Shown piece after piece: positions 1 through 64,000 of a stretch of 64,000 nucleotides of DNA. The position numbers were made by a program, and so were the translations under genes. Source of the DNA: an uncultured Spirochaetota bacterium (GTDB taxonomy: Bacteria; Spirochaetota; Spirochaetia; SZUA-6; Fen-1364). The notes below the pieces were generated by a model that saw nothing but the letters and a program-made list of their open reading frames with translations, was not told the DNA's origin and made no database searches. The DNA lies in the NCBI GenBank assembly GCA_963845325.1, contig CAWJRT010000001.1, positions 192,486-256,485 of the forward strand, read 5' to 3'. How positions within the stretch are numbered: the stretch's first letter is position 1; every line of letters begins with the position of its first letter.

Positions 1-347
1 AGGAAGCGCATCTTGCGGGAGAAGCTCTGGATGATCTTCAGCGCCACCGGCGCGTTGCGCTCTATCAGCAGCCCGTACTGGTCACGCGCCACGGAAATCA
101 GCGAGACGTCCGTGAGGGCGAGGGCGGTCTCGATGTGGCTGTGCGAGGACATGGTGGAGATGACGCCGAAGAAATCGCCCGGCGCGAGGGTGTTGCCGCC
201 CTCCTCCTCCACCACCTCCACCTCCTTGCTGATGCGCACCTTGCCGCTGCGGAGGATGTAGAAGTAGTCGGCTTTCTGCTTCCCTTCCACAATGATGTAG
301 GAGTTCCTGTTGAAGTTGACGATCGACAGTTGAAGGGGGCTCGCCAT
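1..347 (-). CDS. cyclic nucleotide-binding (Crp-like effector) domain protein, C-terminal part beyond window edge
   Basis: Reverse-strand ATG at 345-347. My translation MASPLQLSIVNFNRNSYIIVEGKQKADYFYILRSGKVRISKE...LAPGDFFGVISTMS...LISVARDQY fits a cNMP-binding beta-roll. Open to position 1, so absent from the ORF track. Confidence 0.7.
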   Translation of the reverse strand, partial: MASPLQLSIVNFNRNSYIIVEGKQKADYFYILRSGKVRISKEVEVVEEEGGNTLAPGDFFGVISTMSSHSHIETALALTDVSLISVARDQYGLLIERNAPVALKIIQSFSRKMRF

Positions 348-623
348 GTTTTTGCCGTTGTGTCTGGGTACCAGTATAGAGATCGGTTTTTCCGTTGTCA
401 ATGTGAAGAGGCGGGGGAGCCGCGACTTCTGCTGCACGAACCGCGGTCTGACGCACGCGTTGCGACAGACCGTGGTGGGCATTTGCTTTCATGGCAGGCG
501 ATGCGCCGGCAGCGCGTAGCCGTCCGTCATCGCCCTCTGATATAGTGCAGGCGATGCCCGATAAGGACGCCCACCTCCAATGGAAGGAGGTCTTCCGGAG
601 GCAGATCGCATCCTGCCCCATTT

Positions 624-1127
624 TTGATCTCTTTGCCGCGGAGCGTGTCTCCGCCAGACGGACAGAAAGGCGAGTTCTGGATCCTCGAAGCGCGGGACTG
701 GGTGAACATCGTGCCCGTTCTCCTGCCCGCAGAAGGCGGGCCGCGGTTCCTGATGGTCCGCCAGTACCGTCACGGGGCTGACCTGATCACGACGGAGTTC
801 CCCGCGGGGCTCATCGAGAAGGGTGAGGACCCGGCGGCAGCCGCCGGAAGGGAGCTCACGGAGGAAACAGGATACCGGGCGGGCCGGCTCACGCTCATCG
901 GCGAGCTGCGGCCGAACCCGGCCTTCATGACAAACCGCTGCTTCACGTACCTGGCAGAGGACCTCCAACCAGCGGGGGCTCCTGCCCTGGACGAGCTGGA
1001 GGCGCTGGACTCCATGTCCCTTCCCGTTGCGGAAGTGGAAGAGCGGGCGGGTCGCGGTGAGCTCGTGAACGCGCTCACCCTCGTTGCCCTGATGAGCTAC
1101 CAGAGACACCGCGCGGGCCATGCGTGA
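624..1127 (+). CDS. NUDIX hydrolase (ADP-ribose pyrophosphatase-like)
   Basis: ORF 624..1127 has the Nudix box GLIEKGEDPAAAAGRELTEETGY. A matching N-terminal stretch (MPDKDAHLQWKEVFRRQIASCPIFDLFAAERVS, ATG 554) lies in another frame, suggesting a frameshift near 652. Confidence 0.8.
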   Translation: MISLPRSVSPPDGQKGEFWILEARDWVNIVPVLLPAEGGPRFLMVRQYRHGADLITTEFPAGLIEKGEDPAAAAGRELTEETGYRAGRLTLIGELRPNPAFMTNRCFTYLAEDLQPAGAPALDELEALDSMSLPVAEVEERAGRGELVNALTLVALMSYQRHRAGHA

Positions 1128-1230
1128 CCGGCCCGGGCTTGCCCGGCAGGGCGGGTTTGCCATGATTCGAACAGTGAGCTGGCCGCTCAAGGGCGTGGTC
1201 GAGGCAACGGTTGATCAGGGGGGTGGCGAA

Positions 1231-1302
1231 AGGCGCCGACCGGATTCGAACCGGTGCATAAAGGTTTTGCAGACCTCTCCCTTACCTCTTGGGTACGGCG
1301 CC
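1231..1302 (-). tRNA. tRNA-Cys (GCA)
   Basis: Reverse complement GGCGCCGTACCCAAGAGGTAAGGGAGAGGTCTGCAAAACCTTTATGCACCGGTTCGAATCCGGTCGGCGCCT folds as a cloverleaf: 7-bp acceptor, anticodon loop CTGCAAA, T-loop TTCGAAT. Confidence 0.85.
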
Positions 1303-1450
1303 GGAATGTTTTTCAACAGTAGCGGAAAACCCATACGCTGTCCAGAGGAGACTCTTCAGCGCAGCGATTCCTGCGTGTGAACGTGAGCTTCATGGTGTGA
1401 GACCAGTCGAAAGGCTGCGCCCGCGAACGCCCGCAAGGCTCGCCTTTGCC

Positions 1451-1479
1451 TTGACTTCCGAACGGCCCCCCCCTATCTT
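1451..1479 (+). promoter_or_regulatory. sigma70-like promoter TTGACT-17-TATCTT with a C8 tract in the spacer
   Basis: TTGACT 1451-1456 and TATCTT 1474-1479. The -10 ends 11 nt before ATG 1491 and there is no Shine-Dalgarno. Confidence 0.4.
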
Positions 1480-1490
1480 TCCCGCAGGCA

Positions 1491-2693
1491 ATGAGCGGTC
1501 GGAAGCCAGGAGTTCACCGGACGTTCGGACGCCGTCGATTGCCGGGGAGAATCCTCCGAGACACGCTGACGGCGTACGCCTTCATCGGCCCATCCGCCAT
1601 CATCATCGCCGTGTTCGGACTTTTCCCCGTGTTCTTCACCTTTTTTGTCAGTCTTTTTCGATGGCGCCTCGCGCGCGGGCCGTTTTCCGGCACCGGCAAC
1701 TACGTCACCCTGTTCGGCGCCAACCCCGCGGCTCTTGGTGGCCTCGCAGTATCGATCGGAGGTCTCATCCTGGCATTCATGCTCCTCCGCGCGGGCCGGG
1801 AGAGAGGCAGCCGGCCCGGGGCATTCGCCGGGGCAGGCTTGCTGGCCGTCTCGCTTTGCGGGATCGCCGTCGCCGTGCCATTTGTCGTATCAAGCGGAGA
1901 TCGGGACGTATTCGATGCGCTGCGCGTGACCATCTGGTACTGCCTCCTGACCGTCCCCCCGCAGATTGCCGCCGGACTCTTCCTCGCCGTCCTCCTCACC
2001 CGTCCGATTCGTGGAAAACAGGCCTTCCGCGTCATCTCTCTCCTGCCCTACATCGCGCCGACCGTCGCCACCGCGGCCGTCTTCGAGCTGATCTTCTCCC
2101 TTCGGCCTGACTCCTTTGCCAACCAGGCGGTTGGGATCCTCGGTGCGGCGCCGCTTCAATGGCTGCAGGAGCCGACGGGCATCGTGTCCTTGCTCCTGGG
2201 CCAGGCGCTCCCGGGACAGGCTGCCGGCGTGGTGCCGGCGTACTGGGGCGAGTGGGTGCGGGGCCCCAGCCTCGCCCTGGTCTCGATCGTCTTCTACAGC
2301 TGGTGGGTGTTCGTCGGGTACTACGCGCTCGTCTTCATCAACGGGCTCGGAGCCATTCCGCGGCAGCTCTACGAGGCGGCGGAAGTGGACGGGGCCGGCA
2401 GGGCGCGCCGCTTCTTTTTCATCACCCTGCCGCTCCTTTCACCCACGACGTATTTTCTCACGCTGATCGGAGTGATCGGAACGTTCAAGGCATTCACTCA
2501 CTTGTATGTCCTGCGCAGCCCGGCCGCCTCGGGAACCGTGGATTCCATCAGCGTGACCATCTTTTTCACCGCGTTCCGCAAGGGGAATCTCGGGTACGCC
2601 TCCGCCATCGCCGTCCTGCTGTTCGTTATCGTGCTGGGACTGACCATCGCCCAGCAGCGCATCGCGGGAAGGGGAGTCACGTATGGAGATTGA
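1491..2693 (+). CDS. carbohydrate ABC transporter permease (CUT1, MalF/UgpA-like)
   Basis: 400-aa ORF with multiple hydrophobic segments and the EAA-type loop EAAEVDGAGRARRFFFITLPLLSP. Confidence 0.85.
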   Translation: MSGRKPGVHRTFGRRRLPGRILRDTLTAYAFIGPSAIIIAVFGLFPVFFTFFVSLFRWRLARGPFSGTGNYVTLFGANPAALGGLAVSIGGLILAFMLLRAGRERGSRPGAFAGAGLLAVSLCGIAVAVPFVVSSGDRDVFDALRVTIWYCLLTVPPQIAAGLFLAVLLTRPIRGKQAFRVISLLPYIAPTVATAAVFELIFSLRPDSFANQAVGILGAAPLQWLQEPTGIVSLLLGQALPGQAAGVVPAYWGEWVRGPSLALVSIVFYSWWVFVGYYALVFINGLGAIPRQLYEAAEVDGAGRARRFFFITLPLLSPTTYFLTLIGVIGTFKAFTHLYVLRSPAASGTVDSISVTIFFTAFRKGNLGYASAIAVLLFVIVLGLTIAQQRIAGRGVTYGD

Positions 2694-3550
2694 GCCCGCC
2701 CGGCGGCCCGGCAAGCTGACCATCGGCGGAGTCGCGGCTGCGGTTCTCCTGGTCCTCGGCGCCCTGGTGTGCCTCATGCCGTTCCTCTTCATGGCCAGCA
2801 CCTCGCTGAAGACCACGGGAGAGACCGTCACGCGCAACAGCCCGATTGTCCTGGACCCGGGTTTCTGGCCCTCCGTACCGCAGTGGAACAATTACGCGCG
2901 GGCCTGGACAACCGCGCGATTCAGCCTGTACTTCCGCAACAGCCTTGTCACCGCGGCCCTCACCGTGGCCGGGGTGACTGCTCACCTCGTCGCTTGCGGC
3001 GTACGCGTTTGCAAAGATACGGTTTGCCGGCTCGCGCCCGCTGTTCGCGGTGTTCCTCGCCACCCTTGTCATACCGGAAAGCGTGACACTCGTGCCCAGC
3101 TTCATCGTGATCACGCGGCTGGGCTGGTACGACACCCTCGCGGGCCTGACAGTCCCGTTCACCGCGAGCGCATTCTCCATTTTTCTCCTGCGGCAGTTCT
3201 TTGCCCAGCTCCCGAACGAGCTGCTGGAAAGCGCGCGGATCGACGGCGCTGGGCACGCCCGGACGTTCTTCTCCCTGGCTCTTCCTCTGTCCCGCGCGCC
3301 GCTTTTCACAGTGGCGTTTCTTGCGTTCATCGGCTCCTGGAACTCGCTGCAATGGCCGCTGGTGGCAACCCGCAGCGAGCGCTGGCGTCCGATCACGGTT
3401 GGCCTGACGACGTTCATCACGGAGGCGGGCCCGCAGAACGAGCTGCGGATGGCCGGGGCCATGATCGCCGTGCTGCCCGTGGTCGTTGCCTATTTCCTGG
3501 CTCAGAAACAGTTCACCGAGGCGGTTGCGCGCAGCGGCATCAAGGGGTAA
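2683..3550 (+). pseudogene. carbohydrate ABC transporter permease (MalG/UgpE-like), frameshifted near 2975
   Basis: The N-terminal part reads in the frame of ORF 2683..4884 (MEIEPARRPGKLTIGG...ALTVAGVT). It continues in the frame of ORF 3050..3550 (LLTSSLAAYAFAKIRFAGSRPLFAVFLATLVIPES...ESARIDGAGHARTFF...). Confidence 0.8.
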
Positions 3551-3576
3551 GCCCGATCCGCTCAAAGGAGTTCCCC

Positions 3577-4884
3577 ATGAAAAGGCTTGTTCCGGTTCTG
3601 GCAGTCCTGATGGTTTCACTCTCTCTTCATGCCCAGGGAAAGGCGCTTTCCGGCGTGGATCCCCATGGCGCGACGGTCAGCTACTGGTACCAGCACTCGG
3701 GAGTCAATGGTGACGCGATGCAGAAGATGATCGCTGAGTTCAATGCCGCCAACCCCTGGAAGATCACCGTCAAGGGCGAGTACCAGGGTCCGTACGACCA
3801 GATCTACAACAAGATGGCTGCGGCCATCGCCGCGGGCAGCATGCCCGACCTGGTGGTTGCCTACCAGAACCAGGCCGCCATGTACGAAGTCAACGACGCT
3901 CTCGTGGACCTCAATGCGTACGCCGCGGATCCCGCGTGGGGCATCGGGAAGGACCTCGGGGACTTCTTCCAGGGATTCATCAACCAGGACGTCAACAAGC
4001 AGTTTGGCGGGAGGCGGCTGGGCTTTCCCCCGAACAGGTCGATCGAGGTTCTGTACGTGAACATGAGCCTCTTGAAGTCAGCAGGGATCACCGCGCCGCC
4101 GCGGACGTGGCCGGAGTTCGCCCGGGACTGTGCCCGCGTCACGAACAGGGAGAAGGGGACCTATGGCTACGCGCTTGACAACCTCGATGCCTCGCACGTC
4201 TTTGCCATGGTGATCTCCCGGGGAGGGGACTTCGCGCGCGCAGACGGCCGCGGGTACGCATTGAACACACCCCAGATGAAGGCCGCCCTGCAGTTCATGG
4301 CCGGGCTCTTGAAACAAGGTGCGGCCCGCAAGATCCCGAAGAAATACGACGACCAGACCGACTTCGGAAACGGCATGGCCGCCTTCGCTCTGGGGTCCAC
4401 TTCGGGGCTTTCGTTCTATGCCAACGCCGTGGCCTCGAGCAAAACCGGTCCCCGGGAATGGACCATCGCTCCCGTTCCCCAGCAGGAAGCCACCGCCACC
4501 CCCGCAGTCGACCTGTTCGGCGCGAGCCTCAGCATTCCCCGCACAACCCCGGAACGGCAGCTCGCCGCATGGCTGTTCGTCCGCTGGTTTTCCGAGCCGC
4601 CGCAGCAGGCGCAATGGGCCCACGTGTCCAAGTATTTCCCGGTCCGGAAAGCGGCAGAACCCCTCATCAAGGACATGCTGGACGCGGACCCTCGGTTCGC
4701 TGCCGCGTGGTCCATCCTGAAGACCGCGGACCTCAGATCTGAGCCTCCGTACGCAGGGTATGACCTGGCTCGGGACGCGATCGTCGCCGCCTACAGCAGG
4801 ATCCTCGACGGGGCCGACATTGATGGAACACTCGCGGGCCTGCAGGCGCAGGCGGACAGGATATTCAAGGATTCCGCGCCCTGA
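3577..4884 (+). CDS. ABC transporter extracellular solute-binding protein (sugar, family 1)
   Basis: ATG 3577 follows AAAGGAG. Signal peptide MKRLVPVLAVLMVSLSLHA. It shares a frame with the upstream 733-aa read-through ORF, and its content is typical of an SBP. Confidence 0.85.
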   Translation: MKRLVPVLAVLMVSLSLHAQGKALSGVDPHGATVSYWYQHSGVNGDAMQKMIAEFNAANPWKITVKGEYQGPYDQIYNKMAAAIAAGSMPDLVVAYQNQAAMYEVNDALVDLNAYAADPAWGIGKDLGDFFQGFINQDVNKQFGGRRLGFPPNRSIEVLYVNMSLLKSAGITAPPRTWPEFARDCARVTNREKGTYGYALDNLDASHVFAMVISRGGDFARADGRGYALNTPQMKAALQFMAGLLKQGAARKIPKKYDDQTDFGNGMAAFALGSTSGLSFYANAVASSKTGPREWTIAPVPQQEATATPAVDLFGASLSIPRTTPERQLAAWLFVRWFSEPPQQAQWAHVSKYFPVRKAAEPLIKDMLDADPRFAAAWSILKTADLRSEPPYAGYDLARDAIVAAYSRILDGADIDGTLAGLQAQADRIFKDSAP

Positions 4885-4930
4885 ACCAGGCCGGCGCACC
4901 CGGCCGAAAAGTGGCTCCTGGAAATTTGAT

Positions 4931-4960
4931 TTGACAAAACCGGCTGCGTTGCCCCATACT
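4931..4960 (+). promoter_or_regulatory. sigma70-like promoter TTGACA-18-CATACT
   Basis: TTGACA 4931-4936 and CATACT 4955-4960, followed by a G9 tract (4976-4984) that acts as a purine-rich RBS 5 nt before ATG 4990. Confidence 0.4.
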
Positions 4961-4989
4961 TGCATCCGTCACATCGGGGGGGGGAACTG

Positions 4990-5178
4990 ATGGAGAAAGT
5001 GCAGGGCCCGCACGGGCTGGTCTGCGTTTGCGCGGAATGCGGGGGAGTCATCCGGACGATCGGCCTCGTTCCGGCCGGAGAAACTCCACTGGTGAGTCAC
5101 GGGATCTGCGCGGCATGCGCGGACAAGTTGTACGGCCACTTTTTCAGAGGCGCCGGTCCGTCGGCACCGGTCGGGTGA
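4990..5178 (+). CDS. small Cys-rich (zinc-ribbon-like) hypothetical protein
   Basis: MEKVQGPHGLVCVCAECGGVIRTIG...SHGICAACADKLYG has two Cys clusters (CxCxxC and CxxC). It has its own promoter and RBS. Confidence 0.5.
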   Translation: MEKVQGPHGLVCVCAECGGVIRTIGLVPAGETPLVSHGICAACADKLYGHFFRGAGPSAPVG

Positions 5179-5212
5179 GTCTCCCTAGGCCGTTTGAGGC
5201 CCCCCGGGGTTG

Positions 5213-6343
5213 TTATACTACCTGCCGGGGCAGGAGCGGACTGATCCTTGCAACGATCTCGTAGTTGATGGTTCCCGCCCACTCCGCCATCGTCTCGGCG
5301 GTTATTCGTTCCTCTCCCGACTTCCCCAGCAGAACAACCTCTTCCTCCAGCCTCGCGCCCGGTACATCGGTCAGGTCCACCATGCAGAGGTTCATGCAGA
5401 TTCGGCCGATGACCGGCGCGCGGCGCCCCCGCACGAGGACGTGCGCGCGGTTGCCCAGCGCCCGATCGTACCCGTCGGCGTAGCCGACAGGCAGGACCCC
5501 GAGAACGGTTCTCCTCATGGTCTTGTAGGAACAGCCGTAGCCGACGAAGCTTCCCTCGTCGATGGTCTTGATCTGGACGATCCTCGTCTTCCACGTGAGC
5601 ACCGGGTGGAAATCCTGGACGGTTCCGCCCTTTTCCCGCGCCGCAAGCAGCGTCTCGCGCGACGGCCAGAGGCCGTAGAGACCGATACCTGTCCGCAGCA
5701 TGGAGAAATGCGTTGAAGAGAAGAGCAGGGCAGCGGCGGTGCACGCCGTGTGAACGAAGGGCGGCCGGCCCACGGTCCTGTCAACGACGCTCATTGCCGC
5801 GGCGAATCGGGACATCTGCAGCTGCGCGTACTCGTGGTTCAGCGTATCCTCGATATTCGCATAGTGAGTGGAGATCCCCTCCAGGGAGAGGTTGCGGCTG
5901 CGCTTCACGAGCTCCAGGAAATCCTCGAGGTCGTCCGGCAGCACGCCCTGGCGGGCGGTCCCCGTGTCGACCTTTACATGGATCCTGGCGGCCCGGGGCA
6001 GGGACGTCAACGATGAGAGGCGCTGGATCGTCTCGCGATTGTACACCGTCATGGCAAGGTCCGCCTCGACGGCCGCTTCAAGCTCCGCAAGTGCCACGTG
6101 CCCCAGGAGGACGATCGGCCGGGTCACGCCATAGCCGCGCAGCTCCAGGCCTTCCTCCAGCGAATTGACGCCGAACCATTCCGCGGAGGGCAGAAGGGAA
6201 GCCACCCGGACTGCACCGTGTCCGTAAGCGTTGGACTTGATCACGGCACAGGAAATAACGCCGGGGGCGGCACCCGCCCGAAGCTGGCGCAGGTTGTGCT
6301 CGGGGGCCGCGCGGTCAAGCTCCACCCAGACAAGGCTGCTCAT
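5213..6343 (-). CDS. alr: alanine racemase
   Basis: MSSLVWVELD...AVIKSNAYGHGAVRVA (PLP-lysine motif) ...GYADGY. ATG 6343 is preceded by GGAGGATCA. The ORF-track start 6415 lies further upstream. Confidence 0.9.
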   Translation of the reverse strand: MSSLVWVELDRAAPEHNLRQLRAGAAPGVISCAVIKSNAYGHGAVRVASLLPSAEWFGVNSLEEGLELRGYGVTRPIVLLGHVALAELEAAVEADLAMTVYNRETIQRLSSLTSLPRAARIHVKVDTGTARQGVLPDDLEDFLELVKRSRNLSLEGISTHYANIEDTLNHEYAQLQMSRFAAAMSVVDRTVGRPPFVHTACTAAALLFSSTHFSMLRTGIGLYGLWPSRETLLAAREKGGTVQDFHPVLTWKTRIVQIKTIDEGSFVGYGCSYKTMRRTVLGVLPVGYADGYDRALGNRAHVLVRGRRAPVIGRICMNLCMVDLTDVPGARLEEEVVLLGKSGEERITAETMAEWAGTINYEIVARISPLLPRQVV

Positions 6344-6413
6344 TGATCCTCCGTTCCGGCGAGGATAGTATGGTCCGGCAGCGCAAGTCAAAGGGCGCTG
6401 ATGCACGGCGGTC

Positions 6414-7442
6414 ATGGCGGGCCGGAGGAGAGCTGGGTCTGTGGAGGCGCAGGCGTTTTACGACGGGCTGGGATGCGACTACGACCTGATGGTTGCGTGG
6501 GAGGAGCGCCTTGCGCGCGAGGGGTCCTTCTTTTCCCGCCTGTTTGCCGAGCGCGGCGCGCGGCGCGTGCTGGACGCTGCGTGCGGAACCGGAATGCACG
6601 TCATTGCATTCGCGCGCGCCGGGCGCGACTGCACAGGCGTCGATCTCAGCCCCGTCATGGTGGAAACGGCGCGGAAAAACGCACGGGATGCCGGCGTCCG
6701 CGCGCGGTTCGAGGTTGCGGATTTCGGTGGGCTGAGGCCGCGCTTCGGCGGGCTCTTCGATGCAGTCACGTGCATTGGGAATTCGCTCCCCCACCTCCTG
6801 GACGACGAATCGCTTCGCACCTGCCTCGCTGATTTTGCCGCGCTCCTGGTCCCGGGCGGCGTCCTCGTGATCCAGAACAGAAACTACGACCGCCTCCTGA
6901 GGGAGCGGCAGCGTTTCATGCCTCCTGTTTCGCGCGTGGAAGGCGACGGGGAGACGCTCTTTCTCCGGATCACCGAGTACCCGCCGGCCGGTGCCCCTGC
7001 GGACGAGGTCATTGATTTCACGCTCCTGACGCTGAGGAGACGGTCGGGAGAGTGGAGCGTCAACGCGCAGAGCACGCCCCTGCGCGCCATGCGCCGGTCG
7101 ACCCTTGAGACAGCGCTGTCAAAGGCAGGCTTCGCTTCGGTGCGGTCATACGGAAACTATGCCCTTGCCGACTACGATTCGTCGAGCAGTGGTGACCTCG
7201 TGATCGTTGCAACCAGGGACGAGTCCGCGGAGAGCGGCAACTCACGCGCAGCAGCTGCTGTGCCATCCCCGTTGGCCGCCGCCGATCCGGCCGTCCGAGG
7301 TTTCACACCGGCTGCTCGGAGAGCACCGACCCATCGCCAATGGACACGACCACGGCTTTCAGCGGGATCGCCCGGTGCGCATGGTCGCGGGCCTGTTGAG
7401 CCACGCCGAGGAGGCCCCTGCAGCAGGGGACCTGCATCATGA
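6414..7442 (+). CDS. class I SAM-dependent methyltransferase, 3' end uncertain
   Basis: Motif I VLDAACGTGMHVIAFA. The conserved fold ends near LVIVATRDE (about 7215). The remaining ~75 codons are low-complexity and overlap the convergent gene by 140 nt. Confidence 0.7.
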   Translation: MAGRRRAGSVEAQAFYDGLGCDYDLMVAWEERLAREGSFFSRLFAERGARRVLDAACGTGMHVIAFARAGRDCTGVDLSPVMVETARKNARDAGVRARFEVADFGGLRPRFGGLFDAVTCIGNSLPHLLDDESLRTCLADFAALLVPGGVLVIQNRNYDRLLRERQRFMPPVSRVEGDGETLFLRITEYPPAGAPADEVIDFTLLTLRRRSGEWSVNAQSTPLRAMRRSTLETALSKAGFASVRSYGNYALADYDSSSSGDLVIVATRDESAESGNSRAAAAVPSPLAAADPAVRGFTPAARRAPTHRQWTRPRLSAGSPGAHGRGPVEPRRGGPCSRGPAS

Positions 7443-8112
7443 CCACGGTGAGTGACGTGATCAAGGCATGATCGATGAGCGCTGTGATTTTTTCACGGTA
7501 CACGTCCATGCCTTCGTCGAGCTTCGGACAGGCGATGGCCAGCGCCTTTCCCTCCAGCATCGACCGGTGGAACGAGCCGACGGCATAGGCGACACAGTCG
7601 GCGCTCAGCAGGACATCGGCGCCCCTGAACCGCGGCGCCATCGGCGACAGCAAGTGCAGCTGGATGGGCCAGTTGGAGAGCGCCGATCGCCCGACGGCTT
7701 CGGATGCCAGACCGGAGGAGGGCGGTGCAACCGCGGCCGCAATCCTCCCCCCCGATCCGCCCGGGGCTGCAATCCCTGCCGTCCGCAGCCAGTCCATTGC
7801 AACGTCCAGGAGCTGGTTCTCCCCATGCGCCGCGAGATGCTCGAGATGAGCCCTGATAGTGCCGGGTCCCTGCGGGGCGATGTTCGCCATCGCTTGCGCC
7901 TCATCATAGGGTTCGGCCTCCCGCTCGGTGAGCGTGATGGCCCCCTCCGGGCAGAACCCGATGCACGCGCCCAGGCCGTCGCAGAACAGGTCGCTGATCA
8001 AGCGGGCTTTCCCGTCGATGACCCGCATTGCCCCCTCGGGACAGTTCGGCATGCACAGCCCGCAGCCGTTGCACTTTGCCTCGTCGATGGTGATTATGGT
8101 TCGCTTGGTCAT
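7303..8112 (-). CDS. 4Fe-4S dicluster domain protein with C-terminal Cys-rich domain
   Basis: MTKRTIITIDEAKCNGCGLCMPNCPEGA...CDGLGACIGFCPEGA, then NWPIQLHLL...ADCVAYA...ACPKLD...MQVPCCRGL. I chose ATG 8112 rather than 8244 because the upstream 44 codons look non-coding and a promoter sits there. Confidence 0.75.
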   Translation of the reverse strand: MTKRTIITIDEAKCNGCGLCMPNCPEGAMRVIDGKARLISDLFCDGLGACIGFCPEGAITLTEREAEPYDEAQAMANIAPQGPGTIRAHLEHLAAHGENQLLDVAMDWLRTAGIAAPGGSGGRIAAAVAPPSSGLASEAVGRSALSNWPIQLHLLSPMAPRFRGADVLLSADCVAYAVGSFHRSMLEGKALAIACPKLDEGMDVYREKITALIDHALITSLTVVMMQVPCCRGLLGVAQQARDHAHRAIPLKAVVVSIGDGSVLSEQPV

Positions 8113-8118
8113 CTGTAG

Positions 8119-8160
8119 AATATGCAGCATCCGTTGCGGTGCAGCCTTGACGTGGATCAA
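8119..8160 (-). promoter_or_regulatory. FNR/CRP-type box plus -10 element (class II architecture)
   Basis: The minus strand reads TTGATccacGTCAA (8147-8160), 22 nt, CATATT (8119-8124), ctacag, ATG (8112). The box centre is 41.5 nt from the A of the ATG. Confidence 0.5.
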
Positions 8161-8233
8161 TGCGCGCATATTCTCCGCACGGAGGTTCTTTCCATGGACA
8201 TCATAGCCCAAGACCTCCGCCGAGGGCAAGGAG

Positions 8234-8698
8234 GTGGTGATCAAGCTGGCACGGCCGGGTGAGATATTCGGCGAGGTCGTCCTCTTTCAGCAGGACCGGT
8301 TCCCTGTGAGCGCATGCGCTATCACCGCCGCCCAGGTCTTTCTCCTCCCGAAACGGCAGTTCGATCTCCTCCTGGACGAAAAGGAGTTTCGCCGGGAGTT
8401 CATCGGCATGCTGCTGGCAAAGCAGCGCTTCCTCACCGAGCAGATCTTCCGGCTCTCTGCCCTGGATGTCGAGCAGCGCTTCTACCATTTTCTGCGGGAA
8501 CAGTTCGGGGAGCGCGAGGAATACCTCGTCGACGTCACCAAGCGCGACGTCGCGGCGGCAATCGACGCGCTGCCCGAGACGCTGTCGCGGCTCCTGCTCA
8601 AGCTCAGGGACGAGGGCTCGGTCCAGTGGGAGGGGGAGAGCCTGCGCGTGAAGAAGGGATTCTGGAAGGACCGCGAGCTCTCCGGGCCGGGGGCCTGA
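8234..8698 (+). CDS. Crp/FNR family transcriptional regulator, N-terminally short or disrupted
   Basis: VVIKLARPGEIFGEVVLF...RFYHFLREQFG...VTKRDVAAAIDALPETLSRLLLKLRDEG (C-helix plus HTH). About 55 N-terminal residues of the beta-roll are missing. Upstream frames contain only fragments (SAEGKE preceded by TAG). Confidence 0.7.
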   Translation: MVIKLARPGEIFGEVVLFQQDRFPVSACAITAAQVFLLPKRQFDLLLDEKEFRREFIGMLLAKQRFLTEQIFRLSALDVEQRFYHFLREQFGEREEYLVDVTKRDVAAAIDALPETLSRLLLKLRDEGSVQWEGESLRVKKGFWKDRELSGPGA

Positions 8699-8744
8699 CG
8701 CATCCGCAGTTGCCCACGGATGCGCCGGTTCACCGCACCCCTGA

Positions 8745-9837
<1,093 letters not shown>

Positions 9838-9874
9838 TCACAACGGCAGTCCGTACGAGGCCTCCCGTCTTCGT

Positions 9875-11125
9875 TCAATTCTCCAGGATCGTGATCTCCA
9901 CTCGTCGATTCTTTCTCCTGCCGTCCTCTGTTGAATTGTCCGCCGATGGGAGAGCCGGCGCCCATGCCGCGGGCCGTGACCTGGTCTGCCCTGCGCGCTC
10001 CCTGCGAGAGGAGGAACTGCGCAGCGGCCCGCGCCCGCTGCTCCGAAAGCTTCTGGTAGTCCTCTTCCGTGTACCCGGGCGCCCGGGCTGTGAAGCCGGC
10101 AACGGAGATGTCGCGATCAGGATACTTCTTCAACATCTCTGCGATGCGGCGAAGCTTGTCCTGCTCCGCCGGCAGGAGCTGGTCCGAGTTCGGTGGAAAG
10201 TTCACGTTCTCGAGGGTGATCGTCACACCCTGGTCCGACGGCTGCACGGACACGCCGGGAATCTTCTGCGCGTCCAGCTGCTTCTGGATGTCGCCGGCCA
10301 ACCTGCGCGCGGTCCAGCGGCGCCGAGGGAATGAGCTCGCCGCTCCGGCATCCCCCTTGAACTCGACTTCGTCCCCCGTGTTGAAGGAGAAGATGAAGTC
10401 GAACGATTCCTCGTAGTACACAGCGGCCTGCTGCCCGGCCAGGTCCCACCAGTACTTCTGGTGGGAGGCTCCGGCCACCCTCGTCGGCGACATCCGCGTC
10501 GTTCCCGGTGGAGGCGTCACCGGGTGGAAAATCTCGTAGTCGATGCCGAACACGGCACAGGCAACACCATTGCGGACCTCGTTGCAAGTGTAGGTATAGT
10601 CGGCGGTGATGGGGAACTGGAAAGGATCCTGGATTCCGAAGTTCGTCCGAAAGTCGTGAGACTCGACTCCCCGGCGCGGTCCATGTGCCTCCGATCGACA
10701 CGTCCCCCTCCGGGAACAGTGGCACGTTTCTGACGACGGGCATGAAATACGAGGGATCGATCGTATACGCGCCATGGCCGTCCCGCCAGAACTCGGAGGT
10801 GTATTCCTCCGCCACTCGAACGTGTTCTGCGACCCGATGGCCCTCTCGGAAGTCTGGAAATCGACCACGTGGTTCCCGGCATCATTCTTGGTGTCCGTTA
10901 CTGCGACCGCGATCTTGTCGAGGATCTCGGCATCGTGATCGAGCTTCCCGTTGACGGACACGGATTCATGCACCTGTGAAACAATCCTGTATTTTTCACC
11001 CCGCGTATATCCGAATCGGAAGACGTCGGCCCAGAGCCCGGATCCCGTTGCACACAGGGCGATGCCGCACAAGACAATGAGCGCTCGCCGCGGAGGATCT
11101 TCCTTGACACCCGGCGGTCATTCAA
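9875..11125 (-). pseudogene. OmpA-family (peptidoglycan-associated) protein with N-terminal beta-rich domain, multiple frameshifts
   Basis: OmpA-like C-terminus ITLENVNFPPNSDQLLPAEQDKLRRIAEMLKKYPDRDISVAGFT...RRKNRRVEITILEN. The pieces lie in ORFs 10898..11125, 9807..11072, 10117..10815 and 9875..10102. Frame switches fall near 11085, 10812, 10668 and 9945. Confidence 0.7.
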
Positions 11126-11144
11126 CTATCCTCAGGAAAAACCG

Positions 11145-12888
11145 ATGCATTCTCCAAGGATACCATCCAACGACGAGGTTCTCCAGACATTCCGACGCGC
11201 TGGTTTTGCCTCCCTTACGCCTCTCCAGCAGAAGTTGATCCCCCTCATGCTGAAGGGCCGGGACGTGCTGGCGGAAGTGCCGCGACGGGTCGGGTGTGAG
11301 CACCGCTGTCGCCGCGCCTCTGGTGCTGTCCCTGCGCGGGTCGGGAGCTGCCCTTCGGGCGCTCATCCTGCTGTCCACCGTGGAGGAGCGTTGGAAAGGT
11401 TTCGCGCGCGTTCACCCGTTTCACCCGCGCGGTGAGAGATGCACCTGCTTTCGTTGCCCTCGGGTGAAATCGAGGATGCCCGGCGGGAGCAGCGCCGGCT
11501 GGAGAAGGAGTCGACAGTCGTCGCGGGGACCGTGGAGCGCGTGATAGACCATATCCGCCGCGGCGGGCTTTCGTTCAACCAGCTGCAGACCGTCATCGTC
11601 AGCGAGCCGGAGGGCGAACAGCGTGCCGACTTCGTCAAGGACGTCCAGTTCATCGTCGCGAAGTGGACAGACCGGCCGCGCATGATCCTCCTGACCCGGT
11701 CCACCCGTTGCGGAGGACAACGAGCTTGTCCTGATGCTTCACCACCCGTTGATCATGGGCGCCCAGGAAAAAGGCGGACCCGATGAGCCCGCCTCCACCC
11801 GTATTGCCATTGCGTCCGACGTGATGCAGCCTGCCGAGGCGCTCGCGCGCGTCATGCTGGGCATGAGGCTTCCGCCGGCTGTCGCTTTTCACTCACCGAA
11901 GACGGACGCCCGGAAGGTTGTCGACGTGCTGCGGTCCCGGGGCCTGCGGGCGGCCGTGCTCCCCCCGGCGGGTCGTCAGCAGGCGGATCGCCGCGAGATG
12001 CTCCTTGCCCTGGCACGGCGCTCGGTGGATGTCCTGCTGGTCCCGCTGTCGGCCGGCGCGGTGGCGCCCGATCTCGAGGACCTGGCGCCCTCCCAGGTTG
12101 TTTTTCTTGACCTTCCGACCGGCCCCCTCCGTTCGCCCGGCGGAATGCTGAAACGGGCGGCAGTCCTCGCGCTGTGCGAACGGGAGAAAGACCTCGGCAA
12201 GCTTCAGGAGGCAATCGGCGTGGCATTCGACAAGAAGGAATTACCGGATGACGATGCGCTCCTCACCGGAGCAATCGACCGCGTGCTTCGAAGGATCAAG
12301 GACGAGGACAAGTCCGAGCTCTCCCTCCTGAGGGCACGGATCCGCCGGCAGGTTCCCCTGCTCCTTCGTCCCTTTTTCATGGCGTCTCTTCTCAAGTCGC
12401 AGCTCCCCTTCCTGGCCCCGGCGGAAAGACAGCCGGCCCGGACACCCTCCGCCCCGCGGCAGCGCACGTCGGCCGAGCCTCCACAGGGGACGGCGGCTGA
12501 CGCCCAGGTTCCTCCGCGCGGCCAGAGGGGCCGCTTCGGGAGGAGCGCTCCCGAGGCCGGACGTCCGGCGCGGCAGCAGGACGCTCCGCGGCCGCCGCGG
12601 CCGGAGGCGCGCGCGGCAGGTCCCGCGGGCGCCTACACACAGCTGTTCATCAGCGTCGGGCGGAACAGGCGCGTGTACGCGCGCGACCTCACGGAGCTGT
12701 TCACAGAGAAGCTCCAGCTCGTCGAGGGAGACATCGGCGGTGTGCGGGTCTTCGACAAGTACTCGTTCGTCGACATTGCCCCGGGAAAGGCGGAGGAGGC
12801 CATCAGCAAGCTCAACGGCCTCGACGTGAAGGGCCGTCCGATTGCCGTGAACTACGCAAAGAAGAAGGAAGAGAAAGAGTCGACGTGA
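11145..12888 (+). pseudogene. DEAD-box helicase-like protein with DbpA-type RNA-binding C-terminal domain; degenerate ATPase motifs; about 4 frameshifts
   Basis: Q-motif region FASLTPLQQKLIPLMLKGRDVLAE. Then GSGVST where GSGKT is expected, VSEPE where DEAD is expected, and C-terminal YTQLFISVGRNRRVYARDLTELF...IGGVRVFDKYSFVDI. The pieces lie in ORFs 11145, 11296, 11439 and 11734. Frame switches fall near 11280, 11389, 11463 and 11700. Confidence 0.7.
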
Positions 12889-12909
12889 CCGGGCCGTCAC
12901 CCCCGGCCG

Positions 12910-13532
12910 GTGACCGCGGGGAAGGACCTTCTCGCGCGTTGCGCCGCAACCGGCGGCTGCGAGGTGGAGATCGGCTGCGGGAACGGTCATTTTCTTGCGT
13001 CCTATGCCGCCGCCCGGCCCGGCACACTGCTCATCGGCGTCGACATCAAGGCAAAACGCTGCCGCCGCGCCCGGGAAAAGGCGGAGAAGCGGGGCCTGCG
13101 GAACGTCCACATCATCCACGGCTGCGGCCGAGATGTTCCTGACCGAGATTCCCCGCAATTCGGTGAACGCATTTCACATCTATTTCCCTGATCCCTGGCC
13201 CAAGAGCCGGCATCGCAAGCGCAGGTTTTTCACAATGGAAAACCTTTGCGCAATGCACGAAAGGCTGCGCGAGGGCGGCACGGCTGCATTTCGGCACTGA
13301 TTTCTTTGATTATTACATCCAGGCAAAGGTGCTGATTGCCCTGCACGGGGGATTCCGCCTCAGCGAGGAGCCGGCCCCTGAAGCCGTTCTCACCTCGATC
13401 TTCGGACAGAAGTTCGTCGGAGAAAAGAAGACCATCCGTATTTTCTCTGCCGTCAGCGCGAGCTCACCTGATGACCAGGGAAAGCAGACCAGAAGACGAG
13501 GGGCAGATTCACCAGCGCGTCCAATGCAATGA
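12910..13532 (+). pseudogene. trmB: tRNA (guanine-N7)-methyltransferase, two frameshifts
   Basis: EVEIGCGNGHFLASYAA...LIGVDIK (ORF 12910), then FHIYFPDPWPKSRHRKRRF (ORF 12995), then GTDFFDYYIQAKVLIALHGGF (ORF 13329 frame). Frame switches fall near 13120 and 13292. Confidence 0.75.
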
Positions 13533-13577
13533 AGGCAACTGAGACCAGCTCGAAGCGCCGCGCGGCCCGCCCGCACT

Positions 13578-14682
13578 CTATCGAGAGAGCCTCGGGGTCT
13601 GCCCGGGAGGAGGACGCTGCCCGGCCATCGGATCGTCCGGCTTGCGAAGGCTCACGCTGTCACCCTCGGCGGAGTAGCCGCAGCAGGCGACACTCTCCCC
13701 GCCGTCCCCCTGCAGCCGGAGCAGCACGCCGCGCGGCAGATCGACTTTTATGCGCACCATGCCCTCGGGCATGGCCAGGCGAAGGCCCTCGCTGACGATC
13801 ACTCCGGGATTCTGCTCATTCGTGCCGCCCCGCAGCATGAGATACGGTTCCATGTCCGGAAGGAGGGTGGCTCGCCTGCTCCGCGCGCCTCCCTCAGAAA
13901 CAGGGAAGTACCGCAGCGGAAGCCGCACGACGTCCCTCTGCACGCGAAGAAGTCGCGCCTTTTTCCAGGCCGATCGATAGGCAAAGTAGAGGGGAAAGCC
14001 GGGCGGGAGGAACGGTGACAGTGGTGCGAGACCTGCGGTCAGGGCGAGCAGCGACACGATGCGCTCGGGAATTGCAAGGAGCGTGAAGGCGAAGAGCACC
14101 AGATGAGAGCGACCCAATGGCAACCGAGGGAAGAGTGAACGAGTTCATGTACTCGTTGCGCTGCCTTCCCCCGCTGATGGCGCGGAGCACGACGTTCTCC
14201 TTCGGGCAGTCGTGGATCACGACGAGCAGCCGCGTCCGGCCGTTGTCCCGGAATACGCCCCGTCCCTCCTCCGAGAACAGCGCGCCGCCGACAAACACGG
14301 GCGTCCCTTCGGGCAGGGAGAAGATCCGGCTCCAGGGCACGCTGCCCAGGGCGGGAGCCACCGGCTCACCGGGTTCCGCCTCGGGGATGAGGTACACGCG
14401 GACGTTGCGGAGGTCCGCGGCTACCGAGAACCGGCCGTTCGTGAGCCAGATGCGGTCATCACCCTGGATCGCTTCGAGTGTGCCGAAGAAGCGGTAGTAC
14501 CCCGCCGGCGCCGCGTGCTCCCGTCCGAGGACGCCCGGAGCCGCCGTCGGGTAGTGGGAAACGGCGGTAACGGTCTTTCGGAACCTCCGCCACTGGCCGC
14601 GCGCGATGAAGGCGCCGAAGGCCGGGACAACCGCGTAGAACAGGACGGCGATGCTGATGACCAGAATGAAGTGTCCTGCCAT
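13578..14682 (-). pseudogene. hypothetical membrane protein, frameshift near 14110
   Basis: ORF 13894..14682 (MAGHFILVISIAVLFYAVVPAFGAFIA...) joins ORF 13578..14123 (SHLVLFAFTLLAIPERIVSLLALTAGL...). I recognise no family. Confidence 0.5.
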
Positions 14683-14690
14683 GGCCTGTA

Positions 14691-14719
14691 TTGATTAACC
14701 GGGCATGATCCTTTAGTGT
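14691..14719 (+). promoter_or_regulatory. sigma70-like promoter TTGATT-17-TAGTGT
   Basis: TTGATT 14691-14696 and TAGTGT 14714-14719. ATG 14730 lies 10 nt after the -10 and there is no Shine-Dalgarno. Confidence 0.4.
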
Positions 14720-14729
14720 CGACTATATC

Positions 14730-15393
14730 ATGGTAGAAAGAGTTGTCGTAGGGCAGTGGAAGACGAATTGCTACATCTACTCCAGCACCAAGAAGGAGTG
14801 CATCATCATCGATCCGGGCGGAAGCGAAGAAGAGATCGCCAGCCGCGTTGACGTCCTGAACATGGTGCCCGTGGGCATCGCCCTCACCCATGGCCACGTC
14901 GACCATCTTGCCGCCCTTGGCAAGCTTCGTGACAGCTACGCCGCCCGGGGGTACAAGCTTCCCATTGCAATCAACCCGTCGGACCGACGCTTCCTCGGGA
15001 CCGGGGGACGGGAGACCCACCGCGAAAACCTCGAGTTTCTCGGCCTCGACGAGCTGGGTTTTTTCGGCGTGGATGCGGACGAGCTCCCGAAGGCTGACGT
15101 GCGCCTGAAGGAAGGGGACAAGGTCTTCAACATGGACCTCACCGTCCTGGAGACGCCGGGTCACACGCCCGGGCAGCGTCTGCTTCTACGCGGAAAAGGA
15201 AGGCATCCTTTTCTCGGGTGACACCCTGTTTTTCGACGGCGTAGGGCGCAGCGATCTCCCGGGCGGCAGCGAAAAGAAGCTGCGGGAAAGCATCCAGAAG
15301 AAGATTGCATCCCTTCCACCCGAGACCAGGGTGTTCCCCGGTCACGGCCCGTTCACGACGGTCGAACGGGAAAAGCGCGGGAACGCCTTTTTC
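14730..15393 (+). pseudogene. MBL-fold metallo-hydrolase (glyoxalase II-like), frameshift near 15174, natural stop not identifiable
   Basis: THGHVDH motif and ETPGHTPG in ORF 14730..15221. It continues in another frame as SVCFYAEKEGILFSGDTLFFDGVGRSDLPGG...VFPGHGPFTTVEREKRGNAFF. No stop follows in any frame for more than 100 nt. Confidence 0.75.
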
Positions 15394-15919
15394 CGGGGAA
15401 TGGCCGGAAGCCGCGCCCCCCGTTGTCCCGAGGCCGGTGCACATCATTCCGAGACCACTCGGGCAGGCGAGACCTGCTGTTGCGCAGCAGCCGGCACCGG
15501 GTGCACGGCCGCAGTCATCCGTGAAACGCTCACCAGTCGCCGTGAAGCGGCCACTGGCATCACTGAAGCAGCATGCCGCCAGCCCCAAGACTCCCGGCGC
15601 GACAACCAAGCGCACGGCCCCTGGCGCCCGGAAAGGATCCTCCTCCTCGGGGACCGGGGCGCACGGATCATCTCGCCGTCCGCCCGGTGCTGCCCCGAAA
15701 GCGCAGAAGAAACAGGCCGCCCGGAAACGATCGCGGCCTGCCTCGGCTCGCGCCAAGCCGGCTTCTTCCAACGGTGCGGGCCGGCTCCCGCACTCGTCAA
15801 AGGCAAAAAGCGCCGGGATACTGAAAGAGGGAAGAGCGTCCAAGCCGCTTCGGAAAAAGTCGGCTCAGGCGACCAGGTCGACGAAGGCGCCGGGCGTCGG
15901 CAGAAAGCCCGCACGATAG
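15394..15919 (+). CDS. possible highly basic K/R/A/P/S-rich low-complexity tail or separate ORF (frame of ORF 15305..15919)
   Basis: ...VKRSPVAVKRPLASLKQHAASPKTPGATTKRTAPGARKG...APKAQKKQAARKRSRPASARAKPA...KPLRKKSAQATRSTKAPGVGRKPAR. This is the only protein-like reading of an otherwise unassigned 470 nt. Confidence 0.25.
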
Positions 15920-16299
15920 GCCTGGGCCGTCCGTGCCCCCGCGGAGTCGCCTGCGTCGAATTCGCCGATGATCGAGTCGATCGAACCGGCGCTGACCGCG
16001 AGGACCGGCTTGCTGTGCGAGAGCTGGTCTATGAGAGTGTCGAGGATCTTGAGCTTGTACAGGGGGACGCCGTCCTCCAGGCGCGATTCGGGCATCACCT
16101 GGATGTGCTTGAAGTTCGCGTAGACGAGCTGCGCCGGCCGCACCGGCATGATCACGTCTCCGCCGTCCGCCTGCGCGTAGCGCATCGCCGTCATCGAAAC
16201 AACGCCCACGTGACCGCCTGCTGTGATTCCTGCCGCGACTCCTGCCACCATGTGCTCCCGGCTCCCGGTTTGAATATCGGAAGGCGCGGCAGGGGGCAT
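15865..16299 (-). CDS. hypothetical protein (144 aa)
   Basis: Intact ORF directly downstream of the DksA-like gene. The segment LVYANFKHIQVMPESRLEDGVPLYKLKILDTLIDQL looks protein-like. I recognise no family. Confidence 0.5.
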   Translation of the reverse strand: MPPAAPSDIQTGSREHMVAGVAAGITAGGHVGVVSMTAMRYAQADGGDVIMPVRPAQLVYANFKHIQVMPESRLEDGVPLYKLKILDTLIDQLSHSKPVLAVSAGSIDSIIGEFDAGDSAGARTAQAYRAGFLPTPGAFVDLVA

Positions 16300-16344
16300 G
16301 AGTTGGAGAGACTGTCGTGAAAAAGCGAGGCTCCGCGTGGAGCG

Positions 16345-16702
16345 CTACCTGTTGCGGCGCTCCTCCGAGGACTTGCATTCGATGCAGAGCAGCGCGTAAG
16401 GGATTGCTTCGAGCCGTTCGCGCGGGAATTTTCTTCGAGCAGCGGGCGCAGAGGCCGTACTTCTTGTTCTCCACCCGGGCCAGGGCGGACTCGATGAGCT
16501 GCAGGCGGCGCAGCTCCTGCGTGCCCAGCGCCTCGAGAGTCTTGCTGTCAATGTCGTCCGCCGCGATGTCGGCGAGATCCTTGGGATCCATGTCCTCGAT
16601 GATGGTGCGGAAATCCTCGCTCTCCGAGGCGAGATTTTTCAATATCTCCTTCTTCAAGGCGACGAGTGAGGTCTTCATTTTTTTGAGAAAAGCGTCTTCC
16701 AT
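16345..16702 (-). pseudogene. DksA/TraR family C4-type zinc-finger protein, frameshift near 16422
   Basis: [24 protein letters not shown]...ELRRLQLIESALARVENKKYGLCARCSKKIP (frame of ORF 15797..16894, ATG 16702), then RERLEAIPYALLCIECKSSEERRNR (ORF 16345..16551). Confidence 0.75.
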
Positions 16703-16887
16703 TGGCGCTGCCTTTAAGGGTAGGCAATCTACGCATAAACGGAGTGACTTGTCAATCCCAACGGCTTTTTCCGCGGTCGGCCGGGACCGAACATCGGGTG
16801 CCGCACGGCGGCTGCTCCCGCCTGCCGCCTCTGTTGATTGACACCCACAGGTCAGAGCCGCTACACTTCGACACAAAGGAGGATTTT

Positions 16888-17106
16888 TTGGCAAAGGAAG
16901 AGGCCATAGAAGTCGATGGGAAGGTAAAAGAATCTCTCCCCAACACGATGTTCAGAGTCGAGCTCGAAAACGGTCACGTCATTCTCGCCCATCTTTCCGG
17001 CAAGATGCGCAAACATTACATTCGAATTGTCCCTGGTGATCGCGTGAAGGTCGCCCTCTCTCCGTATGATCTGACGCGCGGGCGAATCATCTACCGCGAA
17101 AAGTAG
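16888..17106 (+). CDS. infA: translation initiation factor IF-1
   Basis: TTG 16888 lies 7 nt after [78 protein letters not shown], 72 aa. Confidence 0.9.
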
Positions 17107-17131
17107 CTCCCCGGGCCCTCGCGCCGCGTGC

Positions 17132-18412
17132 TCAACTGCGATAGTCCGCGTTTTCCCGAACGTAGTCGTACGAAAGGTCGGAGCCCAGCACCTCGACGCC
17201 GGGTGACGCCCCATCGAGCAGGATCTCAATGTCCACCGTCCGGTCATGTTGCGGCCACGGCACGCGTTTCGTGTCCAATGCCCTGCTCAGCAGGTATTCG
17301 CAGAGCCTCCTCTCCTTCTCCGCGTCCAGACGGAAGCACCCGCCGGAGAATATCTCCTCTCCGCCCATCCGGACAACCGTTCGTCCCGCTTCGAGCGTCC
17401 CGCCCGTGTTGCCGATGTAGTCCCCGATTGCGCTGACGATCCGGCCGACGTTCGGGATCGTTTCCGAAGACCGCGGTCTTCACCAGCGGCGAGTTGGCCA
17501 CCGCGCGTGCCACGCCAAGAGCCACCGCCTCGTCCTGCGCGCGTTCGACTCTCACGCGCATCGCGTGCCCGATTCCTTCCGCATTGCGCACGATGTCGAA
17601 GGCAAGCCCGGCAAGCACCTCATGGAGCGCCGAGCGGAATGAGTCCCGATCGGCCGGCCCTGCCGCTCCCGAGGAGAGGACGATCGCCGTGTCGCTTGTG
17701 CTCTGGTCCCCGTCGATGGAGAGACGGTTCAGGGTTCTCTGGACGCACCACGCCAGGTCCTCCCGCAGGCGTTCGCGCGGCACCGCGATATCCGTGCAGA
17801 TGAAGCACAGGAGCGTCGCCATGTTCGGCTCGATCATCCCGGCGCCCTTCGCTATGCCCACGATTCGTCCCGCTCCCACGGAGACCGAGCGCACTTTCGG
17901 GAACGCGTCCGTCGTCATGATAGCGCGCGCAACCGGAAGAATGGACGCGGCCGATGCCCCGCTCACCAGGCCGGGGAGGGATGCCTCCATCTCACGGACA
18001 GGAAGCGCCCACCCGATGATGCCCGTTGAAGCGCACAGGTAGTCTTCCGCCGAACCTCCGGTGAGCCTGGCCAGCCGATCCAGGAGATGCTGTGCGTCCC
18101 CGGTCCCGTTCGGGGTGCAGACGTTGGATATCCTGTTGTTGGCCAGCACGCCGCGGATCGTGCGGCGCATGAGCCGCTGGCGGCCGATCAGGACAGGCGC
18201 ACCGGGGAAGAGGTTGCGGGTGAACACGGCCCCGAAGTCTTCGGTCTCACGGTCCAGCAGGATGAGGGAGAGATTCATCTTCAGGGGCTGGGCGGACGCT
18301 CTCTCCCGGGGTACGAACTCGATCTCCCGCGTGGCGCACGGAACCCCTTCGGGAGAACGGCCCGTTCGCCCAGGACGTGCAGGTACTCGGACTCCGACGA
18401 GTATGTTTCCAC
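17132..18412 (-). pseudogene. argJ: bifunctional ornithine acetyltransferase / N-acetylglutamate synthase, two frameshifts
   Basis: GTG 18412: ETYSSESEYLHVLGERAVLPKGFR. Then the ORF 17244..18278 core (TTDAFPK...GIAKGAGMIEPNMATLL...SIDGDQSTSD). Then ORF 17132..17368 (MGGEEIFSGG...LSYDYVRENADYRS). Frame switches fall near 18340 and 17454. Confidence 0.85.
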
Positions 18413-18492
18413 CCGTCCCTTATAGCCCCGGCGCGGGGGAGATTCAAGCCGAAGGAGACTCGCGCGGGACCCTGGGCGGACCGGCGCGGGCT

Positions 18493-19547
18493 TCAGTTGG
18501 TGACGTCCAGGGTCACGAGAATCGGCAGGTGGTCGGAAAATCCGTTCCGTCCGCCGCGATCGCTCCAGCGTCGGGGCAGTCCGCGCTCATCAAGGAGGAA
18601 CGGCAGCCTCAGGGCTGTGAAGCTGGAGCGCCGGTAGGTGAGCCCCTGCCCGGTCGAAGAGCCCCGCGGAGAGGAGAATATGATCCACCGTGAGCCAGTC
18701 TCCCTGCCACGCGTACGAGCCGCGCGCTGCCGGTTTCAGCTCGAACCATGGATCGAACAGGACGCAGCGGCCGCCAGGACCGCCGAACGGGGGAGCCGTG
18801 TCAGCGAGGAAAATGCCGGAGGCAGCCTGCGGGTCCCGTGTCTCGCGCCCCGCCGGCATGAGCGCCGTGACATACCGCCGCCCCACGCGCGCGAGCTCGT
18901 CCACGTTCTCGTTCATGTCCCCGGCGGCCACGATGTCGGCCGCGGGATCCCGCGTCGAGGATCTCGCCGATTCTCCGCGCGAGCACGGAGGCCGACTCCC
19001 TCCGCGAGGGCTCGGTTGCCTTCATTCCCTCGGTCTTCGACTTCCAGTGATTGTTGAACAGGTAGAGGGTGTGCCCCGCGATTTCGACCTGGGCTTCCAG
19101 GATGTCGCGCACGGGAAGGCTCGTGTTTTTCACTCCCTTCCACGGACCCACCGCGTGAGTGCGGATCCGCGCTATCGGGAGCCTGCTGGCGATTGCAACG
19201 TTGGCGGCCAGCCCGTTCTTGGGGACCAGGGCGTACCAGGAGTACCCCATGCCTCGTGCTCCCTCGGTCAGGAGCACCTGCAGGGCGTGGCCGTTTTCAA
19301 CTTCCTGCAGGAGCAGGATGTCCGGGCCGCCAGCGACGCACCTTCGCACGACTTCGGAGAGAGCCTTGATCCGCAGGTGGAAGGATTCGGTGTTCCATGT
19401 GCCCCGTCCGGGATCGAACTCCCGGTACTCGGTCCCGTCCCGCACGTCATCGAAGAGGTTCTCCACGTTGTAGCTCAGGACGGTGAGAGCTGGAGAGGCC
19501 CCGGCGCGGCAGAGCGCCAGGAGGACGACCAAGCAGGCGGCTTTCAC
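18493..19547 (-). pseudogene. endonuclease/exonuclease/phosphatase (EEP) family secreted protein, two frameshifts
   Basis: VKAACLVVLLALC signal, then LTVLSYNVENLF...ILLLQEVEN...NNHWKSK. Then AAGDMNENVDEL (ORF 18590..18931). Then C-terminal GFSDHLPILVTLDVTN. Frame switches fall near 18950 and 18645. Confidence 0.7.
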
Positions 19548-20498
19548 CCGGCTGCCGGAAGGAGCGCCAGGAGCAGGGATGACTCGTCCACGGCGCTCAT
19601 GGCGCGGGGGGAGAAGGGGAGACCCGTAATGGTTTCCCACGCCTCGATGTACTTGCGCGCGACCTGGACCCGCACATCGTCGGGGATCAGGGGCGGGACG
19701 CCGTCACCTTTCCAGCCGCGGGCCAGCAGCCACTGCCGCAGGTATTCCTTGTCCAGCTCCCGCTGGCCTGCGCCCGCTGCAAAGAGCTCTTCCCAGGTGT
19801 CCGCGTACCAGTAACGACTCGAATCGGGGGTGTGCACTTCATCCGCGAGCGTCAGGACCCCGTTCTGCAGGCCGAACTCGTATTTCGTGTCCACGAGGAT
19901 GAGTCCATTCCGCGCGGCGATTTCCGTGCCGCGCCGAAAGAGCGCCAGCGCTGTCTCTTCAATCTGCTCCCACAGGGCCTTTTCGACGAGGCCGCCGGCG
20001 ATGATTTCTTCCCGGGAGACCGGGCGGTCGTGGCTTCCCTTCTCCTCTTTCGTGGAAGGGGTCAGGATGGGCTGGTCAAATCTCTCGTTGAAGCGCATCC
20101 CCGCGGGAAGTCGGATGCCTGAGATCGGACGCGCCCCCCTGGTAGTCCCGCCACGCGGAGCCGGTGAGGTATCCCCGCACAACGACCTCCACCGGGATGA
20201 CACGGCACTTCACGGCCCGGATGGTGCGCGCGGAGATTTCTTCCCGCACGTGGTTGGCAATGATGTCCGAGGTCGCGCGGAACCAGAACAGCGATAGGGT
20301 GTTGAGGACTTCTCCCTTGCAGGGAACGGTGGTCAGCACCCGGTCGAACGCGGAGATGCGGTCCGTGGTGCAGATCAGGAGCTCGGCCCCCGCGTCCACG
20401 ACGTCCCGCACCTTACCGGAGGTGAGAGGCGCTCCCGCGGGGAGCTGGAGGTGCTCCAGGCAGGTATCGAGCAGGCCGTCCAGGTCTGCCGTGGACAC
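19544..20498 (-). pseudogene. purC: phosphoribosylaminoimidazole-succinocarboxamide (SAICAR) synthase, frameshift in a C6/G6 run at 20134-20139
   Basis: ORF 20076..20498 (SGKVRDV...TDRISAFD...VEVVVRGYLTGSAW) joins ORF 19544..20203 (LTPSTKEE...ILVDTKYEFG...DEVHTPDSSRYW). Confidence 0.85.
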
Positions 20499-20501
20499 GT
20501 T

Positions 20502-21089
20502 TTACAGCTCGTCCCGCGTCTTGATGACGCGCGAGAGAAGGCCGTAGCTGACCGCCTCTTCCGCGTTCATCCAGTAGTCGCGGTCGGTGTCCTTCTCCAC
20601 TTTGTCCAGGGGCTGCCCGGTTTCATCCGCGATCAGCCGGTTGATCTTGGCGCGGAGCTTTTCGATTTCCTTTGCGTGAATCTCGATCTCGGTGGCCACA
20701 CCGCGCGTCCCGCTCATGGGCTGGTGGATGAGGTAGTGCGAGTTGGGGAGGCCGACCCGCAGCTCGCGCGGAGCCGCGAGGATGATGATGGCGGCGGCGC
20801 TGGCAACCAGGCCCATGCCGATCATGGTGATCTTCGGCTTGACGAAGCGCATCATGTCGAAGATTGCGTAGCCCGCGTCCGCGTCACCCCCCGGGGAGTC
20901 GATGTACACCTTGATGGGGTCCGCGGACTCTTCCTCCAGGAGGATGAGGGAGCGGATCACTCTCTCCGCCAGAGGCTTGTTGATCTCTCCCGAGACGAGG
21001 ACGGTCCTCGACTTGAGCATCCTGTTGAAGAGCATCCCATCATCGCGGGGGCCGCTTTCGGGCTCCTGGGGCTTGTCCTGCATGTTCAT
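20502..21089 (-). CDS. clpP: ATP-dependent Clp protease proteolytic subunit
   Basis: MNMQDKP...VYIDSPGGDADAGYAIFDMMRFVKPKITMIGMGLVASAAAIIL...YLIHQPMSG. The start is chosen at 21089 (alternatives 21083 and 21098). Confidence 0.9.
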   Translation of the reverse strand: MNMQDKPQEPESGPRDDGMLFNRMLKSRTVLVSGEINKPLAERVIRSLILLEEESADPIKVYIDSPGGDADAGYAIFDMMRFVKPKITMIGMGLVASAAAIIILAAPRELRVGLPNSHYLIHQPMSGTRGVATEIEIHAKEIEKLRAKINRLIADETGQPLDKVEKDTDRDYWMNAEEAVSYGLLSRVIKTRDEL

Positions 21090-21099
21090 ACTACGCATT

Positions 21100-21128
21100 A
21101 CAATAAGGAAAATCCTCTTGCTTGACAA
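21100..21128 (-). promoter_or_regulatory. sigma70-like promoter TTGTCA-17-TATTGT for clpP
   Basis: The minus strand reads TTGTCA (21123-21128) and TATTGT (21100-21105). ATG 21089 lies 10 nt downstream. Confidence 0.35.
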
Positions 21129-21167
21129 TCGCGCAGTCCGCGGGCCCGCGGAGCGCGCCGCAGGCGC

Positions 21168-21198
21168 AAAAAAAGGCCGGGGCATTTCTGCCCCGGCC
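21168..21198 (-). terminator. intrinsic terminator (10-bp GC stem plus U7)
   Basis: The minus strand reads GGCCGGGGCA-gaaa-TGCCCCGGCC followed by TTTTTTT (A-run 21168-21174 on the plus strand). Confidence 0.7.
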
Positions 21199-21262
21199 AC
21201 CCGTCAATCTTCCGTCCTCCAATTGGTACTGGAGGTTGTGGGGCGGAAGCCTCCCAAACACA
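21168..21262 (-). ncRNA. candidate ~95-nt small RNA (orphan promoter-to-terminator unit)
   Basis: Bounded by the promoter at 21268-21295 and the terminator at 21168-21198. There is no plausible ORF. A nested hairpin pairs CUUCCG...CCUCCA-loop-UGGAGG...CGGAAG. Confidence 0.35.
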
Positions 21263-21267
21263 AAGTG

Positions 21268-21295
21268 AGTATACATGCCCTGCCGGGGATGTCAA
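21268..21295 (-). promoter_or_regulatory. near-consensus sigma70 promoter TTGACA-16-TATACT
   Basis: The minus strand reads TTGACA (21290-21295) and TATACT (21268-21273). Confidence 0.5.
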
Positions 21296-21440
21296 CGAAA
21301 AAGCCCCCGGGCAGTCTCCCGCGCAGAAATTTTTCCTGGCGAAGAGCGAATCGCCCGTATAGTGCGGATGGGCTGTTGCGCTTCCTGCTGAAAAGACCCA
21401 CAATGGATCACGCTGATCCATTCAGGGAGGTCGACAGACG

Positions 21441-22324
21441 ATGGCGCGGCTGGCCGTGATCGGAGGGAGCGGACTGTACCAGTTGGAGGGCGGACGGGTC
21501 CGCGAGGAGCGGGAGGTTCCGACGCCCTGGGGACTGCCGTCCGATGCCCTGACGATAATGGAGATCGCAGGAGAAGAAGTCGCGTTCCTGCCCCGTCACG
21601 GCAAGGGACATCGGTACCTTCCGTCAGAAGTGCCCTCTCGCGCCAATATCTGGGCGCTTCGGTCCATCGGCGTTGAACAGATCCTGGCTTTCAGTGCGGT
21701 CGGGTCGCTTTCGGAGAGCTTCGCTCCCGGCGAGTTCGTCCTCTGCGACAACCTCATCGACAAGACCGTCGAGACGCGCGGGCAGCTACTTCGGCGACGG
21801 GGTCGTGGGGCACATCGGGTTCGCCCAGCCGTTCTGCGGCGGGATCCGCGCGGCGGCCGCGGGAGTGCTCGGAGCCCACTCCCATCCCCATCATACCTCG
21901 GGTACGTACGTGTGCATGGAGGGTCCTGCGTTCTCCACCAGGGCGGAATCGGAGCTGCACCGATCGTGGAAGGCATCCCTGATCGGGATGACGGCCCTGC
22001 CCGGAGGCCCGGTTGGCCAGGGAGGCTGAAATCTGCTACGCGACCCTCGCAATGGTGACCGACTATGACTGCTGGAAGGATACCGGTGAGAGCGTGAGCG
22101 TGGAGATGGTGGTGGCCAGGATGAAGTCCAACACCGAGGCTCTGAAGCGGATGCTGCCTGACTTCATTGCCGCACTTCGCGGCCGGGGGGACTGCGCCTG
22201 CCGTCATGCCGCGCGGGATGCAATCATGACAGACCCCGCTCTCATCCCGTACGACGCCCGGCGAAGGCTGGCCCTGTTCTATGATCGGTATTGGCGGAAG
22301 GACCAGGCGTCCACTCGTGGGTGA
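21441..22324 (+). pseudogene. mtnP: S-methyl-5'-thioadenosine phosphorylase, two frameshifts
   Basis: [15 protein letters not shown]...[25 protein letters not shown] (ORF 21441). Then [10 protein letters not shown]...[21 protein letters not shown]...LIGMTALP (ORF 21673). Then [24 protein letters not shown] (ORF 22013 frame). Frame switches fall near 21775 and 22003. Confidence 0.8.
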
Positions 22325-22377
22325 CCTGACCGACCTTCTCGAAGCGGCTCGAAGGGCAGGGGCGCACTCACCAGGTT

Positions 22378-23831
22378 GTGACCATGATCCTGGAATGGGC
22401 CCTCGACAGGTTCAGGGCGGACGGGTCAGGGCTGTTCGTGATCGAACGAGATCCCGCGATCGGCCTGGTGACGCGAGTCGCGTTGGGATCACTGGCGACG
22501 ACCGCGCCCCTTCTTGCCGCTGAGATTTCACGGACTGGAATTCCTTTGACCCGGGGAGTCCTTCCACTGGCGGCGGCGGGACGGGAAGGGTCGTTTCTCT
22601 GCTGCCCGGTGAATGTCAGCGGCGGCAAGCCCTGGAGCGCGCTCATCCTGCACGGGCGAGACATCGAGAAGAATGTCCGCGCGCGGGAAGAGGACCTGGG
22701 GGGGATTGTTCTGCGCCTGCGCGACTCTCTGGAAACCGAGCGCAGGAGCACCGCAATCCCCGAACTTCCTCTTTCGGGGCTCATGACGAAGCTCATCCCC
22801 AACTTCTCGGTGCTCACCGATGGACTGGACCTCCCCCTGTATGTCTGTGACTCCGCGGGGAGGTTCACCTATGCAAGCCCGGCCTGCTTGATGCTCACGG
22901 GCTACCCATCTCTTGAGGCGGTCTCCCAGAGCACGGAGCTGTTTCCGGAGCCGGGGAAGAGAGCCGCGGAGCTTGATACCGTGCGGAAGCTTGGCAAGGT
23001 TGCGTCGTTTCCCCTCGTGCTCACGTCCGGGTCAGGGGCGCGTTTGCAGATTCAAGATTCGGCCGTGTCGGTGGGAGACTCCATTGTCGGCGTGTTTTTC
23101 GACATCACCGAGCTCCTGCGGTCGAATGCCGAGCTGAAGGACGCGCTGCAGGTGCAGGAGCTGCTGAACGACAGCATCATAGCGGGAACGAAAAACCTCG
23201 AGCGAACCCAGGGGGCCGCCATCCGGTCCCTTGCCCGGCTTGCCGAGTACCGGGACCCCGAGACGGGATTCCACCTCCAGCGGATCTGCGAGTACACCCG
23301 ACTCATCGCCACACAGGTTCACCTGCGCGCCCCCTATTCCTTCCGCATCAGCCAGGAATACGCGAATGACATTTCCCTCTCCAGCATGCTTCACGACATC
23401 GGGAAGGTGAGCATCCCCGACCATATACTGCTGAAGCCGGGAAACTCGAGCCGCTGGAGTGGGAGACCATGAAGAAGCATACGCTGTTCGGATGGGAGGT
23501 GCTGCACAAGGCGGACCGGGAGCTGGGAGAGCAGTCCTTTCTCACGCTCGCCGCCACGATTGCCCTGTCGCACCACGAGCGTTACGACGGCAAGGGGTAC
23601 CCGAATGGAACGGTTGGAGAGAAGATACCCCTCTCCGCCCGGATCTCCGCCGTGGCCGACGTCTACGATGCCCTGACCTCCGAGCGCCCCTACAAGGAGG
23701 CCTGGAGCCACGAGCGCACCGTGGAGGAGATTCTCGGACAGGCGGGGAGCCAGTTCGATCCCGCGCTGGTAGAGATTTTCCACGGCCTGAACGACCAGTT
23801 CGCTGACGTGCGGCGGCGATTCCCCGGCTGA
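22378..23831 (+). pseudogene. sensor-domain plus HD-GYP domain protein (c-di-GMP phosphodiesterase-like), frameshift near 23445
   Basis: ORF 22378..23472 ends ...SSMLHDIGKVSIPDHILLKPG. ORF 23469..23831 continues (LEPLEWET)MKKHTLFG...ALSHHERYDGKGYP...DVYDALTSERPYK. Confidence 0.8.
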
Positions 23832-23834
23832 GCC

Positions 23835-24710
23835 GTGAAGTCTGCAATGGTCGCGGTGGTCGGCCGACCGTCGTCGGGAAAGTCCACCCTCGTGAACGCC
23901 CTGTGCGGGGCAAAAGTTTCCATAGTCTCCCCCGTGCCACAGACCACCCGCAACCGGGTTCGCGGGATCCTCAACGACCCGAGAGGCCAGATCGTATTCA
24001 TCGACACGCCCGGATTCCACCTCTCGCAGAAGAAGCTCAACACGTACATGACCGACCTCGTCTCCGCCACCCTCTCCGAGGTCGACATCGTGCTGTATGT
24101 CGTGGACGGGACGCGCGGGACCGGCGACGAGGAGCGCGCCATTCAGCAGGCAGTCCGCAGGGCTTCACGGCCCCTGGTGACGTGCATGAACAAGCACGAC
24201 TCGCCGGGGCCGGACTGGCAGGCAATTCGCACGGCCGTTGAGGAGGCCCTGCCGGGCGTTCCAATGCTTGAGATTTCGGCTCGAACGGGTGACGGGCTGG
24301 CAGACCTGAAAGAGCTCCTCTTTACCTCTGCACCGGACGGGGACCAGATGTACCCCGAGGACTACTACACCGACCAGACCCCGGATTTCCGGATCTCCGA
24401 AATCATCCGAGAAAAGGCGATGCTCCAGACCCGCGAGGAAGTGCCTCACTCACTCTACGTGCGGATAGAAGACATCGAGATGCGGGACGATGGCGCCACG
24501 CTCTGGGCGCGTGGATTCGTCTGCGTTGAGCGCGAGTCCCAGAAGGGGATCGTCGTCGGCAGGGCCGGCGAGAGAATCAAGTCGATCGTTCACGAGGCCG
24601 AGCAGGAGCTCTCCGAGATATTCCCCTATGCGGTGAAGCTGGATCTCCGCGTGAAAGTTGACCGGGAGTGGCGGAAAAGGGATCCGCTCCTCAAGAAGCT
24701 CATTCGCTGA
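23835..24710 (+). CDS. era: GTPase Era
   Basis: VAVVGRPSSGKSTLVNAL (G1), DTPG (G3), C-terminal KH domain VERESQKGIVVGRAGERIK. Intact. Confidence 0.9.
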   Translation: MKSAMVAVVGRPSSGKSTLVNALCGAKVSIVSPVPQTTRNRVRGILNDPRGQIVFIDTPGFHLSQKKLNTYMTDLVSATLSEVDIVLYVVDGTRGTGDEERAIQQAVRRASRPLVTCMNKHDSPGPDWQAIRTAVEEALPGVPMLEISARTGDGLADLKELLFTSAPDGDQMYPEDYYTDQTPDFRISEIIREKAMLQTREEVPHSLYVRIEDIEMRDDGATLWARGFVCVERESQKGIVVGRAGERIKSIVHEAEQELSEIFPYAVKLDLRVKVDREWRKRDPLLKKLIR

Positions 24711-24745
24711 GGGCGGATTCGCGCGCGCACGCGGCCGGGAGTCAC

Positions 24746-26596
24746 TTACCGGGCCGTCAAGGCGAGCGCCGATTCGATGATCAGGTCTGACTTCGCATCA
24801 GGAGGGTTTTCAAGGCTTGCAAGCAGGCTGGAGCCCGTCTCCGTGGGAGCGGGAATCTTCACGGATTTCTCACCGCCCACGGAAGGAATGGTCACCGACA
24901 AACCGTCGGCGGCGATGCGGAAAGCCAACCCCTGGTTGTCAGCGGCCAGCGGCACGGCGGCAGGATGCCCGGTGCTCCCCTCCCATTGCAGGAGGAGGAT
25001 GGCAGAACGGCCGGAAGCAGGCGAAAGACCCGCCGCCACCGTGACCGCCTGGCCGGCGCGAATCGGCGGCAGGGAAAGCCGGGCACCGGCTTCCAGGTCC
25101 ACGGCGCCGCCGCTGAGCTGGCCTTTTCCCGTGATCGAGAAGCCATTGGTGACGGTCAGCCCGTCGAACCCGTCCGCAAAGACCAGCCTGCTGCCGTAGA
25201 GTCCCGCCTGCGCGCGAGCGAACAGGTCCGGATCCGTCGACGGCCTGCCCGCCGGGTCCTGGGTGTACACGCCGAACTCGTCCACAACTCCCTTGAATCC
25301 CTGCTCCCCGCCAATTGTGATGCTGCCTTCCTGCCGGGGGCCGGCAACCGGGTACTGCGCTCCCATGCGGGACACCTGGACGCCGTCAAGGAACCACTGG
25401 GCCGCCAGCCCGGCCGGCTGCGGCGCGATGCTGAGGGAGAGAAGGACGCGCTGTTTCGGGGAGAGAGCAGGGCCACCCCAGGGAATGAGAAGCGGCGGCC
25501 CTCCTCCGCTCGAAAGCCGCGCCGCCGGGGCCGCAGTCTCGGGATTCATGGAAATGACGAGGGAGAACCTTCCGTCGCTGCTGACTGCTGTCACGATGTT
25601 GTTCGCGCTCCCCGGATCGTCGAACGAGACGCCAAGGCTGATCGTGAAAGGTCTGAGGTTGCCCGCATCCGAAGGAATGGCCAGCCAGGGGACCCTGATT
25701 CCGGTGCTGCCGTCAAAGCGGTATCCGAAACTGTTCTCCAGCGAGACCACCTCCGGGGAGCCGATGGACACCGCCGTGTTTTTCCCCGGCTTCTTTGCGC
25801 CCGCTCCCGAATCGGCCAGGGAGGCCTGGAGGCGGAGAAGCGACGTGAAGGACGAGGCGGGTCCGAGCCTGCCCCGGACCGGCCCGGGCCGCCGGACGCA
25901 GATGATGTCAGTAGAGAGTGACAGTGACGACGTAAAAGTGAAATCCGAACCGGCAGCGGGTGCGCTGGGAAAGAGCTCCAGGGTGACGGTGTACACCCCG
26001 CCTTCCCCGGGAACGTCCCAGAGGACCTGTCCCAGCCCGGCGGACAGCATGCCTTTCTGGATTACCTTTCCCTTCCAGGTCCAGCGCAGGTACGGGTTGG
26101 AGGCATCCGGAATGTCCAGCTCCGCCTTCAACATCACCGTTGCCCCCGACGTGATAACCGGCGGAAAGCTGCGAATGCCGGAGATCCTCCAGCCTTCCTG
26201 TGCCACGAAAATGAAGACGGACTTCTTCTGGACAACCTCCCCCGCTGAGTACAGGACGAGGTCGAGGCGGTACAATCCGGAGGCAAGGTTGGCCGGCAGG
26301 GTGATCGGGCTCTGTTCGTTCAATGCGGCCGCGGTGCGGCTGTGCCAGAGGCTCTCTCCCGCGGAAGTACCTACTGTCACGTCGATCTCCACGTCCCGGC
26401 TCTTTGTCGTGTCCTGCGCAGAGATCATCAGGGGTACAGGCTTGCCGCTGCCGAATACCTGCCCGTCAGCAGCGGAGGTGATCTGCAGGTCCGCGGAGCC
26501 GGTTTTCGGTGACATGAAAAGCGACTGGTCTCCGCACGAGACAAGGAGCGCGAGCAAGGGAACAACGCAGATGTTTCGGGCGAAATTTCGGAGCAT
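24746..26596 (-). CDS. secreted lipoprotein with C-terminal LamG/concanavalin-like domain
   Basis: MLRNFARNICVVPLLALLVSCGDQS (lipobox). The C-terminal part ...GSITIGGEQGFKGVVDEFGVYTQ... is typical of LamG-type jelly rolls. Intact, 616 aa. Confidence 0.6.
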   Translation of the reverse strand: MLRNFARNICVVPLLALLVSCGDQSLFMSPKTGSADLQITSAADGQVFGSGKPVPLMISAQDTTKSRDVEIDVTVGTSAGESLWHSRTAAALNEQSPITLPANLASGLYRLDLVLYSAGEVVQKKSVFIFVAQEGWRISGIRSFPPVITSGATVMLKAELDIPDASNPYLRWTWKGKVIQKGMLSAGLGQVLWDVPGEGGVYTVTLELFPSAPAAGSDFTFTSSLSLSTDIICVRRPGPVRGRLGPASSFTSLLRLQASLADSGAGAKKPGKNTAVSIGSPEVVSLENSFGYRFDGSTGIRVPWLAIPSDAGNLRPFTISLGVSFDDPGSANNIVTAVSSDGRFSLVISMNPETAAPAARLSSGGGPPLLIPWGGPALSPKQRVLLSLSIAPQPAGLAAQWFLDGVQVSRMGAQYPVAGPRQEGSITIGGEQGFKGVVDEFGVYTQDPAGRPSTDPDLFARAQAGLYGSRLVFADGFDGLTVTNGFSITGKGQLSGGAVDLEAGARLSLPPIRAGQAVTVAAGLSPASGRSAILLLQWEGSTGHPAAVPLAADNQGLAFRIAADGLSVTIPSVGGEKSVKIPAPTETGSSLLASLENPPDAKSDLIIESALALTAR

Positions 26597-26604
26597 CCAT
26601 GACA

Positions 26605-26632
26605 AATATATCACCACGAAGGATGAAATCAA
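26605..26632 (-). promoter_or_regulatory. sigma70-like promoter TTGATT-16-TATATT
   Basis: The minus strand reads TTGATT (26627-26632) and TATATT (26605-26610). ATG 26596 lies 8 nt after the -10 and there is no Shine-Dalgarno. Confidence 0.4.
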
Positions 26633-26964
26633 GATTCCAGGGCCTTGGAGTCCTCCGCGCCAGCCAGGTGGATCACCTCGATCACCACATCTCCGCGGAC
26701 ATACGACTGGCACGCCAGGCGTATGTCATCCCCAGAAGGCTCTCCGGCGGCGGCCAAAGACGCCAGCCTTCGACGCTCCACCTCGCGCCGCGGGCTGAAG
26801 AACTCCGCTCCCTCACGGACGCGTATCAGGTCCCTGCCGCACGACGCGCGCCCGCCGCACAGCGTATGAATCGGAAACCGGTTGCGCAGGAGGACATTCA
26901 GCACCGACGTTGTGAGGCTGCAATCGAACGCGACCGCCCTGCCATGGACACGAATACTCGGCAT
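26629..26964 (-). CDS. 2Fe-2S ferredoxin-like protein (atypical ligand set)
   Basis: MPSIRVHGRAVAFDCSL...IHTLCGGRASCGRDLIRV...IRLACQSYV. The CGGxxxCGxC pattern has Asp at the third ligand position. Confidence 0.5.
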   Translation of the reverse strand: MPSIRVHGRAVAFDCSLTTSVLNVLLRNRFPIHTLCGGRASCGRDLIRVREGAEFFSPRREVERRRLASLAAAGEPSGDDIRLACQSYVRGDVVIEVIHLAGAEDSKALES

Positions 26965-26968
26965 GAGC

Positions 26969-27514
26969 CTATCGCGCAAGCTCGACGGAGATCGCCGCCC
27001 TCGCCTTGTGGAGGGATATGAAAGAGTCAGTGCTGCCCATCGCCATGACAATATCGAGGGTCTTCTGGCCCCTAGCGATGAGGCCGGTCGGGTTCAGCTC
27101 CAGCTCGAGCACTGTCTGTCCGTCCGCCTCTTTCATCGCGAACCGGGCGGGAGCATTCGTCTCCAGGTCTGCATGCCGGTGACCCGCTCCCTTCTGCACT
27201 TTCAGCTGCGTCTCATTTCCGATGACGTAGCCTATGTACATGATCGCCCCGTCCATCTTCGCGCCGCCCAGCCCTGCTGCCACCCATCCGGTGGTCGGAG
27301 CGCTGAGACCCACGAACAGCGCATCAGCCGTCCAGGTCAGACCGAGCTTCATGCCGGCAGCTTCCGTCACAAAGCTGTATTCCTTTTCCGCAAACACACC
27401 GTCGACTTTTGCCGGCACGTCCGTCAATGCAAGCTTTTGCGTCTCTTGAGCGCCCGAGGTCAGTGCCACTGCCAGCAGGAGACCGAGGACAAAGAGAACG
27501 GTTTGTTTCTTCAT
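26969..27514 (-). CDS. secreted DOMON/CBM9-like domain protein
   Basis: Signal peptide MKKQTVLFVLGLLLAVALTSGAQ. PAKVDGVFAEKEYS...GLTWTADALFVGLSAPTTGWVAAGLGG resembles DOMON/EB_dh-type domains. Confidence 0.5.
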   Translation of the reverse strand: MKKQTVLFVLGLLLAVALTSGAQETQKLALTDVPAKVDGVFAEKEYSFVTEAAGMKLGLTWTADALFVGLSAPTTGWVAAGLGGAKMDGAIMYIGYVIGNETQLKVQKGAGHRHADLETNAPARFAMKEADGQTVLELELNPTGLIARGQKTLDIVMAMGSTDSFISLHKARAAISVELAR

Positions 27515-27597
27515 GGCTGCCACAGGCTACTACAATAGAAAGAAACGTATCAACACGCAAGAACGGCCACAGCCGAAAACGGCTCTGAGCAGGGGTC

Positions 27598-28263
27598 TCA
27601 GATGTCGCGCGAGTCGCAGAGCTCAGCCACGGGACAGCGCGCGTGATCTGGTTTCCTGGCGGCGCAGCACTTTCTTCCGTGGAAAGTCACCGAATGCGAG
27701 AAGGCGGTCCATTCCTCCGGTGGAAGGAGCTCGCTGATTTCACGCTCGATTTCGTCCGGGTCATTGCTCTCCACGATACCGAGCCTTTGCGTTACCCGGC
27801 GGAAGTGAGTGTCGACGATTATCGCCGGGGCGCCGAAGCAGGTTCCGAGGACCACGTTCGCCGTTTTTCTTCCGACCCCGGGGAGAGTGAGAAGCTGGTC
27901 CATTGTGCCCGGGAAGCCTCTCGGGAACTTCGAACACAGCGTTTCCGCTGCTCCCCTGATGCTTTTGGCCTTGTTGTGGTAGAAGCCGGTCGATCTGATC
28001 AGTTCCTCCAGCTCATCAATGTCAGCCTCCGCCATTGCGGCAGGTGTCGGAAATTGTCTGAAAAGAGCGGGGGTCACCTTGTTGACGCGTTCGTCGGTGC
28101 ATTGCGCCGCGAGGATGGTTGCCACCAGCAGCTCGAAGGGACCGGCGTGATCCAGCATGCAATGGGCGTCGGGGTACGCGGAGCCAAGGATCCCGGAAAT
28201 GCTCCGCGCCCGCGCCCTGGTTTCGCGGGGGCCGCGTTTCTTGGGCGAGGTGTTCTTGTCCAT
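27598..28263 (-). CDS. nth: endonuclease III
   Basis: HhH-GPD LLTLPGVGRKTANVVL and C-terminal FeS cluster loop CCAARKPDHARCPVAELC. Intact. Confidence 0.9.
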   Translation of the reverse strand: MDKNTSPKKRGPRETRARARSISGILGSAYPDAHCMLDHAGPFELLVATILAAQCTDERVNKVTPALFRQFPTPAAMAEADIDELEELIRSTGFYHNKAKSIRGAAETLCSKFPRGFPGTMDQLLTLPGVGRKTANVVLGTCFGAPAIIVDTHFRRVTQRLGIVESNDPDEIEREISELLPPEEWTAFSHSVTFHGRKCCAARKPDHARCPVAELCDSRDI

Positions 28264-28357
28264 AGCAGCTCGAATCTATTCCCCTGCGGCGTAAAAGTCG
28301 AGCGCCGGACAGCTTTTGGAGCTTTCCTTTCGGCGCCGGCGTGGGTATATCTGAAGA

Positions 28358-28819
28358 ATGATCCACTCCGTCTACGTGTTCCTGAAGGGGCTCGGGTACG
28401 ATCACCCGATCCACCCCATGGTCACACACATCACCGTCGGTCTCACGATCGGCACTCTCGTGTTCGGGCTCGTCTCCCTCATCTTCCGGCGCGTCCGGTT
28501 GAAGCTCACAGCCTGGCACTGCGCGGTCCTGGCTTTCATCAGCGTCGTGCCCACTGCGCTGTTCGGCTACATGGACTGGAAGGAGAAGTTCAACGGAGAG
28601 TGGATGACGGCGATCATCATCAAGATGATCCTTGCAGCGGTGCTGTTTGTCTGCCTGTTCGCCGGGCTGATGCTGGGCCGCGATCGGGACTGGGACCGGC
28701 ATGGAACGGCGACTGGCCCCTGGCGGGAGCCGCGTGCCATTGCTGCCCTCGTGCTGTACGCCGCGTGCACGGGGATCGTTATTGTGCTGGGCTACCTCGG
28801 AGGAGGCCTGGTGTACTAA
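28358..28819 (+). CDS. DUF2231-like integral membrane protein
   Basis: 153 aa, 4 predicted TM segments, N-terminal HPIHPMVTHITVGL motif. Confidence 0.55.
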   Translation: MIHSVYVFLKGLGYDHPIHPMVTHITVGLTIGTLVFGLVSLIFRRVRLKLTAWHCAVLAFISVVPTALFGYMDWKEKFNGEWMTAIIIKMILAAVLFVCLFAGLMLGRDRDWDRHGTATGPWREPRAIAALVLYAACTGIVIVLGYLGGGLVY

Positions 28820-28857
28820 GACAAGGACGCACGCTCCCCCTTGACATCCACGCGCCG

Positions 28858-28894
28858 GGTGCATTTCAATTCAGGCGGTTAATATTCATTCAAA
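28858..28894 (+). promoter_or_regulatory. two tandem ARG-box-like operators
   Basis: ggTGCATttcaATTCAgg (28858-28875) and ggTTAATattcATTCAaa (28877-28894), compared with the consensus TNTGAATWWWWATTCANW. They lie just upstream of argR. Confidence 0.4.
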
Positions 28895-28953
28895 TGGGCC
28901 CTGCCGCTGGGATCGGGCCGCCTATTGGCGTGTGCATAGCAACAACGGAGTTC

Positions 28954-29433
28954 TTGGAAAAGGACGAGGGGAGGCCGGAACTGAAAAGCCAGGAAGCGCG
29001 ACGCCGCCTGATCCATGGCATCCTGCACGCGGAGAAGATTCACAGCCAGGAGGAGCTCCTCAAGCGCCTTGAGAAGGAAGGCGTGGATGTGACCCAGGCC
29101 ACTCTTTCCCGCGATTTGAAGTTCCTCAGTGTTTCCCGTGTGCCGGACGGCAGCGGCGAGTACGTCTATACGGTAGATCCACCGCAGGAGCCGGCTCAGG
29201 ACCCGTTCATCAGGGATGATCTCCGCCGCGAGATCGTGGAGATCAAGTTTTCCGGGAACCTCGCCGTTGTCAAGACAAAGATGGGACACGCGCCGGGGAT
29301 TGCTTACGGAATCGACCTGCTGAAAATCACCGATGTTCTCGGGACGCTCGGGGGGGACGACACTCTTCTTGTCGTTCTCAAGGAAGGAGCCGACCGCAAC
29401 AGGTTCCTCAAAGAGCTTACGGGCAATCAATAG
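28954..29433 (+). CDS. argR: arginine repressor
   Basis: ...SQEARRRLIHGILHAEKIHSQEELLKRLEKEGVDVTQATLSRDLKFL... plus C-terminal GTLGGDDTLLVV. I chose TTG 28954. The in-frame ATG 28894 overlaps the ARG boxes. Confidence 0.8.
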   Translation: MEKDEGRPELKSQEARRRLIHGILHAEKIHSQEELLKRLEKEGVDVTQATLSRDLKFLSVSRVPDGSGEYVYTVDPPQEPAQDPFIRDDLRREIVEIKFSGNLAVVKTKMGHAPGIAYGIDLLKITDVLGTLGGDDTLLVVLKEGADRNRFLKELTGNQ

Positions 29434-29591
29434 GACGGCGCCCGCGGCAGACCTGGTGCGCCTTGACCCGAGCCGAGGGAATGGCGTAGGTTTGCGCCGG
29501 GCTCGCGCGGAGTATCGTGGTCAGCCCTGCCGCCGTGCAAGCGCGGCTGTCGGGCTTCCCGCGGGATACCTCGGCACCGGGTACAGTGCTT

Positions 29592-29664
29592 CGGGATGTA
29601 GCCTAGCGGCTAAGGCGCCTGCTTTGGGAGCAGGAGATCGTTGGTTCGAATCCAATCATCCCGA
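29592..29664 (+). tRNA. tRNA-Pro (TGG)
   Basis: CGGGATG acceptor pairs with CATCCCG. Anticodon stem CCTGC/GCAGG with loop TTTGGGA. T-loop TTCGAAT. Confidence 0.9.
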
Positions 29665-29667
29665 CAC

Positions 29668-29741
29668 GCGTCCATAGCTCAGTTGGATAGAGCAACAGCC
29701 TTCTAAGCTGTGGGTCGCCTGTTCGAGTCAGGCTGGACGCG
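29668..29741 (+). tRNA. tRNA-Arg (TCT)
   Basis: GCGTCCA acceptor pairs with TGGACGC. D-arm GCTCAGTTGGATAGAGC. Anticodon loop CTTCTAA. T-loop TTCGAGT. Confidence 0.9.
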
Positions 29742-29841
29742 CATATAAATAGCTGTTCTAAAAGCAATTAAGAATCTCTTGCCATTCACAGCTTCTCGGC
29801 CATGGTTCATTGCGGAGTAACCCGGAGCACTTTCGAGAGCA

Positions 29842-29943
29842 GGACATACCGGGACAGATCTGCGTATTCCGGCGCAAAGCGGCGCATCCGGGGCGAGGAG
29901 CAGGACCATCTCGTCGCCCTTAAAATCGGGACATAGCGGGACA
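29842..29943. repeat. two copies of a 15-nt direct repeat GGACATA(C/G)CGGGACA, 87 nt apart
   Basis: Copies at 29842-29856 and 29929-29943. Each contains two GGACA half-sites 9-10 nt apart. Confidence 0.5.
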
Positions 29944-29967
29944 CCCACCAGGGCGCCGCCAGTAGAC

Positions 29968-30008
29968 TTGAATTGACTATTTACAGATAGATAATACTAA
30001 AGTATTAT
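29968..30008 (+). promoter_or_regulatory. AT-rich promoter TTGAAT-16-GATAAT overlapped by a perfect 8+2+8 palindrome
   Basis: TTGAAT 29968-29973 and GATAAT 29990-29995. Palindrome ATAATACTaaAGTATTAT 29991-30008, 61 nt upstream of ATG 30069. Confidence 0.4.
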
Positions 30009-30068
30009 GGCAATAGTACTTTTATATTATTTCTGAAACAGAAAGTCGTTGAATCAGGAGGTCGATAG

Positions 30069-32447
30069 ATGAAAAATGAACAGAGTGAAGAAACTCATAT
30101 GCTGCCACGCCCAGTCCACTCCCTTCTTGGAGCGGGTCTCTGCCTGGGCGCACTTCTTGTGATCAGTTCATGCGAGATGCCTGCAATTACCAAGCCTGGG
30201 GGGAACAGCCAACCCGGCAGCGTTGCAGTGGCTCCGGACACAGCGTCCAGGACCATCGGTTCGGCTGTCAACAATCCGTCGGTGGTGATTGGTGAGCCAA
30301 ACATCCTGTCGACTGACGACTACTATGACGGAAACTATTTGCAAGCCCAGCAGACGAGCCTGGGGCAGTCGGCCACGGTTCAAACCTTGAGCATGTATGT
30401 AACGAGGGTTGCTGGGAAGCTGCGGCTCGGCATCTACGACGCCACCGGCCCAAAGGGAGGCCCTGGGGCGAAGAAGGCTGAGACGAATGAGATCACGCCC
30501 GTCGTCGGGTGGAACACGGCCAGCGTCATCGCTCCGGTCCTGCTACCGGCTGGGAGTTACTGGTTGGCCTACGTCCCCAGCAGCAACTCCCTGCACCTCC
30601 GCTGGACCAACACGGGCACTTCTATGTATTTTTCATATCCCTACGGGCCGATGCCGCAGACTTTCTCAACGCAAACCAGCGGTCTGACCAACCACTGGTC
30701 GTTCTACGCGACCCTTTCGCTGGCAATTGCTGCGAACAATCCTCCGCCTACCGTGGGAACAGCGGCTTCGGCAAGCCCCAACCCGGTCAGCGGAAAGACC
30801 ACCAACGTGAGCGTCATGGGCGCCGATGGCAGTGGTGAAGCCAGCCTCGTCTACACATGGTCAGCGACTGGCCCGAGTGCGGTTTCATTCTCCCCGAACG
30901 CGACCAACGCTGCCAAGAACTCACTCGCCACATTCGCCAAAGCTGGGAATTATGTTCTTCAGTCGGTAATTGCAGACCCACAGGGTCAAACGGCCACAAG
31001 CAGCGTGAATGTGACAGTTACTCAGACCCTCGCCAGCATCACAGTCAATCCTGGGAGCGCGACGGTGGCGACAGGCGCTACCCAGCAGTTCACAGGCTCC
31101 GCGAGCGATCAATTCGCTGGTGCGATGTTGCCTCAGCCCGCATTCGTCTGGACGGTCAGCGGCGGTGGCACGATCAGCTCAACGGGTCTCTTCACCGCCG
31201 CCAGTGCCTCCGGCGGTCCATTCACGGTGACCGCCACGAGCAACTCGCTGCTCGGCACCGCGAACGTGGTCATCAAAAGCAACCCTCCGCCGACCGTGGG
31301 AACAGCGGCTTCGGCAAGCCCCAACCCGGTCAGCGGAAAGACCACCAACGTGAGCGTCATGGGCGCCGATGGCAGTGGTGAAGCCAGCCTCGTCTACACA
31401 TGGTCAGCGACTGGCCCGAGTGCGGTTTCATTCTCCCCGAACGCGACCAACGCTGCCAAGAACTCACTCGCTACATTCGCCAAAGCTGGGAATTATGTTC
31501 TTCAGGCGGTCATTGCAGACCCACAGGGTCAAACGGCCACAAGCAGCGTGAATGTGACAGTTACTCAGACCCTCGCCAGCATCACAGTCAATCCTGGGAG
31601 CGCGACGGTGGCGACAGGCGCTACCCAGCAGTTCACAGGCTCCGCGAGCGATCAATTCGCTGGTGCGATGTTGCCTCAGCCCGCATTCGTCTGGACGGTC
31701 AGCGGCGGTGGCACGATCAGCTCAACGGGTCTCTTCACCGCCGCCAGTGCCTCCGGCGGTCCATTCATGGTGACCGCCACGAGCAACTCGCTGCTCGGCA
31801 CCGCGAACGTGGTCATCACCGGCAACTCCCCCCCGACAGTTCAGAATTATGGCACGAGTTTCCCTCTCACAGAAGACCCGATATCCGAAAGCGGAAACTG
31901 GATCAATGGTGGGGTTGTCGGTTTGGATTGGAATAATGTCCTCACCACAACCGGACTCGCTCAAGGTCAAAGTCCCAGTTCCGCAGCCTATAGTGATCCC
32001 ACTGCCTTGTTGGCAGGCACGTGGGGGCCGAATCAAACGGTGCAAGCTACGGTGTATTCCATAAATCAGAATGCAAATTATTATCAGGAGGTTGAGCTTA
32101 GGCTGCGCAGCAGACTTTCGGCACACAACTGCACTGGATATGAGATCAATTTCAGGTGTCTGCAGACCTCAGATGCATATATGCAAATCGTCAGATGGAA
32201 TGGTGCACTAGGCAGCTTCACCTACGTTTCCTCGTATAATGGCGCCCAGTACGGGGTCGCCAGTGGGGATGTTGTTAAGGCGACTATTATTGGAAATGTA
32301 ATCAACGTGTATAAAAACGGCATACTGATTGGGACTGGTACAGACAGCACATATGCGACAGGGAATCCAGGCATAGGATTTGATTTTGGTTGCGGTTCAA
32401 CTTATACGGATTTCGGGTTTACCAACCTTACCGCCTCTTCTCCCTGA
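30069..32447 (+). CDS. secreted multi-domain surface protein: DUF4082-like N-domain, 2 x (Ig-like + Big_2) modules, C-terminal lectin/jelly-roll-like domain
   Basis: AGGAGG RBS and a signal/TM segment LLGAGLCLGALLVISSC. Big_2-type ITVNPGSATVATGATQQFTGSASDQ...VTATSNSLLGTANVVI occurs twice. Intact, 792 aa. Confidence 0.8.
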   Translation: MKNEQSEETHMLPRPVHSLLGAGLCLGALLVISSCEMPAITKPGGNSQPGSVAVAPDTASRTIGSAVNNPSVVIGEPNILSTDDYYDGNYLQAQQTSLGQSATVQTLSMYVTRVAGKLRLGIYDATGPKGGPGAKKAETNEITPVVGWNTASVIAPVLLPAGSYWLAYVPSSNSLHLRWTNTGTSMYFSYPYGPMPQTFSTQTSGLTNHWSFYATLSLAIAANNPPPTVGTAASASPNPVSGKTTNVSVMGADGSGEASLVYTWSATGPSAVSFSPNATNAAKNSLATFAKAGNYVLQSVIADPQGQTATSSVNVTVTQTLASITVNPGSATVATGATQQFTGSASDQFAGAMLPQPAFVWTVSGGGTISSTGLFTAASASGGPFTVTATSNSLLGTANVVIKSNPPPTVGTAASASPNPVSGKTTNVSVMGADGSGEASLVYTWSATGPSAVSFSPNATNAAKNSLATFAKAGNYVLQAVIADPQGQTATSSVNVTVTQTLASITVNPGSATVATGATQQFTGSASDQFAGAMLPQPAFVWTVSGGGTISSTGLFTAASASGGPFMVTATSNSLLGTANVVITGNSPPTVQNYGTSFPLTEDPISESGNWINGGVVGLDWNNVLTTTGLAQGQSPSSAAYSDPTALLAGTWGPNQTVQATVYSINQNANYYQEVELRLRSRLSAHNCTGYEINFRCLQTSDAYMQIVRWNGALGSFTYVSSYNGAQYGVASGDVVKATIIGNVINVYKNGILIGTGTDSTYATGNPGIGFDFGCGSTYTDFGFTNLTASSP
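30738..31823 (+). repeat. in-frame tandem duplication, 2 x 543 bp, about 98% identical
   Basis: Copy 1 is 30738-31280 and copy 2 is 31281-31823, an offset of exactly 543 nt (181 codons). I count about nine mismatches. Confidence 0.95.
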
Positions 32448-32465
32448 TCGGCTCATCTGAGACCG

Positions 32466-32498
32466 CCCTGCAAATCGAGACCATTACGATTCGCAGGG
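32466..32498 (+). terminator. stem-loop downstream of the Ig-like gene (no U-tract)
   Basis: CCCTGCAAATCG-agaccatta-CGATTCGCAGGG, 11 of 12 bp paired. Confidence 0.35.
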
Positions 32499-32617
32499 CC
32501 CGCGAGCGGTAAGGATAGAGACCCCCATGCCTGTTGAGGCTTGCATCATTATCGGACGACCCGGGTGCATGTGGTCTTTGCACTTGTGTCAACGCGCGTC
32601 GCGATAGTTCGCGCGCG

Positions 32618-33715
32618 TTACCATCTTTCTATGACATCCGCAATGAGCCGACAAAATGACGTATCCCCGTTCGGCGGTACCTGGTCGGCGCTCCCGACAA
32701 TGAGCCGACCGTCTCTGCCCAGCGTGTCCAGCAGAAGGGTCGTGTGACGCCGGATGTCATCCTCTGCCCATGGCGTGCAGAACATGGCCCCCGGGACGCC
32801 GCCCCAGATTATCGTGTTCGCGTTCCCCGCCAGTGCTCGAAGCTCTTCGATATTCACGTCCCCCACCGGAGCCGGCGTGATGGCCTCCACTGCGTCGAAG
32901 CCGCAGCTTGCCAGCCGGGGCAGGAGGCCACGGACACGGCCGTCCAGGTGGACGGCGGCGAATTTGCCCGCGGCATGCAGCTGCGCCACTCGTTTCTCGT
33001 AGTAGCTGCGCATCCAGTGATCGAAGTAAGGAGTCGACGCGCTGCTGTCCAGGTTGTCGCAGAAGTGGACGAGCTCGCATGGGGACGCAACGAGGGCTTC
33101 AAAAGCTGCGTCGTTCGCCTTGTCGATCGTACCGAGAACTTCACCGACCATGTCTCCATGATCGGCTGCCAGGAACACCGTACCCTCGACTCCGCACCAG
33201 TCGACCAGCAGGGCGGGAAGTGGGCTGCGCGGAGCCGGGGCCATCGGCAGCCCCGCGGCACCGATCCATGCGTCCATTCGCGGGTAGATGTCGGGGCAGG
33301 CCCGGAAGCAGGTCCGTTCGCATAGATCGCGCAAAACGCGGAGATCTGCGCGGCTCTTCACCGCGTAACCGTCATGAGCCCAGCATCGTGAGGGCTCCAG
33401 GTAACGCCAATGTTCGGTGATGATCCCGCTGGGGGTCCGCCAGGATTTGATCCGCTCGTCGGACGATTCAGAGGCTTTGAAATCGACACCGGTGAAGCCG
33501 TGCTCGAAAATACGCGAAGAATAATCGTAGTAACAGCACACGCCGAGCTCCTCGTGCAGGAGCCGAAAGCCCTCCGCGCCGCGGTAGCGCTTCTCAAGCG
33601 TTCCGGCAGAGGCTGCCGCCTCATACCAGTAGCTCAGATCCGCGAGCCATGCGGGTCGGTCAGGCTTCACGCCGCGAAAAGGGGCAAGGAGCCTCTGGCG
33701 TTGGGTCATCTGCAT
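32618..33715 (-). CDS. URO-D (uroporphyrinogen decarboxylase/MT2) family protein, paralog 1
   Basis: MQMTQRQRLLAPFRG...AAVHLDGRVRGLLPRLASCGFDAVEAI...LIVGSADQVPPNGD. Intact, 365 aa. Confidence 0.75.
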   Translation of the reverse strand: MQMTQRQRLLAPFRGVKPDRPAWLADLSYWYEAAASAGTLEKRYRGAEGFRLLHEELGVCCYYDYSSRIFEHGFTGVDFKASESSDERIKSWRTPSGIITEHWRYLEPSRCWAHDGYAVKSRADLRVLRDLCERTCFRACPDIYPRMDAWIGAAGLPMAPAPRSPLPALLVDWCGVEGTVFLAADHGDMVGEVLGTIDKANDAAFEALVASPCELVHFCDNLDSSASTPYFDHWMRSYYEKRVAQLHAAGKFAAVHLDGRVRGLLPRLASCGFDAVEAITPAPVGDVNIEELRALAGNANTIIWGGVPGAMFCTPWAEDDIRRHTTLLLDTLGRDGRLIVGSADQVPPNGDTSFCRLIADVIERW

Positions 33716-33815
33716 CGTGCGCGTCCCTCTTTGGCTTTGCTCCGGGGCCAATTCTACCTCGCCGCGTGGTGAACGCACAGAGCCTTTTCGTCGCACGGAG
33801 CCGGCACGCATAGGC

Positions 33816-33845
33816 TTGCGGCCCTCCGCAACCAGAGCGTATAGT
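33816..33845 (+). promoter_or_regulatory. promoter TTGCGG-18-TATAGT
   Basis: TATAGT 33840-33845 ends 8 nt before ATG 33854 and there is no Shine-Dalgarno. Confidence 0.35.
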
Positions 33846-33853
33846 CCGAATCT

Positions 33854-35338
33854 ATGAGCACACTGCGAGCAGACACGCTGAAAGCTGGATGGGGAACTGC
33901 TGACATTACTCCGCGGAGAACTGCATATTTGTACGGGCAGTACTACCAGAGGGTGTCGCGCTCCGTCCGCGATCCCCTGACAGTGACCGCACTTGCTCTC
34001 GAGCAGGGATGTGCGGACCGGGCTTCTGGGCAGGCAATCGTCATATCCTGTGATCTTCTGGAGGTCGGCCGCGGGGTGCTGGCGGAAGTGCGACTGCGCC
34101 TGGAACGCGAGATCCCGGATTTCGACAGCTCCCGCCTGGTGGTCAGCGCTACCCACACGCACTGCGCACCCGCCGCGGACGACCCGCTGAAGTGGTGGGA
34201 ACACGACCCGGCCCATCTGCCCATGGAAGAGTTCCGATCGCTGCTCGTTGATTCCCTCGTGGCCGCCGCGGTGGGCGCGTGGAAGAGCCGGTTGGACACG
34301 CACCTCGGCGCCGCTTCCGGCCTCGCGTCAATCGGTCATTGCCGCCGCCCGCTCTACCTCGACGGGAGCTCCGAGATGTACGGGACGACCGATCGTCCCG
34401 ATTTCATCGGCATGGAGGGCGGGAAAGACGACACCGTGGGCGTGGTTGGTGCCTGGACACTGAACGGTGAACTGACAGGCCTGGTCGTGAACGTGGTCTG
34501 TCCGGCCCAGGTCATGGAAGCCACGTACGTGGTCACGGCGGACATGTTCGGCGAAATGCGCAGACGGCTGCGCGAGCGCCTTGGAGCAGGGGTGAGCGTC
34601 CTTTGCCATGTCGGTGCGGCCGGGGACCAGGCCCCGCGTGACCTGACGCGGCCGTATACCGGCGGACCCACCTACTGGGACGAACCGGGCCTCATGGAGC
34701 TCGGCGGGAGGCTTGCCGACTCCGTGATGCAGGCGCTGCCGCGGGCCCAGGCCGCGCGAAGGGGAGGCATTCCGGTTCGACACGCGGTCTGCACGCCGCG
34801 GCTTCCCGTTCGAATGGTGACGCCCGGAGAGTACGCCCGCGCCGTGTCGGAACTGGCATCCCTGGTCGCCCGGGAACCGGCCGATCCCTGTTCTCCGGCT
34901 TCTGCCTTCGCGCGTTTCACGCAAAAGGTCAGGGAAAAGGAAAAGCTCACTATTCCCGGGCCATACGACGACAAGAACGACGATTTCGTCCTGATGCGCA
35001 ATCTCGAAGCGACCGTGAACCGCTTCCACGCCCAGCGCGAGAAGCCATGGTACGCCGCGGAGCTGCACGTGCTCCGGCTGGGCGATGTCGCACTGTCCAC
35101 AAGCCCCTTCGAGCTGTTCCTTGACTACGGTCTGCGCATCCGTGCTCGGAGCCCCGCGGCACTGACCCTCCACGCCGAGCTCTCGTGTGACGAAGCGGGG
35201 TACCTGCCGACTGCCCGGGCCGTTGCAGCGGGGGGGTACGGCGCTCTGGTCGCAAATGGATTCATCGGCCCGGAGGGCGGGCAGATGCTCGTCGAGTCCA
35301 TCCTGGCCGAGATTGACCGGCTCTTCGAGCCGGCCTGA
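33854..35338 (+). CDS. neutral/alkaline ceramidase-like family protein, paralog 1
   Basis: AGWGTADITP...VRDPLTVTALAL...VVSATHTHCAPA matches the N-terminal pattern of the non-lysosomal ceramidase fold. Intact, 494 aa. Confidence 0.65.
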   Translation: MSTLRADTLKAGWGTADITPRRTAYLYGQYYQRVSRSVRDPLTVTALALEQGCADRASGQAIVISCDLLEVGRGVLAEVRLRLEREIPDFDSSRLVVSATHTHCAPAADDPLKWWEHDPAHLPMEEFRSLLVDSLVAAAVGAWKSRLDTHLGAASGLASIGHCRRPLYLDGSSEMYGTTDRPDFIGMEGGKDDTVGVVGAWTLNGELTGLVVNVVCPAQVMEATYVVTADMFGEMRRRLRERLGAGVSVLCHVGAAGDQAPRDLTRPYTGGPTYWDEPGLMELGGRLADSVMQALPRAQAARRGGIPVRHAVCTPRLPVRMVTPGEYARAVSELASLVAREPADPCSPASAFARFTQKVREKEKLTIPGPYDDKNDDFVLMRNLEATVNRFHAQREKPWYAAELHVLRLGDVALSTSPFELFLDYGLRIRARSPAALTLHAELSCDEAGYLPTARAVAAGGYGALVANGFIGPEGGQMLVESILAEIDRLFEPA

Positions 35339-35403
35339 GCGGGGGCGCCGGCCGCGGGCTCGGCCGACGCCGGCTCAGTCGCCACGGGCGCAGCAGCTGG
35401 GGC

Positions 35404-36735
35404 TCAGCCGCCGCGGGACTGCCAGAGAAGCTTGACGGCGGCTTCCACCAACTGCTCTCCGGATCTCCCCGTGAGCAGCGAGGCTCCTGTCTCGTAGCCT
35501 CCCTGCGAGTACGCCTGGGACGTACACGCGTACCCCGGCAGGCACCCGTTGGCCAACTCGATCACGAACGTCCTGTTGAACGGCGCGCGATACTGGATGG
35601 TGATCCCGAACTCCACGAACAGCTCACCCGGCAGCCCGACCACCCGCGCCTCACCGATCCCGATCATCTGGACCTCAGCGGGGACCTCGTCGTACAGCAA
35701 TGACAGGCGTTCTCCACGTTCCCTGACGCGCACGTACCCGAGGGTGTCTTCTGCGCCGAGGAACCGCAGCTCCGCGTTCCAGATGTCCCTTTCCACTGTG
35801 CTCTCGGCTTTCGCTTTTTGCCAAGTGGCGCGCGTGATCTCCACTGCCTTCTCGGCGTCTGCGAGGGAGGGGAGAACCCTGGTCTCGATCTCCGTCTCAA
35901 CGGACCTCACCGAAAGCGCGGCATCCGTGCGGAACTCCATCCCTTCCAGGACGCGCGCAGCTTCTTCGCCGATTGCAGAGCCCACACGAACGGCTTCCGC
36001 GTACGTCTTTCCGCTGCGGAAATACCGGGGGCTCTGGTTTCCCGAGCACCCCTGAGCGAAGAGCAGCGTCACCCCCGGCGCGCGGGCGGCGAGATGCTTC
36101 CTGATGCACCCGGGATAGTCTGCGGAAACCTGCAGGTTGTCCGAGTGCAGGAACGTGGGGTGCAGGGCATATTTCACCAGGCAGCCGCGCGTTCTTCCCG
36201 CGGCATCGCGCACGCCAATGACCCACACCTCGGGGTCCGCGATGCCGTTCGGGTCGCGCCGGTTTCCCCCGACCCCGTTGTCCCGGCCGCAATATCCCTT
36301 CTCCACGCCCACGGCGGCGTCGAACCTGTTCTCCCAGGCTTCCTTCACGAGCGCGGCCAGCTTCTGTCTCAGGTCCGACATGAACCCGGCATCCGGCGTC
36401 AGGGCCTCCTCCAGGCCCTCCATGTCGAGTCTTCCTGACCCCCAGGGGCCGGAGTGCGTGTGGGAGCAGGTGATCATGATGTTGCTCGCGGGGATGGGCG
36501 CCTGCCGGGCGATCTGCTCCCGGGCGGCGGCGACTTCCTTCTTGGAGTACATCAGGAGGTCCATGGAAACGAAAGCGAGCCTCGTGGCGCCGTCATCCAG
36601 GCAGATACAGGCCGCATGCAGCGGGTCGTGGACCCCGGTGTTATGCCGGGGATGGTGGGGGTAGCCCGCCAGCTCGAGGCCGGGACCGGGAGAAATATCG
36701 ACCAGTGAAACTCCTGCCTGCAGCCGGTGTGCCAT
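35404..36735 (-). CDS. neutral/alkaline ceramidase-like family protein, paralog 2
   Basis: AGVSLVDISP...VHDPLHAACICL...ITCSHTHSGPWG. Intact, 443 aa. Confidence 0.65.
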   Translation of the reverse strand: MAHRLQAGVSLVDISPGPGLELAGYPHHPRHNTGVHDPLHAACICLDDGATRLAFVSMDLLMYSKKEVAAAREQIARQAPIPASNIMITCSHTHSGPWGSGRLDMEGLEEALTPDAGFMSDLRQKLAALVKEAWENRFDAAVGVEKGYCGRDNGVGGNRRDPNGIADPEVWVIGVRDAAGRTRGCLVKYALHPTFLHSDNLQVSADYPGCIRKHLAARAPGVTLLFAQGCSGNQSPRYFRSGKTYAEAVRVGSAIGEEAARVLEGMEFRTDAALSVRSVETEIETRVLPSLADAEKAVEITRATWQKAKAESTVERDIWNAELRFLGAEDTLGYVRVRERGERLSLLYDEVPAEVQMIGIGEARVVGLPGELFVEFGITIQYRAPFNRTFVIELANGCLPGYACTSQAYSQGGYETGASLLTGRSGEQLVEAAVKLLWQSRGG

Positions 36736-36765
36736 GAACCACCTCTTTCCGTCAAATTGCGGAAG

Positions 36766-38248
36766 CTACTCCTGCCGCAGGAGTCTCCCGCTGAGTTCCT
36801 GGAACTCCGCATACATGTGGTCGTAATGGTCCGCGCGATGCGCCCTCGGCTCATGGGAGGTTCGCACCGACAGATGGATGAAAGCCTCCTCCAGCCGTTC
36901 GAAGACTCTGCTCCCGAGGCCGGCAAGGATGGCGGCGCCCACGGATGCCGATTCGGGGGTGGCCATTGCGCTCACCGGACGCTTGAGCACGTCCGAGATG
37001 ATCCCGCACCAGACGTCGCTGCGCGAGCCGCCGCCGAAGATGCGCAGCCCCTCCACGGGCCGGGAGATGCTTTCCATCACCTCGAGGTTTGCCCGCACGA
37101 GGTAGGCGATTCCCTCATAGATGCTGCGCACGATCTGGCCGGGCGTGGTGGAGAGGTCCAGGCCGTGCAGGGTCCCGCGCGCGTCCGGATCGTGGAACGG
37201 TCCGGACGCCCCCGAGAAGAAGGGGAGCAGGAGCGGTGCATGGGCCCGGTCTCCCGCCTCGTCGGCAAGGCGGTTCAGTTCCGCGTCGTCGATGCCGGGA
37301 AGGAATACCTGCCTCGCCCAGTCCAGGATGCTGCAGCAGACCGCTGAACCTTCCAGCACCCAGCGGCCCGGCAGCAGGTCCGTGAAGCAGGGTATGCGCA
37401 TCTTCGGATCGATCACCGGGCTCTCGCATTTCTGCGTGATTGCCATGGCCGTGCCCAGGGAGATGGTGCAGATGCCCAGGTCGATACCGGCTCCGAGGGC
37501 GGCCACCTTCTGGTCCTGGCCGCCCATGATCACGCGGACATCCCGCGCGAGACCCAGGGCATCCGCTGCGTCGGCCCGCAGGGAGCCGATCTGCGTTCCG
37601 CCCCATTGGAGCCCGGGAAGCATGGTGCCGTCCAGGTCGAAGGCGTCCAGGATCGACGTCGACCACCGCTGCCCGGTGATGTCGTAAAGCATCGTCCCCG
37701 ACGCCATGGTGTGGTCGGTCGCATATTCGCCGGTAAGCCGGGCGATGATGAAATCCAGTGGCATGAGGATGCGCCGGCATTTTTTCCACTTCGACGGCTC
37801 GTTCTTTCGAAACCAGAGGAGCTTGGGCAGGAGGTACACCTCGTGACACCGCTTGCCCGGTGATGCCGAAGATCCGCTCTTCACCGAGCGTCTCCTCGAG
37901 AAGCCGCCTCTCGGCCGTGGCGCGGGTGTCCAGCCAGCTGAACCCGGGGCGGAGCGGCGTTCCCCTGCCGTCCACCGGGACGAAGGAGATGCCCTGGGAG
38001 CTGACGCCGACCCCGTGTACCTGGCTGGCATCACAACCGGGAGCATGGAGTGCCTCGCGCACCACTTCCTTGACCGCGGACCACCACTCCTCTGCGTCCT
38101 GCTCGATCTCGGTCCCCGACAGGGTGGCAAGAGAAAGGTGCCGCGCGGCGGCGGAGACGGGCTTCAGCTCCTGGTCGAACACCATCGCCTTGCAGACGGT
38201 GGTTCCCAGGTCGATCCCCACCAGGAGTGACCGCGCGCCGACGCCCAC
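36766..38248 (-). pseudogene. FGGY-family carbohydrate kinase (xylulokinase-like), frameshift near 37856
   Basis: ORF 37115..38248 N-terminus LLVGIDLGTTVCKAMVFD...GVGVSSQG...ERIFGITG joins ORF 36766..38130 (KRCHEVYLLPKLLWF...GGQDQKVAALGAG...IFGGGSRSDVW). Confidence 0.8.
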
Positions 38249-38251
38249 TTC

Positions 38252-39301
38252 TCATTCTCCCCGGAGCCGGGCCAGCTCCTGGAGCACAAAGGGCACCGTC
38301 CGCTGCCATGACGGTGGAACCTCTTCACTGATCATCATGCAGTATCGGTGCTGCGCTCCTGCGGTCATCGCGCGGAGCGCGGCCCTCATCTCCTCGCTGC
38401 TTCGCGAATACCAGCCGAGGTTGGGGTGAAGCCAAAGGAACACGCGCGGCCACAGTGCACGGGCTTCTGCCGCGGAAAGGTCCCCTTCCGGCGGGCCGGT
38501 GAGCGAATCGATGCCGGCAAAGGGAAGGGCGGCGATCTCATGCGCGATGGGCCGCAGCCTGCCGTCGTAATGGACATGGATCCCCTTGCCGGTGTCTTCC
38601 AGGAGCGCGAACAGCCGTTGATACAGCGGAACGAGGAAGCGCCGGTAGAGGTCAGGCCCCATGGTTTCGATGCTGAGGTTCTCCCAGAGCTTGATCATTA
38701 CCGCGCGGCTTGACCGGACCAGGCGGAACTTTTCCACCACGCGCTCGTTCATCAGCTCGATGAGGTCCAGGAGACTCCGCTCCTCCCCGGCGAGATCGAG
38801 GGAGAACCGCTCCAGGCCCGCGCAGTCAATCTGCACCGCCTGCAGCGGTGTGCGGCATTCCAGCGTTTCCTCGGCGAGCTGCCCCATGGTGACCCCGCGC
38901 GGACCAACGGCGGCCTCCGAACGGTCGAAGGCCTCGTCGGTGGCCGTGAACCGCGTGCCCTCGATCGCGCGGGCCAGCACGCGATAGTCGGCGGCGGACT
39001 TCACCAGGTACTCCTGCCGCCACTCGCCTCGGTACCACTCGTGAAGCTCGCCGATGTCGGTGATCCAGCGCACATCCCGCCGCGGGCCCCCCGCGTCCGC
39101 TGATTCTGTCTCGATGATCTGCGCATGCGGGTATTGAACGCGCAGGAGCGGGGCGTGTGCGATTTCACCGAGGCCACGGTCGAAAAGGCTGGACCAGTCG
39201 ATGCGCCGGTTCTTCACAAACCAGTCGTACACGGCGTACACCGGTGCATCCGCCGGTTCCCCGGCAAGGGCGCCCAGAAGTCTCTCCCTGATCGTCGCCA
39301 T
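38252..39301 (-). CDS. URO-D family protein, paralog 2
   Basis: MATIRERLLGALAGEPADAPVY...IHVHYDGRLRPIAHEIAALPFAGIDSL...MMISEEVPP. Intact, 349 aa. Confidence 0.7.
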   Translation of the reverse strand: MATIRERLLGALAGEPADAPVYAVYDWFVKNRRIDWSSLFDRGLGEIAHAPLLRVQYPHAQIIETESADAGGPRRDVRWITDIGELHEWYRGEWRQEYLVKSAADYRVLARAIEGTRFTATDEAFDRSEAAVGPRGVTMGQLAEETLECRTPLQAVQIDCAGLERFSLDLAGEERSLLDLIELMNERVVEKFRLVRSSRAVMIKLWENLSIETMGPDLYRRFLVPLYQRLFALLEDTGKGIHVHYDGRLRPIAHEIAALPFAGIDSLTGPPEGDLSAAEARALWPRVFLWLHPNLGWYSRSSEEMRAALRAMTAGAQHRYCMMISEEVPPSWQRTVPFVLQELARLRGE

Positions 39302-39336
39302 GGTTTCTTCCGGTGGGACGCCGCGCGCCGGCGGCC

Positions 39337-39829
39337 TCAGGAACCCTTGAAGTTGCCCCCGATGGGGATCCGGGAATTCGCGAAGTAGTTGTCGTCGAGG
39401 AGGCATGGCTGGGACACCTCCAGGAGGAGTGCGGGGCCGATTCCCCGAAAGCTGTGCGGCGCCCCCGGGAGGATGGTCTGCACCTCTCCCGGGTTCATGA
39501 CCCGGTCCCCGCCGTCCACTGTCATTCGGACTTTTCCGTGCACGACGTAGAATGTCTCGTGCTTCATGCGGTGGTGGTGAGCGGGGCAGGTTTGACCGTC
39601 GAAGACGAAAAGGAACTTGCCGCAGTATCCCGCCGTTGTCTCGTTGGCAACCCAGCATTCGATCAGGCCGTCGCGCCGGAAATCCCCCAGGCCGAAATCC
39701 TGGACGATCGCCTCTGCCCGGTGGCATCGTGACATGCCAGTCGGCGAGGCAGGCTTCGAATTCCCTGACCGCCTGCTCTCGCGCCGGCCCGGTGAGCGAA
39801 ATTGCAAGTACTTTTCCCAGTTCATCCAT
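39337..39829 (-). pseudogene. D-lyxose/D-mannose isomerase-like cupin, frameshift near 39718
   Basis: MDELGKVLAISLTGPAREQAVREFEACLADWHVTMP (frame of ORF 38252..39829) joins AEAIVQDFGLGDFRRDGLIECWVANETTAGYCGKFLFVFDGQTCPAHHH...LLEVSQPCLLDDNYF (ORF 39337..39969). Confidence 0.65.
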
Positions 39830-39986
39830 GCCGCTTCTCCTCGGGAATGATAGGAGCGCGACGGACCAATGTCAACGAGCGTGAGCGGCGCGGCGTGCTC
39901 GGCTTGCTTGTCCCGGGCCGCTGTGCCGGCTTGCGATCCTCGCTTGCGTCGCGCGGCTGTCTTCCACACGGGAGGCGACCCGTCCT

Positions 39987-40490
39987 ATGATCTCCATGGA
40001 GGACGATGGCATGATCCCCAGCGACCATTACGTACGGCTCTACAACGAGCTGTTCAAGATGCTCGGCGAGCGGGGGCGGGAAGACCTCCGGGAGTACTGG
40101 CGCGAGATTTCCCGGCTGCAGAAGACCCTCCTCGGCCCTTTCATCGAAGCCGACGGGCTTCGCGGGATGTATATCTACTGGGAGCACATACGGGTGGAGG
40201 AGAACTGCGAGGCAGACCTCAAGCTCACGGATGACTACTTCGAGTTCAAAATGCTCAAGTGCCCCTCCCTCGCAAAGGCGATGGACAACGATGCCGGCGC
40301 TTACGCGTACTACTGTGACCACTGCTCGGGATGGATTGCCCCGATCATGGAGCAGTACGGCTACCATCTGGCCTACGACATGATCTCCCGCACGGAGCCG
40401 CGGTGCACCATGAGGGTCTACAAGGACCGGGAAAAAGCCGAAGCCTTCCTGAAACAGGCACGGCTGCCGGCCCGGCCGTACGGAGACTGA
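39987..40490 (+). CDS. small conserved hypothetical protein with a Cys cluster (CPS...C-x2-C...C)
   Basis: 167-aa intact ORF. ...FKMLKCPSLAKAM...YYCDHCSGWIAPIMEQYGY...EPRCTMRVYK. Confidence 0.5.
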   Translation: MISMEDDGMIPSDHYVRLYNELFKMLGERGREDLREYWREISRLQKTLLGPFIEADGLRGMYIYWEHIRVEENCEADLKLTDDYFEFKMLKCPSLAKAMDNDAGAYAYYCDHCSGWIAPIMEQYGYHLAYDMISRTEPRCTMRVYKDREKAEAFLKQARLPARPYGD

Positions 40491-40492
40491 AC

Positions 40493-40945
40493 ATGCGCTA
40501 CAGGGACACCGGCAATGTGCACAAGGACTTTCACCTCGCGCTGAACACGTCCATCCAATACGTCCTGGGCAGGTACGGCATGGAGTTTCTCCGCGAGCTC
40601 TTTCGACGCACCGCCCAGGAGGTGTACCGGGAAATCTACCTCTCCTTGAAGCAGGGCGACTGGAAGCCGCTGCTGGAACACTGGACCTATTACTACGATC
40701 GGGAACTGGGGAAGTATGAGGTGACGACCGCCGAGGGCGGGTTCATCTTCCTGGTGCAGGAGTGTCCCGCCGTTCGGCACCTCCGGGAAAGAAACGTCCC
40801 GGTCACACCGGATTTCGCGCTCCAGGAAACGCTCATGAACGAGGCATGGTCTTCCGGAACCCCGTTCGAGATCCGGACCGAGATCCTTGCCGAGGGCTCC
40901 TACCGGATGTCCGTGCTGCCGCGTCCCGGCCGGCCGGAATCCTGA
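40493..40945 (+). CDS. small hypothetical protein, apparent Cys-poor paralog of the preceding ORF
   Basis: ATG 40493 lies 2 nt after the previous stop. ...FIFLVQECPAVRHLRERN... aligns with the CPS segment of the upstream ORF. Confidence 0.45.
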   Translation: MRYRDTGNVHKDFHLALNTSIQYVLGRYGMEFLRELFRRTAQEVYREIYLSLKQGDWKPLLEHWTYYYDRELGKYEVTTAEGGFIFLVQECPAVRHLRERNVPVTPDFALQETLMNEAWSSGTPFEIRTEILAEGSYRMSVLPRPGRPES

Positions 40946-41110
40946 CCCGCCGCGCTTCTTGCGGGAACCGCGGACACGGGAGCGTTCCAACCTTGACAGC
41001 GCGCTTCCGGCTGGATTAGCATGACCTGTCCGCCGAGACAACTCCGTGAGTGCAGAGACTGACCTTGGGAATGCGCCCCGGGGCTGCAAAGGCGCGGACA
41101 AGGAGGTCTG

Positions 41111-42400
41111 ATGAAAACCAGAATACGTTTCGCGGTCGTCCTTGCATGCATTGCGCTGCCGCTCGCGCTTTTCGCGGCTGCAAAGTACGACGGAGTCAAC
41201 CTCACCTTCCTGATCCAGGGAGGCGCCGCGTATGACATCGCCAATGCCTCGGGGAAGACCTACCTGGCCACCATGGCGGACGAGTTCAAGGCCGAGACCG
41301 GAGCTGCCGTCACCATCGTCGGTCAGCCGTGGGAAAACCTCATGCCGAAGATCATGACGGACGTGCAGAGCGGCGCCGGCCAGTTCGACGGCATGCTGTT
41401 CGACATCGAATTCCAGTACACGATTTTTCCCTACCTGTTGAAGATCCAGCCCTTCATAGACAAGGCGAAGTTCGACATGACGGGCTTCGTGGCGCCCGTC
41501 TACAAGTACGGCGAGTGGGCGGGAAAGGGAAACCGCTACGGCATTCCCCTCACCTCTGATGTCATGCCCATCATCTACCGCACTGATCTCGTGAAGTCCG
41601 TGCCCAGTACGTGGGACGCGTTCTACGCGATGCTGGACCAGCTGAAGGCATCCGGCAAGGTGAAATACCCCGTGACCCTCCCGGGCGTGCCCGCGCAGCT
41701 GGTGAAGATGTTCCTCGCGTACTTCTGGTCCACCGGGGATGCGACGATCAGCCCCGACTGGAAGCCCCAGATCAACAACAAGAACGGCAAGTGGGCCATT
41801 GCCCAGCTGGACAAGGTCATCAAGAACTACGCCGCCCCCGGCACGCTGGGGTATGACAACCCGGATGCCGCCAACGAGTTCGTGGCGGGCAACGCCGGCC
41901 TGTACCTGAACTGGCTGGCGTTCATCCTGCCTACACTCATGAACGACGAGAAGAACGGGACGGTGAAGGGCAAGTGGACCCTTGCGAAGTTCCCCTCCGG
42001 TGGTACAGGCAATTTTACCCAGCACAGCTTCATCATCATGAAGAGCAGCAAGAACCCGCAGGCTACCTTCGACTTCATCGCGAAGTGCACGTCGGTGGCG
42101 AACATGAAGCGCGCGGTGCTTGACTTCGGCATCGACGTGTCCCGTGAGAGCGTTCTGAAGGACAAGGGCGTACTCGCGAAGCTCCCGTACGAAGCCGCCT
42201 ACGCGGACGTCCTGAACGCCGGCAAGCCGGTGTTCCCGGGCGTGCCCTACTGGCTGGAGCTCTTCATTGCTCTCGCGGACGGGTTGAGCGAATACTACAG
42301 CGGACAGACCACGGATTCCCAGGTCGCCCTCGATCACATCGCGGCGAAATGGACGAGCATCATCCAGGCCAACCCGCTCAACTTCTCCTACAAAGAGTAG
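41111..42400 (+). CDS. ABC transporter extracellular solute-binding protein (sugar)
   Basis: GGAGG RBS and signal peptide MKTRIRFAVVLACIALPLALFAA. Intact, 429 aa. Confidence 0.85.
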   Translation: MKTRIRFAVVLACIALPLALFAAAKYDGVNLTFLIQGGAAYDIANASGKTYLATMADEFKAETGAAVTIVGQPWENLMPKIMTDVQSGAGQFDGMLFDIEFQYTIFPYLLKIQPFIDKAKFDMTGFVAPVYKYGEWAGKGNRYGIPLTSDVMPIIYRTDLVKSVPSTWDAFYAMLDQLKASGKVKYPVTLPGVPAQLVKMFLAYFWSTGDATISPDWKPQINNKNGKWAIAQLDKVIKNYAAPGTLGYDNPDAANEFVAGNAGLYLNWLAFILPTLMNDEKNGTVKGKWTLAKFPSGGTGNFTQHSFIIMKSSKNPQATFDFIAKCTSVANMKRAVLDFGIDVSRESVLKDKGVLAKLPYEAAYADVLNAGKPVFPGVPYWLELFIALADGLSEYYSGQTTDSQVALDHIAAKWTSIIQANPLNFSYKE

Positions 42401-42472
42401 GCTTTTCACACGGGGCGGGTACCGCGTCGGTGCCCGCCTCCTCATTCACGATCACCTCCAGGGAGAACCACA

Positions 42473-43366
42473 GTGCAAACGGGCCTCACGTACAGGCAAC
42501 AGGAAAAGAGGGGGGTGCTGCTGTTCCTCACCCCCGCCGTGGTCGTCCTGCTGGTCACCTCGGTGTTCCCGCTCGTCTACTCCCTGGTGCTGAGCCTGTT
42601 CCAGTGGAACATGCTCATGCCCCTCTCGGTCCCGAAATTCACGGGCCTCGCCAACTACGCCCGTGCCTTCCAGGACCACGAGTTCACCGGCTCCCTGCTG
42701 AGGACTGTGCTGTACGTCCTGATCGCGGTGCCGACGGAGTTCGTCGCGGGGCTTGCCATCGCGCTGCTCGTTACCGCGCGGCTCCGCGGCCTGCCCGCGT
42801 TCCGCGTGGCGCTGCTCATGCCGCTCATGATGACCCCCGTCGTGGTCGGCGTGCTCTGGAGGTTCCTGCTCAACCCCGAGTACGGCGTGGTGGACTTCGT
42901 CCTGCAGGCATTCGGCGGCCACGCCGTCACGTGGCTCGCAAAACGGGGCACTGCCTTCGCCTCCATCCTGATCGTGGAGATCTGGCAGCAGCTCCCCGTG
43001 GTGATCTTCATCCTCGCGGCGGGCATCAGCAGCCTTCCGGACAGCATCTTCGAGGCGGCGGACATCGACGGCGCCACCCGCTGGCAGAGATTTCGCCTCC
43101 TGACCTTGCCGCTCCTGCGGCCGGTCATCGCCGTGGTGCTTCTCCTCCGGATCATGGACTGTTTCAAGATCTTCGACGCCCTCTACACCCTCACCTACGG
43201 CGGGCCGGGGTCTTCCACGGAGCTGATCTCCCTGTTCATCTACAAGCAGGGCCTCAAGTTCTTCCAGATCGGCCGCGCCACGTCGATGTCATGGCTCTTC
43301 CTGGTGGTCGTCTTCGTGATCAGCATCTTCTTCATGCGCCAGGTCTGGAAAGAGCAGTCGTACTGA
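42473..43366 (+). CDS. carbohydrate ABC transporter permease
   Basis: 297-aa intact ORF with EAA loop EAADIDGATRWQRFRLLTLPLLRP. Confidence 0.85.
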   Translation: MQTGLTYRQQEKRGVLLFLTPAVVVLLVTSVFPLVYSLVLSLFQWNMLMPLSVPKFTGLANYARAFQDHEFTGSLLRTVLYVLIAVPTEFVAGLAIALLVTARLRGLPAFRVALLMPLMMTPVVVGVLWRFLLNPEYGVVDFVLQAFGGHAVTWLAKRGTAFASILIVEIWQQLPVVIFILAAGISSLPDSIFEAADIDGATRWQRFRLLTLPLLRPVIAVVLLLRIMDCFKIFDALYTLTYGGPGSSTELISLFIYKQGLKFFQIGRATSMSWLFLVVVFVISIFFMRQVWKEQSY

Positions 43367-43377
43367 TGGAGGCGCGC

Positions 43378-44238
43378 ATGAACAGGTCGCAGTCGTCCTC
43401 GGCCCGGGCGTGGAGAATCACCGGCAGGAGCATCGCGTACATCCTCCTGATCGCGCTGTGCGTGGTGATGATCTTCCCGGTGTACTGGCTGGTGGCCACC
43501 GCCGTGAAGGCCGGCAACGACATCATAGCCACCCCTCCCATCTTCATTCCCTTCCGGGTGACGGCGGACAACTTCTCCAACGTCTTCGTCAAGCAGGGGA
43601 TCGGCCTGAACCTGTTCAACAGCGTGGTGGTGACCGCGCTCTCCGTCTTCTTTCTGATCCTCATCGGCTCCATGGCCGCCTACGCCCTGTCGAAGCCCGT
43701 TCTCCACCGGCGCACGACGAAGGGGATCCTGATCTGGATCCTGATCACCCGCATCTTCCCGCCGGTGACAACGGTGATCCCCTATTTCATGATCATCAAG
43801 TTCATCGGGCTCATCGACACGCGCGCGTCCCTGATCCTCACGTACGTTTCCTACGGGCTGCCGTTCGCCATCTGGCTCATGCTGGGGTTTTTCCAGGAGC
43901 TTCCAAAGGAGATCGAGGAAGCCGCGCTCGTGGAGGGGTACACGCTGTCCCAGCGCTTCTTCTACATCCTCCTCCCCCTGACGCTGCCGGGGATCGCGGT
44001 GACGGCGATCTTCATGTTCATCTACTCGTGGAACGAGTTCATGTTCGCCACCACTCTCACCACGCTCCGGGCAAAGACCCTGCCGGTGGTGATCTCCACG
44101 TTCATGTCGGACAAGTACCTGGACTGGGGCTCCATGGCCACCATGGGCACCCTCATGATCGTGCCGATCATCCTCTTCTCTCTGTTCAGCCAGAAGTACC
44201 TGGTCCGCGGTCTCACGTTCGGAGCCGTGAAGGGCTGA
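43378..44238 (+). CDS. carbohydrate ABC transporter permease
   Basis: MNRSQSS...IFPVYWLVATAVK...EEAALVEGYTLSQRFFYILLPLTLPG. ATG 43378 follows GGAGG (alternative start 43366). Confidence 0.85.
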   Translation: MNRSQSSSARAWRITGRSIAYILLIALCVVMIFPVYWLVATAVKAGNDIIATPPIFIPFRVTADNFSNVFVKQGIGLNLFNSVVVTALSVFFLILIGSMAAYALSKPVLHRRTTKGILIWILITRIFPPVTTVIPYFMIIKFIGLIDTRASLILTYVSYGLPFAIWLMLGFFQELPKEIEEAALVEGYTLSQRFFYILLPLTLPGIAVTAIFMFIYSWNEFMFATTLTTLRAKTLPVVISTFMSDKYLDWGSMATMGTLMIVPIILFSLFSQKYLVRGLTFGAVKG

Positions 44239-44265
44239 TGGGGACGGACGCCGGTCCCGGTAGCT

Positions 44266-45421
44266 TCAGAGGCTCCCGAAGAGGAGCTCACCGGACACGA
44301 AGGTCGCCACGAGCCTCAAGGCATTGTCCAGCAGGATGATGTCCGCATCCATGTCCGTCGCGAGGAGCCCCTTCCGCAGGCGGAGAAGCCGGCCGGCGTT
44401 GCGGGAGCACAGCGCGGATGCCTCGCGGATGGACCTGCCGAAAAGGTTCACCGCGTTGCGGAAGCTTTGCAGGTGCGTCAGGCAGGAGCCTGAGAGCGCG
44501 CCGTCGGTGACCCTCCTCATGCCGCGGTCAGGCGTCACGGCGATTTTTTCATTATCGGCAAGTCCATCGTACACGCCGGGGGGGTTCCCCGAGCCCCGGA
44601 GACTGTCCGTCACGAATACTACCCTCTCCAGGCCCTTGCAGCGCAACGTCTTCTCGACCAGGAAGGGATGGACGTGCACGCCGTCCGGGACGATCTCCAC
44701 CGTGACCCGGTCCTCGATCTGCAGGTAGTCGGTCAGGCCCGCCGGATAGACGCCGGGGTCTGTCTCCACGGCAGAGTCGAAAGTGTCATACAGATGGGTG
44801 ACCAGGGAAAGGCCCGCGTCGATTGCCCGGCGGGCCTGCTCCACCGAGGCCCGCGTATGGGCCAGGCTCACGACGATTCCCCTGCCCGGCCGCCCAGCGG
44901 ATGAACGGGAGGGCGCCGGGGAGCTCCGGTGAGACGTCCCAGACCGGGATCCTGCCCCTGGCGGCCTCGTACAGGCCGGCGGTCACGCCCTGCTCGATGC
45001 CGCTCAGAGACCCGGCCGAACCTGCACCGGTCTTGGCAACGTACATGATTTCCGGGCGGAAGCCGAGGATGTTCGGCGTACGCGCGAGGTCGTCGGTTTC
45101 CTTCATCCCTTCGATGATGCGTCGGCGGTTCATCTCCGGAGAGCCATACAGGGTGGGCACACAGCAGGTCACACCCTGCTCGAGCTGGAGCCGGGAGTAC
45201 TCAAGGAGCGAACCGTCCTGGACCGATTCGGATTTCAGGCCATGGGTGTGAAGGTCGACAAGACCGGGCAGCGCGAAAAGTCCCTCCGCATCGAAGACGT
45301 TCTCTGCCGCCCCGGCGTCGAGGCGCGGTCCGATCTCGATGATTCTCCCCTGGTCCACGCGAACGTCCGTCCCGGGCCGCAGGTCGTCGACGTGGAGGAC
45401 AGTCGCGCCGCGGATGATCAT
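44266..45421 (-). pseudogene. amidohydrolase, N-acetylglucosamine-6-phosphate deacetylase-like, frameshift near 44885
   Basis: ORF 44786..45421 (MIIRGATVLHVDD...LPGLVDLHTHG...) joins ORF 44266..44871 (GIVVSLAHTRAS...VTHLYD...VTDSLRGSG...). Confidence 0.7.
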
Positions 45422-46353
45422 CAGTAGGCGAAATCCCAGTGCGGCTCGATGTTCGCCGCGGCGTTCTCAGAGACGATCACATCCGTGGGCAGCTCCTGCA
45501 GCAGGGATTCCGGCACGCGGGGCGTCACCGGACCATGGAGGATCAGCCGGGTTACGAAGCGCTGCCAGGAAACCGCCGTTCCCGCAACGGCGAGCGCGTG
45601 CTGCTGCATCCGGTACTTTGCGCCGATTACTTCCGCAGGCCCGATCGTGGCCGCCCGGGGCGGAACGAGCGCAAGGTCGCCGCTCATGCCGAAGCTCCCG
45701 TGCAGCGAGTTCTGTGCGATGGTAAAGGGGCTCAGCGTGACAACGCGGGGCCCCATCTTTTTCCATTCCGCGAGGTCCGCATTGAACTCGGGGGCGTCCG
45801 GCTCGATGAAGGCCAGGTGTCCCGTCCAGCCGGGACCGCTGTAGCAGGCGTCCGCCCCGCCGAGGTCCGCCATCATTTTCCCGTAGTCCTTGATGTTCTC
45901 ATTCGTCGGGCCATGGATCTGACGTTCCGCCGGACGGAGGGAAGGATCGAGGTTCTTGTAGAAATAGCTCTTGAACGATCGCATGAAGCCCTGGGGAAAG
46001 GATTCCGGGGCGATCGTGCCGTCGTCATTGGCGTACTCGTCCATGATGAAGACGTGGAGATGCCTGCAGTCGATCCGCAGCTTGTTGAGAATATGCGCCA
46101 ACTTCATGTAGCCGTGATTCGGATTGGGAAGGATCAAGACACAGTGTCTGTGCTCTTCTGCTGCCTTCATGATGCGGAAGAGCATGTCGGCAATGAAAAT
46201 AAACTCCACCTGGTCGTTGGGTACGACCTGGATTTTAAACTCAGGATTCGGGTGCCTTTCGATCTCGTCTCGCGTGATTCGCCGAACTCGATCCAGCACA
46301 TCCACATCACGGAAAGGGACCCATTTGGATGGGCTGTATGAGAACTCCTTCAT
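45421..46353 (-). CDS. glucosamine-6-phosphate deaminase/6-phosphogluconolactonase superfamily protein
   Basis: MKEFSYSP...CVLILPNPNHGY...LHVFIMDEYANDDG...GWTGHLAFIEP. Its stop overlaps the NagA-like start. Confidence 0.65.
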   Translation of the reverse strand: MKEFSYSPSKWVPFRDVDVLDRVRRITRDEIERHPNPEFKIQVVPNDQVEFIFIADMLFRIMKAAEEHRHCVLILPNPNHGYMKLAHILNKLRIDCRHLHVFIMDEYANDDGTIAPESFPQGFMRSFKSYFYKNLDPSLRPAERQIHGPTNENIKDYGKMMADLGGADACYSGPGWTGHLAFIEPDAPEFNADLAEWKKMGPRVVTLSPFTIAQNSLHGSFGMSGDLALVPPRAATIGPAEVIGAKYRMQQHALAVAGTAVSWQRFVTRLILHGPVTPRVPESLLQELPTDVIVSENAAANIEPHWDFAY

Positions 46354-46467
46354 CGTGTCTCCTCCCCTGGCAGCCCCGGTCACAGGATAGGGCCGGGTTC
46401 TGCCTGCTCAGCTGCTTCAAATTAGCTCACCACGAGCGCGCGGACCTCCCTGGTGCCGGCGCTGGTA

Positions 46468-46755
46468 TCATGACTTCCGGAAGGTGTGTTCGGCAAGAGC
46501 AGACATCGACTCAATCCTCTTGTTGATCATTTCTCTAAAGCATTCTGGAAGGTGGTCCTGATGACCGCGATGAATGACAACACAATCAGAGCAAATACCG
46601 TGATGGCGGCATTCCGTTCGGCAGCTGCAATGGTCGATGCCCGAGCTTTTCACATCCGCGAGGAACTGATTCTGCAGCTGGTTGGCCTTGTTCGTTTCTC
46701 CCTTCCTGAAGAAATCCATCGCCTTTATTTCCTGAGCATTATTGTCGATTACCAT
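46468..46755 (-). CDS. small Cys/His-rich putative metal-binding protein
   Basis: 95-aa intact ORF in a lower-GC patch. DHCSCRTECRHHGICSDCVVIHRGHQDHLPEC. Confidence 0.5.
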   Translation of the reverse strand: MVIDNNAQEIKAMDFFRKGETNKANQLQNQFLADVKSSGIDHCSCRTECRHHGICSDCVVIHRGHQDHLPECFREMINKRIESMSALAEHTFRKS

Positions 46756-46914
46756 CCGATCCTCCCGATCTGTTCTGCCGAGCTTTCGACGACGGCAGGA
46801 CCCCGTTCCTCGTCAACTCCACTGCATAGTTTCGTAAATTCCTGCAGGAGGCGTCAGGCTATCAGAAAGCCGTTGCCCGGGCAACAGAACAAACAGGAGA
46901 CCAGGCGAGGGCCA

Positions 46915-47031
46915 ATCTCTCACCGCTTTTTGGGCCATGAGACCGAGATCGCGGCCGACATGCCCTTCCTTTGCTCCGAGCATGCGGCCACGATCAACGG
47001 CGTCCGCTTGCCCCTCACGGGCAGGGGCTGA
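46915..47031 (+). pseudogene. possible 3' remnant of a short-chain dehydrogenase/reductase gene
   Basis: ISHRFLGHETEIAADMPFLCSEHAATINGVRLPLTGRG-stop resembles the SDR C-terminal pattern (R.G.peEiA..v.FL.S..a..itG..l.vdGG). Nothing SDR-like lies upstream. Confidence 0.3.
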
Positions 47032-47049
47032 GCGGAAAAGAGTTCTCGG

Positions 47050-48768
47050 CTACTGGAGCGCCGTGCTGTAGAAATAGAAGTCGTGGATCAGACCGTTGAA
47101 CCAGTACCAGGAGATGTTCGCGGCCGAGTTCGCGTCCGGCATGTATGCCCTCTGCGGGAAGCTGGTGCCGATCTGGTTATAGAACATGCTCAGGTTGTTG
47201 ACAGTCCCGGTCCCGGTGCCGACGACCGCCCCGTCGAGGAGGAGTCGTATCGAGTTCGGCTGCACGGAAAAGTACACGGTGTGCCAGTTGCCGTCGTTGA
47301 CCGTGCTCGAGGAAATTACTTCGATCGACGCCGAGCCGTTCCATAACGATCCATACAACTTGCCGTCGGACCGTATCACGATCATCGGTATGAACTGATC
47401 GATCGTCGGAATAGTGCTTCCGACTGGTGCGTTCTGGTATCCAAAAAGGCTGCCGTAGTTGCCCGGGTTTGCTTTGAAGTTCATCATAATCGTGAAGGAG
47501 GTATGATTCGAGACCGTGTTGTTCGGCAGCGTAATATAGCTCGACGAGCCGTTGAAAGATGCTGCATACCCTCCGCTGCCGTCAGAGACGTATGAGATGT
47601 TGCTCGCCGTGCCATTGATGTTGTTCCCGGAGGTGTCGTTGCAGTTCTGACTGCCAAAGTCATAGTGGATGAGCAGTGAACTGGATGCCGTCCAGACCGC
47701 GTACAACGCCACGTCGGAGCTGCCCATCGTCATGCTTTGCTTGTCGTTGTAGACAACTCCGCCCGTGGGAGATGTCGCCCACCCGGCAAAGATATGGCCG
47801 GCCCACGTAAACGCGTTCGCGTTCAGGTTGGCTGCCGATCCTTCCGCCACGACCTGCGCGGCCGTTGTGCCGGTTCCGCCGTTGGCGTTGAAGGTGATGT
47901 TGTGGGTCGGGACGTTCGACACCGTGACGGCACAGGTCGCCGCATGCGCCCCATCCACGGTGGTGACCGTGACTGTTGCCGAACCCGCCGCCACCGCGGT
48001 GATCAGGCCTCCGCTGACGGTCGCTTTGGACCCATCGCTGCTCGACCAGGTCACGCTCTTGTTCGTCGCATCCGCGGGAGCAACCGTTGCGGTGAGCTGC
48101 TCGGTGCCTCCGACGGTGATCGTGGTGCTCGATTTGTTGAGCGATACGCCGCTCACGTGGACCGGGTCGACTGTGACAGAGCAGGTCGCCGTGTGCGCGC
48201 CATCCACGGTGGTGACCGTGATCGTTGCGCTTCCGACCGCGACAGCTGTCACGAGTCCTCCCACGACGGTCGCCTTTGTCACATCGCCGCTCGACCAGGT
48301 GACATTCTGGTTGGTCGCATTGGCGGGGATAAAGGTCGGTGTGAGCTGTTCGGTTCCCCCGACGGTGATCGTCGTGGTGCTTTTGTTCAGGGAGACGCCG
48401 GTGGCAGGGACAACGACCGCAGACACCGCCACCGTGCACGTTGCCGTGAACGAGCCGTCCGTTGTTGTCGCGGTGATCGTCGCGCTTCCCGCCGCCGTCG
48501 CCGTCAGGAGCCCGCTCGCGCTCACCGAGGCTTTCGTGCCGTCATCGCTCGACCAGGTGGCGGCCTTGTTCGTTGCGTCTGCAGGAGCCACGGTTGCTGT
48601 GAGCTGCTCGGTGCCGCCCACCACCATGGTCGTTGTGCTCTTGTTCAGAGTAACCCCGGTTGCCGCGATCGGGCCGGATTGCTGGGAACCGCCGCCGGGA
48701 GCCGGGCACCCTGCGAGCGCGAGCGCAGCGATCGCCACGAGAACGCTGAGCATTGTGAAACGCTTCAT
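47050..48768 (-). CDS. secreted protein: 3 x Big_2 Ig-like domains, Listeria-Bacteroides-type repeat, C-terminal LamG domain
   Basis: Signal/lipobox MKRFTMLSVLVAIAALALAGC. Three copies of VSLNKSTTTITVGGTEQLT...ATNK.VTWSS.D..KATV. Then ITFNANGGTG...FAGWATSP, and C-terminal ...FNGLIHDFYFYSTALQ. Confidence 0.8.
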   Translation of the reverse strand: MKRFTMLSVLVAIAALALAGCPAPGGGSQQSGPIAATGVTLNKSTTTMVVGGTEQLTATVAPADATNKAATWSSDDGTKASVSASGLLTATAAGSATITATTTDGSFTATCTVAVSAVVVPATGVSLNKSTTTITVGGTEQLTPTFIPANATNQNVTWSSGDVTKATVVGGLVTAVAVGSATITVTTVDGAHTATCSVTVDPVHVSGVSLNKSSTTITVGGTEQLTATVAPADATNKSVTWSSSDGSKATVSGGLITAVAAGSATVTVTTVDGAHAATCAVTVSNVPTHNITFNANGGTGTTAAQVVAEGSAANLNANAFTWAGHIFAGWATSPTGGVVYNDKQSMTMGSSDVALYAVWTASSSLLIHYDFGSQNCNDTSGNNINGTASNISYVSDGSGGYAASFNGSSSYITLPNNTVSNHTSFTIMMNFKANPGNYGSLFGYQNAPVGSTIPTIDQFIPMIVIRSDGKLYGSLWNGSASIEVISSSTVNDGNWHTVYFSVQPNSIRLLLDGAVVGTGTGTVNNLSMFYNQIGTSFPQRAYMPDANSAANISWYWFNGLIHDFYFYSTALQ

Positions 48769-49671
48769 GATAACCTCCCTCTGGGACCTGTTGGATGACG
48801 GACCCTGTTTGCCGCTTACGCCTTTCGCTCGTGGCGCGTAGGATGGTCAGCAACATTTTGTGAGTCTCTTGATCTTCGCTCTAATGCGTCGAGATAGATG
48901 TCAGACAGCCACAGATTCTTCTGTAAGTCTTGTCCTACAAAAGTGAGGCAGCAAATCCGTCCTTTTCATCAAAGAAGACGGGGGCTTTGACTTCGTTGCG
49001 ACGTTTGCCTGCGTTGCAGCGTATTCAGGGAGTCTGCCCTGCGCGTGTTCGTGGGCTGCTGGTCGAGAAAGCGGCTTGCGGATCGCACGCTTTCCAGGTG
49101 CCGCGAAATGGATTGCGGACATCGGCAAAGCGTTTCCCCAGATGCGTAAAAAGCGAGCTGCAGGCGGTGACAATGGATTGCACACTCTTCGTGGTGCGCG
49201 GCTGCACTCTTCCGGATGAACTCAAGAGCAAGCCCGGGCGCAAGCGATCCAGCCAACTCTCGAGGATCCGAAGCGCCCCGCTGCAGGCACTCCGCGTGTG
49301 AGAAGTCAGCTTGACGGCAATGAAGAACTTCCGCTCGGCCTCATAGTCCAAGCTTGCTGCGTCAACGTTGTGTCCCCCTGATCACGTGCACCCTGAGGGG
49401 AGAACAGGGCGGGCTGAAGGGCCCGCTCCGTCCCGCGGCTATGTGCTCGACGCAAGCCTGCCGGACTACCGGCGGCCCTATTTCACAGCTTGCAGTGCGT
49501 CGATATCCTCCGGATACATGAGTGCGTCGCGGCCCGCTCCTCCGTGCGGATGCGGGCAACGTCCTCTACGGGCTGAAGATGACCAGCGTGAAGCGGCCGG
49601 TTCATATGCCTACCAACATGTGGGAAGTGGCCTATTCACTACAAATATGTGTCATTTGCGGCGACGCGGCT

Positions 49672-50433
49672 TTACGCGTGGCCTGCCATGAACGCCTGGA
49701 TTATGGTCGCCAGGTTGATCGGAATCTCTGCCATGGGAACATGGCCGGCGTTTTTCAGCACCTCGAGCTCCGCGTTCGGAAACCATTTCAGGATTGTCTG
49801 CTGCATGACCTCGACGGTGATGCCGGGGTCATACTCTCCGACGAGGACCTTCAAGGGAAGCCGGAGCCCGATGACCTGCCGTGCGAAATTGGTCTTTATG
49901 AAGGCCAGGGCATATTTCTCGTACGCATCATGAGCAACGGTGGACCCTGATTTCAGGACCCTGGCGCGCGCCCAGGCAGGATTGTAGCGGTTCCCCGTTC
50001 CATCCATGTAAAACTTGGCCAGGTTCTCGGGGCAGTCGCCCATTGTGCGGAACCAATCCACCATGGCCTTGTCCAGCGTTGGAAGGCCGCACGCGGGGAT
50101 GGGCGTGATGGCGACCCCGCTTTTTACGCGATCAGGGTGGTTTGCCGCGACCCACTGAACGACCATTCCACCCATCGAATGCCCCACAGCGTGAAAGCGC
50201 TTCCACTGCAGGTGGTCGACCAGCTCAATGGCATCCGCGCCGATCTCTTCTATGGCATACTCGCCGCGCTGGTCCTTTGAGAGCCCGCAGCCGCGGTAAT
50301 CCATGAAAACGAAGGTGAATGCCTGCGCGTCCAGAGCAGGATACAATGGTGCGAAGCTTGTATGGTCAGCAGACCATCCATGGAATACGATTGCCTTCTC
50401 GGGACCCGCACCGACTACTTCGTGACCGATCAT
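49672..50433 (-). CDS. alpha/beta hydrolase
   Basis: Nucleophile elbow GHSMGG and C-terminal NAGHVPM. AAGGAG RBS. Intact, 253 aa. Confidence 0.85.
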   Translation of the reverse strand: MIGHEVVGAGPEKAIVFHGWSADHTSFAPLYPALDAQAFTFVFMDYRGCGLSKDQRGEYAIEEIGADAIELVDHLQWKRFHAVGHSMGGMVVQWVAANHPDRVKSGVAITPIPACGLPTLDKAMVDWFRTMGDCPENLAKFYMDGTGNRYNPAWARARVLKSGSTVAHDAYEKYALAFIKTNFARQVIGLRLPLKVLVGEYDPGITVEVMQQTILKWFPNAELEVLKNAGHVPMAEIPINLATIIQAFMAGHA

Positions 50434-50470
50434 CTTTTTTTCTCCTTTGCGTTCTGCTCCGTTCTTCGTG

Positions 50471-51088
50471 CTATCGCATCAGGGCAATAAACTCTCGAGT
50501 GAGCTCGCGCGTGCCATCCGGCAGGTTCATTTCCTGCGCCATGTAGGGACACGTTCCCGAGGTCACGACTTTCCCGTCTGCTACGACACCTGTTCCACTG
50601 AACGTGCCATCCTGGAAGGCGAACTCGAGGTCGGATTCGATGGCAAAGCGCCTGCCTTTCAGGCCGCCCGCTTGCTCAAGAATCTCGACCGCGCTGTTTT
50701 GTGCTGCAACTGGCACCTTCAAATCGAGTGCCTTTCTGACTATCGTGACCGCTTCAGCGGGAACGGGAGATTCACCAGCGGCCATGCAGGGAAGAATGAC
50801 GCCCCTGTAATCGCCTACCTGGACATCGGATATCTTGACGTCGGGCCGCAGGGAAGCCGTCGAACCATTGATGGATTGATCCCCGACGGTTGCGAGCAGG
50901 ACTGCAAAGCCCTCTTCTTCCAACGTGGATCTCATCACCTCGACTTCCCCTGTGAGCATCAAGTCGACGAGGTCTGGAGAGCCGGGACGAACAATCATGA
51001 GCACAACGCCTTTGCCCGCTGCCCAGAGAGACGGTCCAACCGCGAGAATGCACGCCAGTACGGCCAGTCCCCCTATTCTTGATTTCAC
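50471..51088 (-). CDS. DJ-1/PfpI-like (class I glutamine amidotransferase-like) protein with signal peptide
   Basis: GTG 51088 lies 6 nt after AGGAGG. KSRIGGLAVLACILAVGPSLWAAG signal, then ...DYRGVILPCMAAG.... Confidence 0.6.
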   Translation of the reverse strand: MKSRIGGLAVLACILAVGPSLWAAGKGVVLMIVRPGSPDLVDLMLTGEVEVMRSTLEEEGFAVLLATVGDQSINGSTASLRPDVKISDVQVGDYRGVILPCMAAGESPVPAEAVTIVRKALDLKVPVAAQNSAVEILEQAGGLKGRRFAIESDLEFAFQDGTFSGTGVVADGKVVTSGTCPYMAQEMNLPDGTRELTREFIALMR

Positions 51089-51383
51089 TTTTTGCCTCCT
51101 GTACGACGTGCAGTATACACCCGCCTGCAAGCGGGGCGAGCAGCGGGACGGCTTTCCCGCTGTGCTTCACATCCGCGCGGCCACATGAGGCCCAGTTCGG
51201 CAGCCTGGCAGGCCATTGTCACTGAGCCAGCGATGCACGACTACCCTCCATAAGCGGTCTGCCTCATGAACCCTTTGCACGATCAAGCGGGTTGGTGTTG
51301 AAGGCTTCGTCCGTGAATCCCTGCTCATCAAGCGGAAAAGGCCCGGCGTTGAAGCGCTGAGAGTGCGGAAACTTCGAAAAAAC

Positions 51384-51411
51384 TTGACACCGCGTCACTT
51401 CATGGTAAAGT
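51384..51411 (+). promoter_or_regulatory. sigma70-like promoter TTGACA-16-TAAAGT
   Basis: TTGACA 51384-51389 and TAAAGT 51406-51411, about 75 nt upstream of ATG 51488. Confidence 0.4.
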
Positions 51412-51487
51412 GTGTGCGGGCGTCCGGCGGTACCCTACCGCCGAACATCAGCACCTCTTGTCCGTATTCAATTCCAAGGAGGAAACC

Positions 51488-52819
51488 ATGAAGAAGGCTC
51501 TAGTCCTGCTTACGGCCCTGTGCATCGTGGTGGGTCTGGCAATCCCGGCGGCGGCCCAGAAAAAGCCGTTTGACGGGGTCACGTTGCGCGTCTTTGCGAA
51601 CTCCCACGATCCAATGCTCAAGGCCGTGAAATGGTCCATCCAAGCCGCCAAGGACCAGCTGGGGATCGAAGTCCTGATGGACGAGGCTGCATATGGCGTG
51701 CAGTACGAGAAGGCAACGTCGGCCTTCGCGTCGGGTGCGGGCCAGTACGATATCATCGTCGCGGCGCACCAGTGGACAGGCGGCTGGGCAGAAGCGGGCT
51801 ACCTGGAGCCGCTGGACCCTTTCATCAAGGCCGACAAGACCTTCGACGCCGGCATCTACAACCAGAAAGCCTACACGATCAACAGCACGGTCAATGGGAA
51901 ACAGGTCGGACTCCCCTTCAACATGGAGGGCCGGCTCATGTTCTACCGCAAGGACATCTTCAGTGCAGAAAAGCTGAAAGTGCCCACCTCCGAAAAAGAG
52001 TGGCTTGATGCGGTAAAGTACTTTGCCACAAACCGAAGCTCGATGCAGGCGAAATACGGCAGCGACTTCTACGGAGCCTGTTACATGTACGGCGCTGAGC
52101 AGGGTCCTGCCTATCCGTTCAGCACGTACTGGGGCAAGTTCAACTGGAAAAAGTACAACACCGACAACGGTTTCTGGGATGACAAGTACCAGAACATCGT
52201 TGACGAGAAGCTCCTGGCACAGTCCTTCAAATTCTGGCAGGACGTCATGAAGTACATGCCTCCCGGCGTCGAGACATTCAACCTTCCTGAAGCGTACCAA
52301 TTCTACGTCGACGGGAAGACCGCGATGACGGAAGTGTGGCCCCTCACCCTCTACGGTATGCTGCTCGACCCCGCCAACGACAAGATCCGCAAAGTCACCG
52401 GTGTTGCCAATATCGGCTACGGCCTGCCGTTCTCCGGCGGATGGGCAATCTGCATGACATCCACGGCAAAGAACAAGGACGCCGCGTGGGCATACCTCAA
52501 GATGATCACCTCCGCTCAGGCTGACTTCGAGTTCTTCCGCGACTACGGAAAGGGCCCGAGCGTGAAGGCCACTTTCGCCAACCCCGCCCTCTCCGCCAAG
52601 TACGGAGAATGGCTGAAGAACCAGGGCGAAGCAGTTGCCGCGGCTGTGTCGCCGGGCAAGATCGCAACCATGTCCGAGTTCTACGGAGGCGACTTCTGGA
52701 AGATCGCCGACCAGACGATGATCGGAAAGATCAGCGCCGAGCAGGGCGCGAAGCAGATGGTCAAAGAGCTCGACGGGATCCTCGACAGGGCTGGCTATAA
52801 GCAGCTGAACCCGCACTAG
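51488..52819 (+). CDS. ABC transporter extracellular solute-binding protein (sugar)
   Basis: AAGGAGG RBS and signal peptide MKKALVLLTALCIVVGLAIPAAA. Intact, 443 aa. Confidence 0.85.
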   Translation: MKKALVLLTALCIVVGLAIPAAAQKKPFDGVTLRVFANSHDPMLKAVKWSIQAAKDQLGIEVLMDEAAYGVQYEKATSAFASGAGQYDIIVAAHQWTGGWAEAGYLEPLDPFIKADKTFDAGIYNQKAYTINSTVNGKQVGLPFNMEGRLMFYRKDIFSAEKLKVPTSEKEWLDAVKYFATNRSSMQAKYGSDFYGACYMYGAEQGPAYPFSTYWGKFNWKKYNTDNGFWDDKYQNIVDEKLLAQSFKFWQDVMKYMPPGVETFNLPEAYQFYVDGKTAMTEVWPLTLYGMLLDPANDKIRKVTGVANIGYGLPFSGGWAICMTSTAKNKDAAWAYLKMITSAQADFEFFRDYGKGPSVKATFANPALSAKYGEWLKNQGEAVAAAVSPGKIATMSEFYGGDFWKIADQTMIGKISAEQGAKQMVKELDGILDRAGYKQLNPH

Positions 52820-52886
52820 GAGAAACAGTCTGAACAGGAGAGGGGATCTCATCGATCCCCTCTGACTTTTGCGGGGGAAGGAACGG

Positions 52887-53741
52887 ATGAAGGAAAAGCG
52901 GCTCAAGTGGGTGCTCGTCGCGCCGGCACTGGTCATGATCATTTCCCTGATCATCTTTCCCCTGATCTACGCGCTTCGCGCTGCCTTGTACCTGTACCGC
53001 TACGGCAAGCCCTTCCGGTTCGTGGGCCTGCAGAACTTTGTAGAATTGTTCAACAATCCGCTGGCCCTCAATGCGGTGCTCAACACGGTGATCTACGTTG
53101 CCATCGCGGTCAGCGCGGAGCTGGTCCTGGGGCTCCTCCTGGCAATGCTCATGAACCGCGAGCTCCGCGGGTTCAGCAGGCCCGTGCGTGCGGCGCTGAC
53201 CATCCCGATGTTCATCGCGCCGGTGGTCGTCGGGATCATCTGGCGGATGATTTACAATCCCCAGTACGGTCTGTTCGACTGGCTGCTGGGAATCCGGAAC
53301 TTCGCGCCCACGGGCGGCAATCACGCCCTTTACTTCGTCATCATCGCCGATATCTGGCAGTGGACGCCCTTCATGTACATCATCATCCTCGCGTCGCTGC
53401 AATCGGTGTCACCCGAGCTCATCGAGGCGTCGATCATCGACGGCGCCGGCCAGTGGCAGCGCACCACGAGGATCATTCTCCCGACCATCTCGGCGGCGCT
53501 CATCATCGCGTTCACGCTGCGATTCATGGAAGCAACAAAGGCGCTGGACATCATCTACACGCTCACCTTCGGAGGCCCCGGCACCGACACGGAGACGGTC
53601 GGCTTCATGATCTTCCGACTCGCCTTCAACGACATCCGCATCGGCACGGCGACCGCCTTCTCCTGGCTGTACACGATCATCATCAGCATCATTCTTGGAT
53701 TCTTCATGAGCTGGCTGAACAGGAGGTACGAGATTGTCTAG
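52887..53741 (+). CDS. carbohydrate ABC transporter permease
   Basis: MKEKRLKWVLVAPALVMIISLIIFPLIY... with EAA loop EASIIDGAGQWQRTTRIILP. Confidence 0.85.
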   Translation: MKEKRLKWVLVAPALVMIISLIIFPLIYALRAALYLYRYGKPFRFVGLQNFVELFNNPLALNAVLNTVIYVAIAVSAELVLGLLLAMLMNRELRGFSRPVRAALTIPMFIAPVVVGIIWRMIYNPQYGLFDWLLGIRNFAPTGGNHALYFVIIADIWQWTPFMYIIILASLQSVSPELIEASIIDGAGQWQRTTRIILPTISAALIIAFTLRFMEATKALDIIYTLTFGGPGTDTETVGFMIFRLAFNDIRIGTATAFSWLYTIIISIILGFFMSWLNRRYEIV

Positions 53742-54579
53742 CAATTCCTCGCGGAAGCGGCTGGCGCGTCTCGCCATCATGATCCTCATGACCGTATTCG
53801 TCATCGCGTACCTTGTCCCCGTGTACTGGATCGTCGTCACCTCCTTCAAGCCCGAAGCGAAGTCGCTCACCTGGCCGCCGCAGTTCATCCCGCACGAGGT
53901 CACGCTGGACAACTACAGGGTGGCGTTCCAGTTCAAGTCCGTGTTCTGGTACATGAAGAACAGCCTCATCATCTCTACAGGTTCGGTCCTCGTGTCCCTG
54001 GTGTTCGGGTGCCTTGCGGCCTACTCTCTTGCAAAGCTGCGGTGGGGAAAGAAGGGCAAGCAGAACCTCCTGCTGTGGATCATGGGCCTGAAGATCATGC
54101 CTCCTATCGCTGTTGCAATCCCGATTTACCTCATCTTCATCAACCTGAAGCTGATCGATACCTACCTTGGAATGATCATCGCCTACATATTCTTCAACCT
54201 GCCCTTTGTCATCTGGCTGGCCTACGGTTATTTCAAGGAGCTGCCGAATGAGATCATCGAGGCCGCGGCAATTGATGGCTGCGGATTCAGGCGGCTCATG
54301 ACGCGAATCGTCGTTCCGCTGACTACCCCGGGCCTCATCACCGTCTTCCTTCTGACATTCATGACGTCATGGAACGAATTCCTTTTTGCGGTCAAGCTCA
54401 GCGCGTTCAAGGTGCGGACCCTGCCGGTGCTCATCAGCGGGTTCATCATCGACCGGGGCCTGCTCTGGGGGCAGGTCTGCGCAGTGGCCACGATCGCTGT
54501 CATCCCGGTGGTTCTCATGTCCCTCTTTATCCAGCGCTACATCGTCGCCGGGCTGACCTTCGGCGCGATCAAGGGATAA
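53734..54579 (+). CDS. carbohydrate ABC transporter permease
   Basis: 281-aa intact ORF. ...VPVYWIVVTSFKP...EAAAIDGCGFRRLMTRIVVPLTTPG. Confidence 0.85.
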   Translation: MSSNSSRKRLARLAIMILMTVFVIAYLVPVYWIVVTSFKPEAKSLTWPPQFIPHEVTLDNYRVAFQFKSVFWYMKNSLIISTGSVLVSLVFGCLAAYSLAKLRWGKKGKQNLLLWIMGLKIMPPIAVAIPIYLIFINLKLIDTYLGMIIAYIFFNLPFVIWLAYGYFKELPNEIIEAAAIDGCGFRRLMTRIVVPLTTPGLITVFLLTFMTSWNEFLFAVKLSAFKVRTLPVLISGFIIDRGLLWGQVCAVATIAVIPVVLMSLFIQRYIVAGLTFGAIKG

Positions 54580-54593
54580 AGGAGACTTCAGGT

Positions 54594-55736
54594 ATGACGC
54601 CCCGCGAGAGACTGACGCTCACCCTCCAGGGGAAGAAGGCAGACCGGATTCCTGTGTCTCCCTTCCTCTGGTACAACAACATGTTCGAGATGTTCGGTTA
54701 TACCCCGGAGATCGACACCAACTACGCCCCGCCGGATTTCGATATCGTCTCGAAATGGGTCGAGTATTGCGACTTTTTCGGCTTCGATGTCATGTTCGCC
54801 GGCGGGTTTCTCTTTGACCGCTTCGTACCCGGTACCGCGGCAAACTGGGACGTGACGATCAAGAAGGAAGGTGACAGCGACTCACAACGTCGGACGACAA
54901 CCGTCCGCACGCCGGCCGGTCCGCTCTCCCAGGTCATGAACTTCAAGCGCAGCGAATCGCACCTCATCGTGCTGGCGGTGGAGAAGTACATCATCGAAAC
55001 GCGGGAAGATTTCGAGATCTTCCGCGCATATGCACCCCCGGCCGAGTACGTGGACTGCGGGGTGATTGCCCGCGCCCGGGAGGTCGTGGGGGACAAGGGA
55101 CTGGTAAACCTCGCCACGTTCGGCGCATTCAACACCCTCAACATGTTCCGCAAGCTGGAATCCATGATGATGGATCCGATGATCGACGAGGGGTTCTATC
55201 GGGAGATGATGAAATGGGTCACCGCGTGGAACATCGAGCTGCTGAAAAAGGTCGTACACGCCGGGGCGGATTCAATAGAGCTCGGGGGCAATCTCGTTAC
55301 CAGCGGCGCGGGGCCGGGTTTTTTCAAGAGCTTCGACCTCGAATACGAAAACGCCCTGGGGCGGCAGATTCACCGGGATGGCGCGTTTGTCGTCTACCAC
55401 AACTGCGGGGACGCGCAGAAGATCATGCATCTGTACAACGACCTGGAGATCGACTGCTGGGGATATCTCACGGGATTGCCTTTCGGGGATGTGGTGCTCG
55501 ACGATGCGCTGCGCATCATCAGGCCAGGGATGGCTCTGCGCGGGAATATCGACCAGGTCGAGTTCCTCAGGAAAGCGACGCCGGGAGAGGTCCGGGAGAG
55601 GGTGCGGGCGTTGATGGAGAAGGTCAAGCCACGGGGGAACTGGATCCTGAGCACCTCCGACTTCTTCTTCGACGGAAACAGCTACGAGAACATCCATGCC
55701 TTCGCACAGGCGGGCAGGGATTTCGGGCGCTACTGA
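54594..55736 (+). CDS. URO-D family protein, paralog 3 (carries an H-x-C-G motif)
   Basis: AAAGGAG RBS. MTPRERLTLTLQGKKADRIPV...FVVYHNCGDAQKIMHLYNDLEIDCWGY...ILSTSDFFFDGNSYENI. Intact, 380 aa. Confidence 0.75.
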   Translation: MTPRERLTLTLQGKKADRIPVSPFLWYNNMFEMFGYTPEIDTNYAPPDFDIVSKWVEYCDFFGFDVMFAGGFLFDRFVPGTAANWDVTIKKEGDSDSQRRTTTVRTPAGPLSQVMNFKRSESHLIVLAVEKYIIETREDFEIFRAYAPPAEYVDCGVIARAREVVGDKGLVNLATFGAFNTLNMFRKLESMMMDPMIDEGFYREMMKWVTAWNIELLKKVVHAGADSIELGGNLVTSGAGPGFFKSFDLEYENALGRQIHRDGAFVVYHNCGDAQKIMHLYNDLEIDCWGYLTGLPFGDVVLDDALRIIRPGMALRGNIDQVEFLRKATPGEVRERVRALMEKVKPRGNWILSTSDFFFDGNSYENIHAFAQAGRDFGRY

Positions 55737-55741
55737 CGGAA

Positions 55742-56830
55742 ATGTACGACAACCAGTACCACCACAATCGCAACTATGGCTGCCGGCAGCACGAGCTCAT
55801 CCTTGGCGGCTATCGCGCGCTTGTCATGGAGAACGAAAAGATCAGGGCCACCATCCTCCTGGACAAGGGGACTGACCTCTACGAGCTTCTCTACAAGCCG
55901 GCAGATATCGATTTCATGTGGCGCAGCCCCCTGGAGCTGGACGGGCGGAACAGGAACCCCGTGACACGGGAGCTGGAGAGCGGCTCCGTTCTCGACAACT
56001 ACGAAGGCGGGTGGCAGGAGCTCCTGCCCAGCATCGCTGCCCCGACGAATTACAAGGGCATGGGCCTCGGATTCCACGGGGAAGTGCTGTTCCTCCCCTG
56101 GGGCTGCAGGGTGATCGAGGACACCCCGTTGTGCGTGCGTGTCGAGCTGACCGTGCGGATGCGCAGGGCGCCCTTGTTCGTGAAGAAGACCGTCACCCTC
56201 CGCACGCAGAGCAGTGTACTCGACTTCGAGGAAACGGTGACGAACACCGCGGACGAGGAGTTCAAATTCATCTGGGGGCACCATCCGGCTGTCGGCCAGC
56301 CTTTCCTTGACGAGAATTGCGTCATCGACCTCCCTGAAGGTGCTATCGGCCAGCACTACCAGGTGGACTTCTCGGGAAACGGGCCTTTCGAGCCGGGCCA
56401 GGAATTCAGGTGGCCTTTCGCCAGGGACCGCAGCGGTGTCACGGTGGACCTGAGCAGGGTGATGTCCCCGGAAAAGAAGATTGCTTTCAACACGTACATC
56501 AAGGGCCTCAAAGAGGGCTGGTACGGGATTACGAACCTCGAAAAGGGAATCGGCTTCGGGATGAAATGGGACGCCTCGTTGTTCAAGTACATCTGCATCT
56601 GGGCGGTGTACAGGGGGTTCTACGGCTTTCCTTTCTACGGCCGAACGTACAACATCGCCCTCGAGCCCTATTCGGCCATACCGGACAGTCTCGACGAGGT
56701 GATCAGGCTTGGCCGCGAGCTTCATCTTGACCCGGGCCAGCCGATCAGCACGCGCTTCAGTGCGATCATCTACGAGTCCAGGGGGCGTATCGCCGGTTTT
56801 ACGGAAGAGAATCAACCGCTGCCACGCTGA
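55742..56830 (+). CDS. aldose 1-epimerase/galactose-mutarotase-like protein (DUF4432-like)
   Basis: 362-aa intact ORF starting 5 nt after the previous stop. ...ENEKIRATILLDKGTDLYELLYKP...GGWQELLP...GFHGEV.... Confidence 0.55.
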   Translation: MYDNQYHHNRNYGCRQHELILGGYRALVMENEKIRATILLDKGTDLYELLYKPADIDFMWRSPLELDGRNRNPVTRELESGSVLDNYEGGWQELLPSIAAPTNYKGMGLGFHGEVLFLPWGCRVIEDTPLCVRVELTVRMRRAPLFVKKTVTLRTQSSVLDFEETVTNTADEEFKFIWGHHPAVGQPFLDENCVIDLPEGAIGQHYQVDFSGNGPFEPGQEFRWPFARDRSGVTVDLSRVMSPEKKIAFNTYIKGLKEGWYGITNLEKGIGFGMKWDASLFKYICIWAVYRGFYGFPFYGRTYNIALEPYSAIPDSLDEVIRLGRELHLDPGQPISTRFSAIIYESRGRIAGFTEENQPLPR

Positions 56831-56837
56831 GGAAGGG

Positions 56838-57971
56838 ATGCATATCATGGACGAAAGCAACGAGCCGCTGCAGGAGGTCCGCAGGAGCTTCAAGGTATCC
56901 TGGTACCGGTGCCCCATAGAGCCGGCCGCGCTTCGGGACCTGACTCGACGCAGCAACCTGCAGGGATTCCTCCAGGCGATCGGTCACCTGCTGATCATCG
57001 CCCTGACCGTTTTTCTCGCGTGCTGGTTTTTCAACCACCGGGTCTGGGTTGGATTTGCGGTCTCCCTGTTTGCCTTCGGGACCGCGTACTCCTTTACGAA
57101 TCACGCCTGCCACGAGCTCGCCCACGGCACCGTGTTCAGGACAAAATGGCTGAACGTGTTCTTCCTGCACCTGTTCGGGGCGCTGGGGTGGTTCAATTTC
57201 TACCATTACAAGGCGAGCCACACCTATCACCACCTTTACACACTTCATCCGAGGGGGGACCGCGAGGTCGTGCTCCCCAAGTATCCTTCACTCGAGTTTC
57301 CGTACCTGCTGCAAATGTTCACGGTCAGCATCATGGGCGGCCGGGAATCCCCCGGGCTCATCCCGGTCATGAAGTCCACATTCAAGCTCGCGCTGTTCTC
57401 GAAGTTCGACGATGAATGGTCACGCGCACTATTCACTCCTGACCAGGACGCGGCGCTGCGTGTGGCCGTCACCTGGGCTCGCGTGATGGTGGTTTTCCAT
57501 GCGGCGGTCCTTGCCGCAGGATTCATTTCGGGGCTCTGGCTGCCTGCCATCCTGGTCACCTTCGGCTTCACCCTGGCCAACTGGCTTCGGTACTTCGTCG
57601 GCATGCCCATGCACGTGGGGCTGCGGGACAACGTGCCGGACTTCAGGCTGTGCGTCAGGACGATAACGCTGGACCCGGTCTCGCACTTCCTGTACTGGCG
57701 CATGAACTACCACACGGAACATCACATGTTCGCGGCCGTGCCCTGCTACAGGCTGAGGAAGCTCCATGGGACACTGGCGTCCGACATGCCCGCGCCCCGA
57801 ACGATGGTCGGCGCATGGCGGGAAATGCGGCAAACGTGGCGACGACAGCAGAAGGAGCCCGGGTACCAGTTTGATACGCCCCTTCCCCGGCGCGCTGCAA
57901 CAGCGGCATCAAAGCCGCAGGACCCCTTGAGCGGATCCCTGGGGGACCTCGCGCCGAAATCCCTCGAATGA
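56838..57971 (+). CDS. membrane fatty acid desaturase family protein
   Basis: Histidine boxes HELAHG, HTYHH and HTEHHMF with TM segments. Starts 7 nt after the previous stop. Confidence 0.8.
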   Translation: MHIMDESNEPLQEVRRSFKVSWYRCPIEPAALRDLTRRSNLQGFLQAIGHLLIIALTVFLACWFFNHRVWVGFAVSLFAFGTAYSFTNHACHELAHGTVFRTKWLNVFFLHLFGALGWFNFYHYKASHTYHHLYTLHPRGDREVVLPKYPSLEFPYLLQMFTVSIMGGRESPGLIPVMKSTFKLALFSKFDDEWSRALFTPDQDAALRVAVTWARVMVVFHAAVLAAGFISGLWLPAILVTFGFTLANWLRYFVGMPMHVGLRDNVPDFRLCVRTITLDPVSHFLYWRMNYHTEHHMFAAVPCYRLRKLHGTLASDMPAPRTMVGAWREMRQTWRRQQKEPGYQFDTPLPRRAATAASKPQDPLSGSLGDLAPKSLE

Positions 57972-57989
57972 GCGGAGTCTCCGCTGGCG

Positions 57990-59030
57990 TCAGTTCCCCG
58001 ATTGTGCCTGGTCTGACGGACTTACGCCCTTTGCTTCAGGTTTGCGGGCCTTGCTTCTCCGGGCCATCATCGCGGCCTGCGCCTCGGCTGACCCATCGTG
58101 AAAGCTGCCGAACCACTTGTCGAACGGAACCACCTCGGTTCCGTAATTGACCGTGAAAAAGCGGTGGTGCAGGTAATGGAAGTATTGCTCGACCTTCAAA
58201 CCCTTCTCGTCTTTCGTGACGAGCTTGTCAAAGCCTGCATGTCCGAGGGCGGGGCTTATCCCCGCGTGCATGAGGTGGAAAATGGCGTGCACGGGATTCG
58301 AGGGAATGATCCAATGAAAGAGGACACCCGAAAAGTACAGCAGGTGCTCGAGAGGGTGCATGGACAGTCCTGACCATGGTCCGACATTGACGTTCTTGTG
58401 GTGCACAAAGTGGGAGATATTATAGAGGGGCTTGAAGTGGATCAACCGGTGCACCCAGTAGAAATGGAACTGGCGCAGGAAGATGACGGCGATCATGAGC
58501 AGGACGCAATAGATGGGGTGTTCGCGAAAGCTGACGTACGGAATGACATGGTTGGCGAATGCCCACAACGTGACCGCTTCGTACGCAGTCCAGATGATGG
58601 CCCCGCTGGTCAGGTTCCAGAAGATGTTGTCCCACGTCTGGTTGGAGAAGAGGAACTTGGGGTCGTGCATCGCCAGCCACTTGCTCGAGTACTTGAACTT
58701 GGTTCCCTGTCCCCGGGTGATGTACAGCCTCAGGTGAAGCCCTCCTGCAACCAGGATCAGCAGGACGACATTGCGAAGGTAGATTTCGGCAATCCACCCG
58801 ACCTGGAAATGTGCGGTGCGATCCATGCCCGGCGTGAACCACAGCCAGGCAGCGACCGCGAGAAGCGCATAAACCAGGTTATACGGCCAGAGCAGCCCCT
58901 CGGGCGCAAACAGGTACTTGAGGATGCCCGTGGGTTTCCACGGACGTCGGAAGATCGGACTTGGCTTCGGGAGCTCCTTCGGTTGCCATTCGCCGCGGGA
59001 GTCCCGCTTGCCCCACTCTGCGTCTGCCAT
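57990..59030 (-). CDS. sterol desaturase / fatty acid hydroxylase superfamily protein
   Basis: His boxes HRLIH, HFVHH and HYLHH with TM segments. Intact, 346 aa. Confidence 0.8.
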   Translation of the reverse strand: MADAEWGKRDSRGEWQPKELPKPSPIFRRPWKPTGILKYLFAPEGLLWPYNLVYALLAVAAWLWFTPGMDRTAHFQVGWIAEIYLRNVVLLILVAGGLHLRLYITRGQGTKFKYSSKWLAMHDPKFLFSNQTWDNIFWNLTSGAIIWTAYEAVTLWAFANHVIPYVSFREHPIYCVLLMIAVIFLRQFHFYWVHRLIHFKPLYNISHFVHHKNVNVGPWSGLSMHPLEHLLYFSGVLFHWIIPSNPVHAIFHLMHAGISPALGHAGFDKLVTKDEKGLKVEQYFHYLHHRFFTVNYGTEVVPFDKWFGSFHDGSAEAQAAMMARRSKARKPEAKGVSPSDQAQSGN

Positions 59031-59114
59031 AATGCGCCTCCACAGTGGAATATTTCATTCCAAAGGTAAGTCCGTGCCGCCGGCATGGTCAACAGAATTA
59101 ATGCGGCCCGCTGG

Positions 59115-59629
59115 TCAGATCCTGTAGCAGGAGACCGTTCCGGCCGTTCTCTCCGCGGCCAGGGTTGGGAATCCCCAGAAATCGGACACGACGCGGGCGC
59201 CCGGGGCAAGCTCCCTTCTCACCTTGGCTTCCAGTCGCCGCATGACAAAGCTGCCCTGGAAGAGCGTGATGACGTCGAAACCGGAGACAGGTCGCGCCCG
59301 CCAGAAGCTTTTCCAGTGGATGAATGCCCGTTCCTGGAGCGCCGCGCGGCGGATGTTCCTCGCGCGCCAGCAGGACAAGAAGCGGGTTCACCTCGAACCC
59401 GTGCGCTTCGGCACCCCGCCGGGCCAGCGCGATGACGACTCGCCCGTCGCCCGAACCCAGGTCAGCAGCTCTCTGGCCGGCTGGCGGCGCCGGAAAGCTC
59501 CGCGATGAGCAGAGCCTTCTCCGGTGAGCTGGGTACGTACACCGCTCCGCGGCCGAGCGGGAAGAAGACGAGAAGCACCAGGGCAAAAGCGGCAAGGACG
59601 ACCGCCACGGTGAGGATTGCTGCTGTCAT
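59115..59629 (-). pseudogene. membrane-anchored class I SAM-dependent methyltransferase, two frameshifts
   Basis: ATG 59629 MTAAILTVAVVLAAFALVLLVFFPLGRGAVYVPSSPEKALLIAEL. Then ADLGSGDGRVVIALARRGAEAHGFEVNP (ORF 59098..59595). Then RNIRRAAL...ELAPGARVVSDFWGFP (ORF 59115..59378). Frame switches fall near 59476 and 59362. Confidence 0.65.
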
Positions 59630-59693
59630 GTCGTTCGTTGAAAAGGAAGGGCCGCCTCCGCGGCGGCCCCGTCAGGTCCCCATCCGCCTGCCG

Positions 59694-61230
59694 TCAGCGC
59701 GTGAGCCCGATCGTCACGTCCGTCCCCTGCCGCGTGATCTTGAAGGTCACGTCCTTCCTGCTCTTGTCGTTGAGCGCCTTGTAGAAATCCATGACCGTGT
59801 GCACGTCCCGCCCGTTGATCTGGGTGATGACGTCGTACGGGCGGAACCCCGCAACCGCCGCGGGCGACTGGTCATCCGGTGTGCTGCCCGCGGCGACGTA
59901 GCCGATCATGACCCCGTCCACGCCCGCGGGAATGCTCGTGTCGCCCGACTGCTGGCGGACCTGGTCATTCACGTGGACGACGGTGAGCCCCGGGCCACAG
60001 GTTCTTGTACGAAAGGGCATCGCTGCCCTCGTCGGGCCGCACGGCCAGGCGGATGGTGAGCTTGACCCGCTCGCCGTTGCGGACGAGCTCGAAATCGTAG
60101 GGCTTGTCAGCCAGGAGGTCACCGACGACCTGGGTGAGCTTGTTCGCGTTCGCGATGTCCTGTCCGTTCACCCGGGTGATGTAGTCCCCGGGCAGCAGGC
60201 CCGCCTTCTCGCTGGGCTGGCCGCGGTACACGTTGAGGAGCATCGCCCCCTTGACGGCATCCACCCGCAGGTCCTTCCCCACGCCGGGGTATGTGTCGGC
60301 GTTCGGATCGGCGATCTGTACGCCCAGCCAGCCGTATTCGACCTTGCCCTTGTTGATGAAATCGTTGATGGCCTTCTTGGCGTTGTTGATCGGAACGGCG
60401 AATCCGAGGCCGATGCTCCCGCCGTGGGCGCGGCGATCCAGGTGTTGATGCCGATGACCTCGCCCTTGATGTTGACCAGCGCGCCGCCCGAGTTTCCCTG
60501 GTTGATGGCCGCGTCGGTCTGGATGTAGTCGGTGTTCGTCGCGACATCCGTGGACGGGCTGCTGCGTCCGACGGCGCTGACGATGCCCATGGTCACGGTG
60601 TTCTCGAATCCGAACGGATTGCCGACCGCCAGGACGAGGTCCCCGACCTGCAGCTCGCCCGAGTCGCCGAGATCCGCAACGGGCAGCTCGGTGCTGCTGG
60701 TGAAGGAGACGACCGCGAGGTCCCGCCGCGTGTCCTTGCCGACGAGCTTCACCTTGCTGAACGTCGTCTGGTCCTGGAGCTTCACGGTGATCGTGGAGGC
60801 GCTGCCGACGACGTGGTTGTTCGTGAGAACGTAGTAGGTGTCACCGGACCGCTTCACGATGATGCCCGAGCCGAGGCCCTGCTGGATGCGCGGCTGGCCG
60901 CCCCTGTTGCCCGGCTGCTGGTTGAAGAACCAGTCGAACGGGTTCACCGTCTGCTGGTTGCCCGCCTGTTCCGTGACGTCCACTTCCACGACGACGGGGA
61001 GGACCTTCTTTGCGACTTCACGGAAAGAATACTGGATCGTGGCAAGGTTCTTCGTGGCCTCGGCCAGGGCCTGGGGATTCGCGGGCTGTGCCGCGCTCGA
61101 TGCGCCCTGCGGAGGAGTCCTGAGCCGCTGGTCTTTTCCCCCTGCCCGGCTGACCACGTCAGGGCTGGAACGGCGGCCAGGATGGCAACGGCGGCAACCG
61201 CGATGAACGGTCAGATCGTCGAGGTCTCAT
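59694..61230 (-). pseudogene. htrA: HtrA/DegP-family serine protease with two PDZ domains, at least four frameshifts
   Basis: Catalytic residues in NNHVV, RRDLAV and GNSGGAL (ORF 60168..61157). Then GGSIGLGFAVPINNAKK...PDZ (ORF 59965..60282 frame). Then a second PDZ (ORF 59694..60122). Frame switches fall near 61205, 61150, 60422 and 59998. Confidence 0.85.
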
Positions 61231-61355
61231 TTCTGTCTGTCCTCCTGTGTACTAAGATATCCATTATAGGTTCTGGCATGGGCGGGACGTGTGTTAATTT
61301 TCGTTAATCTGGTACCATGGCCGGCGCATCGTGTCCAGAGCGCGGAGGCATCCCG

Positions 61356-62150
61356 GTGAGCAACGACCAGATCAAGAAGGCCCTCCTGTCCCTGCGGAAG
61401 AGCGCGCACGATTTCACCGTGATCCTGTCGGGCAAGAAGAGCAGGAAGGTCCACGGCCTGTACAAGCCGGACACCCGCGAGATCATCATCCACAACAAGA
61501 ACTTCAAGAACGACAACGAGATGATGTACACGGCCATCCACGAGTACGCGCATCACCTCCAGTTCACCACGTCCGTCACGCCGATCTCGGTCCGCACGCA
61601 CACCACCGCCTTCTGGAACCTCCTGCACACGCTGCTCTTCGAGGCGGAGGAAAAGGGCATCTACACCAATCCCTTCGAGAGCATCGAGGAGTTCCGGGCA
61701 CTCACCGGGCAGATCCGCAGCAGGTTCCTGGAAGGAAGCGGGACCCTCATGAAGGAGCTCGGGAAGCTCCTCGTGCAGGCGCACGAGCTGTGCGAGAAGC
61801 ACGGGACGAGCTACTCCGACTACCTCGACCGGGTTCTCGCCCTTCCCCGGACGAGCGCCAGTGTCATCGTGAAGGCGCACACCCTGGACCTGGATCCCCG
61901 CGTCGGGTTCGAGAACATGCGCACCCTCGCCTCGATCCGGGACGAGGGCTCCCGCGGGAAGGCCCAGGAGGAGCTGCGCGCCGGGCACAGCCCGGACATG
62001 GTGAAGGCGAAATACGGGCCCGCGGCGCCTCCGAAGGATCCGCGCGACGCCCTGCAGGCCGAACGGGAGCGGATTGAAAAGAGCATCGACCGCATGAAGA
62101 AGCGGCTGAAAGAGATCGAGAAGCGGCTCTCCGAGCTGGAGAAGGAGTGA
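61356..62150 (+). CDS. SprT-like HExxH protein with helical and coiled-coil C-terminus
   Basis: GTG 61356 lies 7 nt after GGAGG (ORF-track ATG is 61317). ...VHGLYKPDTREIIIHNKNF...MMYTAIHEYAHHL... C-terminal ERERIEKSIDRMKKRLKEIEKRLSELEKE. Confidence 0.55.
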   Translation: MSNDQIKKALLSLRKSAHDFTVILSGKKSRKVHGLYKPDTREIIIHNKNFKNDNEMMYTAIHEYAHHLQFTTSVTPISVRTHTTAFWNLLHTLLFEAEEKGIYTNPFESIEEFRALTGQIRSRFLEGSGTLMKELGKLLVQAHELCEKHGTSYSDYLDRVLALPRTSASVIVKAHTLDLDPRVGFENMRTLASIRDEGSRGKAQEELRAGHSPDMVKAKYGPAAPPKDPRDALQAERERIEKSIDRMKKRLKEIEKRLSELEKE

Positions 62151-62158
62151 CTTCCCTC

Positions 62159-62672
62159 ATGGATGTGTTCGAGGCAATCGCAGCGCGAAAGAGCGTCCGG
62201 GTCTTCCTCGACAGGCCAGTCGGGGACGACATCCTGGAGCAGGTCCTGGACGCGGCACGCGCGCGCACCCTCCGCGAGGAACGCGCAGGAGTGGAGATTC
62301 GTCGTGGTACGCGACAGGGCCGTGCGAGAAAGAATCGCAGCCGAGGCTGCCCGGCAGCCGTTCATCGGCACCGCGGGCATTCTCCTTGCCTGCTGCGCCG
62401 TGACGGACGGCAGGATCATGCGCTGCGGGCAGGCGGCGTACCCGATCGACGTGGCCATCGCGATGGATCATCTCAGCCTGGCCGCGGCTGCCCTCGGGCT
62501 GGGAACCTGCTGGATCGGTTCGTTCGACGAGGAGCGCGTCAAGCAGATCCTCGGTATTCACGCCGGTGTGCGCGTGGTCCAGCTCATGCCGCTGGGATGG
62601 CCGGATGATCCGTCTCCTGTTCCCAAGTCACGGCTCAGCTTCGGGGAGATCGTGCGCTGGGAACGCTGGTAG
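62159..62672 (+). pseudogene. nitroreductase family protein, frameshift near 62263
   Basis: MDVFEAIAARKSVRVFLDRPV...VLDAARA (ORF 62147 frame) joins APSARNAQEWRFVVV...LGLGTCWIGSF (ORF 62163..62672). Confidence 0.75.
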
Positions 62673-62681
62673 GAAGGCGGC

Positions 62682-63387
62682 ATGCCAAAGCTCGAGATCA
62701 GCAAGGTCCACGATGCATATGCGCGGGGAGGCGAGTGCCCGCTCTGCGACCTCGAAGAGGCCGCAGAGAAAACGTACCTGCAATCGTTCCAGCATTCACG
62801 TGTCATGGAACCCGAACGTTCGCGTGCAGACGAACCGGACGGGCTTCTGCCGCGGGCACTATCAAAAGCTGTACGACGGGGAGAACAAGCTCGGGCTCGG
62901 CCTCGTCGTGCATACGCATCTCCAGCACATCCTTCCCCGGGTCGGTGCGGCGCTTGACGCCATGGCAAGGGCGGCGAATGGACGCAAGGCGAGGGAGCTT
63001 TTGCCCGCGGCCGCCGCGCCGCTGGCGGCATTGCGCGATTCGTGTTTCATCTGCGAGCTTCTTTCTGCTGACATGCAGCGGTACGCATTCACGGTTCTCT
63101 ACTTGTGGAGCAGGGATGCCGGGTTTTCCGACGTGTTCCGCGCCTCCCGCGGATTCTGCATCCCTCATTTCCTGGTGATTCTTGACGAGGCGTCGAAGTC
63201 CCTGAAAGCGGACGGGATGGCGGGCTGGCTTGCAGAAACGACTCCCCTCATGAAGGCCAGCCTTGATCGGCTGGAAAAGGAGCTTCACGCATTCACCCAG
63301 CTCCACCAGGCAGGAAACTCGAATCCCGGCACGGATGCCGAGAAGACCGCGCTCCGGCGGACGCTCCAGAAGCTCACCGGCTGTTAG
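62682..63387 (+). pseudogene. conserved hypothetical protein with CPLC and CFIC cysteine pairs, frameshift near 62814
   Basis: MPKLEISKVHDAYARGGECPLCDLEEAAEKTYLQSFQHSRVMEP (ORF 62682) joins NVRVQTNRTGFCRGHYQKL...LRDSCFICELL...GFCIPHF (ORF 62566..63387 frame). Confidence 0.5.
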
Positions 63388-64000
63388 GCCCTTGCACGCA
63401 CTCTCTCCACGATGGCTTGAAAATCCGCAGGGACTCCCGCCACGATGCGCACTTCAGCTCCGGTGACCGGATGAATGAAGCCCGCGCGCCGAGCATGCAG
63501 GCAGTGCCGCAGCACAGAGGTTTTCCCGAGCTCTTCCGCCGCGCCCAGCGCAGCGACGAAGAGCGCCTCGTCCTTGTACAGGAGGTCCCCGCTGACGGGG
63601 TGGCCAAGGGCCGCGAAGTGGACGCGGATCTGGTGCTGGCGGCCGGACAGCGGGAAGACGCGCACGAGGGTGTGACCGGGCAGGCGCTCGATGACCACGT
63701 ACCGGGTCGCTGACTTCTTGCCGTCGCTTCGAGGCGCCATTTTCACGCGTACCCCGCTCATCCGGTCGGGCCCGAGGGGAAGGTCGATGACGCCTTCGTC
63801 ATCGTCCATCGCATCCCTCGACGAGCGCGATGTACTCGCGCGCGATGAGCCGGCGCTCGACCAGCGCCTGCATCGCCCCGTGCATGGCGCGGGTTTTTGC
63901 AACCAGCACGATGCCGCTCGTGAACACGTCAAGGCGGTTCACCAGCGAAGGGTAGAAGGACACATCTCCCCGCTCCAGGCTCTCGCGGATCGCCGCGTCC
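63384..64000 (-). pseudogene. RluA-family pseudouridine synthase, N-terminus beyond the window, frameshift near 63822
   Basis: From the window edge: ...SLVNRLDVFTSGIVLVAKTRAMH...REYIALVEG. ORF 63384..63932 continues with MDDDEGVIDLPLG...SGRQHQIRVHFAALGHPVSGD...LHA. Confidence 0.8.

Follow-up and report, generated by a model that had tools for sequence, protein, structure and literature searches.

A putative catabolic island for an N-acylated amino sugar, with neutral-ceramidase-fold proteins and an FGGY kinase, in an uncultured spirochaete

The window that we analyzed is a 64-kb stretch of DNA, in which positions 32618 to 46353 (13.7 kb) hold 13 genes in five transcription units. Their products are two proteins each of the URO-D and neutral-ceramidase folds, an FGGY kinase and a cupin, the binding protein and two permeases of a CUT1 system, a divergent NagA-like and a divergent NagB-like enzyme, and a pair of small proteins. 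All gene classes named in the initial annotation lie within this interval, and its outer coordinates are exact gene ends, 32618 being the stop of URO-D-like gene 1 and 46353 the start of the NagB-like gene. The divergent pair of operons that it described is likewise present, with the cupin operon running leftward from 39829 to 35404 and the other running rightward from about 40011 to 44238. The genes are as follows.

32618..33715, minus strand: URO-D-fold protein 1, 365 aa; monocistronic and transcribed away from ceramidase-like gene 1
33854..35338, plus strand: neutral-ceramidase-fold protein 1, 494 aa; predicted cytoplasmic, without C-terminal Ig domain
35404..36735, minus strand: neutral-ceramidase-fold protein 2, 443 aa; closes the cupin operon
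36766..38248, minus strand: FGGY kinase, xylulokinase-like, 493 aa once an inserted base near 37858 is removed
38252..39304, minus strand: URO-D-fold protein 2, 350 aa; AlphaFold pLDDT 94.3
39337..39829, minus strand: cupin, D-lyxose/D-mannose-isomerase-like, 163 aa once a base near 39719 is removed; first gene of the leftward operon
40011..40490, plus strand: small protein A, 159 aa from M9; Bet3/TRAPPC3/V4R-like fold
40493..40945, plus strand: small protein B, 150 aa; distant paralog of A
41111..42400, plus strand: CUT1 solute-binding protein, 429 aa; signal peptide; SBP_bac_1 94 bits
42473..43366, plus strand: ABC permease 1; BPD_transp_1 56 bits
43366..44238, plus strand: ABC permease 2; BPD_transp_1 62.8 bits in this frame
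44266..45421, minus strand: NagA-like amidohydrolase, 384 aa once an inserted base near 44887 is removed
45421..46353, minus strand: NagB-like deaminase/isomerase, 310 aa

A fatty acid desaturase is encoded close to the locus, both in the window and in the related locus L005.

The kinase, cupin, and NagA-like genes had been taken as intact, but in the window sequence each carries a one-base insertion (at about 37858, 39719, and 44887), with FGGY_N and FGGY_C of the kinase spread over two frames and the halves of the NagA-like enzyme also falling in two. Removal of one base per gene restores open reading frames of 493, 163, and 384 aa, in which we saw no further damage and which match intact counterparts in the related locus L089 (494, 163, and 384 aa, respectively); the cupin is also intact at 163 aa in L090. 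With 3 of the 13 genes interrupted, the locus could be decaying and this organism could be losing the pathway. However, all three lesions are +1 insertions in one context, C[C]GGGCA. The extra base in the kinase is missing from both L089 and L090, and L090, which has 97.9% DNA identity to the window over the cupin/URO-D2/kinase part only, carries none of the frameshifts; its four indel differences from the window are all insertions in the window. Elsewhere in the window, a G6 run splits the housekeeping gene purC, the argJ match covers only positions 16 to 292 of a 377-position profile, and a further open reading frame is truncated at another CCGGGCA site. Because the frameshifts are absent from L090 and L089 and purC is split as well, we conclude that they are most likely long-read assembly errors rather than marks of pseudogenes, and we regard decay of the locus as very improbable.

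The two ceramidase-like proteins share 27% identity over their full length (E 1e-21). Protein 2 scores 41.8 bits on Pfam PF04734, above the cut-off of 32.1, while protein 1 reaches only 17.6 bits. The profile of the family, which comprises 763 clusters (50% identity) at E ≤ 1e-30, matches Pseudomonas neutral ceramidase PaCD (2ZWS, E 1.1e-17) and human ASAH2 (4WGK, E 1.3e-16), indicating a homologous catalytic domain. Alignment to the PDB pairs H97, H99, H204, E411, Y448, and Y460 with H92, H94, H192, E371, Y402, and Y414, so that every zinc ligand and catalytic residue of the Pseudomonas enzyme, including the catalytic His and Tyr, is retained at a position that is invariant in the family or, for H192, nearly so. 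The earlier ceramidase assignment thus holds at the level of profile and active site. Protein 1, with orthologs of 491 aa in L089 and 493 aa in L005, keeps the residues that do not vary in alignment A1, namely, the HTH motif, the Glu, and the two Tyr, but has Cys in place of the second zinc His. In contrast to neutral ceramidases, which are about 650 to 690 aa long, window-type proteins are about 440 aa, lack the C-terminal Ig-like domain and the signal peptide (none could be read from the sequence of protein 2), are presumably cytoplasmic, sit inside sugar operons, and score 24.7 bits against a 1,200-bit ortholog cut-off.

The NagB-like stop and the NagA-like start overlap by one base, and this translationally coupled pair is linked to a kinase and an importer. 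The locus would share with the GlcNAc-6-phosphate pathway a deacetylase of the amidohydrolase fold and a deaminase/isomerase of the NagB fold, with the catalytic motifs kept. The NagB-like protein resembles GlcN6P deaminase 6NBG (E 2e-8) and has MDEY and GHLAFIEP motifs of the GHxAFxEP catalytic type, although its phosphate loop is altered, with NPNHG where E. coli NagB has TGGTP. Both proteins match only the nagA and nagB families and fall far under the ortholog cut-offs (140 bits against 226 on TIGR00221 for the repaired NagA-like frame and 37 bits against 237 on TIGR00502), which points to a substrate that is related to, but different from, those of NagA and NagB. The pathway differs further in its kinase, which in the GlcNAc route is ROK/NagK and here is of the FGGY type, and in the second, unrelated amidase that always accompanies the window-type cluster.

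The repaired kinase scores 359 bits on TIGR01312 XylB, just under the cut-off of 380. The cupin matches Cupin_2 (47.8 bits) and Lyx_isomer (34.6 bits), with PDB relatives 2Y0O (E 2e-8) and 7NZO (E 3e-6). A small lyxose-isomerase-type cupin heading an operon with a xylulokinase-like kinase recalls the D-lyxose/D-mannose isomerase and xylulokinase route, and since xylulokinase and D-lyxose isomerase, to which the kinase and the cupin are respectively closest, both act on neutral sugars, some of these genes may be devoted to a neutral pentose or hexose. In contrast to that route, the window cupin reaches 20.7 bits where the ortholog cut-off is 350, a FucI/AraA-like isomerase replaces it in most relatives, and the pair sits among amidases and a deaminase.

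The URO-D-like genes, first drawn as open reading frames of 561 and 525 aa, are in fact 365 and 350 aa long; the start of protein 1 (MQMTQRQ) was picked by GC3 frame plot and its 365-aa ortholog in L089. Both fall under the Pfam URO-D cut-off of 23.9 bits (22.0 and 19.2 bits), and they share 28% identity over 186 aa. The model of protein 2 has the TIM barrel of the URO-D/MtaA-CmuA superfamily (Foldseek E 1e-9 to 1e-8; MtaA 4AY8, E 1.2e-9) and matches MtaA and URO-D structures with a TM of 0.58 to 0.60 (URO-D, 0.60). It differs in an inserted beta domain (residues 46 to 98) and in an invariant H245-x-D247 at the site of the H-x-C...C zinc-thiolate motif of MtaA, and no corrinoid protein or haem genes lie nearby. 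HemE function was rejected, as previously supposed: neither gene matches TIGR01464, and identity to URO-D and MtaA in structural alignments is 12 to 15%. Beyond the interval, the window has a third gene of the URO-D family (about 54600 to 55736), located behind a second CUT1 transporter.

Small proteins A and B are related (BLASTP E 5e-4). Pfam and NCBIfam profile searches gave no match for protein A, but its model (pLDDT 91.5) has as best folds Bet3/TRAPPC3 (probability 1.0, TM about 0.53), which indicates a predicted Bet3/V4R ligand-binding fold. V4R/TRAPPC3 domains are ligand-binding dimers stabilized by Zn(Cys)4 (PMC10933270). Like them, the window proteins would have a two-layer alpha/beta fold with long N-terminal helices, an invariant cluster (C74, C92, C110, H112, C113, and C140 in protein A) where V4R and Thor-TRAPPC3 bind structural zinc, and a paired, heterodimer-like arrangement; unlike them, they stand alone without a DNA-binding or AAA+ module and head a sugar-transporter operon, and they match the fold only moderately well (TM about 0.5). 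In Clostridia, A and B are fused in a single protein of about 314 aa, from which it appears that the two work together.

The binding protein (N terminus, MKTRIRFAVVLACIALPLALFAAAK) has only distant relatives in the PDB. Across the whole 64-kb window, phmmer found no homolog of a MalK-type ATPase or of DeoR, LacI, or GntR. The previous description of the locus as lacking a regulator and an ATPase is therefore true for this lineage, but it is unremarkable: CUT1 systems commonly use a shared ATPase encoded elsewhere, and other lineages carry DeoR, LacI, or GntR genes inside the cassette. Transporter types also vary by lineage. Two parts of the substrate first proposed are not supported, as nothing in the locus indicates a fatty-acyl group or a glycoside: the locus lacks a glycosidase, and the transporters that go with this core in Clostridia are of the monosaccharide-type CUT2, Opp, or MFS kinds.

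Could these genes be independent small modules lying side by side, namely, lyxose/mannose isomerase with xylulokinase, a NagA/NagB amino-sugar pair, and functionally unrelated amidases and TIM barrels? The five transcription units, the scarcity of URO-D-like genes among large loci, the near-XylB score of the kinase, and the lineage-dependent isomerase and transporter types are consistent with this. However, all 13 genes recur in L089 with unchanged order, orientation, and lengths, while the flanks differ and protein identity is about 79%, and we conclude from this recurrence that the arrangement is not due to chance. With full synteny in L089 and partial synteny in L005, L001, and L088, the co-localization noted at the outset is conserved. 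Among 50 loci of at least 15 kb, which were gathered by similarity to the ceramidase-like protein and therefore show co-occurrence from the viewpoint of that gene only, the ceramidase-like gene is present in 48, the FGGY kinase in 44, NagA-like and NagB-like genes in 29 each, a V4R protein in 21, an isomerase (cupin or FucI-like) in 18, and a DHDPS or HpcH aldolase in 17. URO-D-like genes occur in only 8 of the 50 and are lineage-restricted accessories. The URO-D/ceramidase pairing first put forward as the theme of the locus is found in just 7 of the 48 ceramidase-containing loci, whereas the kinase accompanies the ceramidase-like gene in 43. The core is thus the kinase and the ceramidase-like gene, usually with NagA-like, NagB-like, and V4R genes. 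It recurs in Spirochaetota, Clostridia, and Actinomycetota (hosts include Treponemataceae, Christensenellaceae, Oscillospiraceae, and Lachnospiraceae), and in distant phyla these genes adjoin in single operons. Cultured Anaerosacchariphilus hominis has a typical regulated catabolic operon (isomerase, CUT2 ABC, FGGY, NagA-like, DeoR, ceramidase-like, NagB-like, DeoR). A creatininase-family amidohydrolase (L006) and an M15 peptidase (L005) adjoin URO-D-like/isomerase/kinase genes, which suggests that the module requires an amide-cleaving step. Minimal cassettes (L013, L026, and L032: LacI, kinase, ceramidase, FucI-like isomerase) lack the NagA-like and NagB-like genes, so an amino sugar is not required wherever the ceramidase-like enzyme occurs. 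A mere side-by-side assembly is, in our judgment, unlikely.

Many Clostridia, as well as L001 and L088, have a DHDPS-family aldolase and DUF386 (YhcH family) within the operon, as in nan clusters (NanA lyase, NanK, NanE, YhcH, NagA, NagB), and relatives' cassettes also combine NagA-like and NagB-like genes with a binding-protein importer. L088 and L001 additionally have a GFO oxidoreductase, a class-III aminotransferase, an HpcH aldolase, and a CUT1 transporter, a set that resembles anhydro-sialic-acid clusters. What the cassette handles, without NanE, might then be a nonulosonic-acid lyase product of the N-acyl-mannosamine type or the di-N-acetyl-deoxyhexose type: the kinase, NagA-like, and NagB-like enzymes would turn this product straight into a ketose phosphate, a second or unusual N-acyl group would be taken off by the ceramidase-fold enzyme, and the window copy would be the "downstream half" for free N-acyl-mannosamine-like sugars. 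Two different deacylases suit a di-N-acylated sugar, the cupin type suits manno-configured sugars, and the annotated part of the L078 operon has no NanE-sized gene. In contrast, DHDPS and DUF386 genes are absent from the window and L089, the aldolase occurs in just a third of the large loci, NanE and ROK kinase were not seen in the cassette, and no sialidase is linked save one BNR protein in L004. To our knowledge, FGGY kinases do not phosphorylate N-acetylhexosamines, and ceramidase-fold and V4R-like proteins belong to no described nan cluster; we also found no paper placing them in one. We therefore hold this route to be quite doubtful.

Salvage of N-acylated amino sugars from the cell's own peptidoglycan, glycolipids, or lipoglycans, rather than feeding, might explain the M15 (VanX-type) peptidase inside the syntenic L005 cluster, the Opp-type transporters of some cassettes, a fold that hints at lipid-linked amides, and the nearby desaturase. 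Against such recycling, high-affinity binding-protein importers and DeoR/LacI/GntR repressors typify nutrient operons, the cassette is patchily distributed and present twice in some genomes (L008 and L039 belong to a single metagenome-assembled genome), and no murein-specific genes (MurQ, AnmK, or AmpD types) were seen. We consider it improbable.

The best reading of the interval is a single conserved island of catabolic genes whose substrate would be an N-acylated amino sugar or a small conjugate thereof; we give this reading a probability of about one half, and it retains the N-acylated-sugar idea of the initial annotation. Gene content, folds, retained catalytic residues, and conserved linkage are observed, while the substrate, each enzymatic activity, and the following order of steps are inferred. 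The substrate would be imported by the periplasmic CUT1 binding protein and two permeases with a shared ATPase encoded elsewhere. In the cytoplasm, the neutral-ceramidase-fold zinc amidase would take off an N-acyl or other amide-linked group, the xylulokinase-like kinase would phosphorylate the sugar, the NagA-like enzyme would remove a (second) N-acetyl group, and the NagB-like enzyme would deaminate and isomerize the amino-sugar phosphate to a ketose phosphate and ammonia. The cupin, as an aldose-ketose isomerase, and the two metal-binding URO-D-fold TIM barrels may be replaceable accessories acting on a second moiety or side branch, and the two Bet3/V4R-like proteins may pair in a zinc-stabilized heterodimer, which would bind a small ligand and act as its carrier or sensor. 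A full-text literature search found no description of such a cluster, in keeping with the earlier claim of an undescribed pathway, and no paper on the ceramidase-like, URO-D-like, or V4R-like subfamilies; several enzyme families of this block are without earlier study in a sugar-locus setting. Most likely, the pathway is cytoplasmic and lets this spirochaete feed on a nitrogen-containing, N-acylated sugar.

The interval from 32618 to 46353 of the window contains 13 genes and is a sugar catabolic gene cluster assembled from uncharacterised enzyme subfamilies. Because the G+C content of the window is ~63%, raw ORF lists are crowded with long spurious frames, and the gene map was therefore built from third-position G+C plots, Pfam and NCBIfam scans, and orthologs. 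The outer coordinates of the interval and the two divergent operons described in the initial annotation proved exact, and its overall observation of a cluster is borne out, with corrections to the ORFs. The genes are as follows ("repaired" denotes removal of one inserted base).

Genes of the locus (window coordinates, strand, product, length)
32618-33715, -, URO-D-like 1, 365 aa
33854-35338, +, ceramidase-like 1 (CER1), 494 aa
35404-36735, -, ceramidase-like 2 (CER2), 443 aa
36766-38248, -, FGGY kinase, 493 aa repaired
38252-39304, -, URO-D-like 2, 350 aa
39337-39829, -, cupin, 163 aa repaired
40011-40490, +, small protein A, 159 aa
40493-40945, +, small protein B, 150 aa
41111-42400, +, CUT1 binding protein, 429 aa
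42473-43366, +, permease 1, 297 aa
43366-44238, +, permease 2, about 290 aa
44266-45421, -, NagA-like, 384 aa repaired
45421-46353, -, NagB-like, 310 aa

ORFs of 561 and 525 aa were ruled out as the URO-D-like genes, since GC3 frame plots and orthologs give proteins of 365 and 350 aa; in its upstream part, the 525-aa ORF reads through the cupin gene in the wrong frame. A frameshift within URO-D-like 2 was likewise ruled out, as the change of frame at ~39300 is the boundary between this gene and the cupin gene.

The kinase, cupin, and NagA-like genes are each spread across two frames in the window. All three breaks sit in the string CCGGGCA, and with one base removed the ORFs span 493, 163, and 384 aa, respectively. 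In L089, a short-read metagenome contig from a relative, the kinase (494 aa), cupin (163 aa), and NagA-like (384 aa) genes are intact, and the extra base is absent at all three sites. A second contig, L090, shares 97.9% identity with the window across 2.76 kb and has an intact cupin gene; the indels between the two number just four, each a single-base insertion in the window, and two of these are the kinase and cupin sites. The three in-cluster insertion sites read CGGGCA in relatives. Insertions of one base turn up repeatedly in the context C[C]GGGCA, at window positions 15172, 37858, 39719, and 44887; outside the locus, a metallo-beta-lactamase ORF likewise terminates at a CCGGGCA. This 7-mer occurs 40 times in the window (20.5 expected), a count that none of 100 shuffles reaches. 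Such a pattern resembles that of a systematic error in long-read basecalling or polishing, with a methylation motif possibly involved. Elsewhere in the window, purC (19544-20498, -) is split over two frames at a G6 homopolymer at about 20140, and the match to argJ (17244-18278, -) covers only positions 16 to 292 of a 377-position profile, which indicates that indel errors are spread over the whole window. The closest genome representative (79%), a Spirochaetota metagenome-assembled genome (MAG), also has fragmented ceramidase-like and kinase genes. We reject pseudogenisation because L089 is without the extra bases, L090 is without those at the kinase and cupin sites, and purC is also broken; the three frameshifts are most likely insertions from long-read assembly.

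The identification of ceramidase-like proteins in the initial annotation survives profile searches. CER2 scores 41.8 bits against Pfam PF04734 (cut-off, 32.1), and a profile built from 21 members of the family matches the Pseudomonas neutral ceramidase (2ZWS) with an E value of 1.1e-17 and human neutral ceramidase with an E value of 1e-16; CER1 is assigned to the family solely through its 27% paralogy to CER2. Residues H97, H99, H204, E411, Y448, and Y460 of 2ZWS, comprising four zinc ligands and the catalytic His and Tyr, align to family positions H92, H94, H192, E371, Y402, and Y414, which are invariant except for H192, which is nearly so; in CER1 the second zinc His is replaced by Cys. CER2 thus shares the N-terminal catalytic domain of neutral ceramidases. 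In contrast to those enzymes, which are 646 to 688 aa long, CER2 and CER1 have only 443 and 494 aa; the Pfam scan finds no C-terminal Ig-like domain in either protein, and neither N terminus has a hydrophobic leader or secretion signal. The match to the NCBIfam equivalog NF041649 (24.7 bits) lies far below its cut-off of 1200 bits. Counted as clusters at 50% identity, the subfamily has 14,540 representatives at an E value of ≤1e-3, 6,662 at ≤1e-10, and 763 at ≤1e-30.

Among all FGGY subfamilies, the repaired kinase matches XylB best (TIGR01312, 359.2 bits; cut-off, 380.25). The cupin scores 34.6 bits against Lyx_isomer (PF07385; cut-off, 20.8), yet only a partial stretch is covered, and it scores 20.7 bits against NF051472 (cut-off, 350); it also matches the D-lyxose isomerases 2Y0O (E value, 2e-8) and 7NZO (E value, 3e-6) in the PDB, and by reading the sequence we find an HHH...E...H motif. 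The repaired NagA-like protein scores 140.2 bits against TIGR00221 (cut-off, 225.65), and the NagB-like protein, which has no Pfam match at an E value of <0.01, scores 37.4 bits against TIGR00502 (cut-off, 236.9); the two match the nagA and nagB families exclusively. The NagB-like translation contains MDEY and GHxAFxEP motifs, which by comparison with E. coli NagB we take to supply the catalytic Asp, His, and Glu.

Whether this gene content is conserved was examined in 87 non-redundant loci scanned with the proteins of the window. In L089 the full set of 13 genes recurs in identical order, between unrelated flanks. The gene-class counts below are for the 50 loci of at least 15 kb, and they are counts as seen from the ceramidase-like gene, since 80 of the 90 fetched loci derive from a genome scan seeded with that family.

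Gene classes among 50 loci of at least 15 kb, mostly retrieved by the ceramidase-like family
Ceramidase-like, 48/50
FGGY kinase, 44/50
NagA-like, 29/50
NagB-like, 29/50
V4R protein, 21/50
Isomerase (cupin or FucI-like), 18/50
DHDPS or HpcH aldolase, 17/50
URO-D-like, 8/50

The Anaerosacchariphilus hominis cassette runs isomerase, CUT2 ABC transporter, kinase, NagA-like, DeoR, ceramidase-like, NagB-like, and DeoR. A Christensenellaceae genome has a cassette made up, in sequence, of Opp-type ATPases, FG-GAP protein, DHDPS, DUF386, V4R fusion, kinase, NagA-like, ceramidase-like, NagB-like, MFS, and DeoR genes. Two loci, L001 and L088, additionally carry DHDPS and HpcH aldolases, short-chain and GFO oxidoreductases, an aminotransferase, and DUF386. 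In L005, a CUT2 transporter is followed by URO-D-like, M15 peptidase (11006-11869), kinase, ceramidase-like, FucI-like isomerase, URO-D, and a second, reversed ceramidase-like gene, so that the peptidase adjoins the URO-D-like/isomerase/kinase genes. In L006, which is devoid of a ceramidase-like gene, creatininase-family amidohydrolases (9112-9912 and 14012-14810) accompany URO-D-like, isomerase, and kinase genes; this suggests that the amide-cleaving step there has been replaced non-homologously. One Treponemataceae MAG carries the kinase/ceramidase-like module in two copies on different contigs (L008 and L039), one with NagA-like, NagB-like, and V4R genes and the other with a URO-D-family gene, a FucI-like isomerase, and a CUT1 transporter. 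The window locus itself is flanked by large surface-type proteins (30069-32447, +, Big_2/PKD; 47050-48768, -, Big_2/Listeria-Bacteroides repeat/LamG) that the syntenic L089 does not have at its flanks. Further downstream in the window, a fatty-acid desaturase gene (56709-57971, +) and a fatty-acid hydroxylase family gene (57990-59030, -) are convergent neighbours; L005 likewise has a desaturase gene next to its related cluster.

Small proteins A and B may be a V4R/Bet3-like pair. The structural model of A (pLDDT, 91.5) retrieves almost exclusively Bet3/TRAPPC3 structures among its top 20 Foldseek matches, with a probability of about 1.0, though with an E value of 3e-3 and TM scores of 0.47 to 0.53; the Pfam scan finds no V4R match. 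Protein A has an invariant Cys/His cluster, and B is its distant paralog. V4R/TRAPPC3 domains are dimeric, bind ligand, and have a Cys4 zinc site (PMC10933270). In Clostridia, A and B occur as a single fusion protein of about 314 aa without a Pfam or NCBIfam match, encoded between DUF386 and the kinase or adjoining the isomerase.

A-B fusion genes in Clostridia
L056, 6431-7372
L055, 180-1118
L078, 6267-7238

The view that the URO-D-like genes are not bona fide HemE also holds up. Neither has a TIGR01464 (HemE) match in the NCBIfam scan, their Pfam scores (22.0 and 19.2 bits for URO-D-like 1 and 2) are below the gathering cut-off of 23.9, and the annotated neighbours include no haem genes in the window, L089, L005, or L006. 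The model of URO-D-like 2 (pLDDT, 94) matches human URO-D (Foldseek E value, about 1e-8; TM score, 0.60; 12 to 14% identity) and MtaA (E value, 1.2e-9), with 12 to 15% identity to MtaA/URO-D, and predicts a URO-D TIM-barrel fold with an additional beta insertion. In the profile alignment, an invariant H245-x-D247 takes the position of the H-x-C zinc motif of MtaA. Unlike MtaA/CmuA, the URO-D-like proteins have neither the zinc-thiolate H-x-C...C motif nor a partner corrinoid protein, whose gene was seen in none of the loci examined. The URO-D-fold proteins are lineage-restricted accessories. A third URO-D-family gene, MtaA-like and well over the Pfam cut-off (69 bits), lies at the end of the stretch 51410-55736 (+) of the window, directly after a second CUT1 set, and is a further case of a URO-D fold beside a sugar importer without corrinoid or haem genes.

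Second CUT1 set in the window
51410-52819, +, binding protein
52869-53741, +, permease
53734-54579, +, permease

The transporter within the locus is a CUT1 importer, with an SBP_bac_1 binding protein and two BPD_transp_1 permeases. Its binding protein has just distant matches (sophoro-oligosaccharide, trehalose, and maltose binders), which give no clue to its substrate. As first noted, the locus encodes no transcription factor or ABC ATPase: no MalK/MsmK-type ATPase homolog is found in the 64-kb window or in L089, and no DeoR, LacI, or GntR homolog is found anywhere in the window. Such absences are ordinary for CUT1 systems, and the lack of both here is lineage-specific. A shared operator was sought in the three promoter regions, both in the window and in L089, but they have no palindrome in common; sigma-70-like -10/-35 elements alone recur. 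The sole recognised transcription factor is ArgR, about 3 kb outside the interval. Both ArgR domains fill just the last ~150 codons of a 596-codon ORF (27643-29433, +), which is a high-G+C artefact or conceals another frameshift.

Taken together, the conserved unit is a cytoplasmic pathway, each enzymatic step of which we infer, combining an amide-cleaving metalloenzyme, a kinase, and an aldose-ketose conversion. The deaminating NagB-like enzyme, the cupin or FucI-like isomerase, or the two together would carry out this conversion. Of the possible substrate classes, the simplest is that of N-acylated amino sugars, and the co-occurrence of two unrelated deacylases suggests that the substrate perhaps carries two amide groups. 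The initial annotation had proposed an undescribed pathway for an N-acylated, possibly fatty-acylated, or otherwise modified glycoside; that interpretation is partly supported. The non-HemE URO-D proteins and the ceramidase fold stand, and an undescribed sugar pathway is the likely reading, but there is no support for either a fatty-acyl group or a glycosidic substrate. Variants with aldolase and DUF386 genes are suggestive of sialic-acid-like sugars, but the window copy is without those genes. A bolder reading, which we consider improbable, sees in the kinase/ceramidase-fold/NagA-like/NagB-like/V4R cassette the missing route by which di-N-acylated bacterial sugars are catabolised, the ceramidase fold being a new class of cytoplasmic sugar de-N-acylase and the URO-D fold a new metal-dependent sugar-modifying class. 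Candidate substrates under that reading would be pseudaminic or legionaminic acid, the 2,4-diacetamido-2,4,6-trideoxyhexose cores of these acids, or another sugar of the N-acyl-mannosamine type whose processing does not involve NanE. Full-text literature searches on clusters of ceramidase, URO-D-like, FGGY/xylulokinase, and NagA genes returned nothing relevant and no characterised subfamily member, and they returned no described pathway for pseudaminic or legionaminic acid catabolism.

The locus is a testable lead, and cultured carriers (Anaerosacchariphilus hominis NSJ-68 and Anaerobacterium chartisolvens DSM 27016) make a direct test feasible. The ceramidase-fold family described here is large, single-domain, and cytoplasmic, and gene order links it, in gut Clostridia (Christensenellaceae, Oscillospiraceae, and Lachnospiraceae) and environmental spirochaetes, with a kinase, a deacetylase, and a deaminase. 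Identification of the substrate would give functions to four or five unannotated families together, show the ceramidase fold in a new use, and add a nutrient niche to models of carbon and nitrogen turnover in gut and sediment.
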